Shown here in pieces: positions 1 through 64,000 of a DNA stretch of 64,000 nucleotides. The notes below the pieces were generated by a model that ran no database searches, was not told the origin of the DNA, and saw only the letters and a list, made by a program, of their open reading frames with translations. The stretch's first letter is position 1. Every line of letters begins with the position of its first letter. The stretch spans positions 3,282,930-3,346,929 of the forward strand of contig OZ245030.1 in the NCBI GenBank assembly GCA_965223985.1. The letters are read 5' to 3'. The translations under genes and the position numbers were made by a program. Origin of the DNA: Candidatus Poribacteria bacterium (GTDB lineage: Bacteria; Poribacteria; WGA-4E; PCPOR2b).

Positions 1-127
1 CTCTCTGAGAAATCTTCAGCGTAATGCTATGACGATCTAATTGTTCGACATGACGAACCTGACCATTGAGAATCGTATCATGAAGTTCATGAACTACAAG
101 ATGCAGGGCCAAACTATCAAAAGACAT
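1..127 (-). CDS. NFACT-family (RqcH / fibronectin-binding protein A-like) protein, N-terminal fragment running off the window start
   Basis: Minus-strand ATG at 127. It translates to MSFDSLALHLVVHELHDTILNGQVRHVEQLDRHSITLKISQR, which resembles the conserved NFACT N-terminus (MSFDG..LH.LV.EL). Too short to appear in the ORF track. Confidence 0.45.
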   Translation of the reverse strand, partial: MSFDSLALHLVVHELHDTILNGQVRHVEQLDRHSITLKISQR

Positions 128-313
128 GGTGCACACCTCTTAAGCAGTCAGCAAAGAATGCCAGGGTTTCTCCAAGAAAAATAAACAAACGATTGTTGCA
201 TTGTGCGTCGTGTCTTGCAAAAAAAATCGCCTTATACACGATACACGCTGCGTTTACAGATTGGATTTTTATTGGACGTTCCTGAAAGTTGCCGTTAATG
301 CTATTGTTCCAGA

Positions 314-1249
314 TTATTTTTTACTGTCCAATCCTAATCGTCCAGCCAAATCGTCGACAAATTGCCGGGCGACGCGACCGGAGCGTCCGCTTGATGCGGC
401 TTCCCATTCCAAGGCTGCACGATGTAGTTCTTCCATCGAAATAGATAGCCCTTCCTTTTGGGCATAATGCGAAACAATTTGTAGATAAGTATCTTGGGGG
501 ATGCGATAGAAAACGAGCCGTAATCCAAATCGATCGCTCAATGAAACCTTCTCTTCGGTTGTTTCACGCGGATATAAATCGTCTTGATCACTACTTGGGA
601 ACTGATTTTCGTGGACCTGTCGAGGCATCAGATGACGGCGATTTGATGTTGCATAAATGAGCGTGTTTTCAGGACGGGCGGCGATGCCACCTTCCAGCAT
701 GGCTTTGAGCTCTCTGTATGCTGCCTCCCCTTCGCTGAAGGAAAGGTCATCGCAAAAGAGGATATATCGTTCAGGGCGTCCCCACAACAAATCCGCGATT
801 TCCTGTAGGTGAAGAAGACCCTCTTTATTCACTTCGATGAGCCGCAAACCGTCCGACGCGTAGCGATGAAGTATACCCTTGACGAGTGATGATTTACCAG
901 TGCCGCGATCGCCCCAGAGTAAGACATGGTTCGCTGGTAGACCCTGGAGAAATTGTAGAGTATTGCGATTCAAGATTTCAATCTGTCGTTCAATGTCAAT
1001 CAGATTAGCGATGTCAACAATATCGGGTTGTTTGACGGGAATCAACTGTCCCCACCCATCGTGGTTTTTCCACCTAAAGGCGATATAGTTATCAAGGAGA
1101 TCGCGGCCATTTTCAGATGGAGTCCTAGCCTGTGTTAATAACGCCTCCGCCTTGTCGATAAGTCGTTCCAGCCGAGAAAAAACCGGTTCCCAATTATCAG
1201 TCATATTTCCGATGACTCTAACCTGCTTGATATTGTGTGTACCTCTCAA
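314..1249 (-). CDS. P-loop ATPase, DUF815/AAA family
   Basis: 311-aa ORF with a Walker A motif GDRGTGKSS and a Walker B motif ILFCDDLSF. Confidence 0.65.
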   Translation of the reverse strand: MRGTHNIKQVRVIGNMTDNWEPVFSRLERLIDKAEALLTQARTPSENGRDLLDNYIAFRWKNHDGWGQLIPVKQPDIVDIANLIDIERQIEILNRNTLQFLQGLPANHVLLWGDRGTGKSSLVKGILHRYASDGLRLIEVNKEGLLHLQEIADLLWGRPERYILFCDDLSFSEGEAAYRELKAMLEGGIAARPENTLIYATSNRRHLMPRQVHENQFPSSDQDDLYPRETTEEKVSLSDRFGLRLVFYRIPQDTYLQIVSHYAQKEGLSISMEELHRAALEWEAASSGRSGRVARQFVDDLAGRLGLDSKK

Positions 1250-1403
1250 TTATATCATAAATAACCTCGTACCGAAAAAGAAAAAAACAGACGGTAGAAC
1301 TTTTGCTACAAATTGGGAGGTTATCTGCGACAATAGATGATGAATCACTTTCAATTAGATCTCCACTCAATCAACCAGTGCACACGAAAAATGCCCCCTT
1401 CTC

Positions 1404-1432
1404 TTGACAAGGGTGGGCAAGTGCAGTATAAT
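1404..1432 (+). promoter_or_regulatory. Consensus sigma70-type promoter (TTGACA-17-TATAAT) followed by a ~350-nt leader before the OTCase-like gene
   Basis: TTGACA at 1404-1409, 17-nt spacer, TATAAT at 1427-1432. Confidence 0.5.
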
Positions 1433-1828
1433 CATCGGCATCTTTGCAGACGGCAGAACCGTTGGATTTAACGAGAAACATCTGCCCAAACCCTTTTTTT
1501 ACGCCTGCGTTCAGCTTTCTTCTCGCATTAATTACGATCTCAATTCCCGATGGTCCAAGACTACCTAAAATTAATTGAGGAAGGCTAATGCAAAGTCACT
1601 CAACCTGGCGTGGACTTTAAAATCGTCAAGAACGTCTTCTGATTTTTTTGCCAAGCTGCCGAAACGATGGAGATGTTATGCGATTTCCTAATCGCTCCCA
1701 CAGGTCGCCGAACTTGGACTGGTGTTGTGCCATGGGAAAGATTGACCACGCTGTGGGGGGCCATTAAGGGCAAAATCTAATTGTCTGAATTTACGCGGCG
1801 ATGCCTTGGGCTATCTGTACTGGAGGCT

Positions 1829-2740
1829 ATCATGCATCTAATTTCCCTTAAAAGCTGGTCTACTGCAGATGTAATGGAAGTTGTGGAAAACAGCATCGCT
1901 ATCAAAAAACACCCTGGACAATATGCAGATGCCATGATCGGGCAAAGTCTCGCCTTGCTCTTTCAGAAAACCTCTACACGGACACGCTGTGCTGGAGAGG
2001 TTGGCATGACCCAATTGGGTGGACATGGCATCTATCTCGACTGGCAAACTACGAATTTCACCCTAGCCGATTTAGGCGATGAAATTCGGGTGCTGTCTGC
2101 TTATGTGGATATAATCCTTACCCGTTTCTTAAAACATGCAGATGTAGTGCGTGCAGCCGAGTGCGCAACAGTTCCAATCGTTAATGGGTGTTGCGACCGA
2201 TATCACCCGACGCAGGCTTTGGGAGATCTCATGACGATTCAGGAAAAGCTAGGACGTTTGGAAGGCGTTAAGCTCACCTATGTCGGGGCACATAACAACG
2301 TTTGCAATTCGCTAATTGCCGCTGGTCTCACAGTAGGCATGGAAGTAACTGCTGTTACGCCCGAGATTAATCCGGCAGCAGTCGATGAGCAACTGTTTGA
2401 GGATGCACGTAAGTCAGGTTCCTACATAGTGTCAGATCGACTTCAGACCGCGATTGCGAAGAGTGATATTGTCTATACTGATACCTGGATTGATATGGAG
2501 TTTTTTTTGGATTCAACGTTCAAAGCGGAAAAAGAACGACGTATCGAGTTATTTATGCCCTATCAGTTAAATCGGGAGTTGTTGGAAGGGCAGGATGTTT
2601 TAATTATGCACTGTCTTGCCGCCCATCGCGGCTACGAAATCTCTGACGACATTATTGACGATCCACGGTCAATTGTGTTTGAGCAGGCAGAGAATCGACT
2701 GCATAGTATGAAGGCCCTAATGCTGAAAATTTTAGACTAA
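1829..2740 (+). CDS. Ornithine carbamoyltransferase-family protein
   Basis: STRTR carbamoyl-phosphate binding motif and an HCLAAHRG motif (OTCase HCLP-like). The N-terminus MHLISLK is typical of OTCase. The ORF-track start at 1781 is probably too far upstream. Confidence 0.7.
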   Translation: MMHLISLKSWSTADVMEVVENSIAIKKHPGQYADAMIGQSLALLFQKTSTRTRCAGEVGMTQLGGHGIYLDWQTTNFTLADLGDEIRVLSAYVDIILTRFLKHADVVRAAECATVPIVNGCCDRYHPTQALGDLMTIQEKLGRLEGVKLTYVGAHNNVCNSLIAAGLTVGMEVTAVTPEINPAAVDEQLFEDARKSGSYIVSDRLQTAIAKSDIVYTDTWIDMEFFLDSTFKAEKERRIELFMPYQLNRELLEGQDVLIMHCLAAHRGYEISDDIIDDPRSIVFEQAENRLHSMKALMLKILD

Positions 2741-2881
2741 CATTACAAGTAAGTGTGTGGTTTCTTTAGATGAGCCGAGTCTTATCCCTCAATCTGATGA
2801 AAGATTGTGAATTACCGGATGACTTAAATTGTTAAGCGCAAGCCGGATATAAACCATTCACTGGATGAAATCTCGATTTCC

Positions 2882-3751
2882 ATGTCCCAATCATCCCTTA
2901 TTCCCATTAAAACCCGCGATGAGATTGAAGTTGAGAAGTTGTTAATAGCGATTCAAGCGAAGCGGGATCAGGTCGCCGAAATGACCCTTGAGATAGAAGA
3001 ACTCAAGCTGGATATACGTAGATTTGAGGGCGAATATAATGCTCGTGTTGGACGATTCTATATAGAGCTGGACAAAGTTGAACTCTTGACAAAGGAACAT
3101 CGGTTGCGACTGCGCTTATTGAAAGAAGGCTTATCCACCCATAGCCCAGAAATGGAAAAACGGATTGAATCCTGTTTCCGTTCGGAACGCGAGCGGTTGG
3201 CAGATTATGAACGAGGAATAAACTCGGATGAAAAGACTTTCAAACAATCGAAAGCCCAGTTGCTTCCGCCGGATCAGATGAAGCAACTTCGCGGGCTTTA
3301 TCTGAGACTCGCAAAGATATATCACCCGGACAAAGCGAATTTTGATGACGATCAAGATGAACGGAAACAGATGATGATGTTGATAAATCGTGCGTATGAA
3401 AATCTAGATATGCAGACCCTCAAGCGGATAAACATCAAGATTGGGTCGGAAGCCGAGTCAACTGCGGAGACAGTATCACAGAGAAGGAAACGGTTAACAC
3501 AGGAGATAAATAGGTTGATGCGTGCCCAAGGTGAGTTGCGTCTGGAAATCAATAGAATTAAATCAAGCAAAACTTATCAGTTCAAGCAGGAAGTTGGGCG
3601 AGCCAGTGAAAGTGGGATGGATCTACTAACAAGTCTCGCTAAGGATTTGCAGCACAAAATTAATGCCAACAAACGGCGACTGGCGGATGTGATTGAACGG
3701 TTCCATCAATTTAGTAGAAAAGTTATGGATAATCGGGCAAACGTCCTCTAG
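2882..3751 (+). CDS. J-domain (DnaJ-like) protein with N-terminal coiled coil
   Basis: HPD motif in LAKIYHPDKANFDD. Heptad-rich N-terminal half. Confidence 0.6.
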   Translation: MSQSSLIPIKTRDEIEVEKLLIAIQAKRDQVAEMTLEIEELKLDIRRFEGEYNARVGRFYIELDKVELLTKEHRLRLRLLKEGLSTHSPEMEKRIESCFRSERERLADYERGINSDEKTFKQSKAQLLPPDQMKQLRGLYLRLAKIYHPDKANFDDDQDERKQMMMLINRAYENLDMQTLKRINIKIGSEAESTAETVSQRRKRLTQEINRLMRAQGELRLEINRIKSSKTYQFKQEVGRASESGMDLLTSLAKDLQHKINANKRRLADVIERFHQFSRKVMDNRANVL

Positions 3752-3980
3752 TCCACCTACCGATTTCACAGAGAGAAATTTGTGCAAAATGAAGCTAACC
3801 GGGAGATAACCGCCTATCCCATATCAAGCAGCGTCTGCAAAAACACTTGGTTTTAGTTGCTCAATATGTTATAATTTAATTGTTGTGGCACAGTTGATTT
3901 CAATATGCATATACGTCTGGATTGAAGAGATTTAACTCCAAACCCATGAATAAAACCATCTTTCTAAGGAGGCAATCATA

Positions 3981-4595
3981 ATGGCACATGAACTACCCGC
4001 GTTACCATATGCTCACATTGCTTTAGAACCTCATATAGACGCGCGAACAATGGAAATCCATCACGGCAAGCATCATCAAGCCTATATCAACAACCTCAAT
4101 AATGCCCTCGAAGGACTTAATGACCTTGCGGCGTTGTCCATTGAGGAGTTGCTTTGCAATATCGACAGCGTGCCAGAGCCAAAGCGACAAACCGTCATCA
4201 ACAATGGAGGCGGTCATGCCAACCACTCACTATTCTGGACAATAATGGGGCCCGGTGGGGGCGGCGATTCAACGGGCGAACTCGCTGAAGCGATTGTATC
4301 CGCATTTGGATCGAGCGATGAAGCATTTGGGGCGTTTGCAAAGGCAGCGGCGACCCGTTTCGGATCCGGTTGGGCTTGGTTGGTCGTTGATGAGACAGGG
4401 GGATTACAAATCTACTCAACCGCGAATCAAGATAGTCCACTCATGCAGGGTCATACACCGATACTTGGCCTCGATGTATGGGAACATGCTTACTATCTGA
4501 ATTATCAGAATAGACGACCGGATTATGTGGCAGCCTTTGCTAACGTTATCAACTGGGATGAGGTTGCAAGGCGTTATGCCGCTGCGAAAGGTTAG
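3981..4595 (+). CDS. sodA: Fe/Mn superoxide dismutase
   Basis: Canonical N-terminus [31 protein letters not shown] and C-terminal DVWEHAYYL metal-ligand motif. A GGAGG ribosome-binding site precedes the start. Confidence 0.9.
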
Positions 4596-4653
4596 TTGGC
4601 GCATCATCAAAAGAGAGATGGAAAGAACCACCTTTGGATTGCTCGTCAAAAAC

Positions 4654-4682
4654 TTGACATCTCTCCTCGCCTTATGTATACT
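4654..4682 (+). promoter_or_regulatory. sigma70-type promoter for the ilv leader (TTGACA-17-TATACT)
   Basis: TTGACA at 4654-4659 and TATACT at 4677-4682. Confidence 0.5.
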
Positions 4683-4689
4683 TAACAGA

Positions 4690-4992
4690 AATACTTCAAA
4701 TTTCATACATTAAAAACAGTGAAGGGGAGGAGTAGGTCGCCTAGGCTTGACAGAGCGGGAAATTCACGGGCTAAGAGATTTCCTCAAACGCTACGACTGA
4801 ACGTCGCCCTGGAGTTGCTAGCTTGAAAACACCAAGTAGGGTTAGCCGGTTGATGTCCGTCATTGCATCCCAATGAGTGCCCTTTTTTGACAGCAAGGCT
4901 TAACAGAGAGGGAATTGGAGTGGTACCGCGGTAAGATCTTCGAAAGAAGCCCTTTTCGTCTCCAAGGTGGAACGAGAAGGGCTTTTTTGATT
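4690..4992 (+). ncRNA. T-box riboswitch leader upstream of ilvBNC
   Basis: T-box sequence AATTGGAGTGGTACCGCGG at 4913-4931 (consensus AAnnnGGGTGGnACCGCG). It is followed by the intrinsic terminator AAGCCCTTTTCG...CGAGAAGGGCTTTTTT at 4947-4992. An upstream loop carries a possible CUC-A (Leu) specifier ('ttcCTCAaac'). Confidence 0.6.
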
Positions 4993-5114
4993 CTAGTTAC
5001 TCGCTTGCTATTCTAAGAGGGAGCATATAGTTTCCAATCTGCTTGGCATGGTTGCAAGAAAGTCGTATTGAGCGACTCAGAGTAGTATCAATTCTATAAG
5101 AGGGCAAGGAAACG

Positions 5115-6794
5115 ATGGAACCCATGCGAGGTGCAAACCTCCTTATTGAAAGTCTTAAACGAGAAGGGGTCGAGTACATTTTTGGTCTTAACGGGGGCGC
5201 GGCGATGCCGATTTTTGATGCTCTCTACGATGCACCCGATATCAAGCTCATCCCCATGCGGCACGAACAAGGCGCAGCGCACGCTGCTGATGGCTATGCG
5301 CGCGCAACAGGTGTCGTGGGTGTTGTGCTTGCCACTTCGGGGCCCGGTGCGACGAACCTTGTCACCGGAATTGCCACCGCTTTTATGGATTCCATTCCAA
5401 TGGTGGCGATCACAGGACAGGTTTTTACCCATTTGATGGGCAACGACGCCTTCCAGGAATGTGATATCATTGGGGTAACGCGTCCCGTCTGCAAGCACAG
5501 TTTCCTAATCAAAACTAGCGACGAGGTTGCGGATATCGTGGCTGAAGCCTTCCACATCGCTAGTACGGGGCGACCGGGCCCTGTTGTTGTTGATTTTGCA
5601 AAGGATGCACAAATAAGTGAGTCCATTTTTTGCTATCCGGAGTCGGTCAACATTCGTGGCTACAAACCCAGCGTCGATGGACATCCGCGCCAAATCGCCA
5701 AAGCTGTTGAACTGATCCACAACGCCAAGCGTCCCATAATCTATGCAGGGGGGGGCGTGGTTCTTTCCGAAGCTGCCAAGGAGTTGCGTGAATTTGCGAT
5801 CAAAACCGGCATTCCAATAACAGTAACGCTCATGGGACTTGGGGCATTTCCCGAAACTCACCCACTTTCAATGGAAATGCCCGGTATGCACGGTTCCTGT
5901 TGTGCAAACTATGCGTTTACGGACTCCGATCTCATTGTTGCAGTGGGTGCGCGGTTCGATGACCGGGTCACAGGAGAGTTGAAAAAATTTGCACCGAAGG
6001 CGAATAAAGTTCATATTGACATTGATCCGTCCTGCATCGGCAAAAATGTCGCGATTGATGTGCCAATTGTCGGTGATGCCAAGCGTGTATTGGCGAAGAT
6101 GAACGAGCTCGTACATCACGTAGACATTGAGCCCTGGAGACGGCAAACTGATGAGTGGAAGGAAAAATATCCCTTCGAGTATCATCAAAGAGGGGATAAG
6201 ATTATGCCGCAGTATGTGATTCAACAAATCTATGAGATCTATCCCGATGCAGTAATCGTAGGAGATGTGGGACAACATCAAATGTGGGCAGCGCAATATT
6301 TCAAATTTACCCAATCACGTCAGTGGTTGAACTCGGGAGGACTGGGAACGATGGGATTCAGTTTGCCTGCAGCAATCGGTGCCCAACTCGGATGTCCCGA
6401 CAAAACGATTGTCAACATCAATGGCGACGGTTCATACATCATGACGATTCAGGAACTCGTCACTGCTGTCACCTTGAAACTTCCGCTCAAAATTTTCATC
6501 ATTAACAATATGTATCTCGGTATGGTGAGGCAGTGGCAAGAACTCTTCCACCAAAAACGGTATTCAGCCGTTGATTACCACGATAATCCCGATTTTGCGC
6601 TGCTTGCTCAAGCGTTTGGTGCAATAGGTCTCCGTGTCGAGCGAATTGAAGATGTTCGACCAGCATTGGAAAAAGCAAAACACATCAATGAGGGACCCGT
6701 TGTTATTGACTTCATTGTTGATGAAGATGAGAATGTGTTCCCAATGGTCCCAGCTGGTGCGGGGCTCGGTGACGTTATACGAGGTTTAGCCTAA
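5115..6794 (+). CDS. ilvB: Acetolactate synthase large subunit
   Basis: 559-aa ORF with the thiamine-diphosphate motif GDGSYIMTIQELVTAV and FAD/ThDP-enzyme architecture. Overlaps the ilvN start. Confidence 0.9.
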   Translation: MEPMRGANLLIESLKREGVEYIFGLNGGAAMPIFDALYDAPDIKLIPMRHEQGAAHAADGYARATGVVGVVLATSGPGATNLVTGIATAFMDSIPMVAITGQVFTHLMGNDAFQECDIIGVTRPVCKHSFLIKTSDEVADIVAEAFHIASTGRPGPVVVDFAKDAQISESIFCYPESVNIRGYKPSVDGHPRQIAKAVELIHNAKRPIIYAGGGVVLSEAAKELREFAIKTGIPITVTLMGLGAFPETHPLSMEMPGMHGSCCANYAFTDSDLIVAVGARFDDRVTGELKKFAPKANKVHIDIDPSCIGKNVAIDVPIVGDAKRVLAKMNELVHHVDIEPWRRQTDEWKEKYPFEYHQRGDKIMPQYVIQQIYEIYPDAVIVGDVGQHQMWAAQYFKFTQSRQWLNSGGLGTMGFSLPAAIGAQLGCPDKTIVNINGDGSYIMTIQELVTAVTLKLPLKIFIINNMYLGMVRQWQELFHQKRYSAVDYHDNPDFALLAQAFGAIGLRVERIEDVRPALEKAKHINEGPVVIDFIVDEDENVFPMVPAGAGLGDVIRGLA

Positions 6795-7285
6795 TGCTTG
6801 AGGAGAGACACATCTTTTCAGTACTCGTTGAAAATCGATTCGGTGTGCTCGCACGAATTGCGGGGTTGTTTAGCGGTCGTGGGTATAACATCGATAGCCT
6901 GAATGTCGCCGAGACGGACCATCCAGAAGTTTCACACATGACAATCGTTACACATGGTGATGCGCAGATTATCGAACAGATATACAAACATCTAAATAAG
7001 CTGATAGATGTGATAAAGGTGACGAATCTCACTACTGAAAATCACGTCGAGCGGGAGTTTGTTTTGATCAAGATGAATGCATCACCCAATCGGCGTGGGG
7101 AGATTCTTCAAATCGTGGAGATTTTCCGCGCTCGCACGGTTGATGTTAGCCCCGCAACATTGACGATTGAGATCACCGGTGACGAAGGTAAACTCAAGGC
7201 TGTGATTGATATGTTGCGTCCATATGGTATACAAGAGTTGGTCCGCACAGGTAAAATCGCAATCATGCGCGGCGCAGCGAAGTAA
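6794..7285 (+). CDS. ilvN: Acetolactate synthase small (regulatory) subunit
   Basis: ACT-domain N-terminus HIFSVLVENRFGVLARIAGLFSGRGYNIDSL. Its start codon overlaps the ilvB stop. Confidence 0.88.
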   Translation: MLEERHIFSVLVENRFGVLARIAGLFSGRGYNIDSLNVAETDHPEVSHMTIVTHGDAQIIEQIYKHLNKLIDVIKVTNLTTENHVEREFVLIKMNASPNRRGEILQIVEIFRARTVDVSPATLTIEITGDEGKLKAVIDMLRPYGIQELVRTGKIAIMRGAAK

Positions 7286-7342
7286 TTGATGATTGGTCAT
7301 GGACATTGTTGATTTTCAATCGTCAATTGAAAGGAGAGTTTT

Positions 7343-8344
7343 ATGGCAACAATTTATTACGATAGCGATGCGATTTTTGATTTACTTAAAGAGAAAACGA
7401 TTGCCATCATTGGCTATGGGACTCAAGGACGTGCACAAGCGTTGAACCTCAAGGACAGCGGTGCAGACGTTCTTGTGGGCTTGCGTTCAACGAGTCAATC
7501 GTGTGAACAGGCAGAAGCGGATGGGCTGGATGTCAGTAGCGTTGAGGAAGCCGCTAGCGCAGGCGATATTGTCCAGATTCTCATCCCAGATGAGTTGCAT
7601 TCAACGGTCTATAAATCGCAAATCGAGCCGAACCTGCAAACCGGAGATATGCTGATGGTTTCGCACGGCTTCAGCATCCACTTTGGGCAGATACTCCCAT
7701 TAGACAATATAGATGTGGCAATGATTGCGCCGAAAGCACCGGGGGACCTCGTGAGGGATGAATTCGTAGGAGGTGGTGGGACACCTTGCCTGATTGCCAT
7801 CCATCAAGATGTCACTGGACATGCGAGAGATCTCGCGCTCGCTTATGCAAAAGGAATTGGCGGCACGCGCGCGGGGGTAATCGAAACAACTTTTCGTGAA
7901 GAAACAGAGACCGATCTCTTTGGCGAACAGGCTGTGCTTTGCGGTGGAACATCGGCGCTCATAAAAGCTGCATTCGATACACTTGTCGAAGCTGGCTATC
8001 AACCGGAAATGGCCTACTTTGAATGCGTACATGAGTTAAAGCTCATCGTTGATCTTATCTATACTGGTGGACTCAATAAGATGCGCCGCGTTGTCAGCAA
8101 CACAGCGGAGTTTGGAGATCTCACCCGCGGCCCCCGCGTTGTTGATGAAAGTGTGCGAGAGCGTATGCGAGAGATTCTCCAAGAAGTGCAGAGCGGGAAA
8201 TTCGCACGGGAGTGGGTGCTGGAAAATCGAGCCAATCAGCCCGTGCTGCAAGCCTTACGCCGCAGAGAATCAGAGTTGCCGATTGAGAAGGTTGGTAAAG
8301 ACCTACGAAGTATGATGACTTGGATCGATCAAGCGACCGACTAG
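7343..8344 (+). CDS. ilvC: Ketol-acid reductoisomerase
   Basis: Rossmann motif [18 protein letters not shown] and conserved KARI C-terminal domain. GGAG ribosome-binding site. Confidence 0.9.
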
Positions 8345-8348
8345 GGAG

Positions 8349-8405
8349 CGCGATAGTCTTAAGAGAAGACTATCGCCTTCGCTATTCGCTCAGTTGATCG
8401 CTCTG
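8349..8405 (-). repeat. Copy of the 'GAGCGATCAACTGAGCGAAT + GCGATAGTCTT hairpin' repeat family, just downstream of ilvC
   Basis: Contains gcgatagtctt-aagag-aagactatcgc (perfect 11-bp stem) and cgctcagttgatcgctc. The latter is the reverse complement of the motif at 15764 and 21013. Confidence 0.6.
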
Positions 8406-8662
8406 TTTGAGAACTAACCGATTTGACAAGTGAGTTTTTGCTGGAACACGAAGGCATCAAGCAAGTTGAGCCGTACTAATCTTTGTCTTGTCACATCCCA
8501 CGTTTCCAAAACACTTGTATCATTCATAGATTCATTATATAATAAATTTTGGTGCCAGTGATTTCATATGTGATTTTCAGCCTAAGTATGAACCCCAAAA
8601 CTTGGACTTGATCCAAATCGGTTTACAAATGGCTAGGAGGCTATTTCATCCGAATCGAAAAT

Positions 8663-9523
8663 GTGACGGATTTTAATCTGACACATACGCTTGAGTGTGG
8701 CCAATCGTTCAGATGGAAACGAGTTGGCGATTGGTATTACGGTGTCGTTGATGGCAGATTTCTCGGCATTCGACAAGAGGGTGAGACGCTTGTTGTCAAG
8801 AGTTGCTCCGATGTAGACCGCAATCAGCTTGAAGTTTTTCTTTATCACTACCTCGATCTACATCGTAATCTTCCGGTAATTCTTCAATCTGTGGACATTG
8901 ATGCGACGATTCACCGAGCAATCGAGACTTTCTGGGGGATGCGGATTCTAAACCAAGACGTATGGGAATGTATCGTGTCGTTCATCCTATCTCAAAATAA
9001 CAACGTGCCCCGAACCAAGGGGATTATTGAAACCATTTCCATACGATTCGGCGAAAAACGCACGCTTGGGGATAGAGTTGACTATTCATTCCCAACCGCG
9101 CACTCCCTCGCTCAAGCTGGAGTTGACGCCCTGTTTGATTGTCGCATGGGATATCGTGCCCCTTATCTCTGGGAAGCTGCATCAGTAATCGCAGCCGCAG
9201 GATTCGATCTCCAAGCACTAAAGAACATGCCATACCCTGAAGCGAAGATAGAATTGATGGGATTCAAAGGGATTGGCGAGAAGGTCGCTGATTGTGTATG
9301 TGTGTTTTCGTTAGGACATATCGAAGCAATCCCCATTGATGTGTGGATGAAGCGAATCATAGAGCATATCTACTTGCAACGCCGAGCCTCGATACGGGAG
9401 ATTCGGGAGTTCGCCCAAAGCTATTTTGGTGGATATCTCGGTTACGCGCAGCAGTACCTTTTTCACTACGCCCGGACAATCGGATTTCAACGCTCCTTTT
9501 CCACAAAACGGGGAAGTGGATGA
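8663..9523 (+). CDS. ogg: 8-oxoguanine DNA glycosylase / AP lyase (OGG1-type, HhH-GPD)
   Basis: N-terminus LTHTLECGQSFRWKR and HhH-GPD motif GFKGIGEKVADCVCVFSL with a catalytic Lys/Asp context. Confidence 0.8.
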   Translation: MTDFNLTHTLECGQSFRWKRVGDWYYGVVDGRFLGIRQEGETLVVKSCSDVDRNQLEVFLYHYLDLHRNLPVILQSVDIDATIHRAIETFWGMRILNQDVWECIVSFILSQNNNVPRTKGIIETISIRFGEKRTLGDRVDYSFPTAHSLAQAGVDALFDCRMGYRAPYLWEAASVIAAAGFDLQALKNMPYPEAKIELMGFKGIGEKVADCVCVFSLGHIEAIPIDVWMKRIIEHIYLQRRASIREIREFAQSYFGGYLGYAQQYLFHYARTIGFQRSFSTKRGSG

Positions 9524-9711
9524 TGCAGAAACCGAAATCCTTTTAACCTGGGAGCAATCTTACAGAAACATTCACAGCAGTCAATCCCAATTAGTTCCAC
9601 CGCGAGATGCACGTTATTTGTGGCTTTTCCGTAGAATAGGAAGGGATTTCGGCAAATCCAATCTTTACCAGTGTTTTCAACAATTTTGAGATAAAACAAG
9701 GAGAATCATAA

Positions 9712-10329
9712 ATGCTCGAAGAATTACGCGAGACTGTGCTTACAGATCTGGAAAAGCGTGTTGAACGCGCAATTGGCATGATTGAGCAACTGAGACAAGA
9801 TAAGTTTACACTGGAATCGCAAATCAGCGAACTCCACGAGCAAATTCAGCAAAAAGACGCACAGATCGAATCGCTTGAAAATCGGAACGCTGAATTACAA
9901 TATGCTGAATCTGAGTTAGAGACGCTCAGAGTTCAACGAGAGCAAGAACGCGAAGGTATTGATTCAGAAAAAATGGAACTTCGAGATCGGATCGAAGGAG
10001 TAATGAAACTACTCAACGGGGCTGAAGACGGACTCGAAACATCTCCTGAACACCCAACTGCTGGGGATGGCGAGGCAATAACCACAGCGGCTGGCGTATC
10101 GTTTGTGGAAGACGAATCGACAGAAACGTCTGAATCAGCCGTAGATGAGGAGCCAACCGAAGTACCTGAAGCATCAATGAATCCTGACACACCTGCGGCG
10201 GAAGAAGTAGAGCCATCCGCTGGAGAGAACGAGCCAATAGCCGAATCGTCTGAATTAACGTGCGCAGGGGACGAATTGACAGACACACATGAATCGCCAG
10301 ATGAGGAGTCAACCGAAGCACCTGAGTAG
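9712..10329 (+). CDS. Coiled-coil protein (ZapB-like N-terminus) with an acidic low-complexity C-terminal tail
   Basis: The first ~85 aa are heptad-repeat rich. The C-terminal half is E/D/T/P-rich. Good ribosome-binding site (aaggaga). Confidence 0.45.
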   Translation: MLEELRETVLTDLEKRVERAIGMIEQLRQDKFTLESQISELHEQIQQKDAQIESLENRNAELQYAESELETLRVQREQEREGIDSEKMELRDRIEGVMKLLNGAEDGLETSPEHPTAGDGEAITTAAGVSFVEDESTETSESAVDEEPTEVPEASMNPDTPAAEEVEPSAGENEPIAESSELTCAGDELTDTHESPDEESTEAPE

Positions 10330-10400
10330 CCACTGGATCCTGATACACCGGTAACAGAGGCCGTGGAAACTGAAACAAAGCGACATGCGATTAATTCGCC

Positions 10401-11546
10401 ATGAGAATGAGCCCGCTGCGCATTCTAGTCTTATCCCATTCCTATATTATGAAGCCATATCGTCGGAAGTTTGCCTTGATTGGCGAAAATACCGATGTTG
10501 AAATTCGTGTGGTTACTCCCAATCGCTGGTTTGAAAGTTTTCAAGAAATTGTCTTCCAACCCGATTCAAGCACGTGTTGCGACGAGATTCCGCATCCAGT
10601 CTGGTTTTCAGGTTACAGCAGTCGTTTTTACTATCGGCATGGCTTGAAAAGACATTTCCAAGATTTTCAGCCCCACATTATCCACCTTGAGGAAGAAGCG
10701 TGGAGCCTGAACGCACTTCAGACCTTACATCTCAAACAGAAATATTGCCCGCACAGCCGCTTCATATTTCGGACTTCATTAAGTATTCCAACCAAACAGC
10801 GATTTGGATTCCTGCCGGTCTGGATTGAGCAGCGTATCTTTCGGCAGGCTACTGCTGCGTTTCCTTTAAGCCAAAATGCTGGAAAAATCTTGAAACAACG
10901 CGGTTATCAAGGCAAGTTAATCCCCATATCAAACGGTGTAGACCTGCGCCTATTTCGTAAAATGGAGGCGAGTAATTTCAAAGTGCAGCTTGGTCTACGA
11001 GATAGTTTCGTAATTGGCTACGTCGGTCGTCTTCTTCATATGAAGGGGCTTGATACACTTCTTGAGGTGGCCGCGACTCTTGATTTTGATTACCAACTAT
11101 TGATAGTGGGGCGGGGTGAGTATAAGGCAGATCTAATCAAATTAGCAGATACGCTTGGCATTGCGAATCGAATCGTTTGGGTAGATGGTGTTCCGCCTGA
11201 AAATGTTCCGAAATATATTAACTGTATGGATACACTGGTTTTGCCTTCACGCACGACGCCGGGCTGGGTTGAATTTTTTGGACGAGTCCTGATCGAGGGG
11301 ATGGCGTGTGAAGTTCCGGTGATTGGGTCCGATTCTGGTGAAATCCCCAACGTCATAGGTGATGCCGGTCTAATCTTCCAAGAGGGGGATACACAGGCTT
11401 TGGCAGATCTATTCAGGGAGATAGAACGGGACGAGTCGCTGCGGGTCAAATGCATTCAACGTGGCTTAGAACGTGTTAAGAGATTTATGTGGGAAACCAT
11501 TGCTCAAGAAACTTATGCGGTCTATCGTGAACTTGTGCCGCAATAG
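10401..11546 (+). CDS. Glycosyltransferase family 4 (GT-B, GT1-like)
   Basis: EGMACEVPVIGSDSGEIPNVI (the E-x7-E region of GT4). Confidence 0.7.
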   Translation: MRMSPLRILVLSHSYIMKPYRRKFALIGENTDVEIRVVTPNRWFESFQEIVFQPDSSTCCDEIPHPVWFSGYSSRFYYRHGLKRHFQDFQPHIIHLEEEAWSLNALQTLHLKQKYCPHSRFIFRTSLSIPTKQRFGFLPVWIEQRIFRQATAAFPLSQNAGKILKQRGYQGKLIPISNGVDLRLFRKMEASNFKVQLGLRDSFVIGYVGRLLHMKGLDTLLEVAATLDFDYQLLIVGRGEYKADLIKLADTLGIANRIVWVDGVPPENVPKYINCMDTLVLPSRTTPGWVEFFGRVLIEGMACEVPVIGSDSGEIPNVIGDAGLIFQEGDTQALADLFREIERDESLRVKCIQRGLERVKRFMWETIAQETYAVYRELVPQ

Positions 11547-11661
11547 AGAATCCCGATGACAATGTTCAGGTTTTCGCACTGACCATTGATTGTACGCTCA
11601 CTCATGCTTATGGATAACGGACAGCGTACCACCATTAGTTTTTCCCAAACCCGATTAACCT

Positions 11662-12777
11662 TTGAAAGGTCGCAGGATGAAAGATGCGTTCTTTGGCGAG
11701 AAACAACCGTTTCAACGCATCAAAATCTTTTTTGGAATACTCCTTCCAAGGAACACTGACGTGAAACAAGATGCGTATTACCAATCGCGTTTCAAGTTTC
11801 ACGCGCTCTCCAGCTTTTTCCTCACCATTAGTCTGGTATCTGCCACAAACAGTGCCGCAGATATCACATCTCCGCAGAACCAAGCCCCAATTGATTATGT
11901 TGTTGCTGTCGTGAATGATTGGGCAATCACGTTGAGTGCTCTGGAGAATGACCTAATCATTAGAGAGATGCGAGATTCATCAGACAACATAAATCGAGCT
12001 CGCTTGTTGAAAAATCTCATCGAACAGAAACTGTTGTTGCAGGAAGCAGAACGGTGGGGAATTCCGCTTGCACGCTGGAAGGAAAAGGTCAATGCGGAAA
12101 TTGAAGAGATTAAATCCAAATACCTCTCCGAGTCGCTGTTCATTGAGGAACTTAAGGAAAGCGGACTGGAATATAAGGATTTGGAGCAGTGGATAAAGTC
12201 ACGGTTAATCTTGAATGAGTTGATAGTCCGCCGATTCCATAGCAATATTGACATGGAGGTTATTGCGCAAGCGGCGAATCAATACTTCAAGCAGAACCAG
12301 TTCCTACAATTCCAATATATCATTGCACTCTCAAGGCCTGAAGATACGCTTAATCGACAAATCCAAACGAAGCAAACCGCGGAGAAGATTTATCTACGTT
12401 TACAGGCAGGGGAGAAGTTTGACGACATTCAACAGGCTTACAAATCCAATCCCAATCTCAAGGTGGAATACGAACCCCAGATCATTACTGTTGACACACA
12501 GTTAGGACGAACAATTGCAAAATTAGGGAATAATGAACTAAGCCACCCCATTTTAACCCCTGAAGGCTACTTAATCTGCAGATTAATTGACCAGGAGTCG
12601 CCGCATTGGAAAACAGATGCAGCGGCAATCGAAGAGATAAAAAATACGATGATTCAGAGAGAAGAAAGGACACAAGTTGACGCGTGGCTAAAAGAGCAGT
12701 GGGAATTGGGGGATATTCGTATCTTGGATGCGGAACTGGCTCAACTACAGACAACAGATTCAGATCCGGAGCCTTAA
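11662..12777 (+). CDS. SurA N-terminal-domain periplasmic chaperone-like protein
   Basis: Hydrophobic signal-like segment, then a helical SurA-N-like region. No parvulin domain recognised. The true start may be internal. Confidence 0.4.
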   Translation: MKGRRMKDAFFGEKQPFQRIKIFFGILLPRNTDVKQDAYYQSRFKFHALSSFFLTISLVSATNSAADITSPQNQAPIDYVVAVVNDWAITLSALENDLIIREMRDSSDNINRARLLKNLIEQKLLLQEAERWGIPLARWKEKVNAEIEEIKSKYLSESLFIEELKESGLEYKDLEQWIKSRLILNELIVRRFHSNIDMEVIAQAANQYFKQNQFLQFQYIIALSRPEDTLNRQIQTKQTAEKIYLRLQAGEKFDDIQQAYKSNPNLKVEYEPQIITVDTQLGRTIAKLGNNELSHPILTPEGYLICRLIDQESPHWKTDAAAIEEIKNTMIQREERTQVDAWLKEQWELGDIRILDAELAQLQTTDSDPEP

Positions 12778-12896
12778 ACTAGGGCATCTGAGCCGTTGAA
12801 TTCGATTGGAATTCTTGGCAGCGGCTCAGCGAAGAGAAGAATCAAAAACCTATGTAAGCGTCTATAAACCAATTACGCGAAAGGAAAATCAAGAAC

Positions 12897-13328
12897 ATGG
12901 TTTTAACATCTTTGAACAAACATAGACACATCGGGCTCTTAATTCTCCGTATCGGACTTGGGTGCATGTTCCTCTTTCACGGCGCCCCCAAGCTGTTTGG
13001 CGGACCAGAGAAGTGGGAACAGATCGGCATGGCGATGCAAACCCTTGGCATAGGGTTTATACCAACGTTTTGGGGACTCATGGCTGCGATTTCCGAGTTC
13101 ATTGGAGGCGTCTGCCTAATCCTCGGTCTATTTTTCAGACCGGCTTGCATCCTTTTAACGATAACAATGATGGTTGCCGCTATCAGACACCTGAGCCTAG
13201 GCGACGGTTTGGCGGGCGCGTCGCACGCCATCGAAGTTGGTATCGTTTTTCTGAGTTTCATCCTGATTGGGGCAGGCAAATATAGCCTTGATGAAAAACT
13301 GACCCCGAATCAAGGCACGGATAACTAA
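12897..13328 (+). CDS. DoxX family membrane protein
   Basis: Four predicted transmembrane helices. ILRIGLGCMFLFHGAPKLFG is the DoxX signature. Confidence 0.7.
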   Translation: MVLTSLNKHRHIGLLILRIGLGCMFLFHGAPKLFGGPEKWEQIGMAMQTLGIGFIPTFWGLMAAISEFIGGVCLILGLFFRPACILLTITMMVAAIRHLSLGDGLAGASHAIEVGIVFLSFILIGAGKYSLDEKLTPNQGTDN

Positions 13329-13453
13329 TTCGTCGCTCACTTATCAGAGTGATAGAAAACAAAAACATGGTTCCCCATTAACTGACCATTACAAGTTGTG
13401 AGTTTATCCTCCCAAGTCTGAATACATCGTCCATCGTTTCAACGAAGACAGCG

Positions 13454-15439
13454 TCACCGGTTCCGGCGGCGTTCACGTCTGATAAGCTCTCGATTTATTG
13501 TGTCTAAAGGTTTAGAACTAGTAGAGGGACGCGCATACATACCATATGTGTAATTTTTAACCACATCCACTAATACCCTGCCATTAAAGTATATTGCCTT
13601 AGGCAGCAGCGCCAGCAGGTCGCTGTTGTGCTTATCCAATGACAATAACGCTTCTACACAATAACTAATTATGTTGCTGCCTTTCACATCATCGCCATAA
13701 TATAGTATATCTATCCGGGGATACCTCTTTAACGATTCAATGACCGAGCCCTCAACAGGGCCTATGGCATCTAGACTCACGCGCAGCTTCTCTAACAACC
13801 CTTCAATTACAAACGGTTCCGAATAACCTGAACGTCCCAGCAACTCAACGCAACTTAGGACGTACTTCGCATCCTTCAATCCTTGTCGAACTAGAATCTC
13901 AATCGCTTCTTGATCCACTTGACCGCTCTTGAGTAGCGCCATCGCCAAATACAACCGTATCTGAGGGTTGGACATCTCTCGAAACGCCTCACTCAACTTT
14001 CGGCTGGCGTGGGCATTTTCCCCTGCATACTCTCCCCAAAGGCCAATGACAAGCAAGCGGAGTTTTTCATCCGACAAGAGATGTATCATGACATCATGTA
14101 GCAGGTCGTCCCAATAATCGAACAACAATAGACTTTGTACAGCATGAAATCGAGCCCAATAGCTCTCATCGGGGTTCTCTATTGTGTGTAATAAAACGGC
14201 TTCGATGCTCTCATTGAACTGAAGATAGATCGCTTGTCCCAGGCCGCTAATGGCAGCGATTTTTACCCGTTCGTCCTTTTGTCGGACCGATGTCTCTCTA
14301 TCCACCATCGCGTCGGTGAAGATTCGCCAAGCGGAGGAATCGCCCTCCTTCAGGTTTGCCAATGACAACAGCGCTGAAGCGCGCACTTCAGGCGCGTCAT
14401 GTTGTGCGGCTTCCACAAGTGCATTCCAAACTTTCCGCTGCATCTTCGGAAAAAACTCGCGCCGCTCGAGTCCTTGAACGGGTGAAAAACTTGGGTGTCC
14501 CGTGAGCGCTTTAGCGGCTGCGGCTCGCGCCTTGACGCTGCTATCGTTGCGTAACGTATCCAGCAACGCCATGGCGGCGTCACTATTTTTCCGAGAGTGC
14601 CGCTCCAGAGCCAGAGCGCCCGTCTTGCGAAGTTCGTAATCCTCATCGTGCAGCCATTTGATTAACGGGCTAGTAGTACGTCCCCTCCAAATATGGCTGA
14701 CGGCATTAACTAGCGAATGAGACGGTTGTGGCGCCCTCGCCATTTCTTCAAGCTGGGTTCTAACTGCCGGGTGGAGTTTGTGATAGACCATGCGCTCTTT
14801 ATCCGAAAGTCGGGTTGACATGTACATCGCGTCTAGCGCGTAATCCTGATACTTGCGGTCAGGGTGTTGAAGCATTTCAAGGTAGTATTTCCAAATTTTG
14901 TCTGTGTGTTTGTCGAGTTTTACCCATTGCAGCAAGGCGACGGCTGCGAAGCGACGTAAGTCGGGGTCTCGCTCGGTTGCGACGACTTCCTGAACCGCAC
15001 GCACCGTCCCGCGGCTTACGCCGCCTTTTCCGCCGCGAAAGGCTTTCATGACAATTAGCGCAGTCCATCTGACCTCTTTGTCCTTGTCACGCCGCAGCGC
15101 ATCGACTATTGACCAGAACACCTTATTTGTCTCGTCTAAGTCGTAAAGTCTTCCCAAAGCTAAGATGGCGCGGCTACGGATTGCTGGATCTTCGTGCCAT
15201 GTGTCTTTGACAATTTTCGATCTAATAGTAGCTACGGCTTTTTGGCCCCGTCCGTTTCTAATAATGGGAGACCGACGAACGCGCCATCCATCTGTCTGCC
15301 CATCGGCATAGGTGCTGAATACAATCAACATCAGTGTCAACGAGAGTAGCCAGCGCCAACCATTAGAATGAACCGCAAAACAACCCTTTATGTTCATCAT
15401 TATCGCATCATCCTTTCCTAATTTATACGTGAAATACAC
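13454..15439 (-). CDS. Secreted HEAT / PBS-lyase repeat protein
   Basis: Signal peptide, then many ~30-aa repeats with (D/E)xxVRxxAxxALG motifs. Confidence 0.6.
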   Translation of the reverse strand: MYFTYKLGKDDAIMMNIKGCFAVHSNGWRWLLSLTLMLIVFSTYADGQTDGWRVRRSPIIRNGRGQKAVATIRSKIVKDTWHEDPAIRSRAILALGRLYDLDETNKVFWSIVDALRRDKDKEVRWTALIVMKAFRGGKGGVSRGTVRAVQEVVATERDPDLRRFAAVALLQWVKLDKHTDKIWKYYLEMLQHPDRKYQDYALDAMYMSTRLSDKERMVYHKLHPAVRTQLEEMARAPQPSHSLVNAVSHIWRGRTTSPLIKWLHDEDYELRKTGALALERHSRKNSDAAMALLDTLRNDSSVKARAAAAKALTGHPSFSPVQGLERREFFPKMQRKVWNALVEAAQHDAPEVRASALLSLANLKEGDSSAWRIFTDAMVDRETSVRQKDERVKIAAISGLGQAIYLQFNESIEAVLLHTIENPDESYWARFHAVQSLLLFDYWDDLLHDVMIHLLSDEKLRLLVIGLWGEYAGENAHASRKLSEAFREMSNPQIRLYLAMALLKSGQVDQEAIEILVRQGLKDAKYVLSCVELLGRSGYSEPFVIEGLLEKLRVSLDAIGPVEGSVIESLKRYPRIDILYYGDDVKGSNIISYCVEALLSLDKHNSDLLALLPKAIYFNGRVLVDVVKNYTYGMYARPSTSSKPLDTINRELIRRERRRNR

Positions 15440-15736
15440 ACCAGAGGCGACCTAAATCCACCAAATCCCGCCGGGATAGTTCTAAAGTATAAGCAAAATA
15501 TAGGAAGTTCCCTTTACCTTCAATTTTATCAATAAAACCTGTAACACTAGCTCGGCTTCTTCAACATAGGTAGGCTGAGCAAATTATATGCCATAACGAA
15601 TTATCCCGACACTTCCCCACAATGTTAGAGAAAATAAAGGGATATCTGGCTATTCGTCAGACTCCTATCAAGGGCGTCTGTAGCGATTTTACTACATCGT
15701 GATACTAAATTGATACAGGATTCAAGTCCAGCAGTT

Positions 15737-15865
15737 CTTGTAGTTCTTGTAGGTTGGGTAGAGCGATCAACTGAGCGAATGCGATAGAGTTCCCAAGGCG
15801 ATAGTCTTCACCGACACCAAAACTAGCGAAGACTATTGGAAAACTATCGCCCTCCCTGTTCGGTC
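15737..15865 (+). repeat. Intergenic repeat family R (TGTAGGTTGGGTAGAGCGATCAACTGAGCGAATGCGATAGAGTTCCCAAGGCGATAG... plus hairpin)
   Basis: Near-identical to 20992-21100 and 56351-56530 and to the reverse complement of 8349-8405. Shorter core copies lie at 15888-15915, 16144-16164(-), 16684-16705 and 17011-17033(-). Confidence 0.7.
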
Positions 15866-15984
15866 GCTTGATCGCTGGGTATCACCATTAGTTCTTGTAG
15901 GTTGGGTTAAGCGGGTTACATCCAATTCATTCCTATGGAGAATTTTCGTTCCAAAATCCAAACGACGTTTTATGCAACATGCGC

Positions 15985-16072
15985 GTAGCGTAACCCAACG
16001 CTTTTCGTAGCACCGTACCGGCACGGCGTAACGATGCACGTCCCAATTCCCAAAAAACGTTGGGTTACGCTA
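15985..16072. repeat. MITE-like element with 15-bp terminal inverted repeats GTAGCGTAACCCAACG / CGTTGGGTTACGCTA
   Basis: Perfect inverted termini ~88 bp apart. Related inverted-repeat pairs lie at 16773-16940 and 56386-56592. Confidence 0.55.
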
Positions 16073-16204
16073 TCTAGTACAAATTTCCTAACACAATCAA
16101 AACATGAAACGCACCCGGAATACTTACTCTTTTCCTTCAACACCGCTCAACCCAACCTACAAAATCTTCACTGCACCGACGACACCGACAACGATTAAGG
16201 AGAG

Positions 16205-16681
16205 GTGATTACTATGGCGATCAAAACAGGTTATTTGTATGAAACACCAGATACGTTTATTCATTCGTGTTTTTCGTTTAAAGGCAGACTCAATAGAGCA
16301 CGTTTTTGGATCTATGGGTTGTTTTCCACAATTAGTATGTTAGGTATAGGACTGTTAAGTTTTTTAGGGGGTGCGTTCTTTAGATTAATCTTTGGACTAT
16401 TCCTTGATGACAATGCAGCAGAAGGAATTGGAGTTGGAATTGGCCTGACTTGCTTCGTTATAGGGTCGAACTGGATACAGTTAGCAGTGGTTATTAAACG
16501 CTTGCACGATATGGATTATACTTGGGCACCTGTCTTGATTTATTTAATTCCCATTCTCGGTTGGATTATATTAACAATTGCACTTGGATTTTGTAAAGGG
16601 ACCGATGGCCCAAACCAGTTTGGAAAAGATCGCTTGAAATTGTATAGTGAGCAAGACAATTTCATGATAGAATATTCCTAG
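16205..16681 (+). CDS. DUF805 family inner-membrane protein (YhaH/YhaI-like)
   Basis: GRLNRARFW and KRLHDMDYTW motifs with 3-4 transmembrane helices. Flanked by the repeat copies. Confidence 0.7.
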   Translation: MITMAIKTGYLYETPDTFIHSCFSFKGRLNRARFWIYGLFSTISMLGIGLLSFLGGAFFRLIFGLFLDDNAAEGIGVGIGLTCFVIGSNWIQLAVVIKRLHDMDYTWAPVLIYLIPILGWIILTIALGFCKGTDGPNQFGKDRLKLYSEQDNFMIEYS

Positions 16682-16772
16682 TTTTGTAGGTTGGGTAGAG
16701 CGGGTATGGTAAACAGATGCAGTAATTTGCAGGCGGTTCGTATGTTGAGGTTGTTTGGTAAATGTTTATGGT

Positions 16773-16940
16773 GTAGCGAAACCCAACGTTTTTGAAACCT
16801 CTGGATTGCCGATTGTCAGACGCCAGCACCGGGACGATCAGAACAAGAAAAAACGATGGGTATGTTGGGAAATCGGGGCGGAGCATTGAATACGGAATTT
16901 GTTTGGAATGCCGGAGGTATTAAAAGCGTTGGGTTTCGCT
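16773..16940. repeat. MITE-like element with GTAGCGAAACCCAACG terminal inverted repeats (168 bp)
   Basis: gtagcgaaacccaacg at 16773-16788 and cgttgggtttcgct at 16927-16940. Confidence 0.55.
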
Positions 16941-17057
16941 GCGTCCGACGTGTTTCTCGCACAATTAACGTACAAAGCGATTGGTTATAATGGAGGCGTT
17001 TCGATGAACCCGCGCTACCCAACCTACAAAAGCCTTGTCCTTTCGCTCCGGTGAGTT

Positions 17058-20000
17058 TTAATCAAACGACCCCTCCACAACGGCAATCTCCTCATCCGTC
17101 AAGCTATAGAGTTGATAAACCACCTGATCAATCAGCGCGTCGGTACTCTGAATGCGGGTGAGCAAGGGGTTGATTTTGGCGCAGCTAGCTGTGAGCTCGC
17201 GCCGTAGCGATTCTTGGAAACTTCGGCTTGATAAATCCACGGCGATGCACCGACGGTTTTTCCTGAGGACATCCACTAGACGATCGAACGACAGATCGAA
17301 ATAACCCCGAATCGCTGTCTTGTTCTTGAGTGCCTCAATTTCCACCCCGATTTCCTGTTCAAGCCAGTGCAGAAATCCGCGAATCTCCTCACCTTTGGCT
17401 TTGTTCATCTCAAGCATCTGCGCCGCGAGGAAGCCGAGTAGGTCGTGGACGATATCGGAACGCTCTGGATCGGCGGCGAGGTGGTGCTTTACGAAGCCAA
17501 GCACGCAATCTGTGCTCCCTTTGTCGAGGCAGAATTGGTGGAGCGTTTTGGCTTTTTCGAGTTGCCGGCTGCGTTCTTCTGCTAGGGTAGTGAAGTTGAT
17601 GCGTCGGATCGGAAATTCTCGCACCGTTGCTATATCAAGCTGAGGAAAATCATCCCGCTTGGCAACTTCGGAAAACCAAATGAAAATCTGTGAAAACAAC
17701 CTTGAGTTTATGAGTGTCAGTAAATAGAACAAGGAGATTGAAGGATCTTTGCCAATTGCAAGTATGTACGATTTGTTAATAGCAAAATCTGTATCAATAT
17801 AGGTGGCATGTATCCGATGCTGACGACTGATGATTCGACGGATAATCAGTCTCTCCCCAACGAAGAAATCATCCGAAGGACATTCTGTCAAGTCAACCAT
17901 GCTCACCCGTCCTATTGTTTCTGGCTTGAGATTGTATCGGCCAACAGTTCCCCAGAATCCTGTTATAGCTGTTTGACTTCCTTCCGCTGCACCGGAAAAC
18001 GGTGTCATGCCACGAGCGACTTCCAGAAACATCTCCGCTTCTGTACCGAATTGTTTAACTTTGTTGTGTATAGAAATAACAAATGGAGAAAGTAACGTCA
18101 GGAAGCGATGATGCGAATCCTCTTGCCATATAGCGGAGTCAACCTCATTATAATCTTGAGTTTTTGATGCCAATGCTTCCGCTGATTCGCGTACTCCATA
18201 GCGTTTGATTTGTACCCGACCTGATGCAGCACTAGATTTTTGAGCAATAAAAACAATTGTGTCAATGTAAGCATCGGGAAATACGTCATATGGTAAGTGA
18301 ACTATATATTCGATTGCACACACTGAATGAAACCAGTCACGTAAGCTACGGTACGTTCTTGCGGTCAACCAACCGCTTGGCACGATAAACCCCATCCGTC
18401 CCTGATGTGCTAGTTCCAAAAGGCCTCTTTCAGTAAAGACAACAAATGAATCTGACACTTTATCCACTACCGGCAAGTTAATCTTTAAAAATCTCTTATC
18501 CAATTCATCAAAATTCGCCCCATACGGTGGATTCCCAATCACCGCATCAAATCCCGGATTATCTTTCTCCCGTCCGTACTTATCACGAAACACTTCGGGG
18601 AACTCAATCTCCCAATGGAAGAACCGCTTCTCTGTTTCTATCTCCTGCGACCGTTGATAGGCTGGCATCGCCTCAAGTTCCGCCATTTTCTTGTCACGCA
18701 GCGCATCAAGTGCGGCGTGATATTCCGTGCGAGAAACACGATTTCCGAAATAGAAGCTCGTCCAGAGATTCGCTAGCCCTTTGTGAAAACGGAGCATCGT
18801 TTGGGCGATGTCCAATTGGTGTTCCTTCGCGTGGATATGGTCGGCGGTGCGGCTCTCCATCTCTTCGATCAGCAGGTAGTGCCCGATGGCGGTTGCCACT
18901 GTGTCGGTGAAAGGGAAAGCCATCGAAAATTCTTCCGTCTGGGGTTCGTCTGTTTTGCGGCGGTTTTTCTTCAGTTGCGGTAGGTTCGAGAGATTCGCAA
19001 TCTTCGCCCCGATTAGCGAGTTCCCGCAGCGGATGTGATGGTCGAGGAACGAAAGCGGTTCTCCCTTCGCAACTGTATGCAGCCAAAGAGAGAGCTTCGC
19101 CAATTCCACCGCCATTGGGTTGAGGTCAACGCCGTAAACGCACGACTCCACGACGCGCCGCCGCCAGTAGGCGAGCTCCGTCTCTTCGCTCGCCGTTTCG
19201 GTCATGAAGGACGCATCCGGGTGTGTGATTAGTTCTTCGGCGAGATAATCGACAACGCCGACGAGAAAATGACCGCTCCCGGTGGCAGGATCGAGGATTT
19301 TAAGCGATAGAATCTCCTCAACGGTTTTGCCCTCACAGAGCGGTTCGAGGGTGTTTTCGACGATGTAGCGGACAATGTAATCGGGGGTGTAGTAACTACC
19401 GGTCGCCTTCCGATCGCCCTTGTCGGTCAGGAGATAGATTTCTCCCTCCCGATAGGCGGCCTCCTGATTGGGAGAGGATTTTGGCGTGACCGTCTCGCCT
19501 CTTTTTTTTGAAACGACGACCAAATCTTGGTCGGCAATTTGGGGTTGAAATTCCAGCAAGCCTTCGTAGATATTTCCGAGATGGCGCACATCAAGATCCC
19601 GGTAGGCGATGCGTTCGCCTTTTTCGGTCCGTGTTAGGAGTTCGATAACCTGTGCTAGCGCATCGTCGCCAATCACGTAATTTTCAAGGAACGGATGCTG
19701 TTGCGGATTGAAAAGCCCGCCGTTATACTGCGGGATGTGGTCTTCCCAACCGTCGTTGACGAGCGTAGATAACTGCTGCAGCCCTGTCCAATAGAGGCTG
19801 GCGCCCGGCGCGAAGGCGATACCGCCTTCCAGTTTTTCGTGAATGTCGGTTGCCAAATGGTCGAGGCTATACTGCATCGCGTAATCGCGATTGTTTAAGG
19901 GCAGCAAGCCACGGCTTTCAGCGTAGAGGATAAACAGGAGACGGTAGAGCAGGATTAGGCAGTTGGTGTGAATCTCATGTAACGGCGGATTGGCTTTGTC

Positions 20001-20900
20001 GAAACTGTTTCGCGGAAAATCGTGAAAACCGCCGATGAGCAGGCGCAAAGCATCGTAGATGCGGTTTTTCAAATCATCAGAAACGTTGACGGTGTATTCC
20101 CGGCTCTCCCCCAATACGCGGTCGAGAAAAGATGTCCCGCTCGCATCGGGGGTGAATGCGTCACGCCGAAAGAGGCAGTAGAAATAACGGAAGGTATCTA
20201 GGTCTCTGTTTCCACTGAGAAGTGTGGCGAGGTTTACCTCATAAAAGCTGTCGAGCCGATAACTGGTCTGACGCTGGTAGAGCCGCCACTGCCTACCGTT
20301 GGTTAAAATACCCCACTCTTTATCTGCGCCTCGCAGATAGAAATCGATCTGGTAGTTCGGATTCTGATTGTTAAACGGGTCGCTAGTGCCCTGCGCCTTC
20401 CGATCCAGGTTGCGTGACCACGCCTTGGCGTCGCCGACGGCTAGGGCAGTTTTGAAAAACTGGTTTGTGTTGACCTGAGGTTTTGCCGTATTGTGGGCGT
20501 CAGTCGACTCGAAGAAGGCATAATCGGGTCTTTTGGTTCCCAATGACGTTTGAAGTGCCGGCTGCACCTCGAAAACGTGCCCTAACTGTTCAAGCAGCGG
20601 TTGGATGAGTTCGCGTTCAGTTTGTGCCTCGTTGAGGTGTACTGCGTTGGGGGCGACGGCGTCGAAGAGATTTTTAATTTCGGCATAATCCGATTCAATG
20701 TCGGGTGTATTCGCCCATTGTGGTTGTTCAACGATTAGGGAATCGAGATAGTAGTCCGAAAAGAGCGATTGATTTTTTACGGCGTCGGGTAGGTTTTTGG
20801 TGTTGATAGACATCGGAGCGTCCGCTCTTGTTATACGTTTTTCGCCCCATAGGGACTTCGCGTTGGTTTCGTCGACCTTGCAATACACCTCTCGCACCAC
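17058..20900 (-). CDS. Type IIG restriction-modification enzyme: PD-(D/E)xK nuclease, gamma-class N6-adenine methyltransferase and target-recognition domain fused in one polypeptide
   Basis: N-terminal RPDYAFF...AVGDAKAW (PD...DxK nuclease). Methyltransferase motif X GSYYTPDYIVRYIV, motif I LDPATGSGHFLV and motif IV VIGNPPYGANF. Long C-terminal target-recognition region. An alternative ATG start at 20813 (MSINTKNLP) is possible. Confidence 0.8.
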   Translation of the reverse strand: MVREVYCKVDETNAKSLWGEKRITRADAPMSINTKNLPDAVKNQSLFSDYYLDSLIVEQPQWANTPDIESDYAEIKNLFDAVAPNAVHLNEAQTERELIQPLLEQLGHVFEVQPALQTSLGTKRPDYAFFESTDAHNTAKPQVNTNQFFKTALAVGDAKAWSRNLDRKAQGTSDPFNNQNPNYQIDFYLRGADKEWGILTNGRQWRLYQRQTSYRLDSFYEVNLATLLSGNRDLDTFRYFYCLFRRDAFTPDASGTSFLDRVLGESREYTVNVSDDLKNRIYDALRLLIGGFHDFPRNSFDKANPPLHEIHTNCLILLYRLLFILYAESRGLLPLNNRDYAMQYSLDHLATDIHEKLEGGIAFAPGASLYWTGLQQLSTLVNDGWEDHIPQYNGGLFNPQQHPFLENYVIGDDALAQVIELLTRTEKGERIAYRDLDVRHLGNIYEGLLEFQPQIADQDLVVVSKKRGETVTPKSSPNQEAAYREGEIYLLTDKGDRKATGSYYTPDYIVRYIVENTLEPLCEGKTVEEILSLKILDPATGSGHFLVGVVDYLAEELITHPDASFMTETASEETELAYWRRRVVESCVYGVDLNPMAVELAKLSLWLHTVAKGEPLSFLDHHIRCGNSLIGAKIANLSNLPQLKKNRRKTDEPQTEEFSMAFPFTDTVATAIGHYLLIEEMESRTADHIHAKEHQLDIAQTMLRFHKGLANLWTSFYFGNRVSRTEYHAALDALRDKKMAELEAMPAYQRSQEIETEKRFFHWEIEFPEVFRDKYGREKDNPGFDAVIGNPPYGANFDELDKRFLKINLPVVDKVSDSFVVFTERGLLELAHQGRMGFIVPSGWLTARTYRSLRDWFHSVCAIEYIVHLPYDVFPDAYIDTIVFIAQKSSAASGRVQIKRYGVRESAEALASKTQDYNEVDSAIWQEDSHHRFLTLLSPFVISIHNKVKQFGTEAEMFLEVARGMTPFSGAAEGSQTAITGFWGTVGRYNLKPETIGRVSMVDLTECPSDDFFVGERLIIRRIISRQHRIHATYIDTDFAINKSYILAIGKDPSISLFYLLTLINSRLFSQIFIWFSEVAKRDDFPQLDIATVREFPIRRINFTTLAEERSRQLEKAKTLHQFCLDKGSTDCVLGFVKHHLAADPERSDIVHDLLGFLAAQMLEMNKAKGEEIRGFLHWLEQEIGVEIEALKNKTAIRGYFDLSFDRLVDVLRKNRRCIAVDLSSRSFQESLRRELTASCAKINPLLTRIQSTDALIDQVVYQLYSLTDEEIAVVEGSFD

Positions 20901-20991
20901 GAAAGGGTGGTTAACTTGCGTTATTTTATCAAAAACTCAAGCCGACTTCCATGCAAAAACGTCCCGTTTGCCAAAAACCGCTTGTTCAGTC

Positions 20992-21100
20992 GATTGTAGG
21001 TTGGGTTGAGCGATCAACTGAGCGAATAGATCAAATGAGTGATTAGCGAATGCGATAGAGTTCCCAAGGCGATAGTTTTCCAGTCTTCACCAGTTTTGGG
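20992..21100 (+). repeat. Repeat family R copy flanking the restriction-modification gene
   Basis: tgtaggttgggttgagcgatcaactgagcgaat...gcgatagagttcccaaggcgatagtttt matches 15748-15820. Confidence 0.7.
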
Positions 21101-21466
21101 GGTTGACACCACTTTTTTTATCGGATTGAATGGTGGTGTGTAATTCTTAGTAGCAGTGACTATAGTATAACAAATGATATGCCATAACGAATGATACCTA
21201 CACTTAACCCTCATTGCAAAAGAAAACTGAACGAATAACTGCTCATCTATCAGACGCATATAGAGGGTCTCTGTGGCGATTTTGCTACAGGGCGATACTA
21301 GTTTGATACGCGAGCCAACTCCAACAGTTGACATTGTCCTTAGACGGATGGTGAACGACGCCCTTATTCAACAAGCACAAGCTGCTGACGGAGAGGTGTT
21401 GAGTTCAGCTTGCCTTTGTGTTATAATTATGCCTGTTCATGATAATAGCTCTGAGGGAGAAAAAGT

Positions 21467-22885
21467 TTGTTCACAATGCATCATGTTTATGGCAATCGAT
21501 TCCGGACGAAAAGTGTTCTGATAGTGTTGATCTGCATCTCAATTGCAGAACTGGGTTGGAGCCAATCGAAATCGGAACTACAAAACAGTGTTTCAATCTC
21601 CCGAAGGAGTGCGATTGTCAGCGCTGTTGAGGATGCAAGCCCCGCGGTCGTTAACATCAGCACGTTTAGAAAGGTGGTTGAGTTAGTCCGTGAGGACAAT
21701 TTCTGGTCGCCACTATTTGATTCTCCTTTCCGGTCTTGGCAGCGGAAGGAGCTTCGTGGGCTTGGGTCCGGTGTAATCTTTGATCGACAAGGCTATGTGC
21801 TAACCAATCAACATGTGATCGAGGGCGCCGAATCAACGAAAGTGATTCTTTCAGACGGACACGAGTATGAGGCAAAAATTATCGGCGAAGATTTTCTTTC
21901 CGATTTGGCAGTGCTAGAAATTGATGCGTCGGAGCTTCATGAGATTAAGCAGGGGAATTCGGATGATTTAATGATTGGGGAGTGGGCAATTGCAATTGGC
22001 CACCCGTTTGCGTCGGCTGTCGGCAATTCCAAACCGACGGTCACAATCGGCGTTGTTAGTGCGACAGACCGCGTCCTGAAAACCGAGGATCGGCTTTATC
22101 ATAATCTGATACAGACGGATGCTTCGATTAACCCTGGAAATAGTGGCGGTCCCCTCGTTAATCTTTACGGGGAGCTAATTGGCATCAACACAGCAATCTA
22201 TTCAACGAGTGGAGGTTCACAGGGCATTGGCTTCGCGATTCCCGTAAATGTTGCCAGGCAGATTGTCAATCATCTCGTAGCGTACGGTTCGGTCGTCCCA
22301 CCGTACCTTGGAATCAACGTGCAAAGTTTGACAGAGGAACTCGCGGAAGACTTGAGATTGGAAGGAAGCATCGGCGTATTAGTCAGTGCAGTGGACGAAG
22401 GAAGCCCTGCAGAAGAGGCGGGGCTTAAACGCGGGGATGTCATTGAGGCAATCAATCAGCAACCAATCCTAAACTCGGAGGAGACATTCAGGTCAATCAC
22501 CCGTTTACTGAATAAAGATCAGACGGTTGCTTTTCAGGTTTTTCGTAGAGGAAAGCGGGAAAATCTGAGTTTGACAATCCGGGAGCTTCAATGGAGATAC
22601 ACAATGCCAGGTTGGGGTATCACTGTTGAACAATTAAACCTGAAAACTGGACGGAAATATCGTCTGCGGGGTGTTGTTGTCTCAAAGATAAGTCGGCGTA
22701 GCACCCTAGCGAAACTCGGATTGCGGCGTGCCGATCTCATCTATCGGATTAGTAATGACAGAATCAGGTCGGTTGAAGACTTCAGACTTAAGACCAATGA
22801 GTTGAGGCAGAACCAAGTAATTGAACTTTACTTTGAACGAGATGGCAAGCGGCAAGCCTTGCATGACTTAATTATTCAACGCTAG
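21467..22885 (+). CDS. htrA: HtrA/DegP family periplasmic serine protease with PDZ domains
   Basis: Trypsin-like catalytic triad context (HVIEGA... DLAVLEI... GNSGGPLVN) and two PDZ-like regions. Signal peptide. Confidence 0.85.
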   Translation: MFTMHHVYGNRFRTKSVLIVLICISIAELGWSQSKSELQNSVSISRRSAIVSAVEDASPAVVNISTFRKVVELVREDNFWSPLFDSPFRSWQRKELRGLGSGVIFDRQGYVLTNQHVIEGAESTKVILSDGHEYEAKIIGEDFLSDLAVLEIDASELHEIKQGNSDDLMIGEWAIAIGHPFASAVGNSKPTVTIGVVSATDRVLKTEDRLYHNLIQTDASINPGNSGGPLVNLYGELIGINTAIYSTSGGSQGIGFAIPVNVARQIVNHLVAYGSVVPPYLGINVQSLTEELAEDLRLEGSIGVLVSAVDEGSPAEEAGLKRGDVIEAINQQPILNSEETFRSITRLLNKDQTVAFQVFRRGKRENLSLTIRELQWRYTMPGWGITVEQLNLKTGRKYRLRGVVVSKISRRSTLAKLGLRRADLIYRISNDRIRSVEDFRLKTNELRQNQVIELYFERDGKRQALHDLIIQR

Positions 22886-22989
22886 AGCGTGCAGTCGAAG
22901 AACTAACCGAAAATTTCGCAACTGAATTTCTCATCAGGTGTTTGTAAAGACAGCCATATACTAATTGAGTTGAAGTGAGGTGAACAAAA

Positions 22990-23709
22990 ATGCGATTACA
23001 GCTTCCAACAATCATCTGTGTGTGTTTATCACTCGTTATATTAATTACACTTATGGTTTTTATGAAAGCGAATGAGGAGGGGATGAATCGCGAAGCCGTA
23101 AATTTGGAAAGTGAGGAATTTAAACAGACGCGGGAACACGCGGCAGACGCATACAGTACAAAACAATATACGCAGGCGATAGAACTTTATAAAGAGGCTT
23201 TGCGATTGCGTCCTGAGAATGCATACGTGCATAACGATCTCGGCGCAACATATTATGAATGTGGTCTTGCGCATGCTGGACCCAATTGGCCCTCTTGGGA
23301 TAGCGATTTGTCAGGTAGAACATTGGAGGAAGCGCTTCGGGAACTTCAAATGGCCATTGCTCAAACAGGCTCTGGATATATTGTATTGAAAACTGATTCT
23401 CCAGAAGTTACCAAAGCAATTGAAGAAAAAGCCAGAGCGGCGGGGGCACAAATTGATACCGATACATTCGAAAACAACGCAAACATCAACATTCTCGTTG
23501 GGAAAACGAAAGAGTTTTTTTTGAAAGCAGAGTCAGCCTATCTTCAGGCAAAGGATATAAAACCGACTTATCCCAAACCTTATCTTAACCTTGGTGCCCT
23601 GTACATGAAAATTGGTCAACGCAGCATCGCCTTGGATTATCTAGAAAATGCTTATCGCTTGGATCCGAGGGATAAGGAACTTGAGGAATATCTCAATCAG
23701 CTTCGATGA
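22990..23709 (+). CDS. TPR-repeat protein with N-terminal transmembrane segment or signal
   Basis: TPR-like AxxYxxAIELYKEALRLRPENAYVHNDLG and ALDYLENAYRLDP. Confidence 0.5.
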   Translation: MRLQLPTIICVCLSLVILITLMVFMKANEEGMNREAVNLESEEFKQTREHAADAYSTKQYTQAIELYKEALRLRPENAYVHNDLGATYYECGLAHAGPNWPSWDSDLSGRTLEEALRELQMAIAQTGSGYIVLKTDSPEVTKAIEEKARAAGAQIDTDTFENNANINILVGKTKEFFLKAESAYLQAKDIKPTYPKPYLNLGALYMKIGQRSIALDYLENAYRLDPRDKELEEYLNQLR

Positions 23710-23731
23710 TTAACTAAGGCAGTGGAGGTTA

Positions 23732-24526
23732 ATGAAATCCGAACAACACATCAGGCTGAAACCAATGACGGTCGTGGAGATTGCTTCTTGGAGCCTGCGT
23801 TTTTATCAAGAGAATTTCCTCAGCCTACTTATTCTCGTTGTCCCCGGCTTTGCCGTTTGGCTAGTTATTTTCCTATTTGTTTTTCGACATGATGCCACAG
23901 GTTCACCGACTCAGCAAATTCAAGCAGCAGGCGCGCACGAATTATACGTGGCGTTCTCTCTCTTTGTGTTCCTCTTTTTGTCGGCAGTTGTCACAGCGGT
24001 GGGAATCATCGCGATTTCGGGACAGCTTGTGGACAAAGAAATGAGCGCGGGTAAAGCTTGCATGCGTGTCCTAGATGTCGGTTACCCGGTGCTCGGCACA
24101 TTAACACTTTCCACAATCGTCATTACGATTGGCTTACGGCTCTTCCTGATACCGGGCATAATCGCTTATGTCTGGTTCTGCTTGGCACCGTCCGTTGTGA
24201 TGATGGAGGGAGAGGGTGGTTTGGGTGCGCTTAAGCGGAGCCGTGCCATTGTCAAAGACTACTTCAGTAAGACGTTCCTTATCGTTGTTCCGGTAGCAAT
24301 CATTGAAATCCTCTTGGCGTGGGTCATCCTTTTTTTGCCGAATCTCCTCGGCAACCATTCCTATCTTAATCATCTGCTTTTATCAACTGTTTTCACCGTT
24401 CTGTTGCTTCTGACTGCACCTTTGAAAATCGCAGCAACGACGATGCTCTACTACGACCTGCGTGTTCGTAAAGAAGGGTACGATTTACAATCTCTAGCAG
24501 AAGAGCTCAGCGAATCGCCTTTCTAG
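23732..24526 (+). CDS. Polytopic membrane protein, function unknown
   Basis: Six or more hydrophobic helices. No diagnostic motif. Confidence 0.45.
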   Translation: MKSEQHIRLKPMTVVEIASWSLRFYQENFLSLLILVVPGFAVWLVIFLFVFRHDATGSPTQQIQAAGAHELYVAFSLFVFLFLSAVVTAVGIIAISGQLVDKEMSAGKACMRVLDVGYPVLGTLTLSTIVITIGLRLFLIPGIIAYVWFCLAPSVVMMEGEGGLGALKRSRAIVKDYFSKTFLIVVPVAIIEILLAWVILFLPNLLGNHSYLNHLLLSTVFTVLLLLTAPLKIAATTMLYYDLRVRKEGYDLQSLAEELSESPF

Positions 24527-25500
24527 CCCATGACCTCTTTCTGATACCAATTCCACAACTTGGCTAATCCATCCGCAACATCGGTTTGAGGGTTGTAAGC
24601 CAATAAACGACGTGCTTGGTTGATGTTGGCAACGGTGTTTTTCGGCTCGCTCGCCGGTGCGGAAGGTGTGGAAAGGATTGCTTTGCGACCGACGAGCGTT
24701 TCGACGATTTTAACGAAATCTATCATGAGCACGGGTTCGCCCCGTCCGAGGTTGATGATTTGGTAGCCTAGTGGCTTTTCGAGAGCAGACGCCACACCTG
24801 CAACAATATCGTCTATATACGTCCAATCTCGTCTCATTTGACCCCCATCGAATAAGGCGATTTGCTGCTGGTTCACAATGCAATCCGTGACCATGAAGGG
24901 CATCATGTCGGGGCGTCCGCGAGGACCGTAGACGCTGAAGAAGCGTAGTGCCGTGAAATTGAGTTGGTGTAGATGGTAGTAAGTATAACCCATGACCTCG
25001 ACCGCTTTTTTGCTAGCAGGATACGGTGCCAACGGGTGATTGCAGGGATCGGTTTCGATGAACGGCAGTTGTTCTGTTTCACCGTATACGGAGGAGGTAG
25101 AAGCAAAGACGAAGTTTCCAACGTCATTGTGTCGGGCTGCTTCCAACAGGTTGATAGACCCTAGAATGTTAACATCGGCGTAAAGTTTTGCGCGTCCAAT
25201 TGAATAGCGGACTGCCCCATAGCCAGCGAGATGTGCCACTGCTTCTGGCTTGTGCTCGGCAAAGATACGGTTGATGGCTTCCCGATTTCGAATGTCTTCC
25301 TCGTACACGATGCAGTGAGAGTGATCGCGTAAACAAGCTACGTTCGCATTTTTCTGGCACACATTGTAATAACTGTTAAAGCTATCTAGGGCAATGACAT
25401 CATCGCCGCGAGCCAACAACGCATCGCAAAGATGGGAACCAATGAAACCGGCAGCACCGGTGACGACGATTTTCAAGGGGAACCTCCAGATTAAACGCAA
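24523..25500 (-). CDS. NAD-dependent epimerase/dehydratase (UDP-sugar 4-epimerase-like SDR)
   Basis: VTGAAGFIGSH Rossmann motif and YxxxK context (YPASKKAVE). Confidence 0.8.
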   Translation of the reverse strand: MRLIWRFPLKIVVTGAAGFIGSHLCDALLARGDDVIALDSFNSYYNVCQKNANVACLRDHSHCIVYEEDIRNREAINRIFAEHKPEAVAHLAGYGAVRYSIGRAKLYADVNILGSINLLEAARHNDVGNFVFASTSSVYGETEQLPFIETDPCNHPLAPYPASKKAVEVMGYTYYHLHQLNFTALRFFSVYGPRGRPDMMPFMVTDCIVNQQQIALFDGGQMRRDWTYIDDIVAGVASALEKPLGYQIINLGRGEPVLMIDFVKIVETLVGRKAILSTPSAPASEPKNTVANINQARRLLAYNPQTDVADGLAKLWNWYQKEVMG

Positions 25501-25531
25501 CGTGCAAAAAAAGGTGCTTTGCCGTAAACGA

Positions 25532-26569
25532 TTATTCTACAATTTCAGCACGGATGGTGTGATACCCAACAGCACCGGCAGGTTCTGCATCAAAGCCAGT
25601 TTCTCGCTGGATTAACCCATCATTAGCAATTGCTCTGGCGTAAATCTCAGTTTCTCCCCAATTCTTCGGCACTTGCCACGTATATTTCCAAAGGTACCAT
25701 GCGAGCGGTGAGTCACTTGCCCAAATTTCCGCCTCTTCCCACGTGTTACCGGCATCAAAGCTTACCTCAACACTGCTGATTCCGCTATGATTTCCACTAT
25801 CAAATGCGGCGCCACTAATGGTATACGTCGTTCCACCTTGGATTTTCTCGCCCTCGGTAGGCGTACCAATTAGGGTTGCTAATTTGACGCGCGCAATCGG
25901 GTCCCATCCTCTTTTTTCCCAATATCCATCGTGCTCTTCTGCAAGAATAATGTTGACGATCCATTTTGGATTTTTGGTGCCGTAGTGACCGGGATTGAGT
26001 AGGCGGACAGGAAAACCGTGATTTTGAGGGAGAACCTCTCCGTTCATTTTGTACACTAAAAGCGTTTCCTCACGTAGTGCACGGTCGATGGGAACGGCTG
26101 TATGGTAGCCGTCAGCACAACGAAACACAACTACCTTTGCCTCGTTCTTGACCCCTACTTCCTGAAGAACATCGGCTAGCCGTACACCAGTCCACATAGC
26201 ATTACTCATCTGTTCGACTCCGATTAAATCGCCGATACACTTGAGAGTTCGCATCGTCGTTACGGATGACATACGCGTGATATCTGCATACCTTAAAATA
26301 CAGTTTTTTTTCACCAAACCTGTGATTGTCAACTGCCAGCGCGCTGAATTGATGAGCGGCGGCTGTCGGATTTGAAGAACGTAAAATTCGTCGGTTGGAG
26401 TTATCAGCGAAGGCGGTATAAGGCTGTTTCTTCCAAGCTTTGCCTCTGAATTCTCCGTAAAATGTTGTGGAGAGGGATAAACGGTGTTTACCGCATTGAG
26501 ACAACGAAACGGCAGCGTCGTCCCTGCGGCGCTCATCACAGTCATCTTGACAAATTTTCTGCGTTTCAT
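25532..26569 (-). CDS. Sulfite-oxidase-family molybdopterin oxidoreductase, Tat-exported
   Basis: Tat motif KRRKFVK, molybdenum-ligand cysteine context TLKCIGD, and a C-terminal Ig-like dimerisation domain. Confidence 0.7.
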   Translation of the reverse strand: MKRRKFVKMTVMSAAGTTLPFRCLNAVNTVYPSPQHFTENSEAKLGRNSLIPPSLITPTDEFYVLQIRQPPLINSARWQLTITGLVKKNCILRYADITRMSSVTTMRTLKCIGDLIGVEQMSNAMWTGVRLADVLQEVGVKNEAKVVVFRCADGYHTAVPIDRALREETLLVYKMNGEVLPQNHGFPVRLLNPGHYGTKNPKWIVNIILAEEHDGYWEKRGWDPIARVKLATLIGTPTEGEKIQGGTTYTISGAAFDSGNHSGISSVEVSFDAGNTWEEAEIWASDSPLAWYLWKYTWQVPKNWGETEIYARAIANDGLIQRETGFDAEPAGAVGYHTIRAEIVE

Positions 26570-26772
26570 AGTTTATTCCATGATGTCAGGTAGATCTGAA
26601 AACGTGCTCCTTAGCGGGCAATTTGTCCCATGACTGACGGATATAGGGCGCACGGAGTATTTTGCTGCGCGTTGGTTACAATGTACAAATGAGGGGAAGG
26701 AAATACATGTTATCTGCATAATGCTGGTAGTTCCCAGTGACTCTCTTCTTGCTTCAATTCCAGCCTTTATTC

Positions 26773-27567
26773 TTATTGCCACCCAATGAGTTTCAGATAC
26801 CAGTCCCAAATTGTGAATCCCCAAAGCAAATCTAGCACCGCGCCGAGTGCGAGAAAGGGACCATAGGGAATCGAGCTTTGCAATCCATCCTTCGCACCGA
26901 AAAAAATTAGGATTACACCGACAATTGAGCCGATAAGAGCTGAAGACGTAATCACAAGAAGCAGGTGTGGCCACGCCCCAAGAAACAATCCAATCAGTCC
27001 CATCAATTTGATATCCCCAATCCCCATTGCCCGCTTGCGAAAGATAATGCTTCCCAAGGTCCCAATAAGCGCTGTCACGACGCTGCCCGCTACCGCTCCA
27101 ATCAGATGCTCAATGAAAAGGTCGCCATCTTGCTGTATGAGCGAAATGAAACTTATAATTGCTAATCCTGAAAGTAGTCCAGCAAAGATAACTGCGTTCG
27201 GAATTATGTACCACCGTGCGTCAATCCAAGCAATTGGAACAAGCAAGATGATGAACAGACAGCCGTGCAGTAATTCAAGCGACATTCCGAACCTATAAAA
27301 CATCAGGACAAATAAGCCGCCGGTAATCAGTTCGACTAAAGGGTAGATGATTGAAATTTTCGAACCACAGGTCCTACAGCGTCCTCGCAGAAGGAGAAAA
27401 CTCAACAGTGGAACATTGTCGTAGGCTCGAATTGGGGTCTGACACGCGGGGCAAAACGATCTCTGGGGGATATGAATGGAAAGTCCTTCGCGCGGTATCC
27501 GATAGATGCACACGTTCAGGAAACTCCCAAGCGTTAACCCGAGTAAGAAGATTAAGGCAGCAGCCAT
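26773..27567 (-). CDS. pilD: Prepilin peptidase (A24 family)
   Basis: MAAALIFLLGLTLGSFLNVCIYRIP, the CPxC...C-x2-C zinc motif (CPACQT...CRTCG) and conserved aspartates. ATG at 27567 is preferred over the TTG start at 27621. Confidence 0.8.
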   Translation of the reverse strand: MAAALIFLLGLTLGSFLNVCIYRIPREGLSIHIPQRSFCPACQTPIRAYDNVPLLSFLLLRGRCRTCGSKISIIYPLVELITGGLFVLMFYRFGMSLELLHGCLFIILLVPIAWIDARWYIIPNAVIFAGLLSGLAIISFISLIQQDGDLFIEHLIGAVAGSVVTALIGTLGSIIFRKRAMGIGDIKLMGLIGLFLGAWPHLLLVITSSALIGSIVGVILIFFGAKDGLQSSIPYGPFLALGAVLDLLWGFTIWDWYLKLIGWQ

Positions 27568-27773
27568 AAAATACTCGCATGCAAATTCACGACATGAGCG
27601 CCTCAAATGAGAAAATCTCAATTTAGGGGGTAGCTTGACTTTTCATTATGTGGATTATAACATTATACCTAAAAAATTGCGAACTTCTTTCAGCCAATCT
27701 CCATATTGTCCAAATCAGTGGACATACGATTCGCAGAAAACCATCAGCGTTTTCTAAGGGTTCATTTTTTCCC

Positions 27774-27802
27774 TTGACAGTCAAAGGGATGAATGCTAAT
27801 AT
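27774..27802 (+). promoter_or_regulatory. Promoter for tRNA-Pro (TTGACA-17-TAATAT)
   Basis: ttgaca gtcaaagggatgaatgc taatat lies ~25 nt upstream of the tRNA. Confidence 0.45.
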
Positions 27803-27827
27803 GTATAAGCATTTTGTGGTATTTATT

Positions 27828-27901
27828 CGGGGCGTGGCGCAGCCCGGAAGCGCGCTTGAATGGGGTTCAAGAGGTCGCTGGTTCAAATCCAGTCGCCCCG
27901 A
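27828..27901 (+). tRNA. tRNA-Pro (anticodon GGG)
   Basis: Manual cloverleaf. Acceptor CGGGGCG/CGCCCCG, D arm GCGC-AGCCCGGAA-GCGC, anticodon stem CTTGA/TCAAG with loop ATGGGGT, T arm GCTGG-TTCAAAT-CCAGT. Followed by a T-run. Confidence 0.8.
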
Positions 27902-28245
27902 TTTTTTTGCCCGTCGTTTTTTGGTTTCGATAGTTGTTGCCTACCACTTTGATGTGCTATGAATTTCTTTCCCAACAGATTGAGTTCTCCACGATTGCCC
28001 GTGTTTATGCTCCTTCTCTGCTGCATCAAGACGGATAATGGATTTAATGGGATAAAGCTTGCTATCGGACTGTATGTTACACAGCTTGAATTGCACCTAG
28101 TGTTCAATGGCATAATCGACTACTTTCAGGGAACCTTATTAGGAAGACTTAATTCTGTGAGAGATTGAGTTTCTATAGTTAGGCGTTTCTGAATCAAATA
28201 CAGGTGTAAAGTTTATGAAACAGATTTTAAGATAAAGAGAGAGAC

Positions 28246-29568
28246 GTGAATAGATCGAGCATCAATGTGGGACTTCTGGGATGGGGGACCGTCGGAACAG
28301 GAGTCTCAAAAATTTTGGTCAATAAAAACAGGCTGATTTCTCTGAATGCGGGAGTCCACCTTAAACTGACCAAGATTGTGAAACGGACACTACCGGCATC
28401 GCGTACCGGGCTCCAGTTGCCCCCCGATTGCCTCACAACAGAGCCTGCTGAAGTCGTAGATAATCCCGATATTGATATTGTCGTGGAATTGATTGGCGGA
28501 GTAACAGATGCTCGGCGCTTAATAATTCAGGCTATCCGTAATGGAAAGCATGTTGTGACGGCGAACAAAGCGTTGTTAGCAGAACACGGCTTTGAACTTT
28601 TTCAGCTTGCCTCAGAGCAAAAAGTAAGCCTCAACTTTGAAGCGAGCACAGCAGGTGGTATTCCAATTATCAAAACATTGAAGGAGAGTTTTGCCGCGAA
28701 TCGTATTCAATCCATCTACGGTATCATCAACGGTACGTGCAACTATATTCTGACAGAAATGCATGAAAAAGGGGCTGATTTCGATGAAGTGTTACAAGAA
28801 GCCCAGACCCGCGGATATGCGGAAGCCGATCCGGAGCTTGATATTGAAGGAATTGATGCGGCTCAGAAACTGACGCTCCTTACCGCGCTTGCTTACGGTT
28901 TTAACATACCGATGCAAGACATCTACACCGAAGGTATTACGAGAATCACTCAAAAAGAGATTCAGCACGCGCGCGAGCTTGGATACGTCATCAAGTTGCT
29001 TGCGATTGCCAAGCGAAGTAAAGACAAAATTGAGGCACGAGTGCATCCAACAATGGTGCCCGTACGAAGCATGCTGGCAAATGTTGGTGGAGCGTTCAAT
29101 ACGGTCTGCGTCATTGGTGATGCTGTTGGGCCAACTCTTTTTTACGGACAAGGTGCGGGTGAAATGCCAACGGCGAGTGCCGTTGTAGCAGACATCATTG
29201 ATTCGGCAAAATCAATTTGTGGACATGCTCACGCTCATGTTCCGCGTGGTTGGCTCTCTGAATCACAATCCGATGTTTCATCTTGTACAATAGATGCAAT
29301 TGAAACTCGTTACTATGTTCGCTTGATGGCATTGGATCAGCCGGGGGTCTTGGCTCAAGTCAGCAGTATTTTGGGAACCCATCATATCAGCATTGCGTCG
29401 TTGATTCAAAAAGAACGCCATGAAGCCGATAGAACGGTCTCAATAGTTATGGTGACTCACAAAGCAATTGAGAAAGATGTGCAAGCGGCTATACGGAAGA
29501 TTGACGCACTCGATGCCGTCAAGCGTACAAGCCAACTGATTCGAATTGAAGACGAAGTTGCATTTTAG
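28246..29568 (+). CDS. hom: Homoserine dehydrogenase
   Basis: N-terminal NAD-binding VGLLGWGTVGTGV, catalytic domain and C-terminal ACT domain. Confidence 0.88.
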   Translation: MNRSSINVGLLGWGTVGTGVSKILVNKNRLISLNAGVHLKLTKIVKRTLPASRTGLQLPPDCLTTEPAEVVDNPDIDIVVELIGGVTDARRLIIQAIRNGKHVVTANKALLAEHGFELFQLASEQKVSLNFEASTAGGIPIIKTLKESFAANRIQSIYGIINGTCNYILTEMHEKGADFDEVLQEAQTRGYAEADPELDIEGIDAAQKLTLLTALAYGFNIPMQDIYTEGITRITQKEIQHARELGYVIKLLAIAKRSKDKIEARVHPTMVPVRSMLANVGGAFNTVCVIGDAVGPTLFYGQGAGEMPTASAVVADIIDSAKSICGHAHAHVPRGWLSESQSDVSSCTIDAIETRYYVRLMALDQPGVLAQVSSILGTHHISIASLIQKERHEADRTVSIVMVTHKAIEKDVQAAIRKIDALDAVKRTSQLIRIEDEVAF

Positions 29569-29595
29569 TATCGTGAAAAGCAAAGGGATGTAAGA

Positions 29596-30840
29596 GTGGG
29601 AATCATAGTTCAAAAATTTGGTGGAACTTCTGTTGCTGACGCGACAAAAATCAAAAATGTCGCAAAGCGCGTGGTGCAAACACATAATGAGGGGCATCAC
29701 GTTGTCGTCGTAGTTTCTGCAATGGGTGATACGACGGACCGATTGGAAGGTCTAGCTTATGAAATTTCTACAAATCCTCTTGAGCGTGAACTCGCCATGC
29801 TTTTGTCCACAGGAGAACAGGTTTCGATTGCCTTGCTTGCCATGGCAGTTTCAGATCTTGGACACCAAGCAATTTCCCTCACGGGAACGCAGGTCGGTAT
29901 TATTACCGGTGGCTTTTATAGTGAGGCGCGAATTCAGAGTATCAATCAGGGACGTATCCTTTCGGAGTTAGATCGGGGAAAGATTGTTATCCTAGCGGGT
30001 TATCAAGGGGTTACAATCGACAACGAAATCACAACGCTCGGGCGCGGAGCTTCTGACACGACCGCCGTGGCAGTCGCTGCAACATTGGGTGCCGATCGCT
30101 GTGACATTTATACGGATGTGGATGGAGTGTACTCAGCAGATCCACGCATTGTTCCAAACGCCCGGAAACTTAACCGTATTACACACGATGAAATGCTTGA
30201 AATGGCACGGCTCGGCGCAAAAGTCCTACATTCCCGATCGGTTGAGCTTGCGAAGAAATTCGATGTCCACCTTTGCGTTCGGTCTAGCTTCACCGAAACT
30301 GAGGGTACAATTGTTGTAAAGGAAAATGAGATGATAGAGGAAGTTATTGTCAGCGGAGTCACGTCGGATAAAGATCAAGCGAAGGTATCATTACTTGGTG
30401 TGCCGGACACCCCAGGAATTGCCGCACGTATTTTCCAAGAAATTGCCGACGCCCATATCAATACCGATGTGATCATTCAAAACGTGAGTCATGAAGGGAC
30501 CACCGACATATCGTTTACGGTTGCTAAGAAAGACTTGGAGGCAACCCTGAAAACCGCTGAAATGCTCAAAGCCAAGATCGGTTGTCAAAACATCAGCACA
30601 GACAAGAACATTGCCAAAGTGTCAGCAATCGGAATTGGGATGAAAAGCCATGTCGGTATCGCCGCGCGAATGTTCCGTGCCCTCGCCGATGAAGGCATAA
30701 ACATTCAGATGATTAGCACTTCGGAAATCAAAATCTCTTGTGTCATTGGCGACAAAGAGACTGAACGTGCTGTGCGCGCGATTCACGATAGGTTTGAATT
30801 GGGGAATAATTCCCATGAAAGCGTTGGAGTTCAGCGTTAA
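29596..30840 (+). CDS. lysC: Aspartate kinase (monofunctional, with ACT domains)
   Basis: IVQKFGGTSVAD N-terminus, amino-acid kinase fold, and two C-terminal ACT repeats. Confidence 0.88.
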   Translation: MGIIVQKFGGTSVADATKIKNVAKRVVQTHNEGHHVVVVVSAMGDTTDRLEGLAYEISTNPLERELAMLLSTGEQVSIALLAMAVSDLGHQAISLTGTQVGIITGGFYSEARIQSINQGRILSELDRGKIVILAGYQGVTIDNEITTLGRGASDTTAVAVAATLGADRCDIYTDVDGVYSADPRIVPNARKLNRITHDEMLEMARLGAKVLHSRSVELAKKFDVHLCVRSSFTETEGTIVVKENEMIEEVIVSGVTSDKDQAKVSLLGVPDTPGIAARIFQEIADAHINTDVIIQNVSHEGTTDISFTVAKKDLEATLKTAEMLKAKIGCQNISTDKNIAKVSAIGIGMKSHVGIAARMFRALADEGINIQMISTSEIKISCVIGDKETERAVRAIHDRFELGNNSHESVGVQR

Positions 30841-31360
30841 GGACATTAATGAGACCGGGGTCGATTTACACGAGCTTCCCGTGCCTCCGATGGAAATTGG
30901 CTTGGAGATAGAAGAAGGACAGCTTGTAAAGCCGATTCATGGGAATATCCAACTGGCGCGTCTTGTGAACGAGGTTTATGTGAAAGCCGATTTCTCGACA
31001 TCAATTGAGATTATGTGTCGGCGTTGCACGGAACGTTTCGGAACGGACATTGCCACAAGGATTGAGCTGCAATTTTATCCAACGGAGAAACCTGAACAAG
31101 TAGAACCTTGGCTCCTTGACGTTGGTGAGCGATATTACTCAGGGGAAGTTATAGATTTGACTGAAGAAGTGCGTCAAGCCCTTACGCTCGAAATTCCAAT
31201 CTGGGCGCTATGTTCAGAGTCATGCGAAGGCTTGTGTCCTCACTGTGGCGCCGACCTCAATGTAACGCATTGCGATTGTTATAAACCTGAAGTGGGCTCA
31301 TCGCCATTTGCTGCTTTGGTGGATATTTTGGACACGTCAAAGCGTGCAGTTGGTAAATAG
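30815..31360 (+). CDS. yceD: YceD/DUF177 family protein (23S rRNA accumulation protein). Overlaps the lysC 3' end by 26 nt.
   Basis: Position upstream of rpmF and a C-terminal Cys cluster (CEGLCPHCGADLNVTHCDC). The ATG at 30815 is in frame with the ORF-track ORF that starts at 30740. Confidence 0.65.
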   Translation: MKALEFSVKDINETGVDLHELPVPPMEIGLEIEEGQLVKPIHGNIQLARLVNEVYVKADFSTSIEIMCRRCTERFGTDIATRIELQFYPTEKPEQVEPWLLDVGERYYSGEVIDLTEEVRQALTLEIPIWALCSESCEGLCPHCGADLNVTHCDCYKPEVGSSPFAALVDILDTSKRAVGK

Positions 31361-31436
31361 CCTCAATATCCTGATGCCCAATACTAAAAACAAAAGGAGG
31401 TGAGTTTCTGATTTTTCCAAAAAATCGGAGAAAACA

Positions 31437-31622
31437 TTGGCACATCCAAAACGTCGAACTTCAAAATCAAAAAAACGTATGAGAAGAAGCCATCATGCGC
31501 TTTGGGAAAAATTCCTCTCCATATGCCCAAACTGTTCGGAGACAAGTTTGTCTCACCGAGTTTGCCCAAGTTGTGGGTATTACCGAGGTAGAAAAATCCT
31601 AAAATCTGTTGAAGAAATATAG
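31437..31622 (+). CDS. rpmF: 50S ribosomal protein L32
   Basis: MAHPKRRTSKSKKRMRRSHHAL with the CPNC...CPSCG zinc ribbon. Confidence 0.9.
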   Translation: MAHPKRRTSKSKKRMRRSHHALWEKFLSICPNCSETSLSHRVCPSCGYYRGRKILKSVEEI

Positions 31623-31724
31623 CTATCCCCATCACTCATGAATGATTACGCCGTTGTATTTCTAAGGGTGAAATTCAACAGATAATTACTAGGATTATCA
31701 TTTCAAAAAAGGGATTCTGTTATA

Positions 31725-32714
31725 ATGGCTCGATATGCAGCATTGACTGGGACGGGATCATACATCCCAGAAAAAGTTCTGACCAATTTCAATCTGGAAA
31801 AAATGGTTGATACCAGCGATGAATGGATTCGCCAGCGCACCGGTATCGTCGAGCGGCATATCGCCGAACCCGATATGGCAGTTTCTGATTTATGTCTCCG
31901 AGCTGCGCGTCGAGCTATTAAGAATGCTGAGATTGATCCGCTCGACATTGATGTAATAATCGTTGGCACGGTGACTTCTGATACGCTGTTCCCTTCAACA
32001 GCGTGCTATGTACAGCGGGGGCTTGGTGCAAAAAAAGCGTATGCCTTCGATTTGGCAGCGGCTTGTGCTGGGTTTGTCTATGGCCTAGATCTCGCTGACG
32101 GACTGATCAAATCTGGGCGTTATGATACCATTTTAGTTATTGGCGGCGAAGTTCTCAGTAAGATTGTCGATTGGACGGATAGAAACACCTGTGTGCTGTT
32201 CGGCGATGCTGCTGGAGCTGTAATAGTACAAGCAACAGATGAGACGAAAGGAATCTTAGCATCCTATTGCGGCTCCGATGGAGACTACTCCGATACCGAT
32301 TTGCTGGGAGTACCGGCTGGAGGTTCACGTATGCCAGCGACGTGTGAAACGGTAAATCAGAAACTCCATACCATTAAGATGCGTGGACGGGAGGTTTTCA
32401 AACTTGGTGTCCGTATTATGCCCGAAGCCGCCCAGCACGTATTGACCATCGCAAGAATGACGATTGATGAAATCGATCTGTTCATTCCCCATCAAGCAAA
32501 TATCCGGATCATTGAAGCCGTAGGCAATCGACTAGGAATTCCACGGGAAAAAATATACATCAATGTTGACAAATACGGGAATACTTCTGCCGCAACCACA
32601 ATCGTTGCGCTCGACGAAGCGATTTGTGAAGGTCGAGCGAGCCCCGGCGATATAATTCTCATGGTAACGTTCGGCGCAGGACTGACATGGGGAAGCACCG
32701 TAATTAAGCTCTAA
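31725..32714 (+). CDS. fabH: 3-oxoacyl-ACP synthase III
   Basis: Active-site AACAGF context and FabH C-terminal HQAN/GNTSAA motifs. Confidence 0.9.
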   Translation: MARYAALTGTGSYIPEKVLTNFNLEKMVDTSDEWIRQRTGIVERHIAEPDMAVSDLCLRAARRAIKNAEIDPLDIDVIIVGTVTSDTLFPSTACYVQRGLGAKKAYAFDLAAACAGFVYGLDLADGLIKSGRYDTILVIGGEVLSKIVDWTDRNTCVLFGDAAGAVIVQATDETKGILASYCGSDGDYSDTDLLGVPAGGSRMPATCETVNQKLHTIKMRGREVFKLGVRIMPEAAQHVLTIARMTIDEIDLFIPHQANIRIIEAVGNRLGIPREKIYINVDKYGNTSAATTIVALDEAICEGRASPGDIILMVTFGAGLTWGSTVIKL

Positions 32715-32805
32715 ATCCCTTTACACAATGAATTTGCATCATGGGGAAATCCGGTTTTACGTTCACAAGTTCATGTGAAGCGATACGTAATTTATGGTCT
32801 GTGAT

Positions 32806-33741
32806 ATGGATGTTGCTTTTATTTTCCCTGGGCAAGGTTCCCAAAAAGTCGGAATGGGATTCGAGCTTGCTCAAGCGTATGCTGTTGCTCGTGACACCTT
32901 TGAAGAAGCGGATTCCTTTCTGGGACGGCGCCTAAGTCGGCTCTGTTTTGAAGGTCCCGATGAATCGCTGAAGCAGACGGAGAATACGCAATTAACAATC
33001 TTGACGTGTAGCGTTGCCGCTTTGCGGGTGCTACGACAACTCGGTATTTTATCAAGCATTGTCGCAGGGCATAGTTTAGGAGAACACTCTGCGCTCGTAG
33101 CTGCCAGCGTGCTCAGCTTTTCGGACGCACTAAAATTGATCCAATTTCGCGCGCGGTTTATGGCAGAGGCCTCTCGACAGCAAGATTGTATGATGGCAGC
33201 GGTTTTAGGACTGAAAGAAAAGCGGTTGGAAACGCTCTGCGAAGAGGCTAAATCTGTCGGCGTAGTTGAGATTGCGAATTACAACTGCCCTGGACAACTG
33301 GTCATATCCGGTGGAACTGCGGCCGTTGAAAGGTTAATGACGACTGCTAAGGCGAGTGGTGCTAAGCGTTGCCGCCCGCTGGCAGTGAGTGGTGCGTTTC
33401 ATTCATCTCTGATGAAACCTGCAAGGGACCAACTTCAATCTGTCATTGGTGAATTTTCATTTAACAGTCCACAAATCAAATTCGTTGCAAATGTAACAGG
33501 GGATTGTGTGCAAACGCCGGACGAGATTCGCCGTTTGTTGATAGCCCAGGTAACAAGTCCGGTTCAATGGGAGAAATCAATCCGAACTATGGGTGCTGCT
33601 GGGGTGTCGCACTTTGTAGAGGTTGGGCCTGGGCTTGTCCTTTCTGGTATGGTCCGCCGAATTATTTCTCAGCCAGTGTGCTTGAATGTTGGGGATGTCA
33701 AAAGCCTTGAAAAAACGATAAATGTAATAGGTCAGGCGTGA
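32806..33741 (+). CDS. fabD: Malonyl-CoA:ACP transacylase
   Basis: FIFPGQGSQ N-terminus and GHSLGE active-site serine motif. Confidence 0.9.
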   Translation: MDVAFIFPGQGSQKVGMGFELAQAYAVARDTFEEADSFLGRRLSRLCFEGPDESLKQTENTQLTILTCSVAALRVLRQLGILSSIVAGHSLGEHSALVAASVLSFSDALKLIQFRARFMAEASRQQDCMMAAVLGLKEKRLETLCEEAKSVGVVEIANYNCPGQLVISGGTAAVERLMTTAKASGAKRCRPLAVSGAFHSSLMKPARDQLQSVIGEFSFNSPQIKFVANVTGDCVQTPDEIRRLLIAQVTSPVQWEKSIRTMGAAGVSHFVEVGPGLVLSGMVRRIISQPVCLNVGDVKSLEKTINVIGQA

Positions 33742-33803
33742 TAACATAACAGGAGTCAAACACCGATTTTGAGCATGGTCAGCTGTTGCTGATTGGTTAT
33801 TCT

Positions 33804-34541
33804 ATGAGACTCAAAAAAAAAGTAGCAATTGTAACTGGCGCATCACGTGGGATAGGCGAAGCGATTGCTCGAAAGTTCTGCGAAGAAGGCGCGAGCGTGA
33901 TGCTCTGTTCCCGTTCCACCTCATCGGCGACTGCCGCTGACGCATTAGCGCGTGAAGGGTGGAAAACCAAATCGATACAAGCCGACATTTCTCAAAAACT
34001 AGATGTTGAAGCGCTTGTAGATGCAACACTCAAAGCATTTTCCCGTATTGATATCCTTGTCAATAATGCTGGAATCACCCGGGATGCCTTATTCATGCGT
34101 ATGAAAGATGAAGACTGGGATACAGTTTTACAGACCAATCTCACAGGAACCGCCTACTGTACACGCGCTGTTATCCGTGCAATGATGCGTCAAAAAAGTG
34201 GGAAAATTATCAATATTTCATCGGTCGTCGGTTTGATTGGGAATGCAGGACAGGCGAATTATGCGGCTTCAAAAGCCGGTATCATCGGATTGACCAAATC
34301 AATTGCAAGAGAGGTTGCTAAGCGCGGCATTACTGTGAACGCAATTGCACCTGGCTTCATTAAAACGGAGATGACTGCTAATCTTTCAGCACAGGATCAA
34401 CAGAATATTTTAGAGATGATTCCAATAGGCAGTTTCGGTATACCCGAAGATGTGTCGCAAGTTGCTTTATTTTTGGCATCTGATGCTGCTCGATATATCA
34501 CCGGTCAAGTCATCCAAGTTGATGGCGGTATGGTGATGTAA
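33804..34541 (+). CDS. fabG: 3-oxoacyl-ACP reductase
   Basis: [16 protein letters not shown] and YAASKAG SDR motifs. Confidence 0.9.
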
Positions 34542-34617
34542 TTTAACAATTAATGTTTATTGCATTATACCTAATGCCCAAAATCTAACTACCTCAAAAA
34601 GGGAGGTTATTAAATCG

Positions 34618-34851
34618 ATGGCAATCGATCGAAATCAGCTTATTAAGATTATTGCAAACCAGTTGCAAATTGATGAGGATCAGGTGACTGCTGATGCTTC
34701 ATTCATGGATGATTTAGGCGCAGATTCCTTAGATACGGTTGAATTAATCATGGCGTTTGAGGAAGAATTCAACATTGAAATTCCAGATAGTGATGCTGAG
34801 AAGATTCGGACCGTACAGGATGCACTTGATTACATGAATTTGCATGGCTAA
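34618..34851 (+). CDS. acpP: Acyl carrier protein
   Basis: [20 protein letters not shown] phosphopantetheine-attachment motif. Confidence 0.92.
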
Positions 34852-34909
34852 TTCCAAATCACAGCAGTAACAGATTACGAAAGGTACAAAGGATTAAGAG
34901 GTATAACTC

Positions 34910-36151
34910 GTGAAGCGAGTCGTTATTACCGGCATGGGACTTATCAGCCCTGTTGGCTCCTCCAAATCGGAGTTTTGGAAGTCAATCGCGGCAGGTAAAA
35001 GCGGGATTGACCGGGTGACATACTTTGATCCGACAGATTTTCGAACGCAGGTTGCCGGCGAAGTCAAGGGATTTGCACCCGAGACATTTCTACCGCGTAA
35101 AGCTGTAACACGCCTCCCCTTGTTTATTCAATACGCGCTTGTTGCCTCGATAATAGCACACCAGGATTCTAGGCTAGATCTGGCTCAGATTGACCCCTAT
35201 CGCGCTGGTGTTGGCGTCGGCTCTGGGATTGGCGGACTCAGTGTTATTGAAGAAAACCACCGACTCTTGCTAGAGCGAGGACCCAAGCGAGTAAGCCCTT
35301 TCTTTGTACCTTACGAGATTATAAATATGGCTGCCGGACAGGTCTCAATCCATTTGAAGCTCAAGGGGCCGAACTTTGCGTCAGTTACTGCTTGCGCAAC
35401 CGCCAACAATGCGATTGGAGAATCGTTTCGGATTATTCAACGCGGGGACGCTGATGTGATGTTCACAGGTGGTACCGAAGCGGCGGTTACGCCATTAAGT
35501 TTTGCGGGCTTCTGTTCGATGCGCGCGATGACTACACGTAACGACGAACTACAGCGCGCATGCCGTCCATTTGACAAGAACCGAGATGGATTCGTGATGG
35601 GTGAAGGGGCGGGAATCTTGGTTCTGGAGTCCCTTTCGCACGCACTAAAGCGAAACACCTACATCTATGCAGAGGTCGTCGGTTTTGGAATGAGTTCTGA
35701 CGCGTGCGATATGGTGCATCCTGCGGAGGGTGGAGAAGGGGCTGCCAAGGCGATGCAGTTCGCTTTACAAGATGCCCAAATCGATCCAGATAGTGTTGAC
35801 TATATCAATGCTCATGGTACTTCGACACCGGCAGGTGATGTAGCCGAAACAATCGCCATCAAAACAGTTTTCGGTGCGCATGCGAACCAGCTTGCCGTGA
35901 GTTCGACCAAATCAATGACGGGTCACTTGCTCGGCGCGGCTGGCGCGATTGAACTCATCGCCAGCGTATGTGCCATCGAAAATAGCTATATCCCTCCCAC
36001 GATTAACTATGAAACCCCGGATCCAGATTGCGATCTCGATTATGTCCCAAACCACGGTCGTCCCGCGGATATTGAGGTTGCTATATCTAATGCTTTTGGA
36101 TTTGGAGGGCACAATACATCAATTGCGATCCGAAAATATGTAGGGACATAA
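34910..36151 (+). CDS. fabF: 3-oxoacyl-ACP synthase II
   Basis: KAS I/II thiolase fold. Active-site Cys in [13 protein letters not shown], with HAHGTST and GHLLGAAG motifs. Confidence 0.9.
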
Positions 36152-36518
36152 CACGTATACGAGAATCGTAAAACATTGAGCTTTCGATAAGTTGCGCTTC
36201 ACGATTTTTTCTTCTTGTTCTTTCGCCTTCCTTTTCCAGACTCTCCTTCCTTCTAGGATATACCCATTATTAGCACAAAGCAAATGAGAAATCAGCGGTG
36301 ACAATCCTACTGGGATTATTAAGCGCGCAAGCAATAAAACAAACCATATCCGCTTCATATCAATTCGGATGATATCTTTTTGCCCGCCTGGTTTTCTGAT
36401 TGCCGCGGCATAGCTGTTTGTTCACCATTGCAATTCATCAGTTAATTTGAATTTATAACTGAAAAACTCGCACTATTTATCGTTCGCGTAAGGAACTCCT
36501 AAATCGCAGCTTTTCCGC

Positions 36519-36547
36519 TTGACAGGTAATGGTCAGTGTAATATAAT
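36519..36547 (+). promoter_or_regulatory. Perfect-consensus sigma70-type promoter (TTGACA-17-TATAAT) driving the LamG paralog array
   Basis: ttgaca ggtaatggtcagtgtaa tataat. A GAGGAGG ribosome-binding site precedes the ATG at 36596. Confidence 0.55.
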
Positions 36548-36595
36548 GCCTCAATTAGGCGGTTAAACTTTTCCGGAAGATGTGAGGAGGTTACA

Positions 36596-37342
36596 ATGGT
36601 AAGAGATGGAAACTCTTGGTGCGGCTTCGCTTTGGTACTCTTCACCCTCGCTTCGGTCGCTGTCGCCAGCATAGACGACGGACTCGTCCTCCTTTACGAA
36701 TTTGAAGGCGATGGCGATGTCCTAATTGATTCAAGTGGGAATGGATTCGACGGTAAGCTTGGCACCGCCTCGCGAACGGACGTCGGACTACTCGGGAAAG
36801 GAATCGAATTCACCGCCCCGGATCAGTTCGCTGACGCCGCGGTGGATGAGGGATTGGTTGCCAATGATGCCTTCACCATCAGTGTCTGGGCGAAACCACT
36901 CGCGCTGGATCCAGAAGGCGAAAATCGAGTGACCTACAAGCACGATCAATTCAACCTCGACCTCCAGTTTGGACGAGGTCGACTGGAAGTTCGTTCCGGG
37001 AAGCGCTGGTGGGGCACCGAGGCCAGGGAGCAACCGCTTGTGGAATTAAACAAGTGGCTTCATATGGCTTTGACTTTTTCGACAATATCGGGCGCCGCAA
37101 TGTACCACAACGGAGTGCGTGTTGCTGAGAACCTGGAAGTTTCTTCGCTCGACGAAACAAACGACTATTGGAGGCTCGGAAATCTTGGACATGCGGCGTT
37201 CGTGGGCATCATGGACCAGCACCGGTGGTATCATCGCGCAATGACTGACAGTGAGGTGTTGGAGTTGTTTGAAGAGCCGATCGCTGTCTCGCCCATCGGC
37301 ACCCTGACGACATCCTGGGGCAATATCAAGCGCATGCGCTAA
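36596..37342 (+). CDS. Secreted Laminin_G_3 (LamG / concanavalin-A-like jelly-roll) protein, paralog A
   Basis: Signal peptide, then LVLLYEFEGDGDVLIDSSGNGFDGKL, the canonical Laminin_G_3 opening. Shares the family C-terminal tail AVSPIGTLTTSWGNIK. Confidence 0.7.
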   Translation: MVRDGNSWCGFALVLFTLASVAVASIDDGLVLLYEFEGDGDVLIDSSGNGFDGKLGTASRTDVGLLGKGIEFTAPDQFADAAVDEGLVANDAFTISVWAKPLALDPEGENRVTYKHDQFNLDLQFGRGRLEVRSGKRWWGTEAREQPLVELNKWLHMALTFSTISGAAMYHNGVRVAENLEVSSLDETNDYWRLGNLGHAAFVGIMDQHRWYHRAMTDSEVLELFEEPIAVSPIGTLTTSWGNIKRMR

Positions 37343-37496
37343 ATTGGACGCTCGCGCTAGCGACACGGACTCTGGCCCCGGACGAGAGTTTGACGCTTTG
37401 TCGTGATGAGCTCGCAATTGCAGCCAATTCCTCAATCATAACCTTTACGTCGTACTCTGAATGATTGTGAGCGTCACATTATTTGGAGGGAAGAAC

Positions 37497-38278
37497 AATG
37501 AGTCACTTCCGAATTCAATTCATCGTTTGTATGGTGGTCGCACTGGCGCTTTGGATGGTCGGGTTTGCGCTTGCAGCAATAGATCTGGAAAAGGGGGCTT
37601 GTGCTCTACTACCCATTCGAGGGCAGTGGTGCTAATCAGATTACGGACGTGAGCGGAGAAAACAATCACGGCGAGTTCAGGGGTGCCGTGTGAACAACCG
37701 AAGGCCAGTCCGGGAAGGCGCTCGAATTCCCGACGCATGTCGACGGGGCACGCATCCCCGAGTCGCCCAGCTTGCTGGTGACCAACCACGGCGAAGGTTT
37801 CACGGTGTCCTTTTGGGTCTATCCGATCGAATGGAACACTGCCGGCAACGGTGAAAATCGTGCGGTGTATCGGCACATGCAGTACAATGTGGACTTATTC
37901 CGCGGAGGCGGGCGATTCCACATCCAAAAGAACGGGACCTGGCCTGGAATCAATGATGCACCAGAGATGCCCCTAGAGACGTGGGTTCTGGTCACCGCAA
38001 CCTGGTCGCTGGACGACGGTTCCACGCTCTACCGTGACGGACTAGAAATTGCGAGCAACCCAGACATGCGCGGTGAGATTGACGAGAACAGCGAGTGGAC
38101 CGCTCTCGGGTACTTTGCTCCCCACGAGGGGTACGTAGGTAGAATGGATGAGCTGCGTATCTACAGTCGCGCGATCGATGTGGACGAAGTGTTTGAATTG
38201 TTTGAGACGGCGGGTGTGTCCGTCTCGCCCGAAGACTCGCTTGCCACGCTGTGGGGCATTGTCAAGATGGGGCTCTAA
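37497..38278 (+). pseudogene. LamG paralog B', disrupted by one frameshift and one in-frame TGA (intact paralog at 46900-47694)
   Basis: The signal-peptide frame (MSHFRIQFIVCMVVALALW...) shifts before LVLYYPFEGSG at ~37600. TGA at ~37690 (GAV*TTEG) versus CGA in the paralog (GAVRTKDG). ~80% nucleotide identity to 47270-47694. Confidence 0.6.
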
Positions 38279-38405
38279 AAACAGCCAACAAAATGGCGCC
38301 CCGTGCAATGTGGAGGCTGCAAAAATAGATGTGTCACGAAGGCTGCTCTTGAGCGCAGCGAAGCGTCCAGAATAACTATCCGTCATTCTAAGACGGGAGA
38401 AAGTC

Positions 38406-39188
38406 ATGAAACGACAGAAACGCTGTGCTGTACTGATGACACTTCTTGCGCTCACTATCCACGCCGGTGTTTTCGCCGCCGACATCTTAGATGGACTGAT
38501 TGGTTACTGGCCATTTGACGAAGGAGAGGGTGATGCGGCTCACGATCTGGTTGGAGGACATGATGGATCAATCAAACGCGCCGACTGGACGGACAGAGCG
38601 AAGTCCGGGAGGTGGGCGCTGCAATTCTCGCCTGAAGACGATACGAAGGTTGTGATTCCAGATGCCGAGGAACTCGATAATCTTCCGGATGGCCATACGG
38701 TGACGAACTGGATCTGGCCGGTGAGCCGGGGCGCGATGATGGATAAGTCCGGCGGCAACCACTTACGAATACAATGGTTCTTCTTTGACGATGGACGCCT
38801 CCATTGGGGTAGCGGGCCCAATTTTGCCTTTAGCGCCAAACCCGTGTCGTTCCGAAAGTGGTCCCACGTCGCATGGTCACATTCGGCCGATTTAAGCGTC
38901 GTATATGTCAACGGTGAAAAGTTTCACGAAGAGCTGAATATGGGGGCACCTATCCCCACCGGGGAGCCGATAATCTTCGGAAGAAGTGGGATTATAGCGG
39001 ACGGAAATCCCAGGCAACAGAACTTCGAGGGGATCATGGACGACTTCGGCCTTTGGAATCGCCCCTTATCTGACAAGGAAGTCAAGGAGGTCTTCGAGAG
39101 GGGGCTTGGGAACATTCTTGCCGTCTCCCCCCACGGCAAAATGACAACGACGTGGGCGGCGGTGAAGGCGGAAATTAACCATCCCTAA
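38406..39188 (+). CDS. Secreted Laminin_G_3 protein, paralog C
   Basis: Signal peptide, LIGYWPFDEGEGDAAHDLVGGHDG, and C-terminal AVSPHGKMTTTWAAVKA. Confidence 0.7.
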   Translation: MKRQKRCAVLMTLLALTIHAGVFAADILDGLIGYWPFDEGEGDAAHDLVGGHDGSIKRADWTDRAKSGRWALQFSPEDDTKVVIPDAEELDNLPDGHTVTNWIWPVSRGAMMDKSGGNHLRIQWFFFDDGRLHWGSGPNFAFSAKPVSFRKWSHVAWSHSADLSVVYVNGEKFHEELNMGAPIPTGEPIIFGRSGIIADGNPRQQNFEGIMDDFGLWNRPLSDKEVKEVFERGLGNILAVSPHGKMTTTWAAVKAEINHP

Positions 39189-39265
39189 GTGGAGCAAAGG
39201 TCCCAAAAGTGGATGCTTCACTTCGTCCAGGGTAACAATCCTTCATTCTGAGAAAGGAGAAAGTT

Positions 39266-40036
39266 ATGAAACGACGAGGACTCTGTGCTGCGTTGATTGC
39301 CCTTCTGGCGCTCGCTATTCAACCCCTCGTTTTCGCCGACGTCTTAGTCGGGCTGATCGGCTACTGGCCGTTTGACGAAGGCGAAGGAGAGGTGACCGTT
39401 GATGAGGTTGGTGGACATGATGGAGCGATCGAACGTGCTACTTGGACAGATCAGGCGATTGAGGGGAAAGCGCTGAAATTCGTGCCGCAAGACGATACAA
39501 AGGTACGCGTTGAAGACGCCAAGGACCTCGATGAACTGCCGGACGGATTAACGGTTGCGAACTGGATAAGGCCGTTGAGCCGAGGCGGGATGATGGATAA
39601 GTCCGGTCTGGCAGATAGAATCCAGTGGTTCCTCATGGAAGATGGACGTCTCCATTGGGGAGCTGGTCCCAACTTCACCTTTACCGATGGCCCCGTAGTC
39701 AAGTTCGGAGAGTGGTCCCACGTCGCATGGTCACACAATCCCGTCGACGAAAGCGTTGCGTATGTCAACGGTGAGGAAGTTCACAACCAGAAGGGATTAG
39801 GGAAGGTTCTCCCCACCGGCGAGCCGATGTACTTCGGAGACATGGGAGTCCTGCCGGGCAACAACCCCAAGCAACAGAATTTCGAGGGTATCATTGACGA
39901 GATTGGCTTTTGGAATCGCCCCTTATCTGCCAAAGAAGTCAAGGAGGTGTTTGACAGGGGGCTCAATCAAATTCTCGCCGTCTCTGCCCACGGTAAATTA
40001 GCAATGACGTGGGCAGCGGTGAAGGCGAGGATTTAG
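39266..40036 (+). CDS. Secreted Laminin_G_3 protein, paralog D
   Basis: ~65% aa identity to paralog C. The same 5' UTR (cattctgagaaaggagaaagtTATGAAACGA) is present. Confidence 0.7.
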   Translation: MKRRGLCAALIALLALAIQPLVFADVLVGLIGYWPFDEGEGEVTVDEVGGHDGAIERATWTDQAIEGKALKFVPQDDTKVRVEDAKDLDELPDGLTVANWIRPLSRGGMMDKSGLADRIQWFLMEDGRLHWGAGPNFTFTDGPVVKFGEWSHVAWSHNPVDESVAYVNGEEVHNQKGLGKVLPTGEPMYFGDMGVLPGNNPKQQNFEGIIDEIGFWNRPLSAKEVKEVFDRGLNQILAVSAHGKLAMTWAAVKARI

Positions 40037-40430
40037 AATGGGCAGATTTGCAAAGACGCCGTCTTGTTACGCATTCCCTCGGATTGGAGGGCTCGCGGAG
40101 AGTGTAGAAGAGGTTTTAAGACATGCGGATCTGAGCCAAATTTGGCTGAAATGGCTTGAAATTGTTAAGTCCAGCCATTTCTTCCTCCCCCTTTTGCCCC
40201 TCAAAGTTTGAGAGTTGGAGAGTAAGGGGGTAATTATTCACCGCAATAGCTAGCATTGCGATGTAAACAATCGCTGGTTTGTTTGGTTATGGCTGGGGGT
40301 GCCCAATCATAACTTCAGTTGTAGTACTTCCAATGCTATCACTGGATAACCTTAAATAAGTGTGAAGGAAACGGTTGTTTCGCACATAACTTACGATACC
40401 ATTTGGTTTCGTTTTGAGAAAGGAAAAATC

Positions 40431-41130
40431 ATGCAACAACAGAAACGCTGCGCTACGTTGATGGTCTTTTGACGAAGGACAAGGAGACGTGGCTCGCGAT
40501 GAGATTGGCGGGCATGATGGTGTGGTTGAACGTGCTACCTGGACAACTGATGCAAAAGGTGGTGGGTACGCACTAGAATTCAGTCCTGCGGACGATACGA
40601 AAGTGACTGTCGCTCATTCCAACGACTTCTTCGGCGCCGACGGTTCGTTCACAGTATCGAACTGGGCGAAACCGCTGAGCCGAGGTGCAATGATGGATAA
40701 ATCCGATAAAGTCAACCGAATTCAGTGGTATATCCTTGAGGAGGATCCAGGCTGGCGGTTCCACTGGGGCGGCGGATCTGGGTTTACTTTTTCGCCCTTT
40801 GCGGCCAATTGGGGAGAATGGCATCACTGCGCATGGGTGCACACTGCCTCGGCAAGTACCGCGTACCTTGATGGCGTAGCAATTCACACAGAGCCAGATA
40901 TGGGACCGATTATCCTCACTACGGAGCCGATGTACTTTGGAGACATGGGGATTTTAGCGGCGGGCAATCCCAAGCAACAGAACTTTGAGGGTGTGTTGGA
41001 CGAATTCCACATTTGGAATCGAGCCTTATCTGCTGAGGAGATTATGCAATTCCTTCAGGGGGGAGGTACTGCCGTCTCTCCGAAAGGGAAATTGGCTATT
41101 ACGTGGGCGGACTTGAAGGCTTCAGATTAA
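40431..41130 (+). pseudogene. LamG paralog E' with an internal deletion that removes the signal-peptide/N-terminal segment and creates a premature TGA
   Basis: ATGCAACAACAGAAACGCTGCGCTACGTTGATGGTCTTTTGA: the MQQQKRCATLMV start is fused directly to FDEGQGD, missing ~24 codons relative to paralog C. The downstream ORF (40489..41130) retains the LamG body and the family tail AVSPKGKLAITWADLKA. Confidence 0.55.
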
Positions 41131-41506
41131 CCACCACCCGCTCCACGTGTTGAATGCGATCCATGGAGCCTGTGATGCACCTCCTATATCCGCTTGAAGC
41201 TGGATGCGTCGCGGGCTCCATTTCCCGCATGACTTCACCTTAAACAGTCATAAATGGCCGGTTTGTCATTCTGAACAACAGCGGAGAATTGCATTGCCCC
41301 GAGATCGTTGCGCAGTTTGGAATCCCGATTATACCTCAGCTCAGGATGACATCTGAAAATATCATTCGCTCGTTCAGTCCTCAGACGCATTGACTACGGT
41401 TCCGAAGCGCCCGCTGAAAAACGGTGACATTTGAAGCCCCGGCATTGCACCTCACCAATCCTTTTGCTCGGAATTCTGCTTATTCCAATCAACGCCTGCC
41501 TCCTGT

Positions 41507-43405
41507 ATGCAGAAACGAACCATCCACATTAAACCCATCTGTGCGGTTGCTGTTGGTGCCCTGCTTATTCCGGTGAACCAGTATTGGTTGATGCGCGCCG
41601 AAACCATTTACCCGGGCACATTTTCGACGCTCTTGACCATCTTTTACAACGTGACATTCACGTTGTTTGTGCTTGTTGCGGCGAACACTGCACTTCGGCG
41701 CGTTGCCCCGCGTACCGCGTTTGGCCCGAGCGAACTCTTGATTGTCTTCGTCATGCTTACCGTCGCCACGGGAATCTTCGGGCACGATCTAATGCTCGTG
41801 CTCGTCCAGTCGCTCGCCGGCACCGGCTGGTACGCAACACCAGAAAATGACTGGGCAAACCTATTTCTCCGCCACCTGCCCTCTTGGCTTCGAATTGACG
41901 ATGAGGCTGCCCAGGACTATTTTCTCGGAGAGTCCGCCCTTTACTATGAGGCGCACATACGTGCATGGTACCGGCCCGTGCTTTACTGGAGCACCTTTAT
42001 TGTAGTCCTGCTTTTCGTTACCCTCTGCCTTACCGCCGTTGTTCGGCGGCAGTGGACAGAGCACGAGAAGTTGGCTTACCCCATCATCCAGTTGCCGATC
42101 GCGCTCGCAACGGGTAACTCTATTTTGAGGAATCGAATGCTGTGGCTGGGCTTCACCATGGCAGGGACACTCGATCTGATGAACGGCTTGCACGCGTACA
42201 TCCCGGTCATCCCGGTGTTTACACCTAGCATGGACATCGGCACCTACATGACGGAGAATCCGTGGACCGCTGCCCGACCACTAGTGGCATGGATTTATCC
42301 TTTCGTCGTGGGATTAGGGTACTTCCTCCCCGTGAATCTGTCGCTGTCGGCTTGGTTTTTCTACCTAATGTGGAAGGCAGAGTTGGTGTTCCGCGCGGCA
42401 ATCGGTGTTTGGGAAACACCTGGACCGTTTCGGAGCTACCAGACAGCCGGCTCGTGGATGATTTTGACGGCAATTGTTGCGTGGACAGGACGTCGGCACT
42501 TGAGGGACGTGATTCGGACAGCCATTCGCGGCAAACTGGGCACCGGGGATGAGGGGGAGCCGATGCGGTACCGTAGCGCCGTTATCGGTCTGGCAGGCGG
42601 TGTGGCGCTACTCGTGGCAATGCTTGTGATGGCAGGGTTGTCAATATGGGTTGGCGCGCTGTTCATTCTGATTTATCTGGCATACATGATCGCGATTTGC
42701 CGCATTCGAGCGGAGGCGGGTCCGCCATCCCACGGCGGCGAGTTCATGGGCCCCGAACAGGTTCTGCTCAACATCTTTGGTCCACGGCGTATAGGACCAA
42801 AGAATGTTGCACTGTTTAGTGGGATGTACTGGATGAGTCGTGCCTATCGCAGCGTTCCTGTCGGTCATCAGCTTGAGGGTTTCAAGACAGCCCAGGTTGC
42901 CGGCGGGTCAGGTCGGGTGTTCCTGACGGCAATGGTCATCGCCTCGGTCGTCGGGACGTTCAGTGGCTTTTGGATCTTCCTTGAAGCGATGTATCGGTAT
43001 GGAGCGGCGAACGTCCAGCATCAAATAGGGATGGAGCCCTTTCAGCGACTCCAGCCGTGGATCTTAACTCCAGGGCATCGGAACTATGGGCTCCTGCGGG
43101 AGATGGGGATTGGTGCAGTCGTCACGGGAATCCTGATGGTTTTCCATCATCGATATGTTGGATTTCCCTTTCACCCAGTGGGTTATGCTATCGCAGGCGG
43201 ATCAGTCATGGAGAAGCGAGCGTGGTTTTCCATTCTGCTCGCATGGGCTATAAAGACGACCATCCTGACGGTAGGCGGACCGGGACTGTATCGCCGTTTC
43301 GTGCCATTCTTCGCCGGTCTCATCCTGGGACAGCACATTGTGGGCGGCTTGTGGACGATTGTCGGCATCGCGCAAGGAGAGGTCGTCTACCGCTTTTTCC
43401 GTTGA
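41507..43405 (+). CDS. Large polytopic membrane protein (>=12 predicted transmembrane helices), unknown family
   Basis: 632 aa. Alternating hydrophobic helices with W/Y-rich loops. No recognisable catalytic motif. Confidence 0.5.
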   Translation: MQKRTIHIKPICAVAVGALLIPVNQYWLMRAETIYPGTFSTLLTIFYNVTFTLFVLVAANTALRRVAPRTAFGPSELLIVFVMLTVATGIFGHDLMLVLVQSLAGTGWYATPENDWANLFLRHLPSWLRIDDEAAQDYFLGESALYYEAHIRAWYRPVLYWSTFIVVLLFVTLCLTAVVRRQWTEHEKLAYPIIQLPIALATGNSILRNRMLWLGFTMAGTLDLMNGLHAYIPVIPVFTPSMDIGTYMTENPWTAARPLVAWIYPFVVGLGYFLPVNLSLSAWFFYLMWKAELVFRAAIGVWETPGPFRSYQTAGSWMILTAIVAWTGRRHLRDVIRTAIRGKLGTGDEGEPMRYRSAVIGLAGGVALLVAMLVMAGLSIWVGALFILIYLAYMIAICRIRAEAGPPSHGGEFMGPEQVLLNIFGPRRIGPKNVALFSGMYWMSRAYRSVPVGHQLEGFKTAQVAGGSGRVFLTAMVIASVVGTFSGFWIFLEAMYRYGAANVQHQIGMEPFQRLQPWILTPGHRNYGLLREMGIGAVVTGILMVFHHRYVGFPFHPVGYAIAGGSVMEKRAWFSILLAWAIKTTILTVGGPGLYRRFVPFFAGLILGQHIVGGLWTIVGIAQGEVVYRFFR

Positions 43406-43552
43406 GAGACTCCATAAGCCAACCGGCTCACAACTGACAAACTCGCATGGAAAGGAAAGTGCAAAACGTGAAACGAAACTGAGTTTCTGCGAAAAATCTC
43501 GGCTTCTGTTGCACCATTCCTAAACATAATCGGGGAAATTTGTGAATCACCC

Positions 43553-45682
43553 ATGTCCGGAGGAAGAATCATGTTTATCAGCCCGAAAGAGTTAAAACCC
43601 ATCAGCACCGTTGTGGATGGTTACGAAGTCCATGCTTTCGGTCACATTGACGTTTTCTCGGTCAGTCCAACGTACTTTCCGGACCTGTTCATTCAGGTCG
43701 GCAACGCTCATCCCGTGAAAAAGATACACCCAAAAAAATCGTGGGAAATCGTAGATCACGTCATTGGGATGACACCGAGGCGTTTGCCCAGCGCGGCTAT
43801 TCGTGGCGTCCAGCTCTACCATAACACATATTTCATTGATGGCGACTGGGACACGGTTGGGTTTGCCGGCACGTATCAACACGGTCCAGATACGCAATCG
43901 CAAGCGTGGCTGCGTATTCAACTTCCGATAACCTCCCGCATTCAGTCGGTAAAGCTTGTGTCCGCGAAGGGCGCTCTCGCCTTTCCGGTTCACTTCGAAA
44001 TTCGAGTTTGTCAGTGGCACAAATTCTCTCATACACGCCAGTGGAAGACGGTGTACCAGGCCGAAGATTCCACGGAATACAAACCCGGAATGTATGACTG
44101 GCCTCCCAGACCACGATTCAACTACGACACAATCAAGCCCGATACTCCGATTCGCATTGACCTTACCTGGAGTGAAGGTGGACACGGCGAAAAGGTCGAA
44201 GTGCGAGAATGCACCTTTGAGCCAACAGAAGCCCGCGAGGTGTGGATACTCTCGCCTCAAGACTTCCTAAGCGCCGAAGTCGAGGTAATCGACGAATCCG
44301 GTGAAAATATCGCTCTGTTATCGAGGGGAGCCACTGCGTACGTTTCCCGCCCGATTCAGATGTTCTGGGTTGACGCGAGGACGCATGCGGACATGTGGTC
44401 GCTGAACTACGATATGGGGGTGAAGTGGGTGAAAGTGAATTTCTGGCTGGAGCCGCTCAACTGGCAATTCGTTGAGCGAGAGAAAGGCCGCTATGAAATT
44501 GACCCGCTTACAGATGCCGCCATCACCGAAGCAGTAGAATGCGGTGTCAACATCGTGATGTGTCTGGGCGGTTTATACGGCTTGCCCAATCATCCGGACT
44601 ACCCAGTGGAAGTTGAGCGCATTGAGGGATTCTGCAACTACGTCCGATTCATGGTCGAGCATTTTAAGAATCGGGTGCAATACTACGAGATTTTCAACGA
44701 GTACTATGAGCAGCACACGTATTCTCCTGACTCCGGTCCGTATGAGCTAGCCGCAGCCGAGTATGCTAAGTACGCGGTGCCTGCTGCAAAGGCCATTAAA
44801 GCGGTCTATCCCGAGGCGAAGGTGGTTCTTGTGGGCCCAGATCCCCTCGCATGGGACTTTATCGAGGCAAGTCTCAATGCCGGTTTGGCCGGCTTGGTGG
44901 ACGTTATCTCATGGCATCAATATCAGTGGACTATGCCGCCAGAGGTATTGGACCGCCCGAACTACCCGTGGGTGGGGCCCGAAGTGAAAACCTACGCTGA
45001 TGCTGTCCGGTATGTCCAGAGAGCCGCTAACGCCTACGGCGTTCACGAGTTTCACAACAATGAAGCCGGCGCCTACGCCTTTTATTGGGGTGAAGAAAGA
45101 CCTTCCACGCTTGTCTCGGCGAAGTATCTGGCTCGAACGATGGTATTACACGCGACTCTGAAAGTGCCTACTTTCTGGAATCGCACAGATTCTTACTTCC
45201 TACAGAGCGGAGCGTCTTCAGCGGGTGACACTTCTTTGTCGGAAGGTGCGTCTGAAGGGTCGCTGCAGCCGGCCTTTTCCTACTACGTGTGCCGAACACT
45301 GTGTGCGTTGATGGACAGTGTGAAGCCAATGGTCCTTGAGATCGCGCTCGTGGCTGACCGGGAAGTAGATGTGGAGAAGCACGCCTTCCAGTGTCCCGAT
45401 GGAGATCTTCTTCTTGCCATGTGGATACTAGATGTCGGCGCCGACGACTACCCGGCTGTTGAAGCAGCGCTCTCCGTTGCCGCAACCGCTGCTGAGGTCG
45501 TCGGCTACGAGTTGCTCAACGGACAGGAGCAGCCGCTCGACTTCACTCATGCAGGGGGAGCGCTGGAAATAAACGGGCTGTTAATCCGGGACTATCCTTT
45601 ATTGATTCGCTTGAGCAAACACAAAAACTCTAATAGTCAACAAGATGATAGCTCCGTCTCCCCACTTAATCTTTCCTCTTAG
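43553..45682 (+). CDS. Putative clan GH-A (TIM-barrel) glycoside hydrolase with an N-terminal domain of unknown function
   Basis: YYEIFNEYY (NEP-like acid/base motif of GH5/GH39-type enzymes). A candidate nucleophile lies in FHNNEAGAY. No signal peptide recognised. Confidence 0.4.
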   Translation: MSGGRIMFISPKELKPISTVVDGYEVHAFGHIDVFSVSPTYFPDLFIQVGNAHPVKKIHPKKSWEIVDHVIGMTPRRLPSAAIRGVQLYHNTYFIDGDWDTVGFAGTYQHGPDTQSQAWLRIQLPITSRIQSVKLVSAKGALAFPVHFEIRVCQWHKFSHTRQWKTVYQAEDSTEYKPGMYDWPPRPRFNYDTIKPDTPIRIDLTWSEGGHGEKVEVRECTFEPTEAREVWILSPQDFLSAEVEVIDESGENIALLSRGATAYVSRPIQMFWVDARTHADMWSLNYDMGVKWVKVNFWLEPLNWQFVEREKGRYEIDPLTDAAITEAVECGVNIVMCLGGLYGLPNHPDYPVEVERIEGFCNYVRFMVEHFKNRVQYYEIFNEYYEQHTYSPDSGPYELAAAEYAKYAVPAAKAIKAVYPEAKVVLVGPDPLAWDFIEASLNAGLAGLVDVISWHQYQWTMPPEVLDRPNYPWVGPEVKTYADAVRYVQRAANAYGVHEFHNNEAGAYAFYWGEERPSTLVSAKYLARTMVLHATLKVPTFWNRTDSYFLQSGASSAGDTSLSEGASEGSLQPAFSYYVCRTLCALMDSVKPMVLEIALVADREVDVEKHAFQCPDGDLLLAMWILDVGADDYPAVEAALSVAATAAEVVGYELLNGQEQPLDFTHAGGALEINGLLIRDYPLLIRLSKHKNSNSQQDDSSVSPLNLSS

Positions 45683-45751
45683 GGGGGCAGACACAGAAGG
45701 GAGATGGATAAGGCCACCGTATTCTGAGCATACTAAAGGAGGTACTGTCAG

Positions 45752-46603
45752 ATGATTATTGATATGCGGCTACGGCCGCCTTGGAAGAGCATTCCGACTC
45801 TGGCCGTTTACAATTTCCCGCCGGGCGGTTATGCGCCAGAGATCAAAGGGGCAAAGCGGCCACGCTCGGCCACAGAACGCTCGATGGACCTACTCTTGCA
45901 GGAGATGGATGAAGCAGAAATTCGGTGGGGTGTCGTCATGGGTCGGCTGGCGGATGAGCAGTACGGCACGATTGAAAACGAGGATATTTATGAACTGGTG
46001 GAGGCATACCAGAACCGTTTCGTGGGATTCCCCGCGGTGGATAGTGTGCGTCCACGAGAGTCCCTTGACGAGCTACACCGGGTCGCCAAGCATCCTCAGA
46101 TGCCGGGGGTTCACTTGGAACCCATGGGAGCAGCGCCAGCTCGCCGAGCAGATGACGGTGTGTATTATCCTCTCTATGCAGAGGCAGAACGCCTGGAGGT
46201 CATTGTGGCAATTTCGGGCGGGGGTCTCATGGGCCCCGACTTTACCTATGTTGACCCCATCGCCATTCAACGTGTCGCCAGGGACTTCCCCGCACTCACG
46301 CTGATCATGTGTCATGGGGGATGGCCTTGGGTCCATCAGGCAATTGCGGTTGCGTACTCTTGCCCCAACGTATATGTGTCGCCGGATATGTATATGATTT
46401 ATCCTGAGATTCCCGGCGGGCTGGAGTATGTCCGCGCGGCGAACCTGTTGCTAGAAGATCGCATCGTGTTTGGAACAGCGTATCCGACACGACCGCTCCC
46501 AGAAAGTGTGGAGGACTTCCATCGACTTCCCTTCCGAGACGACCAGGTAAAGCACAAAGTGCTGTATGCTACTGCGGCACGCCTTCTTGGACTGGAGGAT
46601 TAG
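45752..46603 (+). CDS. Amidohydrolase-2 family metal-dependent hydrolase (TIM barrel)
   Basis: Conserved His/Asp pattern (HLEPMG... MCHGGWPW... D at the C-terminus) typical of PF04909. Confidence 0.55.
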   Translation: MIIDMRLRPPWKSIPTLAVYNFPPGGYAPEIKGAKRPRSATERSMDLLLQEMDEAEIRWGVVMGRLADEQYGTIENEDIYELVEAYQNRFVGFPAVDSVRPRESLDELHRVAKHPQMPGVHLEPMGAAPARRADDGVYYPLYAEAERLEVIVAISGGGLMGPDFTYVDPIAIQRVARDFPALTLIMCHGGWPWVHQAIAVAYSCPNVYVSPDMYMIYPEIPGGLEYVRAANLLLEDRIVFGTAYPTRPLPESVEDFHRLPFRDDQVKHKVLYATAARLLGLED

Positions 46604-46627
46604 TTGTGTGTAAAATAAATCCTGACA

Positions 46628-46700
46628 CATTGTCATTCTGAGCCGCATGCGAAGAATCTCGCCCTTGAGATGCTTCGCTACACTCGGCATGACATGGTAA
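46628..46700. repeat. Nested palindromic element TGTCATTCTGAGCCGCATGCGAAGAATCTCGCCCTTGAGATGCTTCGC...CATGACA
   Basis: Imperfect 12-bp stem (gcgaagaatctc/gagatgcttcgc) nested within TGTCAT...ATGACA. The 'tgtcattctga' motif recurs at 41268 and in the 5' UTRs of LamG paralogs C and D. Confidence 0.4.
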
Positions 46701-46899
46701 GTGAGCAGCCCCGATAGATTGGGATTCAAAGCAACTTTCTCGCTTCAAGCGGGCTGGTAGCTCCGGGATTCTCGCGTAGCGGGCTCGCCTCACTTTACTA
46801 TCGATCCTATGCAACAACGTCCACAAGAGTCAATCCGGAAAATTCTTCCGAATGGTTCAAACCTTCGGAGGGTTTATCCGCTTTCCTGGAGGAAAAAAC

Positions 46900-47694
46900 A
46901 TGCAAGGGAAAGGCATGAATCACCGGCAATCTACATTCGCTCTCTACGTGCTGATTGCGCTGGCATATGGGCCCGGCGGGACTGCGCTGACAGCAGCCGA
47001 TTTTGAAATGGGGCTTGTCCTCTACTACCCATTCGAGGGCAGTGGCGAGGACCAGATTACAGATAGGAGCGGAAAACAAAACCACGGCGTCTTCAAGGGC
47101 GCAGTGCGAACAAAGGATGGTAAATTCGGGAAAGCGCTCGAATTTGCCACGCATCACGACGGGGCGGAAATTCCCGATTCGCCCAGCTTACTCGTTGAAA
47201 ACAAGGGCGACGGCTTTACGGTGTCCTTCTGGGTCTACCCGATTGAATGGAACGTCGGCGGCAACGCTGAAAACAGAGCAGTGTACCGGCACATGCAATA
47301 TAATGTCGATTTCTTCCGTGGCGGGGGGCGGTTCCACGTCCAAAAGAACAACGCCTGGCCCGGAATCAATGGGGCGCCGGCGATGCCCTTGGAGGAGTGG
47401 GTTCTGGTCAGCGCAACCTGGTCGCCGAAAAAGGGCTTCACGCTCTACCGTGACGGACTTGAGATTGCAGCCCACCCCGGTATCCGCGGAGAGATTGATG
47501 AGAACCGGCAGTGGACCGCTCTCGGGTTCTTTTCGCCTCACGAGGCGTACGTAGGGAGAATGGATGACTTACGCATCTACAACCGTCTGCTCAATGAGGA
47601 CGAAGTGGAGGAACTGTTTGAATATGAACCACTTCAGGCTGTTTCGCCCGAAGGGTCGCTTGCCACGATATGGGGAACTGTCAAGAAAAATTGA
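46900..47694 (+). CDS. Secreted Laminin_G_3 protein, paralog B (intact counterpart of pseudogene 37497-38278)
   Basis: GGAGG ribosome-binding site, ATG at 46900, signal peptide, LVLYYPFEGSGEDQITDRSGKQNHG, and C-terminal AVSPEGSLATIWGTVKKN. Confidence 0.7.
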   Translation: MQGKGMNHRQSTFALYVLIALAYGPGGTALTAADFEMGLVLYYPFEGSGEDQITDRSGKQNHGVFKGAVRTKDGKFGKALEFATHHDGAEIPDSPSLLVENKGDGFTVSFWVYPIEWNVGGNAENRAVYRHMQYNVDFFRGGGRFHVQKNNAWPGINGAPAMPLEEWVLVSATWSPKKGFTLYRDGLEIAAHPGIRGEIDENRQWTALGFFSPHEAYVGRMDDLRIYNRLLNEDEVEELFEYEPLQAVSPEGSLATIWGTVKKN

Positions 47695-48575
47695 AGTTGA
47701 CAATTGAAGCCTGCCCTCATGAACACGGTCATCTTGGTATTCCGATTGCTGCCGGCGCGATTGGATGGCAAAGAAATCGAGGACAGGAGCAGAGGACGGC
47801 TGGTAATGGCGCAGTCCAGACAGAGAAGGGGAAATTCACGCGAATGAGCAGGCTCTGGGCTTCGAAATTCCTATGGCGCAACTGCTGTTGGGTTTTCGGT
47901 GCCTAAGAATAACATGTAAATCTTTCCTTAAGAGGAGGTCCTCGCTGTCGAAGCCGCATTGTGTTTATGCTATTGTTTCAACACCCTTGAAGGATGCAGC
48001 CGTGTTCCGCGTCGTCAATTAGCAGTCTGGTGGTCTGAACAGATTAACGGATGTTTTTTCCTTTGTACACAATATGTTTGGTAATCTTGTTTTAGAGCCT
48101 TTAAGGGTGTGTTGCTTGTTACGGGTCAATCTCATTGCGAACACCTTTTACTTCGGTGGGGATTTTGTTTTCGAGTCTTCCCTCACGTAAGATTGTCCTT
48201 CAGCATCACGGCGATGTATTTTATCGCTACGCCGCATATTACATTTGAATGGGGAGTTAAATTCGACATTCGAAGCTAATTCCATCTGCCCTGGGTGACG
48301 TTGACCGTATGGAGTGCACAGCCCGTGATGAGCTTATTGCCGCAGCGGAGCAACTCAGCGCTATCGCCGAAAGCATTCAACGTCCGGCGGTTCAATTGAC
48401 AGTTCTCGCATCTATAGGAAGCCTTGAGACAGGGGAGTTGAAGCTCACTGCCAAGAACATCCCGGATATCGGTAAGGGGCATGGATTGAAGTTTCAAATG
48501 AAACCTGTGGCTTAGGCACCTATCCATTCCCTCTCCTAAAGTCTACACGTAATTGAAGAAGCCAGCCGGGACAAC

Positions 48576-48842
48576 ATGATGATGGTGATTGATTATGGTC
48601 AGTTTTACCCGGGCGGAGCATCGACGCCTGATGACGTGGAAAAGTTGGACAGTTCAATGATTTACTTTGCCCATTTCCGCGATGACATTGCACACAAGGA
48701 AGGCGCGGTATGGAATGAAGTTGAACTCAGAGACTTCCTTCCGGGAAACGGTGAGATCCCAATTCAGGAACAGGTGGACGCGGTGCGCTCGACGGGGTTT
48801 AATGGAATCCGATCATATGAACTTCTGAGTCTCAGTCACTAG
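48576..48842 (+). pseudogene. C-terminal remnant of a xylose-isomerase-like TIM-barrel (sugar phosphate isomerase/epimerase) gene
   Basis: GNGEIPIQEQVDAVRSTGFNGIRSYELLS resembles the C-terminal GDGxIDF...GYDGxISxE block of that family. It has no N-terminal two-thirds. Confidence 0.3.
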
Positions 48843-48934
48843 GCATAGAATCCCTGAGAGTTAACTCGGGAATAGAAGCGTCGCTTGGAATTTCGTACTT
48901 CTTGATAGGGGTGACTCCCCATACTCAATTAATT

Positions 48935-49432
48935 ATGAAAGACGTCTATATCAGTTTTGGATCTAACATCGGAGATCGCTTTATTCACATTAATCAGGCG
49001 TTACACCTGCTGCTAGAAGCAGACGGTGTAACGCGGATACAATTGTCCTCCCTCTATGAGACTGAGCCTGTCGGAGATAAGAATCAGGATTGGTTTCTTA
49101 ACGGCGTCCTCGGCATTGAAACACACCTATTACCCCACGCGTTATTGGATTTATTCAAGACAATTGAAAAGCGAATTGGACGAGAGCATCGGTCCCGCTG
49201 GGGCCCCAGAGAGATCGATCTGGATCTCTTAATCCTTGGCAACCAATGTGTTGACATGCCCAACTTGACAGTGCCGCATCCTGAAATGCACCGCCGCCGT
49301 TTTGTGTTAGTTCCTTTCGTCGAAATCGCGCCGGATGTGGTGCACCCTATCCTTGCGAAAACAGTCCATACCCTACTATCTGAACTGACAGATGCGGAGG
49401 TTGTTCGACGTGCAGCGCCGCCGCCCATCTAA
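48935..49432 (+). CDS. folK: 6-hydroxymethyl-7,8-dihydropterin pyrophosphokinase (HPPK)
   Basis: MKDVYISFGSNIGDR...LYETEPVG...REIDLDLL...HPEMHRRRFVLVP. Confidence 0.85.
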   Translation: MKDVYISFGSNIGDRFIHINQALHLLLEADGVTRIQLSSLYETEPVGDKNQDWFLNGVLGIETHLLPHALLDLFKTIEKRIGREHRSRWGPREIDLDLLILGNQCVDMPNLTVPHPEMHRRRFVLVPFVEIAPDVVHPILAKTVHTLLSELTDAEVVRRAAPPPI

Positions 49433-49681
49433 TTCTTAATGTGAAGGACTTCAGTGAGAGTGCCATATTACCCCCAATTGCGCTATTCATCGAGAGCAAT
49501 CGAACGGGTTTCTGGGGGTTGACAATCCACTTCACGAAGCCGGAAGGGACATACTGCCGCATTTTGCGGATTTGGAAAAGAACCCTGAAAATTTCTCAAA
49601 CCTAAATAGCATGTTGGCGCCGGTCGGTATATACACGCTGGATAATGAGGTATGGTCATGTATATAAAGAAATGTGAAGAC

Positions 49682-49723
49682 AAAAAAAGCCTGTATTATA
49701 CGAGAATCCGCACAATACAGGCT
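49682..49723 (-). terminator. Intrinsic terminator of the rRNA operon
   Basis: On the minus strand: AGCCTGTATT-loop-AATACAGGCT followed by TTTTTTTG, immediately downstream of the 5S gene. Confidence 0.55.
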
Positions 49724-49735
49724 ACATAAAAACTC

Positions 49736-49852
49736 CCGGCAACGACCTACTTTCCCACGAGGTTGCCCTCGCAGTATCATCAGCGCTGGAGGACTTAACT
49801 GCCGTGTTCGGAATGAGTACGGGTGTTTCCCCTCCGCTATTGCCACCGAAAG
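49736..49852 (-). rRNA. rrf: 5S rRNA
   Basis: The reverse complement reads ...GGTGGCAATAGCGGAGGGGAAACACCCGTACTCATTCCGAACACGGCAGTTAAGTCCTCCAGCGCTGATGATACTGCGAGGG... Confidence 0.85.
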
Positions 49853-49956
49853 AAATTCAAATATCTCTTATAAAGAAAATCTCTACTGCAAAACTATTGC
49901 TGTAATTAACAATTTGACAACTTTATAGATTTGAAGATTTACCCCAATACGAAGAT

Positions 49957-52974
<3,018 letters not shown>

Positions 52975-53043
52975 ACAGTTATTGAAGTAAATCATCAAAT
53001 CTATACAATTGTCAAAGATCGCCGTCTGCAAAAGTTGCAGACA

Positions 53044-53119
53044 AATGGAGATGAGCGGAGTCGAACCGCTGGCCTTCTACGTGCAAAGCAGATGCTCTCC
53101 CAAACTGAGCTACACCCCC
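53044..53119 (-). tRNA. tRNA-Ala (UGC) in the 16S-23S spacer
   Basis: Reverse complement: GGGGGTGTAGCTCAGTTTGGGAGAGCATCTGCTTTGCACGTAGAAGGCCAGCGGTTCGACTCCGCTCATCTCCA. The G3:U70 identity pair is present. Confidence 0.85.
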
Positions 53120-53131
53120 ACACGGGTATGG

Positions 53132-53205
53132 TGGGCTTATCTGGACTCGAACCAGAGACCTCGCGCTTATCAGGCGCGCGCTCTAACCGCCTGAGCTATA
53201 AGCCC
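53132..53205 (-). tRNA. tRNA-Ile (GAU) in the 16S-23S spacer, with CCA encoded
   Basis: Reverse complement: GGGCTTATAGCTCAGGCGGTTAGAGCGCGCGCCTGATAAGCGCGAGGTCTCTGGTTCGAGTCCAGATAAGCCCA(CCA). Confidence 0.85.
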
Positions 53206-53307
53206 CAACAACAAGCGCTGCAAGAAAGCTAAATAGAATATCAGACATAACCAATCAAACGAGCTAAACATACCACATGTTAATCAACACGTGACAGTCT
53301 ATATAGG

Positions 53308-54869
<1,562 letters not shown>

Positions 54870-55029
54870 CCAATAAAAAATTTTTGCTAATTCATTGAAT
54901 TAGCAATGACGTAACTAGCTTTAACAAGCTCTAAACTCGATGTTTGTAAAAACATCTGGGCATGTCACAATAAACTATTTAGCTTTCAAAGAGCGCATGT
55001 TATCTACCCTGCCATAGCAGAGTGACGAA

Positions 55030-55058
55030 AGTATAACATGCGAGGTTTTCGCTGTCAA
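55030..55058 (-). promoter_or_regulatory. rRNA operon promoter (TTGACA-17-TATACT) with an AT-rich UP-like element upstream
   Basis: Minus strand: gaatttatattgattttaccTTGACAgcgaaaacctcgcatgtTATACT, ~155 nt upstream of the 16S 5' end. Confidence 0.55.
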
Positions 55059-55470
55059 GGTAAAATCAATATAAATTCAAGAACTGTTAAACCGTCTTGA
55101 CAACGGGAAATTGAGACGCGTAATTAGAGAACCAACCCACTACACAATACACATAAAAACAGTCGTGCAAGAATCGAGGTATCCATTACATTCTACGGTT
55201 TGTCATATAATCTCAACCCCATTTATTTCCCGCTTATTGAAGCGAAGTATCGCGTAAAAAAGGTCGCCAAAACCAGTGGATGCACTAACCTGATGCGCTT
55301 TCTAATTATATAATGTTAATGGTGCTAGTTTAATGTAGAGTGTAATTACTCCCAAAAGCTGTACAGTTGAATAAGGTGGAATTCCGACTGGCAAAGTTGA
55401 AGATAGAACTCGACTGGCTTCAATAAAACTCAACGGCTCCGTTGAACAGGAATGCCGTTGACCGTCGGTT

Positions 55471-56274
55471 GTGAGACAATGTCAACTAATGGCCTTGGCT
55501 AGACCCTCGTTCTATTACCGCCCTGTAGTAGAATCGCAACAAAATCTACTCTATATGCGTCTAATAGACGAGCAGTACACCAAGACGCCGTTCTACGGGG
55601 TGCCTCGGGTAACTGCATGGCTTCGCTCTCAAGGACATATTGTTAATCCGAAACGGGTGGAGATTTCTATCGCAGTCGCTATTCGCACCCTTGATCGGTT
55701 AATGCGGAAGATGGGATTAGCTGCTATCTATCCTAAGCCCAAGACCTCCGGCATGGGCTAACCGTCGAAAACGTATCCGTATCTGTTGAAGGAATTAAGT
55801 ATCATCAGACCGAATCAGGTCTGGGCAACAGACATAACTTATATTCGCTTAAGCAGTGGTTTTGCCTATCTGGTAGCCGTTATGGATTGGTTTTCCCGTT
55901 ACGTGTTGTCATGGGAGCTTTCAAACTCACTAGATGTATTCTTTTGTCTGTCAGCTCTCGAACGGGCACTTAGTCAATCGATTCCTTTGATACTTAACAC
56001 CGACCAAGGGAGTCAGTTTACTTCTGATGCTTTTACGACTCGACTTGAAGCGTCTAACATCGCCATCAGTTGGGACGGCAGAGGCAGAGTATTCGACAAC
56101 ATCTTCATTGAGCCGCTCTGGCGCAGTGTCAAGTATGAGGAGGTTTATCTCAATGACTATGACTCGGTTAACACAGCTTCGTGTCGATTAAGTGACTATT
56201 TCAACTTTTACAATCAAGAGCGGTTTCATCAATCGCTCGACTATCGCACACTACACCAGGTGTATTTCCAATAA
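55471..56274 (+). mobile_element. Degenerate IS3-family insertion sequence remnant: orfB (HTH_21 + DDE rve integrase) interrupted by an in-frame TAA, with orfA almost entirely missing
   Basis: LMALARPSFYYRP...VNPKRVEISIAVAIRTLDRLMRKMGLAAIYPKPKTS, then TAA (55762-55764) in the same frame, then KTYPYLLKELSIIRPNQVWATDITYI...DQGSQFTS...E. Only ~12 codons of an orfA C-terminus (EFRLAKLKIELDWLQ*) remain upstream. Confidence 0.7.
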
Positions 56275-56350
56275 TCTCAGGCGTTGAAACCTGACCAAAT
56301 TGGCACGGGTTTTCCACCTTATATCTTATTCATCGCTGTCTATAGAATGG

Positions 56351-56690
56351 GGGTAAGTTCAGGTTGGGTTGAGATCAACTGAGCGAATAACGACCGCGAT
56401 AGAAATCCAATAAACACCTAGCGAAACCCAACGATCAAGCGACTGAATAAGGAGCACGATAGCGATTTTAGACGATAGTTTCTGTAGTTCTTCATAAAAA
56501 TCTTAGGCGATAGCTTTCTCCAGTTTTTTCCGCTCGCGGCCCCCGTTCGACACATTCCCAATCATAAAAAAAGCGTTGGGTATCGCAGCACCGTAACAAA
56601 TTTAAAACGAATTCAGTCCCTGAAACCAATCGTTCCTATGTAGCAACTATTTGCGAAACCGCTCTACCCAACCTACGCCCCCTGCAAAAC
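56351..56690. repeat. Cluster of repeat family R and MITE-like GTAGCGAAACCCAACG copies between the IS remnant and the SRAP gene
   Basis: aggttgggttgagatcaactgagcgaat... (56351-56530). tagcgaaacccaacg (56386) pairs with gcgttgggtatcgc (56576). cgctctacccaacctac lies at 56655-56672 (minus orientation). Confidence 0.6.
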
Positions 56691-56748
56691 ACTGAAAGTT
56701 TTGTTTTCCCATCCCGCCGAATTGCCTCTACATTTGTGAGGTAGTTCT

Positions 56749-57420
56749 CTAAACCGGCAAAATGCACTCCGCCCTATCATTCCTCGGCTGATTCACCAGA
56801 CGAGAAACCGCGTAGGCTGTCATCGCATCGGCGGGATATGGCTTGAGAAGGTGATTCAGCTCCGCGGGCGGTTGGTTGTTTGGCTCTAGCCACAGGTCAT
56901 ACGCATCATAATCTAGAATCACCGGCATACGATGATGAATCTGCTCCAGCATCTCGTTGGGTGGACACGTGAGGATTGTGCATGACAGAACCGCATCCGC
57001 GTCTCTCGACGGTTGCCACTGCTCCCACAGCCCCGCGAAGGCGAAAGGTTTCTCCGACGCCATGCGGATGTAAAACGGCGTTTTTGCGCCGCCTCCCGGC
57101 TCCTTTCGCCACTCGTAATAACCGTCCGCCAAAATGAGACATCGCCAACGTCTGTACGCAGTTCGGAATGACGGTTTCTGCGAAAGTGCCTCGGAACGTG
57201 CGTTAATCATTCGATTTCCGATTGTGGGGTCTTTTGCCCACGACGGAATAAGTCCCCACCGAAACAAATCTATTTTGCCGGGATTGTTGTTAGCAACGAC
57301 AGCAACGTTCTGTGTGGGTGTAATGTTGTAACGCGGGGTCAGTTGGTCGGGCAGCTCGAATCCGGGAAAGGTTTCTGTTAAGCTGGTAGGACTGGCGGAA
57401 AGCGTGAATCGTCCACACAT
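56749..57420 (-). CDS. yedK: SOS-response-associated peptidase (SRAP; YedK/HMCES family abasic-site DNA-protein crosslink protein)
   Basis: MCGRFTL (Cys2 nucleophile after Met removal), YNITPTQ, WGLIPSWAKD, INARSE and H-containing C-terminal motifs. AAGGAGG ribosome-binding site. The ATG at 57420 is preferred over the upstream TTG. Confidence 0.85.
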   Translation of the reverse strand: MCGRFTLSASPTSLTETFPGFELPDQLTPRYNITPTQNVAVVANNNPGKIDLFRWGLIPSWAKDPTIGNRMINARSEALSQKPSFRTAYRRWRCLILADGYYEWRKEPGGGAKTPFYIRMASEKPFAFAGLWEQWQPSRDADAVLSCTILTCPPNEMLEQIHHRMPVILDYDAYDLWLEPNNQPPAELNHLLKPYPADAMTAYAVSRLVNQPRNDRAECILPV

Positions 57421-57459
57421 TTTTCGTCTCCTCCTTTTCAATTGTCCAAGTTATATTCA

Positions 57460-57489
57460 ATTATAAATGCCGGCGCCGCCTTTTGTCCA
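57460..57489 (-). promoter_or_regulatory. Promoter of the SRAP gene (TGGACA-18-TATAAT), duplicated at ~60255-60285
   Basis: Minus strand: TGGACAaaaggcggcgccggcattTATAAT. The same architecture is conserved upstream of the truncated SRAP copy. Confidence 0.45.
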
Positions 57490-57731
57490 GTGTTTGGGTA
57501 TAATAGCAACTCTCGTTAGAGTCGTCGCAACAATGTTTGTATCTTTTTCGTACGCCAACAGACGATAAACATGAAATCGCATGAAAATATCGTGCTGATT
57601 TAGTGTGGACGTTTGGGTTGGCTATTGCTTACAATGTCCCTTATACACCGTGAACGAGTTCGTAGGTACGGAACTCCAATATTTCAAAATTCAGAGAGGA
57701 TTTCAATGAATTCGAGAGCGAAATTTGGTAC

Positions 57732-58076
57732 ATGGCTTTTGGCGCCGCGTTGGTCTTTCTTGGAATGTTCGGCACGTTGATGTCACCACTGACCGCAGAA
57801 ATGGATAAGTTCGGCGAGATTGAGTGTACGCGGTTGACAGTTGTTGGTAACAACGGCGAGCCTGTGGTAGAGATTGGGCTAGGTGTATATGAAGATGGCG
57901 GGGAGGTCGAAGTGCTGAGCACAGATGGACGAACTTTGGTCTCTCTCGGTGTGGCTGAAAGCGACGCCAGCGAGTCGCATCACGGTGGGTATGCCCTGGT
58001 GCGCGGGAAGTCCAAGAAAGGACAGGTGCGGATTAGCACGCTTCGCTACGACGGCGGCAGGCATAGTGGACATTAG
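57732..58076 (+). CDS. Small membrane-anchored protein, paralog 1 (conserved DKFGEIECTRLTVV motif)
   Basis: N-terminal transmembrane helix (AFGAALVFLGMFGTLMSPLTA), then DKFGEIECTRLTVVGNNGEPVV. Paralogous to 58773-59024. Confidence 0.45.
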   Translation: MAFGAALVFLGMFGTLMSPLTAEMDKFGEIECTRLTVVGNNGEPVVEIGLGVYEDGGEVEVLSTDGRTLVSLGVAESDASESHHGGYALVRGKSKKGQVRISTLRYDGGRHSGH

Positions 58077-58269
58077 GAAAGCCGACGAGAATCACCGCTA
58101 GCCAGACCACATGGCAACCTCTAGTGCGAACGGACTGTGGACAGGACGCCACCACTATGAACCCTGATTCGGCGGAACGCGTCGCTGTGGCTAAGTTAAG
58201 ATATGCGAAGTAAAGTGCAATATATCCGCACTCTATGAGTTAATAATCACTTAAAGAAGGAGTCTTGAT

Positions 58270-58554
58270 ATGAATGTTCGCAGGGTAAGGGTAGCATTTA
58301 CGAAGATTGCCACGTGTATAGGATTCAGCTTGTTAGCGGCAACGTGGATTTGCAATTTTGTGTATGAGTACCCCCCCCCGCATAATCACTATGCGAACTT
58401 TCAATCGGTTGGCGCTATGTTTGGTCTGTTTGTTGGCGCAAGTTGGACTATCAAACGGAAGGAGGTGCGGGAAGCCTATTGTCGGACCGTCCGTACTAGG
58501 ATTGTGGGTGTTTTTGATTGGCATGGCATGGAGGATGAATACAGGAGATGTTGA
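58270..58554 (+). CDS. Small membrane protein gene containing a C9 homopolymer. A +1 C would fuse it to the overlapping 58358-58693 frame, giving a 141-aa multi-transmembrane protein.
   Basis: AAGGAG ribosome-binding site. C-run at 58371-58379. Both the upstream frame (transmembrane helix IATCIGFSLLAATWICNFVY) and the downstream alternative frame (LALCLVCLLAQVG...IAPLIIAAGMFVGAV) look membrane-protein-like. Confidence 0.4.
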   Translation: MNVRRVRVAFTKIATCIGFSLLAATWICNFVYEYPPPHNHYANFQSVGAMFGLFVGASWTIKRKEVREAYCRTVRTRIVGVFDWHGMEDEYRRC

Positions 58555-58772
58555 ACGACTCATTGAGGGGATTGCTCCGTTGATAATCGCTGCAGGAATG
58601 TTCGTTGGGGCTGTGCGCGCATTGGCACGTGCAAGAGGACAGAGCTTAATCCAGTTTCTGTCTGGATTATATTCTAGATTGTATAGAGATTAACTTACTA
58701 ACGACAAGGAGAAAAGCAAAGTTTAGTATTCAGAATTGGCAGCAGAAACTGGTTTATGCGGGCGTCGGAGCG

Positions 58773-59024
58773 TTGTTACTGTTTATCGGGATGCTACTAT
58801 CACCGGTTACGGCGCAAAGGGATAAGTTCGGGGAGATTGAGTGTACGAAGTTGACGGTTGTTGATACGGCGGGGAAGTTGCGGGTGGTTCTGAGTGCCAA
58901 AGAGGAGGATTTCACAGACTATTGGTTTACAGACAACGGAGGAGTATCTATTGTTGCCTTGGATATCGTCGAATGCGGTAACGCTGCAGTCAGCACGTGG
59001 CATAAGAACGGCAATAGACAGTGA
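58773..59024 (+). CDS. Small membrane-anchored protein, paralog 2 (DKFGEIECTKLTVV motif). Probable non-ATG start (TTG/GTG).
   Basis: ...GVGALLLFIGMLLSPVTAQRDKFGEIECTKLTVVDTAGKLRVVL. There is no in-frame ATG upstream. Confidence 0.4.
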   Translation: MLLFIGMLLSPVTAQRDKFGEIECTKLTVVDTAGKLRVVLSAKEEDFTDYWFTDNGGVSIVALDIVECGNAAVSTWHKNGNRQ

Positions 59025-59312
59025 TGGGTGCTAGGACCGGAAAAACAGATATCGAGTTGAAGAATTAAGGAGGTTCGAAGCGTAAGGGTATCGTGTTCGT
59101 CTTGCTGGCTAGTTTTGCGCGATCTTAGGCGCGACTATATGAAAAACCTAGGTCGGGGGGGTGGAGTCCCGTTTCCTTGTTGTTAGCCTCTCTCGGACGG
59201 GCGCATAAAATTTTAGCCAGTTGCGTGTGAGTCAACCGGGGATGCCACGCACGCGCAGCTGGGGGACATCAACCGATAACAGCATCCTATTCATCGTGGG
59301 CGCGACAGCGCT

Positions 59313-59567
59313 TTAATAGACACAACTGCCAAGCCGATGGTGACGAGGTAGACACCGTAGCTCGACGCGAAAGCTAAATGGGCTAATGGTATTGTAAATA
59401 ATGGCGGTTACCGCAAAGCCCCACGCCCAATCGAATTTTTTTTGGACGTAAGCCTGAACAGCGAGATAGGCGAATGTTGCACAGCAGAGGACGTGAAGAA
59501 GGTTGTTGTAGGTGTGTCCATATTTCAAATAAGGATGCTTATAGGCGATCAGGAACATCAGAATCAC
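59313..59567 (-). CDS. Small hydrophobic protein, possibly frameshifted near its C-terminus
   Basis: MFLIAYKHPYLKYGHTYNNLLHVLCCATFAYLAVQ...WGFAVTAIIYN. The +1 frame continues with a membrane-like ...LAFASSYGVYLVTIGLAVVSIKAL. Confidence 0.25.
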   Translation of the reverse strand: MILMFLIAYKHPYLKYGHTYNNLLHVLCCATFAYLAVQAYVQKKFDWAWGFAVTAIIYNTISPFSFRVELRCLPRHHRLGSCVY

Positions 59568-59740
59568 GACTGCTTGGGGAGCCCATATGATTCTTTAACG
59601 AGTTATTTTCATGGGTCTTTCCTTTCAACGGGATGTTTTTACGTCTTTGCCAAGGAAGCAAAAATACCTGTTACAGTTTACCGCTTTCTCGATATAATTC
59701 TACTTAGACATAAAAACCTACTTTGAAAGGAGGAGAGTAA

Positions 59741-59872
59741 AATGATGAGGCTGATGAAACTTCGGCATCTACAGCTAATGACCTCAAATACACTCAAGTG
59801 GCTTGACTCACTTAATGGGAAGAGCGGAATTGAATATGAAGTCGTACGCATTTTGAAGCGAACCAAGATATA
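59741..59872 (+). CDS. 43-aa ORF with a strong Shine-Dalgarno sequence (GAAAGGAGGAGAGTAAAATG), antisense to the tail of the truncated SRAP ORF
   Basis: MMRLMKLRHLQLMTSNTLKWLDSLNGKSGIEYEVVRILKRTKI. Perfect ribosome-binding-site spacing. Below the ORF-track size cutoff. Confidence 0.3.
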
Positions 59873-59917
59873 AAGGAGATTCAAGCTGGACTATATGACC
59901 GATTCGGTCATATGTGT

Positions 59918-60200
59918 CGGGCTTTTTACGAATGTACGCAGTTCGGAATGACGGTTTCTCCGCCAGTGTCCCGGAACGTGCGTTAATCATTCGATTGCCG
60001 ATTGTCGGGTCTTTTGCCCACGACGGAATGAGTCCCCACCGAAAGAATTCTATTTTACCGGGGTTGTTGTTCGCAACGACAGCAACCTCTTGGGAGGGTG
60101 TAATGTTGTAACGCGCCGTCAATTGGTCGGGTAGCTCGAAATCGGGAAAGGATTCTGTTAAGCTAACGGTGTTGGCGGAAAGCGTGAATCGTCTGCACAT
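59918..60200 (-). pseudogene. 5'-duplicated, truncated SRAP copy (first ~94 codons only; Gly3 changed to Arg), directly downstream of dnaE2
   Basis: MCRRFTLSANTVSLTESFPDFELPDQLTARYNITPSQEVAVVANNNPGKIEFFRWGLIPSWAKDPTIGNRMINARSGTLAEKPSFRTAY. Homology to the full gene then ends abruptly. ~90% nucleotide identity between 59935-60287 and 57155-57493. Confidence 0.65.
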
Positions 60201-60302
60201 TATTCGTTTCCTTCTTACAAAAACGGGGTCGCTATTGTGTTGTCCGGATGATATTTCATTATAAATGCCAGCCGCGCCGTTTGTCCAGTGTTTCGTTGAA
60301 CA

Positions 60303-63300
60303 TTAGGTGAAAGACAGTTCCGCAAACGATTGCGCTTGGATGCTGATTAACTCACCCTCACGCTGTAAGATTCCGTAGACATACACAAACGGGGACAGCT
60401 TAAAGATTGACCGATATTTGGCATAGATATCCGGGGAGATAACTACATTGAGCAATCCCGACTCATCTTCCAGGGTCATGAAGGAAACTCCATTCGCCGT
60501 AGCGGGTTTCTGTATGCAGACCACCAGTCCCGCAACGCCCGTCCTAACGCCATTTCGCAGCTTTCTTAGCGCGTCCTGCCGCCGCACTTCGCTATGCAGC
60601 TTGGATCGAAGCAGCTCCATGGGGTGCGCGTCTATCGAGAATTGCTGCGCGCTGTATTCCCACGTTAGCTTGCCCCACGGACTGAGTTTTGGCAGCGGCG
60701 GGGCTGTGAGTTTCGGATCGATAAGCTCCCTGCCTCGCCACTGATCCGCAATCCACAGTTGCCACATCAATTGCCGGCGTGACAAACCGAAACAATCGAA
60801 CGCTCCCACCCCGATTAAATTCTCTATATTAGCGACATCGAGCTTGGTCTGCGCAACGAAATCTCTCAGCGACTTGAAGGATTCGCGCTCACGAGCGTTC
60901 ACAATTGACTGGGCTTTCGCTAGACTGATCCCTTTGACACAGATTAAGCTCAGACGTATACCGTCGGTTTTCTCGTCAGTTTCGATGACGCATCTGAGGT
61001 TGCTGCGATTCACATCGACTTGCAAGCATGTTATCCCGTGGCGGCGCGCATCGTCCACGATAGTGCGCGTGGGGTAAAACCCAAGGGGTTGGTTGTTGAT
61101 TAACGAAGCGACGTAAGCGGCGGGGTAGTAGCGCTTAAGCCATGCGGACTGATACGCGAGATGGGCGAATGCCAAGGCGTGAGATTTGCAGAATCCGTAG
61201 CCCGCGAACGCCTTAATACAGTCGAAAATCTTAATGGCATCGCTCTCCGACACTCCGTTTCGGACAGATCCTGCCACGAAGTCGGCTCGCATCTTCGCCA
61301 CGGCTTTCTCAGAGCGTTTCGCGTCGAGTTCGCGCCTTAGATTCTCCGCCTCGCCGGGAGTGTAGTCCGCAATCGTGGTAGCCACCTGCAGGATTTGCTC
61401 TTGAAATAGCACCACACCTAGCGTTTCCTCAAGAATTTCTTCAAGTCGCGGATGTGGATATTGCACCGCCTCAAGTCCCTGCCGCCGCCGAAGGTATGGT
61501 GTGACCATGTTGCCCTGCACTGGACCCGGTCTAATGATTGCGATTTCGGCGGCGAGTTCCGAGAGATTTCTCGGCTTGGTGCGCGGCAGCGTCTGCATTT
61601 GCACGCGGGATTCTATCTGGAACAGCCCCACCGTGTCCGCCTGTCCAATCATATCGTACACCTCAGGGTCGTCGGCTTTAATTTCGGCGAGGTTTATTTT
61701 GATATTGTAGGCATCGGCAATCAGTCTAAGGCATTCTCTGACTACGGCAAGCATGCCCAGCCCTAGCAAATCCACTTTGATAAGCCCCGCATCTTCGACC
61801 ATGTCTTTGTCCCATTGGCACACGCGGCGGTTCGGCATGCGTGTGGGCTCGAGCGGCACTAGCTTCGTGAGCGCGCACGAAGTGATTATCATTCCGCCCG
61901 GATGCATGGATATATGGCGAGGAACGCCAATTATCGCATCCACCTGCTCTCGGAAATGCCGCCACTTCTTTTTCTTGGTATAGTGCCCATACTCTTGCAG
62001 CTCCTCAACTTTGCGAAATGCTGGCTCTGGATTCTTCTGCCCTTCTGTGAAACGCGACATTGTCGCCAGCAGGGGCGTGGGATAGCCAAAGACCTTCCCA
62101 ACCTCGCGAATCGCCCGCTTAGCACCGAATGTGATGAACATGCAGGCTAATCCAACGTGCTCAAAGCCGTATTTGCGCCCAACATAGGTGAGGACATCAT
62201 CTCGGTCGGGCAACCGAGCGTCTCGCGCAGAGGCGAAATCCAAGTCGATGTCCGGGATCGTAGACCGCTCTTCGTTGAGAAATCGGGCGAAAACGAGGTT
62301 GTGCCGGACTGGATCGACAGTCGTAATATCGAGAAGATACGCGACCAACGAGCACACTGCAGAGCCACGCCCCTGCGCCGGGATGTTTTTGGATTGGGCA
62401 AACTTAACAATATCCCACACTATGAGGAAGTATCCGCTAAGATTCAAGCGGGTGATAAGGGTCAGCTCCTCACGCAGCCTAGAGCGAATTTCAGCAGATA
62501 TCGAATCATATTTTTTGGACAGGGCTTCCTCGCATAACATATTCAGATATGAGTCTGTGCTTTGACCGTCGGGCGTTGCGTAGTCAGGAAATCGATATTG
62601 CGTAAAATCGAGGTTGACATTGCATCGTTCAAGGATGGCGCGGGTATTAGTCAGCGCGGCGGGGATTTCGGAGAATATCAGCTGCATCTCGTGGGGAGAC
62701 TTGAGATAGCGTTCGTGGTTGATTGGGCGAATTGAATCTGATTTAGCGAGCGGGGTTTTGTGGTCAATGCAACGGAGCACATCGTGCAATCGCGCCTCCG
62801 CTTGGGTTGCATATCGCACGCTGTTCGCCGCTACATAGCCTATCGAGAAATCGTGAGCGATGCGATAGAGCGTCTTACAGAGACCGGTATCTCCAGGCTC
62901 AAGGTGGTTAACGAGTTGGATATAAAGCCGTCTTTTACCAAAGATTTGATGGTATTCATTCAGCCGTTTTCGCGCGGAATCGATTCGATTGGTTTGCAAA
63001 AGTTCCGCGACACTGCTGCTCTTTCCGATAAGGCAGATTAACCCGTCGGACAACTCGGCGATTTGCTCCACTGTCACGTGCGGTTCAGACTTATGGTCTT
63101 CTCCTCGCGCTCGCGTGATTAGCTGGGAAAGGTTCTGGTAGCCTGTTGAATCCTCGCACAGCAACAGAACCTTGTCATTAGAGTAAGAGCTGCCTCTGGA
63201 GCGCCCCACAGTTATGAGAGACCCAATTATGTATTCAAGCCCAATCTCCTTGCATTTCTTGACGAACGGAATAACGCCGTAAAGCGCATTGTCGTCTGTC

Positions 63301-63419
63301 AATGCCAAGCCATTCAATCCAAGGGTTGCCGCACGCTCAGCGAGAACTGCGGGGCACGATGTCCCGTTCAGAAACGAATAGTGGCTGTGGCAGTGGAGTT
63401 CCGCATAATCCATAACCAT
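60303..63419 (-). CDS. dnaE2: Error-prone DNA polymerase III alpha-subunit paralog DnaE2 (ImuC)
   Basis: 1038 aa. PHP domain N-terminus DYAELHCHSHYSFLNG. Polymerase core motifs LLGLGML and GxFQxES-like (VGLFQIESRVQMQ). Lacks the C-terminal tau/beta-binding extension of the replicative DnaE1. Its length is typical of DnaE2. Confidence 0.85.
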   Translation of the reverse strand: MVMDYAELHCHSHYSFLNGTSCPAVLAERAATLGLNGLALTDDNALYGVIPFVKKCKEIGLEYIIGSLITVGRSRGSSYSNDKVLLLCEDSTGYQNLSQLITRARGEDHKSEPHVTVEQIAELSDGLICLIGKSSSVAELLQTNRIDSARKRLNEYHQIFGKRRLYIQLVNHLEPGDTGLCKTLYRIAHDFSIGYVAANSVRYATQAEARLHDVLRCIDHKTPLAKSDSIRPINHERYLKSPHEMQLIFSEIPAALTNTRAILERCNVNLDFTQYRFPDYATPDGQSTDSYLNMLCEEALSKKYDSISAEIRSRLREELTLITRLNLSGYFLIVWDIVKFAQSKNIPAQGRGSAVCSLVAYLLDITTVDPVRHNLVFARFLNEERSTIPDIDLDFASARDARLPDRDDVLTYVGRKYGFEHVGLACMFITFGAKRAIREVGKVFGYPTPLLATMSRFTEGQKNPEPAFRKVEELQEYGHYTKKKKWRHFREQVDAIIGVPRHISMHPGGMIITSCALTKLVPLEPTRMPNRRVCQWDKDMVEDAGLIKVDLLGLGMLAVVRECLRLIADAYNIKINLAEIKADDPEVYDMIGQADTVGLFQIESRVQMQTLPRTKPRNLSELAAEIAIIRPGPVQGNMVTPYLRRRQGLEAVQYPHPRLEEILEETLGVVLFQEQILQVATTIADYTPGEAENLRRELDAKRSEKAVAKMRADFVAGSVRNGVSESDAIKIFDCIKAFAGYGFCKSHALAFAHLAYQSAWLKRYYPAAYVASLINNQPLGFYPTRTIVDDARRHGITCLQVDVNRSNLRCVIETDEKTDGIRLSLICVKGISLAKAQSIVNARERESFKSLRDFVAQTKLDVANIENLIGVGAFDCFGLSRRQLMWQLWIADQWRGRELIDPKLTAPPLPKLSPWGKLTWEYSAQQFSIDAHPMELLRSKLHSEVRRQDALRKLRNGVRTGVAGLVVCIQKPATANGVSFMTLEDESGLLNVVISPDIYAKYRSIFKLSPFVYVYGILQREGELISIQAQSFAELSFT

Positions 63420-64000
63420 CTATCGGCATAGCCTCCAATCGTCATGGGCAAGATCGTGGCAAACCGTTAGCTCGCGTCTAGAAGCGCACAGCTTAAAGTA
63501 AACCAGATGTTGTGGGCGTTCCGTCCACCAGTCGCCTTCGAGCTTCCAGACATCAATCACGCGGTCAAAATATAGCCACGTGTCGCCGCGTCGAATTGCT
63601 TCCGGAAACTCCATACCGCCAACTGTTTTTGACAGTATCGAAACGCGCTTGGAGTAGCCGCTGAGTTGTGTCTCATCTCCCCAAACCGTCAGCTGCTGTG
63701 CAGTGATGTCATCGGTTATTGGCGGGCCATAGAAAGTGGGTGTGGATGGGTCAACCCCTTTTCCTGACTCTGACATCATAACACCTTGCTTTCCAAACTG
63801 TCTGATTAGATCCGCCTTTTTGATGTTCGCCAACTGCCCCAAGGTGCAGAGCCCCAATCTGTCCAGACGCCGGAGAAGTTCGGCATCAATTGGCAAAAGC
63901 GAGACGCTCTGATTTGCCATGAAAGCCGGTGTTTCCTCTGATGATACGACACACGGCGCATCCGGCGCTGCGTTTTGCGCTGCGGCAAAACTGGCGAAAC
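63420..64000 (-). CDS. imuB: Probable ImuB (inactive Y-family polymerase-like mutasome subunit), C-terminal part. It either starts at the ATG at 63920 (166 aa) or continues 5' past the window end.
   Basis: The ORF stop abuts the dnaE2 ATG (TAG immediately followed by ATG at 63422-63417 on the minus strand), i.e. translational coupling in the canonical imuB-dnaE2 order. No diagnostic motif in the visible C-terminal region. Confidence 0.45.
   Translation of the reverse strand, partial: FASFAAAQNAAPDAPCVVSSEETPAFMANQSVSLLPIDAELLRRLDRLGLCTLGQLANIKKADLIRQFGKQGVMMSESGKGVDPSTPTFYGPPITDDITAQQLTVWGDETQLSGYSKRVSILSKTVGGMEFPEAIRRGDTWLYFDRVIDVWKLEGDWWTERPQHLVYFKLCASRRELTVCHDLAHDDWRLCR

Follow-up and report, generated by a model that had tools for sequence, protein, structure and literature searches.

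An array of LamG-type genes around a predicted OPT-fold transporter in Candidatus Poribacteria: a possible locus for substrate capture, uptake and hydrolysis

Organization of the locus

We have analyzed a stretch of 64,000 bp of Candidatus Poribacteria (the window) and found six LamG genes, two of them decayed, at 36596-41130 and 46900-47694 (Table 1). All were present where a preliminary description of this DNA had placed them. Between LamG E and LamG F are found the genes for a 632-aa membrane protein, a 709-aa glycosidase-like protein and an Amidohydro_2 enzyme. This cassette of three genes had also been described before, and Pfam matches to DUF6785 plus DUF6784 and to Amidohydro_2, together with the glycosidase-like protein, agree with it. 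The perfect-consensus promoter reported upstream of the array was recovered with all its positions, and no other site of this quality appears in 36100-48900. A second type of motif precedes both the transporter gene and LamG F. The pattern CATTCTGA-N(6-16)-AGAAT occurs twice in the 64 kb versus 0.06 occurrences expected, and the copy before the transporter gene, which is kept in two genomes of the same species (L001 and L093), is possibly an internal promoter or operator.

Table 1. Features of the LamG locus, with positions in the window.
Feature	Position	Strand	Description
Sigma-70-type promoter-like site (predicted)	36519..36547	+	TTGACA-17 nt-TATAAT; 12/12 consensus positions; 49 nt 5' of LamG A
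LamG A	36596..37342	+	intact, 248 aa; Sec-type signal peptide, Laminin_G_3 domain, C-terminal tail AVSPIGTLTTSWGNIK; PF13385 E 5.8e-18
LamG B	37498..38278	+	pseudogene, twin of F; from three-frame translation and alignment with the intact L001 allele and F
LamG C	38406..39188	+	intact, 260 aa; C/D/E subfamily; PF13385 E 6.4e-16
LamG D	39266..40036	+	intact in the window, 256 aa; PF13385 E 5.1e-17
LamG E	40431..41130	+	decayed; residual ORF from GTG 40489, PF13385 E 5.2e-22
Motif TTGTCATTCTGA-N-AGAAT, copy 1	41263..41289	+	~220 nt 5' of transporter gene
DUF6785+DUF6784 protein	41507..43405	+	632 aa, polytopic membrane protein; Pfam E 8.5e-143 and 7.8e-28
Glycosidase-like protein	43553..45682	+	709 aa, without signal peptide; N-terminal discoidin/CBM32-like domain and GH39-like clan GH-A (beta/alpha)8 domain
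Amidohydro_2 (PF04909) protein	45752..46603	+	283 aa, metal-dependent hydrolase; Pfam E 2.1e-35
Motif TTGTCATTCTGA-N-AGAAT, copy 2	46630..46657	+	~245 nt 5' of LamG F; promoter-like, 9/12
LamG F	46900..47694	+	intact, 264 aa; twin of B; tail AVSPEGSLATIWGTVK; PF13385 E 1.3e-18

The LamG paralogs and their turnover

The LamG assignment, proposed earlier from short motifs, held in the HMM search: PF13385 (Laminin_G_3) was matched by all six genes with E-values of 6e-16 to 5e-22 and 59-79 bits, the cut-off being 27.6 bits. Two subfamilies can be distinguished, A/B/F and C/D/E, with identities of 50-69% within and ~30% between them. The twins B and F share 69% of their amino acids and 75% of their nucleotides (78% over the best 300 nt), below the ~80% given previously. 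C and D are 65% identical in amino acids with a dN/dS of 0.35, and the values among paralogs (0.26-0.35) point to purifying selection. A Sec signal peptide had been attributed to all six, but only five keep it in the window, E having lost it. In the same way, the 5' UTR described as shared by three genes is similar in C, D and E (81-86% over 21 nt) but not identical. The AF2 model of LamG F was of moderate confidence (pLDDT 73.8), its beta-sandwich core being predicted confidently, and Foldseek searches with it retrieved lectin-like domains, i.e., the carbohydrate-binding domain 4 of the GH43 AbnA, the lectin domain of a trans-sialidase and the Hc-N domain of a neurotoxin. Profiles and model coincide in assigning to these proteins the LamG/concanavalin-like lectin fold that had been anticipated.

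Both decayed paralogs reported before are indeed damaged. Compared to the intact 259-aa allele of L001, LamG B carries a 1-nt A insertion near 37593 (+1 frameshift) and a CGA->TGA stop near 37692. With the intact 258-aa allele of the conspecific L093 as reference, LamG E shows a 77-nt out-of-frame deletion, flanked by ATGGT microhomology, that removed the core of the signal peptide and shifted the frame. LamG D is frameshifted in L093 and missing from L001, and the orthologues of LamG A in these two genomes are 96-98% identical. Each of the three genomes of this species (95-99% nucleotide identity) carries different LamG lesions or paralog chimeras, so the birth-and-death evolution suggested for the family is real and recent, and could be seen directly. 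The array is changing rapidly: genes are duplicated in tandem, paralogs undergo unequal crossing-over, and small deletions and point mutations occur.

A C-terminal tail shared with unrelated exported proteins

The conserved extreme C-terminus pointed out in the preliminary description was found in the six LamG genes, as a tail of ~16 residues with the consensus V-S-P-x-G-K/S-L-x-T-x-W-G/A-x-I/V-K. It had been taken for a feature of the LamG family, but secreted Poribacteria proteins with unrelated domains (Kelch, CBM9 and discoidin) carry it as well. Its position is always C-terminal, and it is domain-independent. We counted 51 tail-bearing genes in ~1.75 Mb of Poribacteria DNA, and an N-terminal hydrophobic h-region was detected in 46 of 48 tail-bearing ORFs versus 40% of control ORFs. 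Searches of Pfam and NCBIfam models gave no match to the tail. In the model of LamG F, the tail (residues 245-264) has pLDDT values below 50 and is not packed on the core. As judged from these ORFs, many secreted proteins of Poribacteria end in this tag, whatever their domain. It most likely acts in envelope retention or docking and is specific to the phylum. It seems to be new to the literature.

Transporter, glycosidase-like protein and amidohydrolase

The AF2 model of the DUF6785+DUF6784 protein (pTM 0.91) predicts an OPT/Yellow Stripe-like secondary transporter by its fold. Sequence identity to these transporters is 11-14%, and at the sequence level neither PF03169 nor 7WSR was matched. 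The OPT family (TC 2.A.67) is known to transport peptides and metal chelates rather than sugars. We examined the same-strand neighbours of 80 DUF6785 genes of Poribacteria, and most were catabolic enzymes (PhyH 8, GFO_IDH_MocA 7, MR_MLE 4), with GH32 and sulfatase genes present in individual loci.

The 709-aa protein gave only sub-threshold matches in Pfam, and some of its homologues reach PF01229 or PF00150. Its family profile matched PDB 5jvk_A (E 2.7e-16), GH39 beta-xylosidases (2.7e-10) and PslG (7.7e-9), and residues 100-225 matched CBM32/discoidin chains. E379, N382, E383 and E504 are invariant among 30 homologues. The protein is predicted to be a cytoplasmic enzyme with a discoidin and a GH39-like clan GH-A domain, and both catalytic glutamates are kept. 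The closest solved relative of the Amidohydro_2 protein is 3irs_A, the uncharacterised BB4693 (E 7.9e-53).

Co-occurrence in other genomes

In all three strains the cassette lies between LamG genes, and the full set of LamG, DUF6785, glycosidase-like and amidohydrolase genes was found in conspecific genomes only (L001 and L093). A wider recurrence was apparent for part of it. LamG arrays are located directly upstream of DUF6785 genes and on the same strand in other Poribacteria (L003, L011, L016, L017 and L047), involving several species and two paralogous transporter clades. In one of them, L011, a secreted protein joins an A/F-type LamG domain to a GH39-like one (E 8e-39 when compared to the glycosidase-like protein of the window), and three LamG genes and the DUF6785 gene follow. 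The amidohydrolase did not recur. Of the module expected to recur in relatives, the LamG-DUF6785 pair does so, while the four-part set was seen within one species only.

A tail gene lies at 1 kb or less in 7 of 80 DUF6785 loci, whereas ~1.6 would be predicted by their frequency in the far flanks. Per 100 kb, there are 4.3 tail genes at up to 1 kb from DUF6785 and 2.3 at 5-10 kb. As tail genes are common throughout Poribacteria DNA (~2-3 per 100 kb), chance accounts for part of this adjacency. In 60 of the 80 loci no tail-bearing gene lies closer than 10 kb, and some LamG pairs are far from any transporter (L002). None of 80 metagenome loci from other lineages had DUF6785, tailed LamG or amidohydrolase genes near the homologue of the glycosidase-like protein, nor were these found near the homologue on a Verrucomicrobia contig.

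Possible function of the locus

We consider that there is about an even chance that this is a lineage-specific locus of Candidatus Poribacteria for the capture, uptake and hydrolysis of a substrate. The small exported LamG proteins would be made from a strong promoter and capture their ligand, a glycan or glycoconjugate, outside the cytoplasm, and their C-terminal tag would most likely retain or dock them in the envelope. The OPT-fold transporter would then import substrate fragments, to be cut in the cytoplasm by the discoidin plus GH39-like enzyme, presumably a retaining glycosidase, and the Amidohydro_2 protein may process the product, e.g., as a sugar lactonase. The genes would be co-regulated. 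This reading builds on the domain identities and folds, the export signals, the intact catalytic residues of the glycosidase, the turnover of the array, the recurrence of LamG with DUF6785 and the domain independence of the tag. The coupling to a glycan-processing cassette proposed before is made plausible by the transporter fold and the GH39-like catalytic residues, but the linkage of the glycosidase was seen in 0 of 80 loci elsewhere. The role in host adhesion, also suggested then, found no specific support.

With a clearly lower probability, the genes may lie together by coincidence. In that case the tailed LamG proteins would be members of a very large envelope or surface family of Poribacteria (adhesion, cell-surface architecture, attachment to particles or hosts), unrelated to the transporter, glycosidase and amidohydrolase, which would be a small catabolic unit of their own inserted between fabF and folK. 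The frequency of tail genes, even 5-10 kb away from DUF6785, the many DUF6785 loci devoid of them, the LamG pairs without transporter, the unlinked glycosidase family elsewhere and the separate promoter-like motifs before the transporter gene and LamG F all fit this explanation. It is harder to reconcile with the 3- to 4-fold excess of tail genes right beside DUF6785, the same-strand arrays directly upstream in both transporter clades, the LamG-GH39-like fusion of L011 within such a locus, or the LamG genes conserved on both sides of the cassette in three strains.

By analogy with the DctP and TctC proteins of TRAP and TTT transporters, the tail could be a docking peptide for the DUF6785/DUF6784 protein, with LamG, Kelch, CBM9 and discoidin domains as interchangeable extracytoplasmic binding proteins. 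One tag on unrelated exported binding-type domains, tail genes far more numerous than transporter genes in the sampled DNA, a tail unpacked as expected of a linear interaction motif, and tailed Kelch or LamG arrays upstream of DUF6785 (L042, L090, L091, L016, L017 and L011) would all suit it. We find it unlikely, given that the enrichment is only ~2- to 4-fold and that the majority of tail genes, like the majority of transporters, occur without a partner. Besides, the Chthonomonadales DUF6785 loci L072 and L077 have no tail gene, and we know of no binding-protein-dependent OPT transporter. A reading of the LamG paralogs as building blocks of a surface fibre or fimbria, with their conserved C-terminal strand as the donor strand for polymerisation, is very improbable. 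The paralogs are several in tandem, the tail is free in the monomer model and the LamG part gave weak NCBIfam matches (best E 1.9e-16) to TafC, a fimbrial subunit of the haloarchaeal Tat-fimbria (PMC11821415). However, these matches score 20-60 bits versus a cut-off of 410 and extend over nothing but the generic LamG domain. The LamG signal peptides are of the Sec and not the Tat type, proteins as unlikely to be pilins as Kelch propellers and CBM9 domains end in the same tail, and Pfam annotation revealed no usher, chaperone or sortase-like genes in the locus.

Relation to known systems

A literature search found no account of this gene arrangement, in agreement with the earlier statement that it is not a described system. 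If it does capture and import a substrate, a close parallel would be the polysaccharide utilization loci (PULs) of Bacteroidota (SusC/SusD, SusE/F-type), where genes for several small exported proteins of carbohydrate-binding fold likewise accompany those of a transporter and a glycoside hydrolase, and where the binding-protein genes differ between strains. Unlike them, the Poribacteria locus has no TonB-dependent SusC and no SusD by Pfam, its binding proteins carry a C-terminal tag and are not lipoproteins, the transporter is an inner-membrane protein of OPT fold and the hydrolase of the window is cytoplasmic. TRAP (DctPQM) and TTT (TctABC) systems resemble it in having many exported binding-type paralogs, beside or far from few secondary-transporter genes. 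In both, numerous orphan binding proteins share a small number of membrane units, and the Bug family of TTT is expanded in Bordetella. The binding proteins found here have lectin or propeller folds and not those of DctP or TctC. This is an analogy only.

The 709-aa protein shares with GH39 (XynB, PslG, PDB 5JVK) the (beta/alpha)8 domain, the NE acid/base motif and the nucleophile Glu, but it falls below every Pfam GH threshold and has an N-terminal discoidin/CBM32-like domain, replaced by a LamG domain in L011. The reference for the OPT/Yellow Stripe-like fold is the barley HvYS1 (PDB 7WSR/7WST, TC 2.A.67; PMC9691689). The 632-aa protein differs from it in its Pfam family and low identity, and in a gene context of carbohydrate and organic-acid catabolism rather than peptide or metal-chelate uptake.

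As for the tail, it resembles LPXTG, PEP-CTERM, GlyGly-CTERM and the T9SS CTD in being independent of the domain, confined to the C-terminus and to a lineage, and carried by many exported proteins with a signal peptide. It differs from these sorting tags in having no transmembrane helix or basic cluster, no Pfam or NCBIfam model and, so far, no candidate sorting enzyme, and it is far shorter than the T9SS CTD. The TIGR04183-like CTDs already described in Poribacteria (Kamke et al., 2014; PMC3909097) are a larger and different domain.

The LamG array and its turnover within one species

We have found that the six LamG genes of the window (LamG A to F, see the table) run head to tail on the forward strand, as the preliminary description stated for five of them. 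All six scored well above the Pfam threshold for Laminin_G_3 (PF13385), with 59–79 bits against a cut-off of 27.6 and E values from 6e-16 to 5e-22. The AF2 model of LamG F has a confident all-beta core with a jelly-roll beta-sandwich fold and matches lectin-like domains (Foldseek E 1e-10 to 1e-8). The genes fall into two subfamilies, A/B/F and C/D/E, with ca. 30% identity across groups. LamG B and F, described before as twins of about 80% nucleotide identity, are indeed related, at 75% (69% in amino acids), and LamG A is ca. 38% identical to each; LamG C and D share 65% identity, and E has ca. 50% with each. In the same way, a 21-nt ribosome binding region precedes C, D and E, with a similarity of 81–86% rather than the identity that had been claimed. 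Since the ORFs, the Pfam matches and the promoter were all confirmed, the description of the locus is correct apart from these small numerical corrections. Searching 1.84 billion representatives with the LamG profile gave 343,094 matches, mostly giant multi-LamG proteins, and was uninformative on the family studied here, one cluster of which (P0017) is annotated as 'LamG domain-containing protein [Candidatus Poribacteria bacterium]'.

The array could be compared with two conspecific loci, L001 (98–99% identical to the window) and L093 (95–96%). In the window LamG A, C, D and F are intact and the loss of B and E, also claimed before, was verified: B was inactivated by the insertion of an A near 37593 and a CGA to TGA change near 37692, and E through the loss of 77 nt near 40461, flanked by ATGGT microhomologies. 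In L001, A and B are intact (the latter with 259 aa), D is deleted, and a single C/E chimera (P0004) is found with its junction inside the conserved RGAMMDKS block. In L093, A, C and E are intact, E having a full signal peptide and 258 aa, while B has an early stop and a frameshift leaves D with 143 aa. A further chimera, of E and D, is represented by a fourth sequence, P0006. The lesions and paralog chimeras differ among three genomes of one species, and therefore birth-and-death, proposed before for this family, is seen directly, together with unequal crossing-over. Long-read sequencing errors could account for single-base indels in the array, but are an unlikely source of the nonsense changes, the 77-nt deletion or the chimeras. 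The intact paralogs are under purifying selection (dN/dS 0.26–0.35), and the different lesions found in each conspecific genome suggest shifting selection on what the cells bind. The array thus offers a natural case in which genes have arisen and decayed very recently, by unequal crossing-over at a conserved block, microhomology-flanked deletion, frameshift and nonsense mutation. L001 also has its transporter gene split into two ORFs of 348 and 280 aa, by a frameshift or an assembly error.

Features of the window and of the compared loci (L numbers), with their coordinates
Feature	Sequence	Position	Strand	Remarks
LamG A	window	36596-37342	+	ORF listing and three-frame translation; intact
LamG B	window	37498-38278	+	three-frame translation; +1 frameshift and in-frame TGA
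LamG C	window	38406-39188	+	ORF listing and three-frame translation; intact
LamG D	window	39266-40036	+	ORF listing and three-frame translation; intact
LamG E	window	40431-41130	+	three-frame translation; signal peptide lost, out of frame with its own ATG
LamG F	window	46900-47694	+	ORF listing and three-frame translation; intact
Consensus promoter	window	36519-36547	+	12/12 consensus positions
Repeated motif, copy 1	window	41263-41289	+	precedes the transporter gene
Repeated motif, copy 2	window	46630-46657	+	precedes LamG F
Tail-like 37-aa ORF	window	1667-1780	+
Carbamoyltransferase gene	window	1781-2740
T-box leader	window	4710-4966	+	95.7 bits, gathering score 93
Thiamine-diphosphate enzyme gene	window	5115-6794
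rRNA operon	window	49734-54876	-	16S, tRNA-Ile, tRNA-Ala, 23S, 5S
Split transporter gene	L001	11148-13047
LamG-GH39-like fusion gene	L011	5003-7135
Tailed Kelch array	L042	3149-8806		upstream of PhyH gene and DUF6785 genes
Tailed Kelch array	L090	3838-7262		upstream of PhyH gene and DUF6785 genes
Tailed Kelch array	L091	1719-5069		upstream of PhyH gene and DUF6785 genes
Tailed CBM9-like protein	L083	9153-9995
Tailed F5/8 type C (discoidin) protein	L079	21138-21845
Tailed proteins of 250-268 aa	L042	12516-13268		no Pfam match
Tailed proteins of 250-268 aa	L046	9828-11438		no Pfam match

A C-terminal tail common to different exported proteins

LamG proteins with an overall identity of only 28–30% retain a single segment in common, their C-terminal tail, in which V, W and K are invariant. 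Over the ORFs of the Poribacteria loci (809,018 residues) its regular expression matched 51 times at the C-terminus and never internally, and it had no match in other metagenomic DNA (519 kb). Actually, 18 of the 51 bearers are not LamG proteins: they include secreted Kelch propellers of 356–365 aa in tandem arrays of three or four, a CBM9-like protein and a discoidin protein (see the table). A signal-peptide-like N-terminus was found in 46 of 48 tail proteins. That the tail might close the LamG sandwich as its final beta-strand was considered and rejected, because residues 245–264 of the LamG F model are unpacked (pLDDT below 50, outside the sandwich) and the same tail is found on Kelch, CBM9 and discoidin proteins. 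Conservation by a DNA or RNA element was also discarded, the nucleotide identity being only 65–85% with synonymous differences and the peptide being conserved across families.

With E values of up to 10 allowed, neither the tails nor the whole proteins gave a tail match in Pfam or NCBIfam. A hydrophobic helix is lacking in the tail, and comparison with LPXTG, PEP-CTERM, GlyGly-CTERM and T9SS CTD sequences (signature, helix and basic tail, CTD of 70–100 aa, NCBIfam/TIGRFAM models) placed it in none of these classes. T9SS-type CTDs have been noted in Poribacteria (Kamke et al., 2014; PMC3909097) and are a different and larger domain. Its exclusively C-terminal location, on several types of domain and linked to signal peptides, therefore indicates that the tail behaves, at the sequence level, like a C-terminal tag of exported proteins of the binding type, specific to the lineage and independent of the domain that bears it. 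A short tag of this kind on many exported carbohydrate-binding-type proteins would be the signature of a dedicated and undescribed localisation or docking system, and could help to delimit which binding proteins of Poribacteria belong to the surface or the periplasm. Far from the array, a 37-aa ORF ending in VVPWERLTTLWGAIKGKI and a stop is a good match to the tail, and neither LamG nor any other domain precedes it. This ORF directly adjoins the beginning of an ornithine/aspartate carbamoyltransferase gene and may be what is left of a tail-bearing gene after its decay, or due to chance.

The membrane protein and the two enzymes

For the 632-aa membrane protein Pfam returned DUF6785 and DUF6784 only, and its best-named homologues belong to Candidatus Poribacteria. 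No sequence match to the OPT/Yellow Stripe family (Pfam PF03169 or a solved member) was found, nor did the profile of 42 homologues match anything in the PDB with E values of up to 10 allowed. The three-dimensional fold is common to both: as modelled, DUF6785/DUF6784 has the fold of the OPT/Yellow Stripe transporters (TC 2.A.67), and transport is predicted. The family is strongly expanded in Poribacteria, with more than 576 confirmed stretches in species-representative genomes, and a few copies appear in Chthonomonadales. In 80 Poribacteria loci (L013–L092, several of them from the same genome) the usual neighbours code for PhyH dioxygenases, GFO/IDH/MocA oxidoreductases, enolase-superfamily enzymes, ASPIC/FG-GAP proteins, GH32, sulfatases and FlgD_ig-domain proteins. 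We thus propose a fold for an expanded membrane protein family so far annotated as of unknown function, whose Poribacteria copies usually adjoin catabolic enzymes.

The 709-aa GH-like protein has no signal peptide. Its own Pfam matches to glycoside hydrolases and discoidin are weak: the single-sequence search gave at best E about 0.04 to GH10, and a GH44 Pfam match was below threshold. The family profile (30 homologues) matched PDB 5jvk_A (E 2.7e-16), GH39 beta-xylosidases (2.7e-10), PslG (7.7e-9) and also one GH53 enzyme, and over residues 100–225 CBM32/discoidin modules. N382, E383 and E504 are invariant in the 30 homologues and the NE motif coincides with that of 5jvk_A in the alignment, so that the acid/base Glu (N-E motif) and the nucleophile Glu of clan GH-A appear to be retained. 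The protein is, by these alignments, a discoidin plus GH39-like clan GH-A enzyme of predicted activity, with homologues in Terriglobia, Verrucomicrobia, Armatimonadetes and Planctomycetes. The 283-aa amidohydrolase matches Amidohydro_2 (PF04909) over residues 3–281 (123.4 bits, threshold 26.4); among solved structures the uncharacterised BB4693 is nearest (3irs_A, E 7.9e-53), and by analogy with other PF04909 members it may act as a sugar lactonase.

Recurrence of the arrangement in other genomes

We have searched for the same arrangement elsewhere, aligning DUF6785 against one genome per species (80 loci, nearly all Poribacteria) and the GH-like protein against metagenome contigs (80 loci, 519 kb). 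A tail-bearing gene was located within 10 kb in 20 of the 80 DUF6785 loci and within 1 kb in 7, the density of such genes declining from 4.3 per 100 kb (below 1 kb) to 2.3 per 100 kb (5–10 kb). LamG arrays lie on the same strand and directly upstream of the transporter gene in five loci (L003, L011, L016, L017 and L047), whose transporters belong to a clade 56% identical to that of the window. L001 was discarded as independent evidence of synteny, because it is 98–99% identical to the window. The contig of L002 and L003 also carries an at least 90% identical copy of the window's transporter, so that the two represent paralogous loci from a close relative rather than orthologous ones from a distant genome. 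L011 carries a 710-aa protein with signal peptide in which an A/F-type LamG is fused to a GH39-like domain (E 8e-39 to the window's GH), followed by three LamG genes with the tail and one DUF6785 gene; of this fusion L017 retains no more than a 184-aa N-terminal remnant. The metagenome loci contained no DUF6785, tailed protein or amidohydrolase homologue. Two GH-like homologues of other lineages inspected singly (L008 and L009) had no such neighbours, and a 652-aa ORF upstream of the one in L009 is not a DUF6785 protein.

The preliminary description had suggested that LamG array, membrane protein, GH and amidohydrolase might recur as a module. Our analysis indicates that the adjacency of LamG genes and transporter is real but partial (about 3- to 4-fold enrichment), that the LamG-GH linkage was seen twice, that the amidohydrolase is not a recurrent partner and that the complete four-part arrangement is specific to the window's species.

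Possible function of the locus

LamG arrays and glycan-use clusters are ordinary. In Bacteroidota-type PULs a SusC-like TonB-dependent transporter is accompanied by a SusD-like protein, whereas neither is found among the nine proteins of this locus. We favour the reading that it is a capture, uptake and hydrolysis locus, to which we give even chances: tagged exported lectins would bind a glycan, the OPT-fold transporter would import its fragments and the cytoplasmic GH39-like enzyme would cleave them, with the amidohydrolase as an uncertain accessory. Alternatively, an abundant envelope-protein family could have come by chance to lie beside a small catabolic unit, an explanation that we regard as less likely, the increase of tail-bearing genes towards the transporters and the LamG-GH fusion speaking for a functional connection. 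A fimbrial role of the LamG proteins is suggested by their match to TafC (NCBIfam NF052521) and is very improbable: the match is confined to profile positions about 146–362, i.e., the LamG part and not the full length, and membership was rejected with scores of 20–60 bits against a curated equivalog cut-off of 410.

A bolder rival reading would make of the tail (about 16 residues, V-S-P-x-G-K-L-x-T-T-W-G-x-I-K) a docking peptide for the transporter. It would then be an undescribed Poribacteria-wide sorting or docking tag, carried in each genome by exported proteins of lectin fold numbering in the order of a hundred (LamG, Kelch, CBM9, discoidin) and physically coupling them to the DUF6785/6784 OPT-fold transporters. 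We consider this coupling rather improbable: the enrichment of tail genes beside the transporters is only about 2- to 4-fold, and 60 of the 80 DUF6785 loci have no tail-bearing gene within 10 kb. If true, secondary transporters that depend on binding proteins would gain a new class, for the uptake of glycans, and bacterial nutrient uptake a new architecture. The DUF6785/6784 fold assignment, the LamG-transporter pairing in Poribacteria and above all the common C-terminal tag appear to be new; we found no literature on any of the three, nor anything relevant on DUF6785 or on LamG, laminin G or concanavalin in Poribacteria. Poribacteria are uncultured and their physiology is read from genomes, to which this locus adds three concrete leads.

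Genomic setting and regulatory motifs

The locus is located between fabD-fabG-acpP-fabF and folK. The G+C content of positions 36000–48000 is 0.51–0.545, against 0.46–0.48 in the flanks towards the fab genes and towards folK, and this would agree with DNA inserted after fabF and ahead of folK, or with a different codon usage. The perfect-consensus promoter announced ahead of the locus is indeed present. Besides, the motif TTGTCATTCTGA...AGAAT occurs twice where 0.06 occurrences were expected; both copies are conserved in L001 and L093, and it could be an internal promoter or operator. A complete rRNA operon lies just downstream of folK and could serve to place the genome precisely in the taxonomy. 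At the other end of the window, a T-box leader precedes a gene for a thiamine-diphosphate enzyme of the acetolactate-synthase type, followed by two ORFs of 163 and 333 aa, and together they are predicted to be a T-box-regulated operon in a Poribacteria genome.

Follow-up and report, generated by a model that had tools for sequence, protein, structure and literature searches.

A truncated SRAP copy behind imuB-dnaE2 in Candidatus Poribacteria as a plausible relic of the resident gene

Proteins of the SRAP family crosslink to abasic sites through Cys2. Genes of this family (YedK/HMCES, Pfam PF02586) are known to adjoin the ImuB-DnaE2 mutagenesis genes (Aravind et al. 2013, PMC3765255), and the initial annotation of the DNA analysed here, a 64,000-nucleotide stretch from a Candidatus Poribacteria bacterium (the window), correctly recognised that published neighbourhood. 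As in the described system, a full-domain SRAP gene lies downstream of dnaE2 and a Y-family-like gene, and what appears to be a relic suggests that SRAP once lay directly behind dnaE2, the arrangement seen in three more distant relatives (L001-L003). The locus departs from that system in that no imuA was seen beside imuB in the relatives, the ImuB-like protein is short (only 269 aa, the length in relatives), SRAP has its own promoter, and the lineage of this species has several near-identical SRAP copies in unrelated contexts.

The dnaE2 gene (60303..63419, reverse strand) encodes an error-prone DNA polymerase of 1038 aa that scores 1025 bits against NCBIfam NF004225 (cut-off 939) and is 99% identical to the same-species copies and 92% identical to that of the sister species. 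The imuB-like gene abuts dnaE2 in all relatives. Its 3′ part (63420..64000, reverse strand), which runs off the window end, gives a weak match to Pfam IMS_HHH_1, and the ortholog in L089 aligns with the middle of Pol IV models (E 4e-9), far below the cut-off. A LexA-type operator common to the SRAP promoter copies and the imuB promoter, which the initial annotation had proposed as a check, was looked for and not found.

Two direct repeats, both read from the reverse strand, follow dnaE2. By blastn, copy 1 (57153..57495) and copy 2 (59933..60293) are 81.2% identical over 361 columns, with 50 mismatches and one 18-nt gap (E = 2e-102), far beyond chance; a repeat search of the window paired 57148-57436 with 59928-60216 (289 nt, 87%) and 57442-57495 with 60240-60293 (54 nt, 81%). 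The repeated content, which begins ~10 nt past the dnaE2 stop, is the SRAP promoter and codons 1 to ~89, belonging in copy 1 to the intact SRAP gene with promoter P (57460-57489) and in copy 2 to a truncated SRAP, here SRAP′. Both copies have a sigma-70-like promoter, TGGACA-18-TATAAT, that matches the consensus at 11/12 positions, and the final 27 nt ahead of the codon-89 breakpoint are identical between them. The repeat of promoter and SRAP 5′ part had thus been located to within ~7 nt in the earlier reading, which set its identity too high, at ~90%, and its extent too long, at ~94 codons. The layout is not an assembly artefact: it recurs at 97-99% identity in L088, L089, L093 and L091, and the same insert is present in the Logan contigs L081/L082. 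At least five independent assemblies show this arrangement, which is fixed in the species.

The SRAP′ ORF (59808-60200, reverse strand) encodes 130 aa, beginning MCRRF and including an unrelated 36-aa tail, and matches only positions 1-97 of the 214 in Pfam SRAP. Its start reads ATG TGC AGA (MCR), confirming the reported replacement of the invariant Gly3 by Arg, which is found in all strains. The first 89 codons have no frameshift or stop, and the window, L088, L089 and L091 all have an open ORF, at 97% identity; in L093 the start codon is ATA and no gene is called. Promoter P′ (60258..60287, reverse strand) lies ~15 nt past the dnaE2 stop, and L001, L003 and L011 share both this adjacency and its -35/-10 boxes. 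P′ still resembles an active promoter, yet it appears to drive a dead ORF. At the other end of SRAP′, a stem-loop with T-run (59886..59927, forward strand; fold -24.9 kcal/mol, z = -4.2) resembles an intrinsic terminator serving a 43-aa ORF. The end of its T-run is the exact start of SRAP′ homology, and the junction there with the neighbouring DNA has no homology, pointing to an illegitimate junction. In being truncated, in having lost an invariant residue and, in one strain, its start, and in having an intact copy nearby, SRAP′ resembles a pseudogene beside a functional paralog; it differs from one in keeping a consensus-like promoter and in still receiving gene-conversion patches from the intact lineage, as seen in L088/L089.

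The intact SRAP gene (56749..57420, reverse strand) encodes 223 aa beginning MCGRF and matches the whole Pfam SRAP domain (positions 1-214 of 214, 254 bits). Its product is 96-98.7% identical to the SRAPs encoded in other settings (L084, L085), and in the genome of L093, from the same species, this copy and a second locus, L094, share 99.9% identity over 871 nt. The C-termini of full-type copies are mosaic, and the full-type SRAP is a multi-copy, recombining lineage. The divergent intergenic region distal to it (57496..57706, forward strand), with the array promoter, TGGACG-18-TACAAT, at 57606-57635, shows 72% homology to the sequence preceding arrays of small-protein genes in L084-L087, a different chromosomal locus at which the unit of SRAP, promoter, intergenic region and divergent array recurs. 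There the sequence ahead of the arrays includes the SRAP promoter and a stub of 10 SRAP codons, and in L086 both SRAP flanks are retained and only the gene body is replaced. No single recurrent junction was found across the array-SRAP loci. Beyond the intact gene, the right-hand neighbourhood (55471..56407) holds a broken IS3-family transposase (55471-55761 and 55786-56274; Pfam HTH_21 and rve) and a pair of 35-nt inverted repeats (55662-55696 / 56373-56407), the element at which homology with L094 stops, followed by an rRNA operon.

Of the genes lying between the repeats, most are damaged. Two of them, p114 (57707..58076, forward strand) and p83 (58719..59024, forward strand), were described at the outset as a paralogous pair sharing DKFGEIECT(R/K)LTVV, and their 114-aa and 83-aa ORFs are indeed paralogs (43% identity, E ~5e-12). 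Relative to the family start (MNTREKFRYMAFG), p114 has a 1-nt deletion at codon 8, the same in all strains, and its listed ORF begins at an internal ATG (57732). In p83 all six assemblies read AAG where the family has its start ATG, and internal repeats are lost; the gene is 81% identical at the nucleotide level to array genes of L084, the alignment beginning at the array-gene ATG. Their family, of 76 proteins, was seen on Poribacteria-type contigs only and has no Pfam or NCBIfam match. The predicted structure is an N-terminal anchor and, behind it, a series of antiparallel β-hairpins, and the closest PDB entries are OspA and variants of it (E 1e-5, TM 0.45-0.5). The likeness to OspA-like single-layer β-sheet, β-hairpin repeat proteins is one of predicted fold only, with 8-15% sequence identity, a low TM-score, and an anchor that is a transmembrane helix and not a lipoprotein signal.

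The homopolymer-containing membrane-protein gene and two further small ORFs noted earlier are also present. The first (58270..58693, forward strand; listed ORF 94 aa, 58270-58554) encodes a small multi-TM protein and is probably frameshifted, because its homologs P0332-P0334 (126-171 aa) match frame 1 to residue ~70 and then run colinear with the +1 frame; its C-run (58371-58379), C9 in the window, is C6 in five other assemblies, a difference that keeps the frame. The second, a small membrane-protein gene (59313..59612, reverse strand; listed ORF 59313-59567), matches Pfam DUF6804 (33.8 bits vs 27). L088, L089 and L081 have an intact version of 114 aa; in the window and L093 it is interrupted by a TAT to TAA change (59595-59597 in the window). 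The 43-aa ORF (59742..59873, forward strand) has a strong Shine-Dalgarno sequence, a promoter-like site upstream (59670-59698) and no Pfam match; gene calls include it in L081, L088, L089 and L093. Conservation of the small ORFs elsewhere, on which the initial annotation depended, is borne out by homologs outside the locus. Its single 2.4-kb insert fares less well: since the sister species L095 has a DUF6804 homolog (81% nucleotide identity) 6.8 kb downstream of its own dnaE2, the segment is probably composite. Nor does anything point to a working function having been delivered to a DNA-damage locus, because the module is largely decayed.

Comparison with relatives bears on the original order. 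In L001-L003 imuB-dnaE2 is followed directly by a single SRAP, as had been anticipated for relatives, and no member of the small-ORF set lies within 10 kb; in L001 and L003 the end of dnaE2 directly precedes the same -35/-10 promoter that follows the dnaE2 stop of the window. No relative was found with both SRAP copies intact, and none has an intact second SRAP beside dnaE2, the finding that would have spoken for ancient tandem paralogs. In the closest sister species SRAP is missing from the dnaE2 locus, and ancestral adjacency for this dnaE2 lineage is therefore read from more distant or paralogous loci.

The two SRAP copies look like old lineages, one of which was truncated later. Their coding sequences differ by 12.9% (dS ~0.31), and each is 18.9% from the outgroup L001. 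With so few differences (~17 synonymous and ~17 non-synonymous), the dN/dS of ~0.30 is not firm evidence against the ~0.55 expected for a duplicate dead from birth. These rates would fit a long life as a working gene and then a recent truncation, and argue against one event that copied resident sequence; gene conversion blurs every clock argument on these copies. The polarity of states is informative. SRAP′ retains KIEFF, TLAEKPSF and TQEV, matching the outgroups, whereas most of the ~20 full-type copies have the derived KIDLF and TLSQKPSF, with some mosaic exceptions. Similarly, P′ keeps an 18-nt segment common to L003, L011, L092 and L094 that is deleted in P of the intact gene, in the full SRAP of L084 and in the array-linked stub of L085. 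That the truncated copy holds the ancestral states speaks against a fresh duplication.

On balance we lean towards reading SRAP′ as the relic of a resident dnaE2-linked SRAP, beside which an SRAP of another lineage came to lie together with its array. Whereas the anatomy, the synteny, the polarity of sequence states, the decay of the genes in between and the fixation in the species are direct observations, we infer the arrival of this array-SRAP block and the order of events as follows. SRAP would originally have stood directly behind imuB-dnaE2, an order that more distant Poribacteria still retain. Another SRAP, of a different multi-copy lineage, would have arrived 2.8 kb downstream in the same orientation, with its own version of the promoter and head-to-head with an array encoding small membrane-anchored β-repeat proteins. 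The resident gene may then have become dispensable because an intact SRAP lay next door (with another elsewhere in the genome of L093), and would have been cut at ~codon 89 by an illegitimate junction just past the terminator hairpin. The relic would subsequently have acquired Gly3Arg and, in one strain, lost its start codon, the diverged homologs still swapping short conversion patches. On this scenario the 'direct repeats' are diverged homologs and not a target duplication.

A possible but rather unlikely alternative is duplicative insertion, including the Campbell type, in which circular or linear DNA bearing small-protein genes and homology to the SRAP promoter and 5′ end underwent one crossover at the dnaE2-SRAP junction, leaving homology on both sides of the insert and one gene copy truncated. 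The single-crossover geometry is exact, with direct repeats of which one is truncated and the other continues into the gene; the insert is absent from the outgroups, the 3′ half of the resident SRAP was not found within the window, SRAP copies clearly recombine with each other, and quartets against L001 weakly group the two window copies (7-8 sites vs 2-4). The repeats, however, are old and diverged, and their ancestral/derived split reaches copies in other genomes. The substitution pattern and equal outgroup distance fit poorly with a fragment dead from the start, the intact copy is full-type over its whole length with no visible chimera, array units elsewhere bear a 10-codon and not an 89-codon stub, and DUF6804 also occurs behind the sister-species dnaE2. 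Of the duplication-insertion originally proposed, the ancestral dnaE2-SRAP junction is supported, in distant relatives, and the fresh duplication is not.

SXT/R391 elements integrate into the 5′ end of prfC, supplying a replacement promoter and N-terminus. Site-specific integration of an island into the SRAP 5′ end, its integrase since lost, would leave just such a displaced native 5′ end on one side and a similar, non-identical replacement on the other. A tyrosine-recombinase gene lies ~4 kb upstream of the full SRAP in L084, and homology breaks recur near -17 and -75 to -78 of SRAP at several loci. We nevertheless consider this improbable. No integrase lies in or beside the block, where the sole recombinase is the broken IS3 transposase; there is no single core site, because breakpoints across loci fall at four positions (-75/-78, -17, codon 10 and codon 89); the 27-nt identical run before the breakpoint, which might suggest such a site, falls within the conserved EKPSFRTAY motif; the segment is only a few kb of mostly broken genes; and the small-protein family was not found on viral contigs. 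That SRAP′ is a maintained short protein, such as a regulator or decoy, is least probable of all: its promoter and ribosome-binding site are intact and its ORF is open in several strains, but it lacks the C-terminal half of the domain (Pfam positions 98-214), the altered Gly3 is otherwise invariant, the start is lost in L093, and the tail is unrelated sequence entering a terminator of the other strand.

The spot after the dnaE2 stop appears to be rearrangement-prone, because the sister species loses homology exactly at that stop and carries other islands there. To judge from the sequence, the functional parts of the locus are the imuB-like and dnaE2 genes, for translesion synthesis, together with the intact SRAP, which is served by a sigma-70-type promoter of its own. 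We conclude that the locus is a product of ordinary genome rearrangement and gene decay, and not a new system.

On the minus strand, the end of an imuB-like gene (63420 to the window end) is followed by dnaE2 (60303-63419) and then by a promoter with the first ~89 codons of an SRAP gene (59933-60293; ORF 59808-60200). After ~2.4 kb of small genes comes a second promoter, now with an intact SRAP gene (56749-57420, promoter to 57495). A broken IS3 transposase (55471-56274) lies beyond it and a complete minus-strand rRNA operon (49734-54876; 16S, two spacer tRNAs, 23S and 5S) directly past this remnant, so that the SRAP block is located between the mutasome and the rRNA operon. Among species representatives, the best SRAP matches are in Candidatus Poribacteria MAGs, and the window comes from a Poribacteria-type genome. 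The neighbourhood of SRAP and mutasome genes has already been published (PMC3765255). A search for known RNA families found nothing meaningful in 55000-60400; at 4710-4966, upstream of a 559-aa ORF (5115-6794), a T-box leader scores just above its gathering score (95.7 bits compared with 93).

The 5' duplication of SRAP described in the initial annotation is real. A repeat search of the window finds 289 nt at 87% and 54 nt at 81% between the two SRAP copies, and in blastn the two segments form a single alignment of 361 columns, 81.2% identical and interrupted by one 18-nt gap (E = 2e-102). The measured identity of 81-87% replaces the ~90% first given, and the homology stops at about codon 89 rather than at codon ~94. 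Both promoters contain TGGACA-18-TATAAT, an 11/12 match to the sigma-70 consensus.

Members of the SRAP family begin with Met-Cys-Gly, and removal of the Met exposes Cys2 as the catalytic nucleophile. The intact gene starts MCGRF, holds the C-terminal-half motifs DGYYEW and IHHRMPVIL, and matches PF02586 over profile positions 1-214 of 214 (254 bits; cut-off 27.1). The truncated copy matches positions 1-97 of 214 only, its C-terminal half being absent. It reads MCRRF in all strains, in agreement with the Gly3 to Arg change noted originally; MCGR is present in 26 of 26 related full-length proteins and at 13 of 13 loci compared. The closest full-length database protein to the truncated copy is at most 85% identical, its own orthologous 130-aa fragment 97%. 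In one strain (L093) its start codon is ATA, and in two other same-species contigs (L088 and L089) its 3' end is converted to the full type. Exact-sequence searches with SRAP (230-aa and 223-aa forms) and DnaE2 gave no match in a collection without the window's own genome. On the best-supported reading, the 130-aa ORF annotated as 'YedK' is a pseudogene, and several of the small ORFs are broken.

The block is carried by all five assemblies of the species. The same layout, at 97-99% nucleotide identity, is seen in two contigs of ERZ25074053 (L088, L089), in the 4.68-Mb contig of ERZ25766727 (L093) and in a JGI contig (L091), and two Logan contigs (L081, L082) have the same insert at 94.6-98.7% identity. 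Identical layout in independent assemblies rules out an assembly artefact, and the arrangement is fixed in the species. The homology of the truncated copy stops at 59928 and abuts the T-run that belongs to a strong stem-loop (59886-59927; −24.9 kcal/mol, z = −4.2) situated 3' of a plus-strand 43-aa ORF. Since no homology extends across this junction, it is an illegitimate join.

Comparison with relatives suggests which of the two copies is the resident one. In three more distant loci (L001-L003, DnaE2 ~67% identical), imuB-dnaE2 is followed directly by a single SRAP gene, the insert-free arrangement that had been anticipated for relatives, and the small ORFs were not found within 10 kb of dnaE2-SRAP. 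The same −35/−10 promoter comes immediately after dnaE2 in L001 and L003. The order of dnaE2 stop, promoter and SRAP start at the truncated copy therefore matches the ancestral geometry, which argues that this copy is the resident gene. In the closest sister species (OZ240245.1; DnaE2 92% identical), homology to the window ends precisely at the stop codon of dnaE2; there, dnaE2 is followed by a 6.8-kb island and then by a DUF6804 gene 81% identical to that of the window, with no SRAP at all. A second strain of the sister species (P0328) has different content again after dnaE2; being of the same species as L095, the sister-species dnaE2 locus, it supplies no intermediate relative. As judged from these alignments, the position just 3' of dnaE2 is a rearrangement hot spot.

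The OZ240245.1 genome contains two imuB-dnaE2 loci, L095 and L001, with DnaE2 92% and 67% identical to that of the window; in L001 the DnaE2 match lacks residues ~679-908. Its SRAP genes are the one at L001 and a frameshifted one at a third place, L011. The latter was rejected as an equivalent of 'locus B' (L094), SRAP alone being in common and its neighbours being housekeeping or surface proteins.

The initial annotation had also proposed a duplication-insertion event, and while the observation stands, this interpretation is only partly supported. Over the 88 codons compared, the copies differ at 12.9% of sites, with dS 0.31 and dN/dS 0.30, and each is 18.9% from L001. There is no frameshift in the 89 codons of the truncated copy; a fragment dead from birth would probably have drifted faster, towards a pairwise dN/dS of ~0.55, and acquired frameshifts. 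An 18-nt promoter segment found in L003, L011, L092 and L094 is also still present at the truncated copy; its deletion unites the promoter of the intact copy with the full L084 SRAP and the L085 SRAP stub. The truncated copy retains the outgroup residues KIEFF, TLAEKPSF and TQEV; KIDLF and TLSQKPSF are found in most of ~20 full-type SRAPs from related genomes, with some mosaic exceptions. The divergence, the dN/dS, the equal outgroup distance and the ancestral promoter segment and residues suggest that the two copies are not a fresh duplication. Counts are small, however, quartet analysis shows a weak grouping of the two window copies (7-8 sites compared with 2-4), and gene conversion is active, so that the timing argument is suggestive and not decisive.

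The intact copy is a member of a mobile, recombining lineage. In the genome of L093, the intact SRAP of the dnaE2 locus (L093 9985-10855) and a second SRAP gene 2.2 Mb away (L094 9985-10855) are 99.9% identical over 871 nt. The match begins 16 nt before the ATG, extends ~180 nt beyond the stop codon and is sharply bounded by unrelated flanks, and L094 lies in a housekeeping neighbourhood near DivIC and DnaA. Identity this high points to concerted evolution, or to a repair gene having been copied very recently. L084 and L085, array loci in related genomes, have SRAP copies 96-98.7% identical to that of the window in quite different surroundings, and SRAP proteins with mosaic C-termini occur.

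The region 3' of the intact gene contains further repeats. A pair of 35-nt inverted repeats (55662-55696 and 56373-56407), 86% complementary with none expected by chance, has one arm as a 36-nt in-frame insertion within the IS3 transposase remnant and the other at the point where homology to L094 stops; a 90-nt stretch containing an arm (56373-56462) occurs twice in L084. Just 3' of SRAP, a ~112-nt intergenic element (56566-56677) has two copies in L095 and one in L096 and is also present in L084 and L086, at ~81% identity. These copies are in unrelated surroundings, and the element may represent a short repeat dispersed in these genomes.

Between the SRAP copies, the 114-aa and 83-aa ORFs (p114 and p83) are paralogous, as first described. 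A profile built from them recovers 76 proteins (E 1e-61 to 1e-10), all on Poribacteria-type contigs and none with a Pfam domain (0/76); viral contigs and JGI metagenome contigs gave no match. Pfam and NCBIfam have nothing for this family, for the neighbouring 94-aa protein or for the 43-aa ORF beyond a weak DUF6785 match (E 0.03). Intact members have a transmembrane helix, the DKFGEIECT motif, EHGG-x-V-x-A-x-GKDGK repeats and the C-terminus NEYGNGAVSTWDKNGYRQ. There are two subtypes, often found in alternation within tandem arrays such as the five-gene one of L084. The AlphaFold2 model, from a 44-sequence alignment, is confident (pLDDT 85.8), with a single helix and, after it, twelve strands arranged as hairpins; its best PDB matches are the single-layer sheets of OspA, at TM 0.45-0.5. 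No link between this fold and DNA damage was found.

The arrays in related genomes are themselves associated with SRAP. Upstream of the arrays in L084-L087 lies sequence homologous to window 57393-57731, with a 10-codon SRAP stub as well as the SRAP promoter and its ribosome-binding site. L086 has also kept the downstream flank of SRAP, the gene body alone having been replaced. These stubs and the kept flank indicate that a unit of SRAP and array, diverging from a common intergenic region, is ancestral in the clade. In genomes 2999761 and 4718497 the unit is at a different locus, beside Glyoxalase, PhyH and GlnRS genes. The arrays of L084 (10001-12863), L085 (10001-11672) and L086 (10001-12982) hold three to five family genes each and are within variable islands with restriction/modification, ParB-like, SocA-like and Type ISP genes.

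The window's own genes of this type are decayed. In p114 the transmembrane segment and motif are present; all strains lack one nucleotide at codon 8 relative to the family start, and the C-terminus is divergent. In p83, which also keeps the segment and motif, AAG stands for the family ATG in all strains and the repeats are lost. By descent both belong to the family, and both are probably non-functional. The 94-aa protein matches homologs of 126-171 aa to about residue 70, after which the match continues colinearly in the +1 frame; two of the longer homologs (P0332, P0334) have C-termini that resemble, by eye, a SHOCT-type short domain (EEIRKLAEL..G.LT..EFE.KK.ELL). In its C-run (58371-58379) the window has C9 where five other same-species assemblies have C6, a difference that could be real length variation or long-read homopolymer error. 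We rejected this run as a frameshift or phase-switch site, as the difference is in-frame, adding one proline, and the likely frameshift is ~100 nt downstream. The DUF6804 gene (PF20619; 33.8 bits in the window and 46.1 in the intact L089 ortholog, cut-off 27) is intact in three assemblies; in the window and in L093 a nonsense codon interrupts it. Identity between the window and L088 is 95.4% in the block and 97.9% in the wider region, a difference that fits relaxed constraint.

On balance we favour, with modest confidence, the reading in which the truncated copy would be a relic of the resident dnaE2-linked SRAP; the intact SRAP now next to it would come from another lineage, one that travels with a decaying array of small membrane proteins. 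A duplicative insertion, such as a Campbell-type single crossover through SRAP homology, is a lesser possibility: it yields the same geometry but predicts young repeats or a chimeric intact copy, neither of which is seen. Integration of a site-specific island at the SRAP 5' end with 5'-end replacement, as in SXT/prfC, is quite improbable. Such islands carry an integrase and one conserved junction core, whereas the window block has neither: in 55471-60302 there is no integrase gene, only the broken IS3 transposase, and the breakpoints across loci are at −75/−78, −17, codon 10 and codon 89. That the truncated ORF is a maintained short protein is the hardest to credit, with half of the domain missing, Gly3 replaced and the start codon lost in L093. 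Transposon insertion with target-site duplication is ruled out by the length (361 columns) and divergence (81% identity) of the repeat; no terminal inverted repeats were found at 57496/59927 and no transposase inside the insert.

DnaE2 is full length, matching NF004225 (error-prone DNA polymerase) over residues 2-1036 with 1025.4 bits (cut-off 939). The imuB-like gene directly upstream, in the window as in the relatives, is short; in the relatives it encodes 269 aa (L089 5966-6775), and its similarity to Pol IV models is confined to their middle (E ~4e-9, far below cut-offs), with a weak thumb-domain match besides. In L089 it has no adjacent imuA, its upstream neighbour being a divergent M48 peptidase gene. 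The imuB promoter (about 3110-3120 in L093; the same in L089) contains a perfect 10-nt palindrome, TAGTATACTA, over the −10 box, a candidate operator whose counterpart in L095 is AGTATACT. With up to one mismatch allowed, it does not occur in the window. The imuB promoter has no 10- to 14-mers in common with either SRAP promoter beyond chance, and the candidate operator is absent from both. A LexA-type operator common to the SRAP promoters and the imuB upstream region, which had been proposed as a check, was thus not found; this is a weak negative.

A bolder and unlikely idea is that SRAP serves in this clade as a portable homology anchor, by which array blocks, head-to-head with SRAP and lacking an integrase, would move between loci and genomes via its promoter and 5' end and leave stubs behind (89 codons in the window, 10 codons in L084-L087), and that the divergent promoter region would further couple an envelope-protein array to the DNA-damage response. 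If true, it would represent island mobility without a dedicated recombinase. The best-supported reading, that one paralog has taken over from another, now decayed, at a site prone to rearrangement 3' of the mutasome, is of annotation value and brings no new biology. What is worth keeping is the β-repeat family and the concerted evolution of multi-copy SRAP. The former, an unnamed family of membrane-anchored β-hairpin-repeat proteins restricted to Poribacteria, with no Pfam model and found in tandem arrays, may merit note; the latter, homogenisation by gene conversion within one genome, is possibly also worth noting, being unusual for a repair gene that is usually treated as single-copy.
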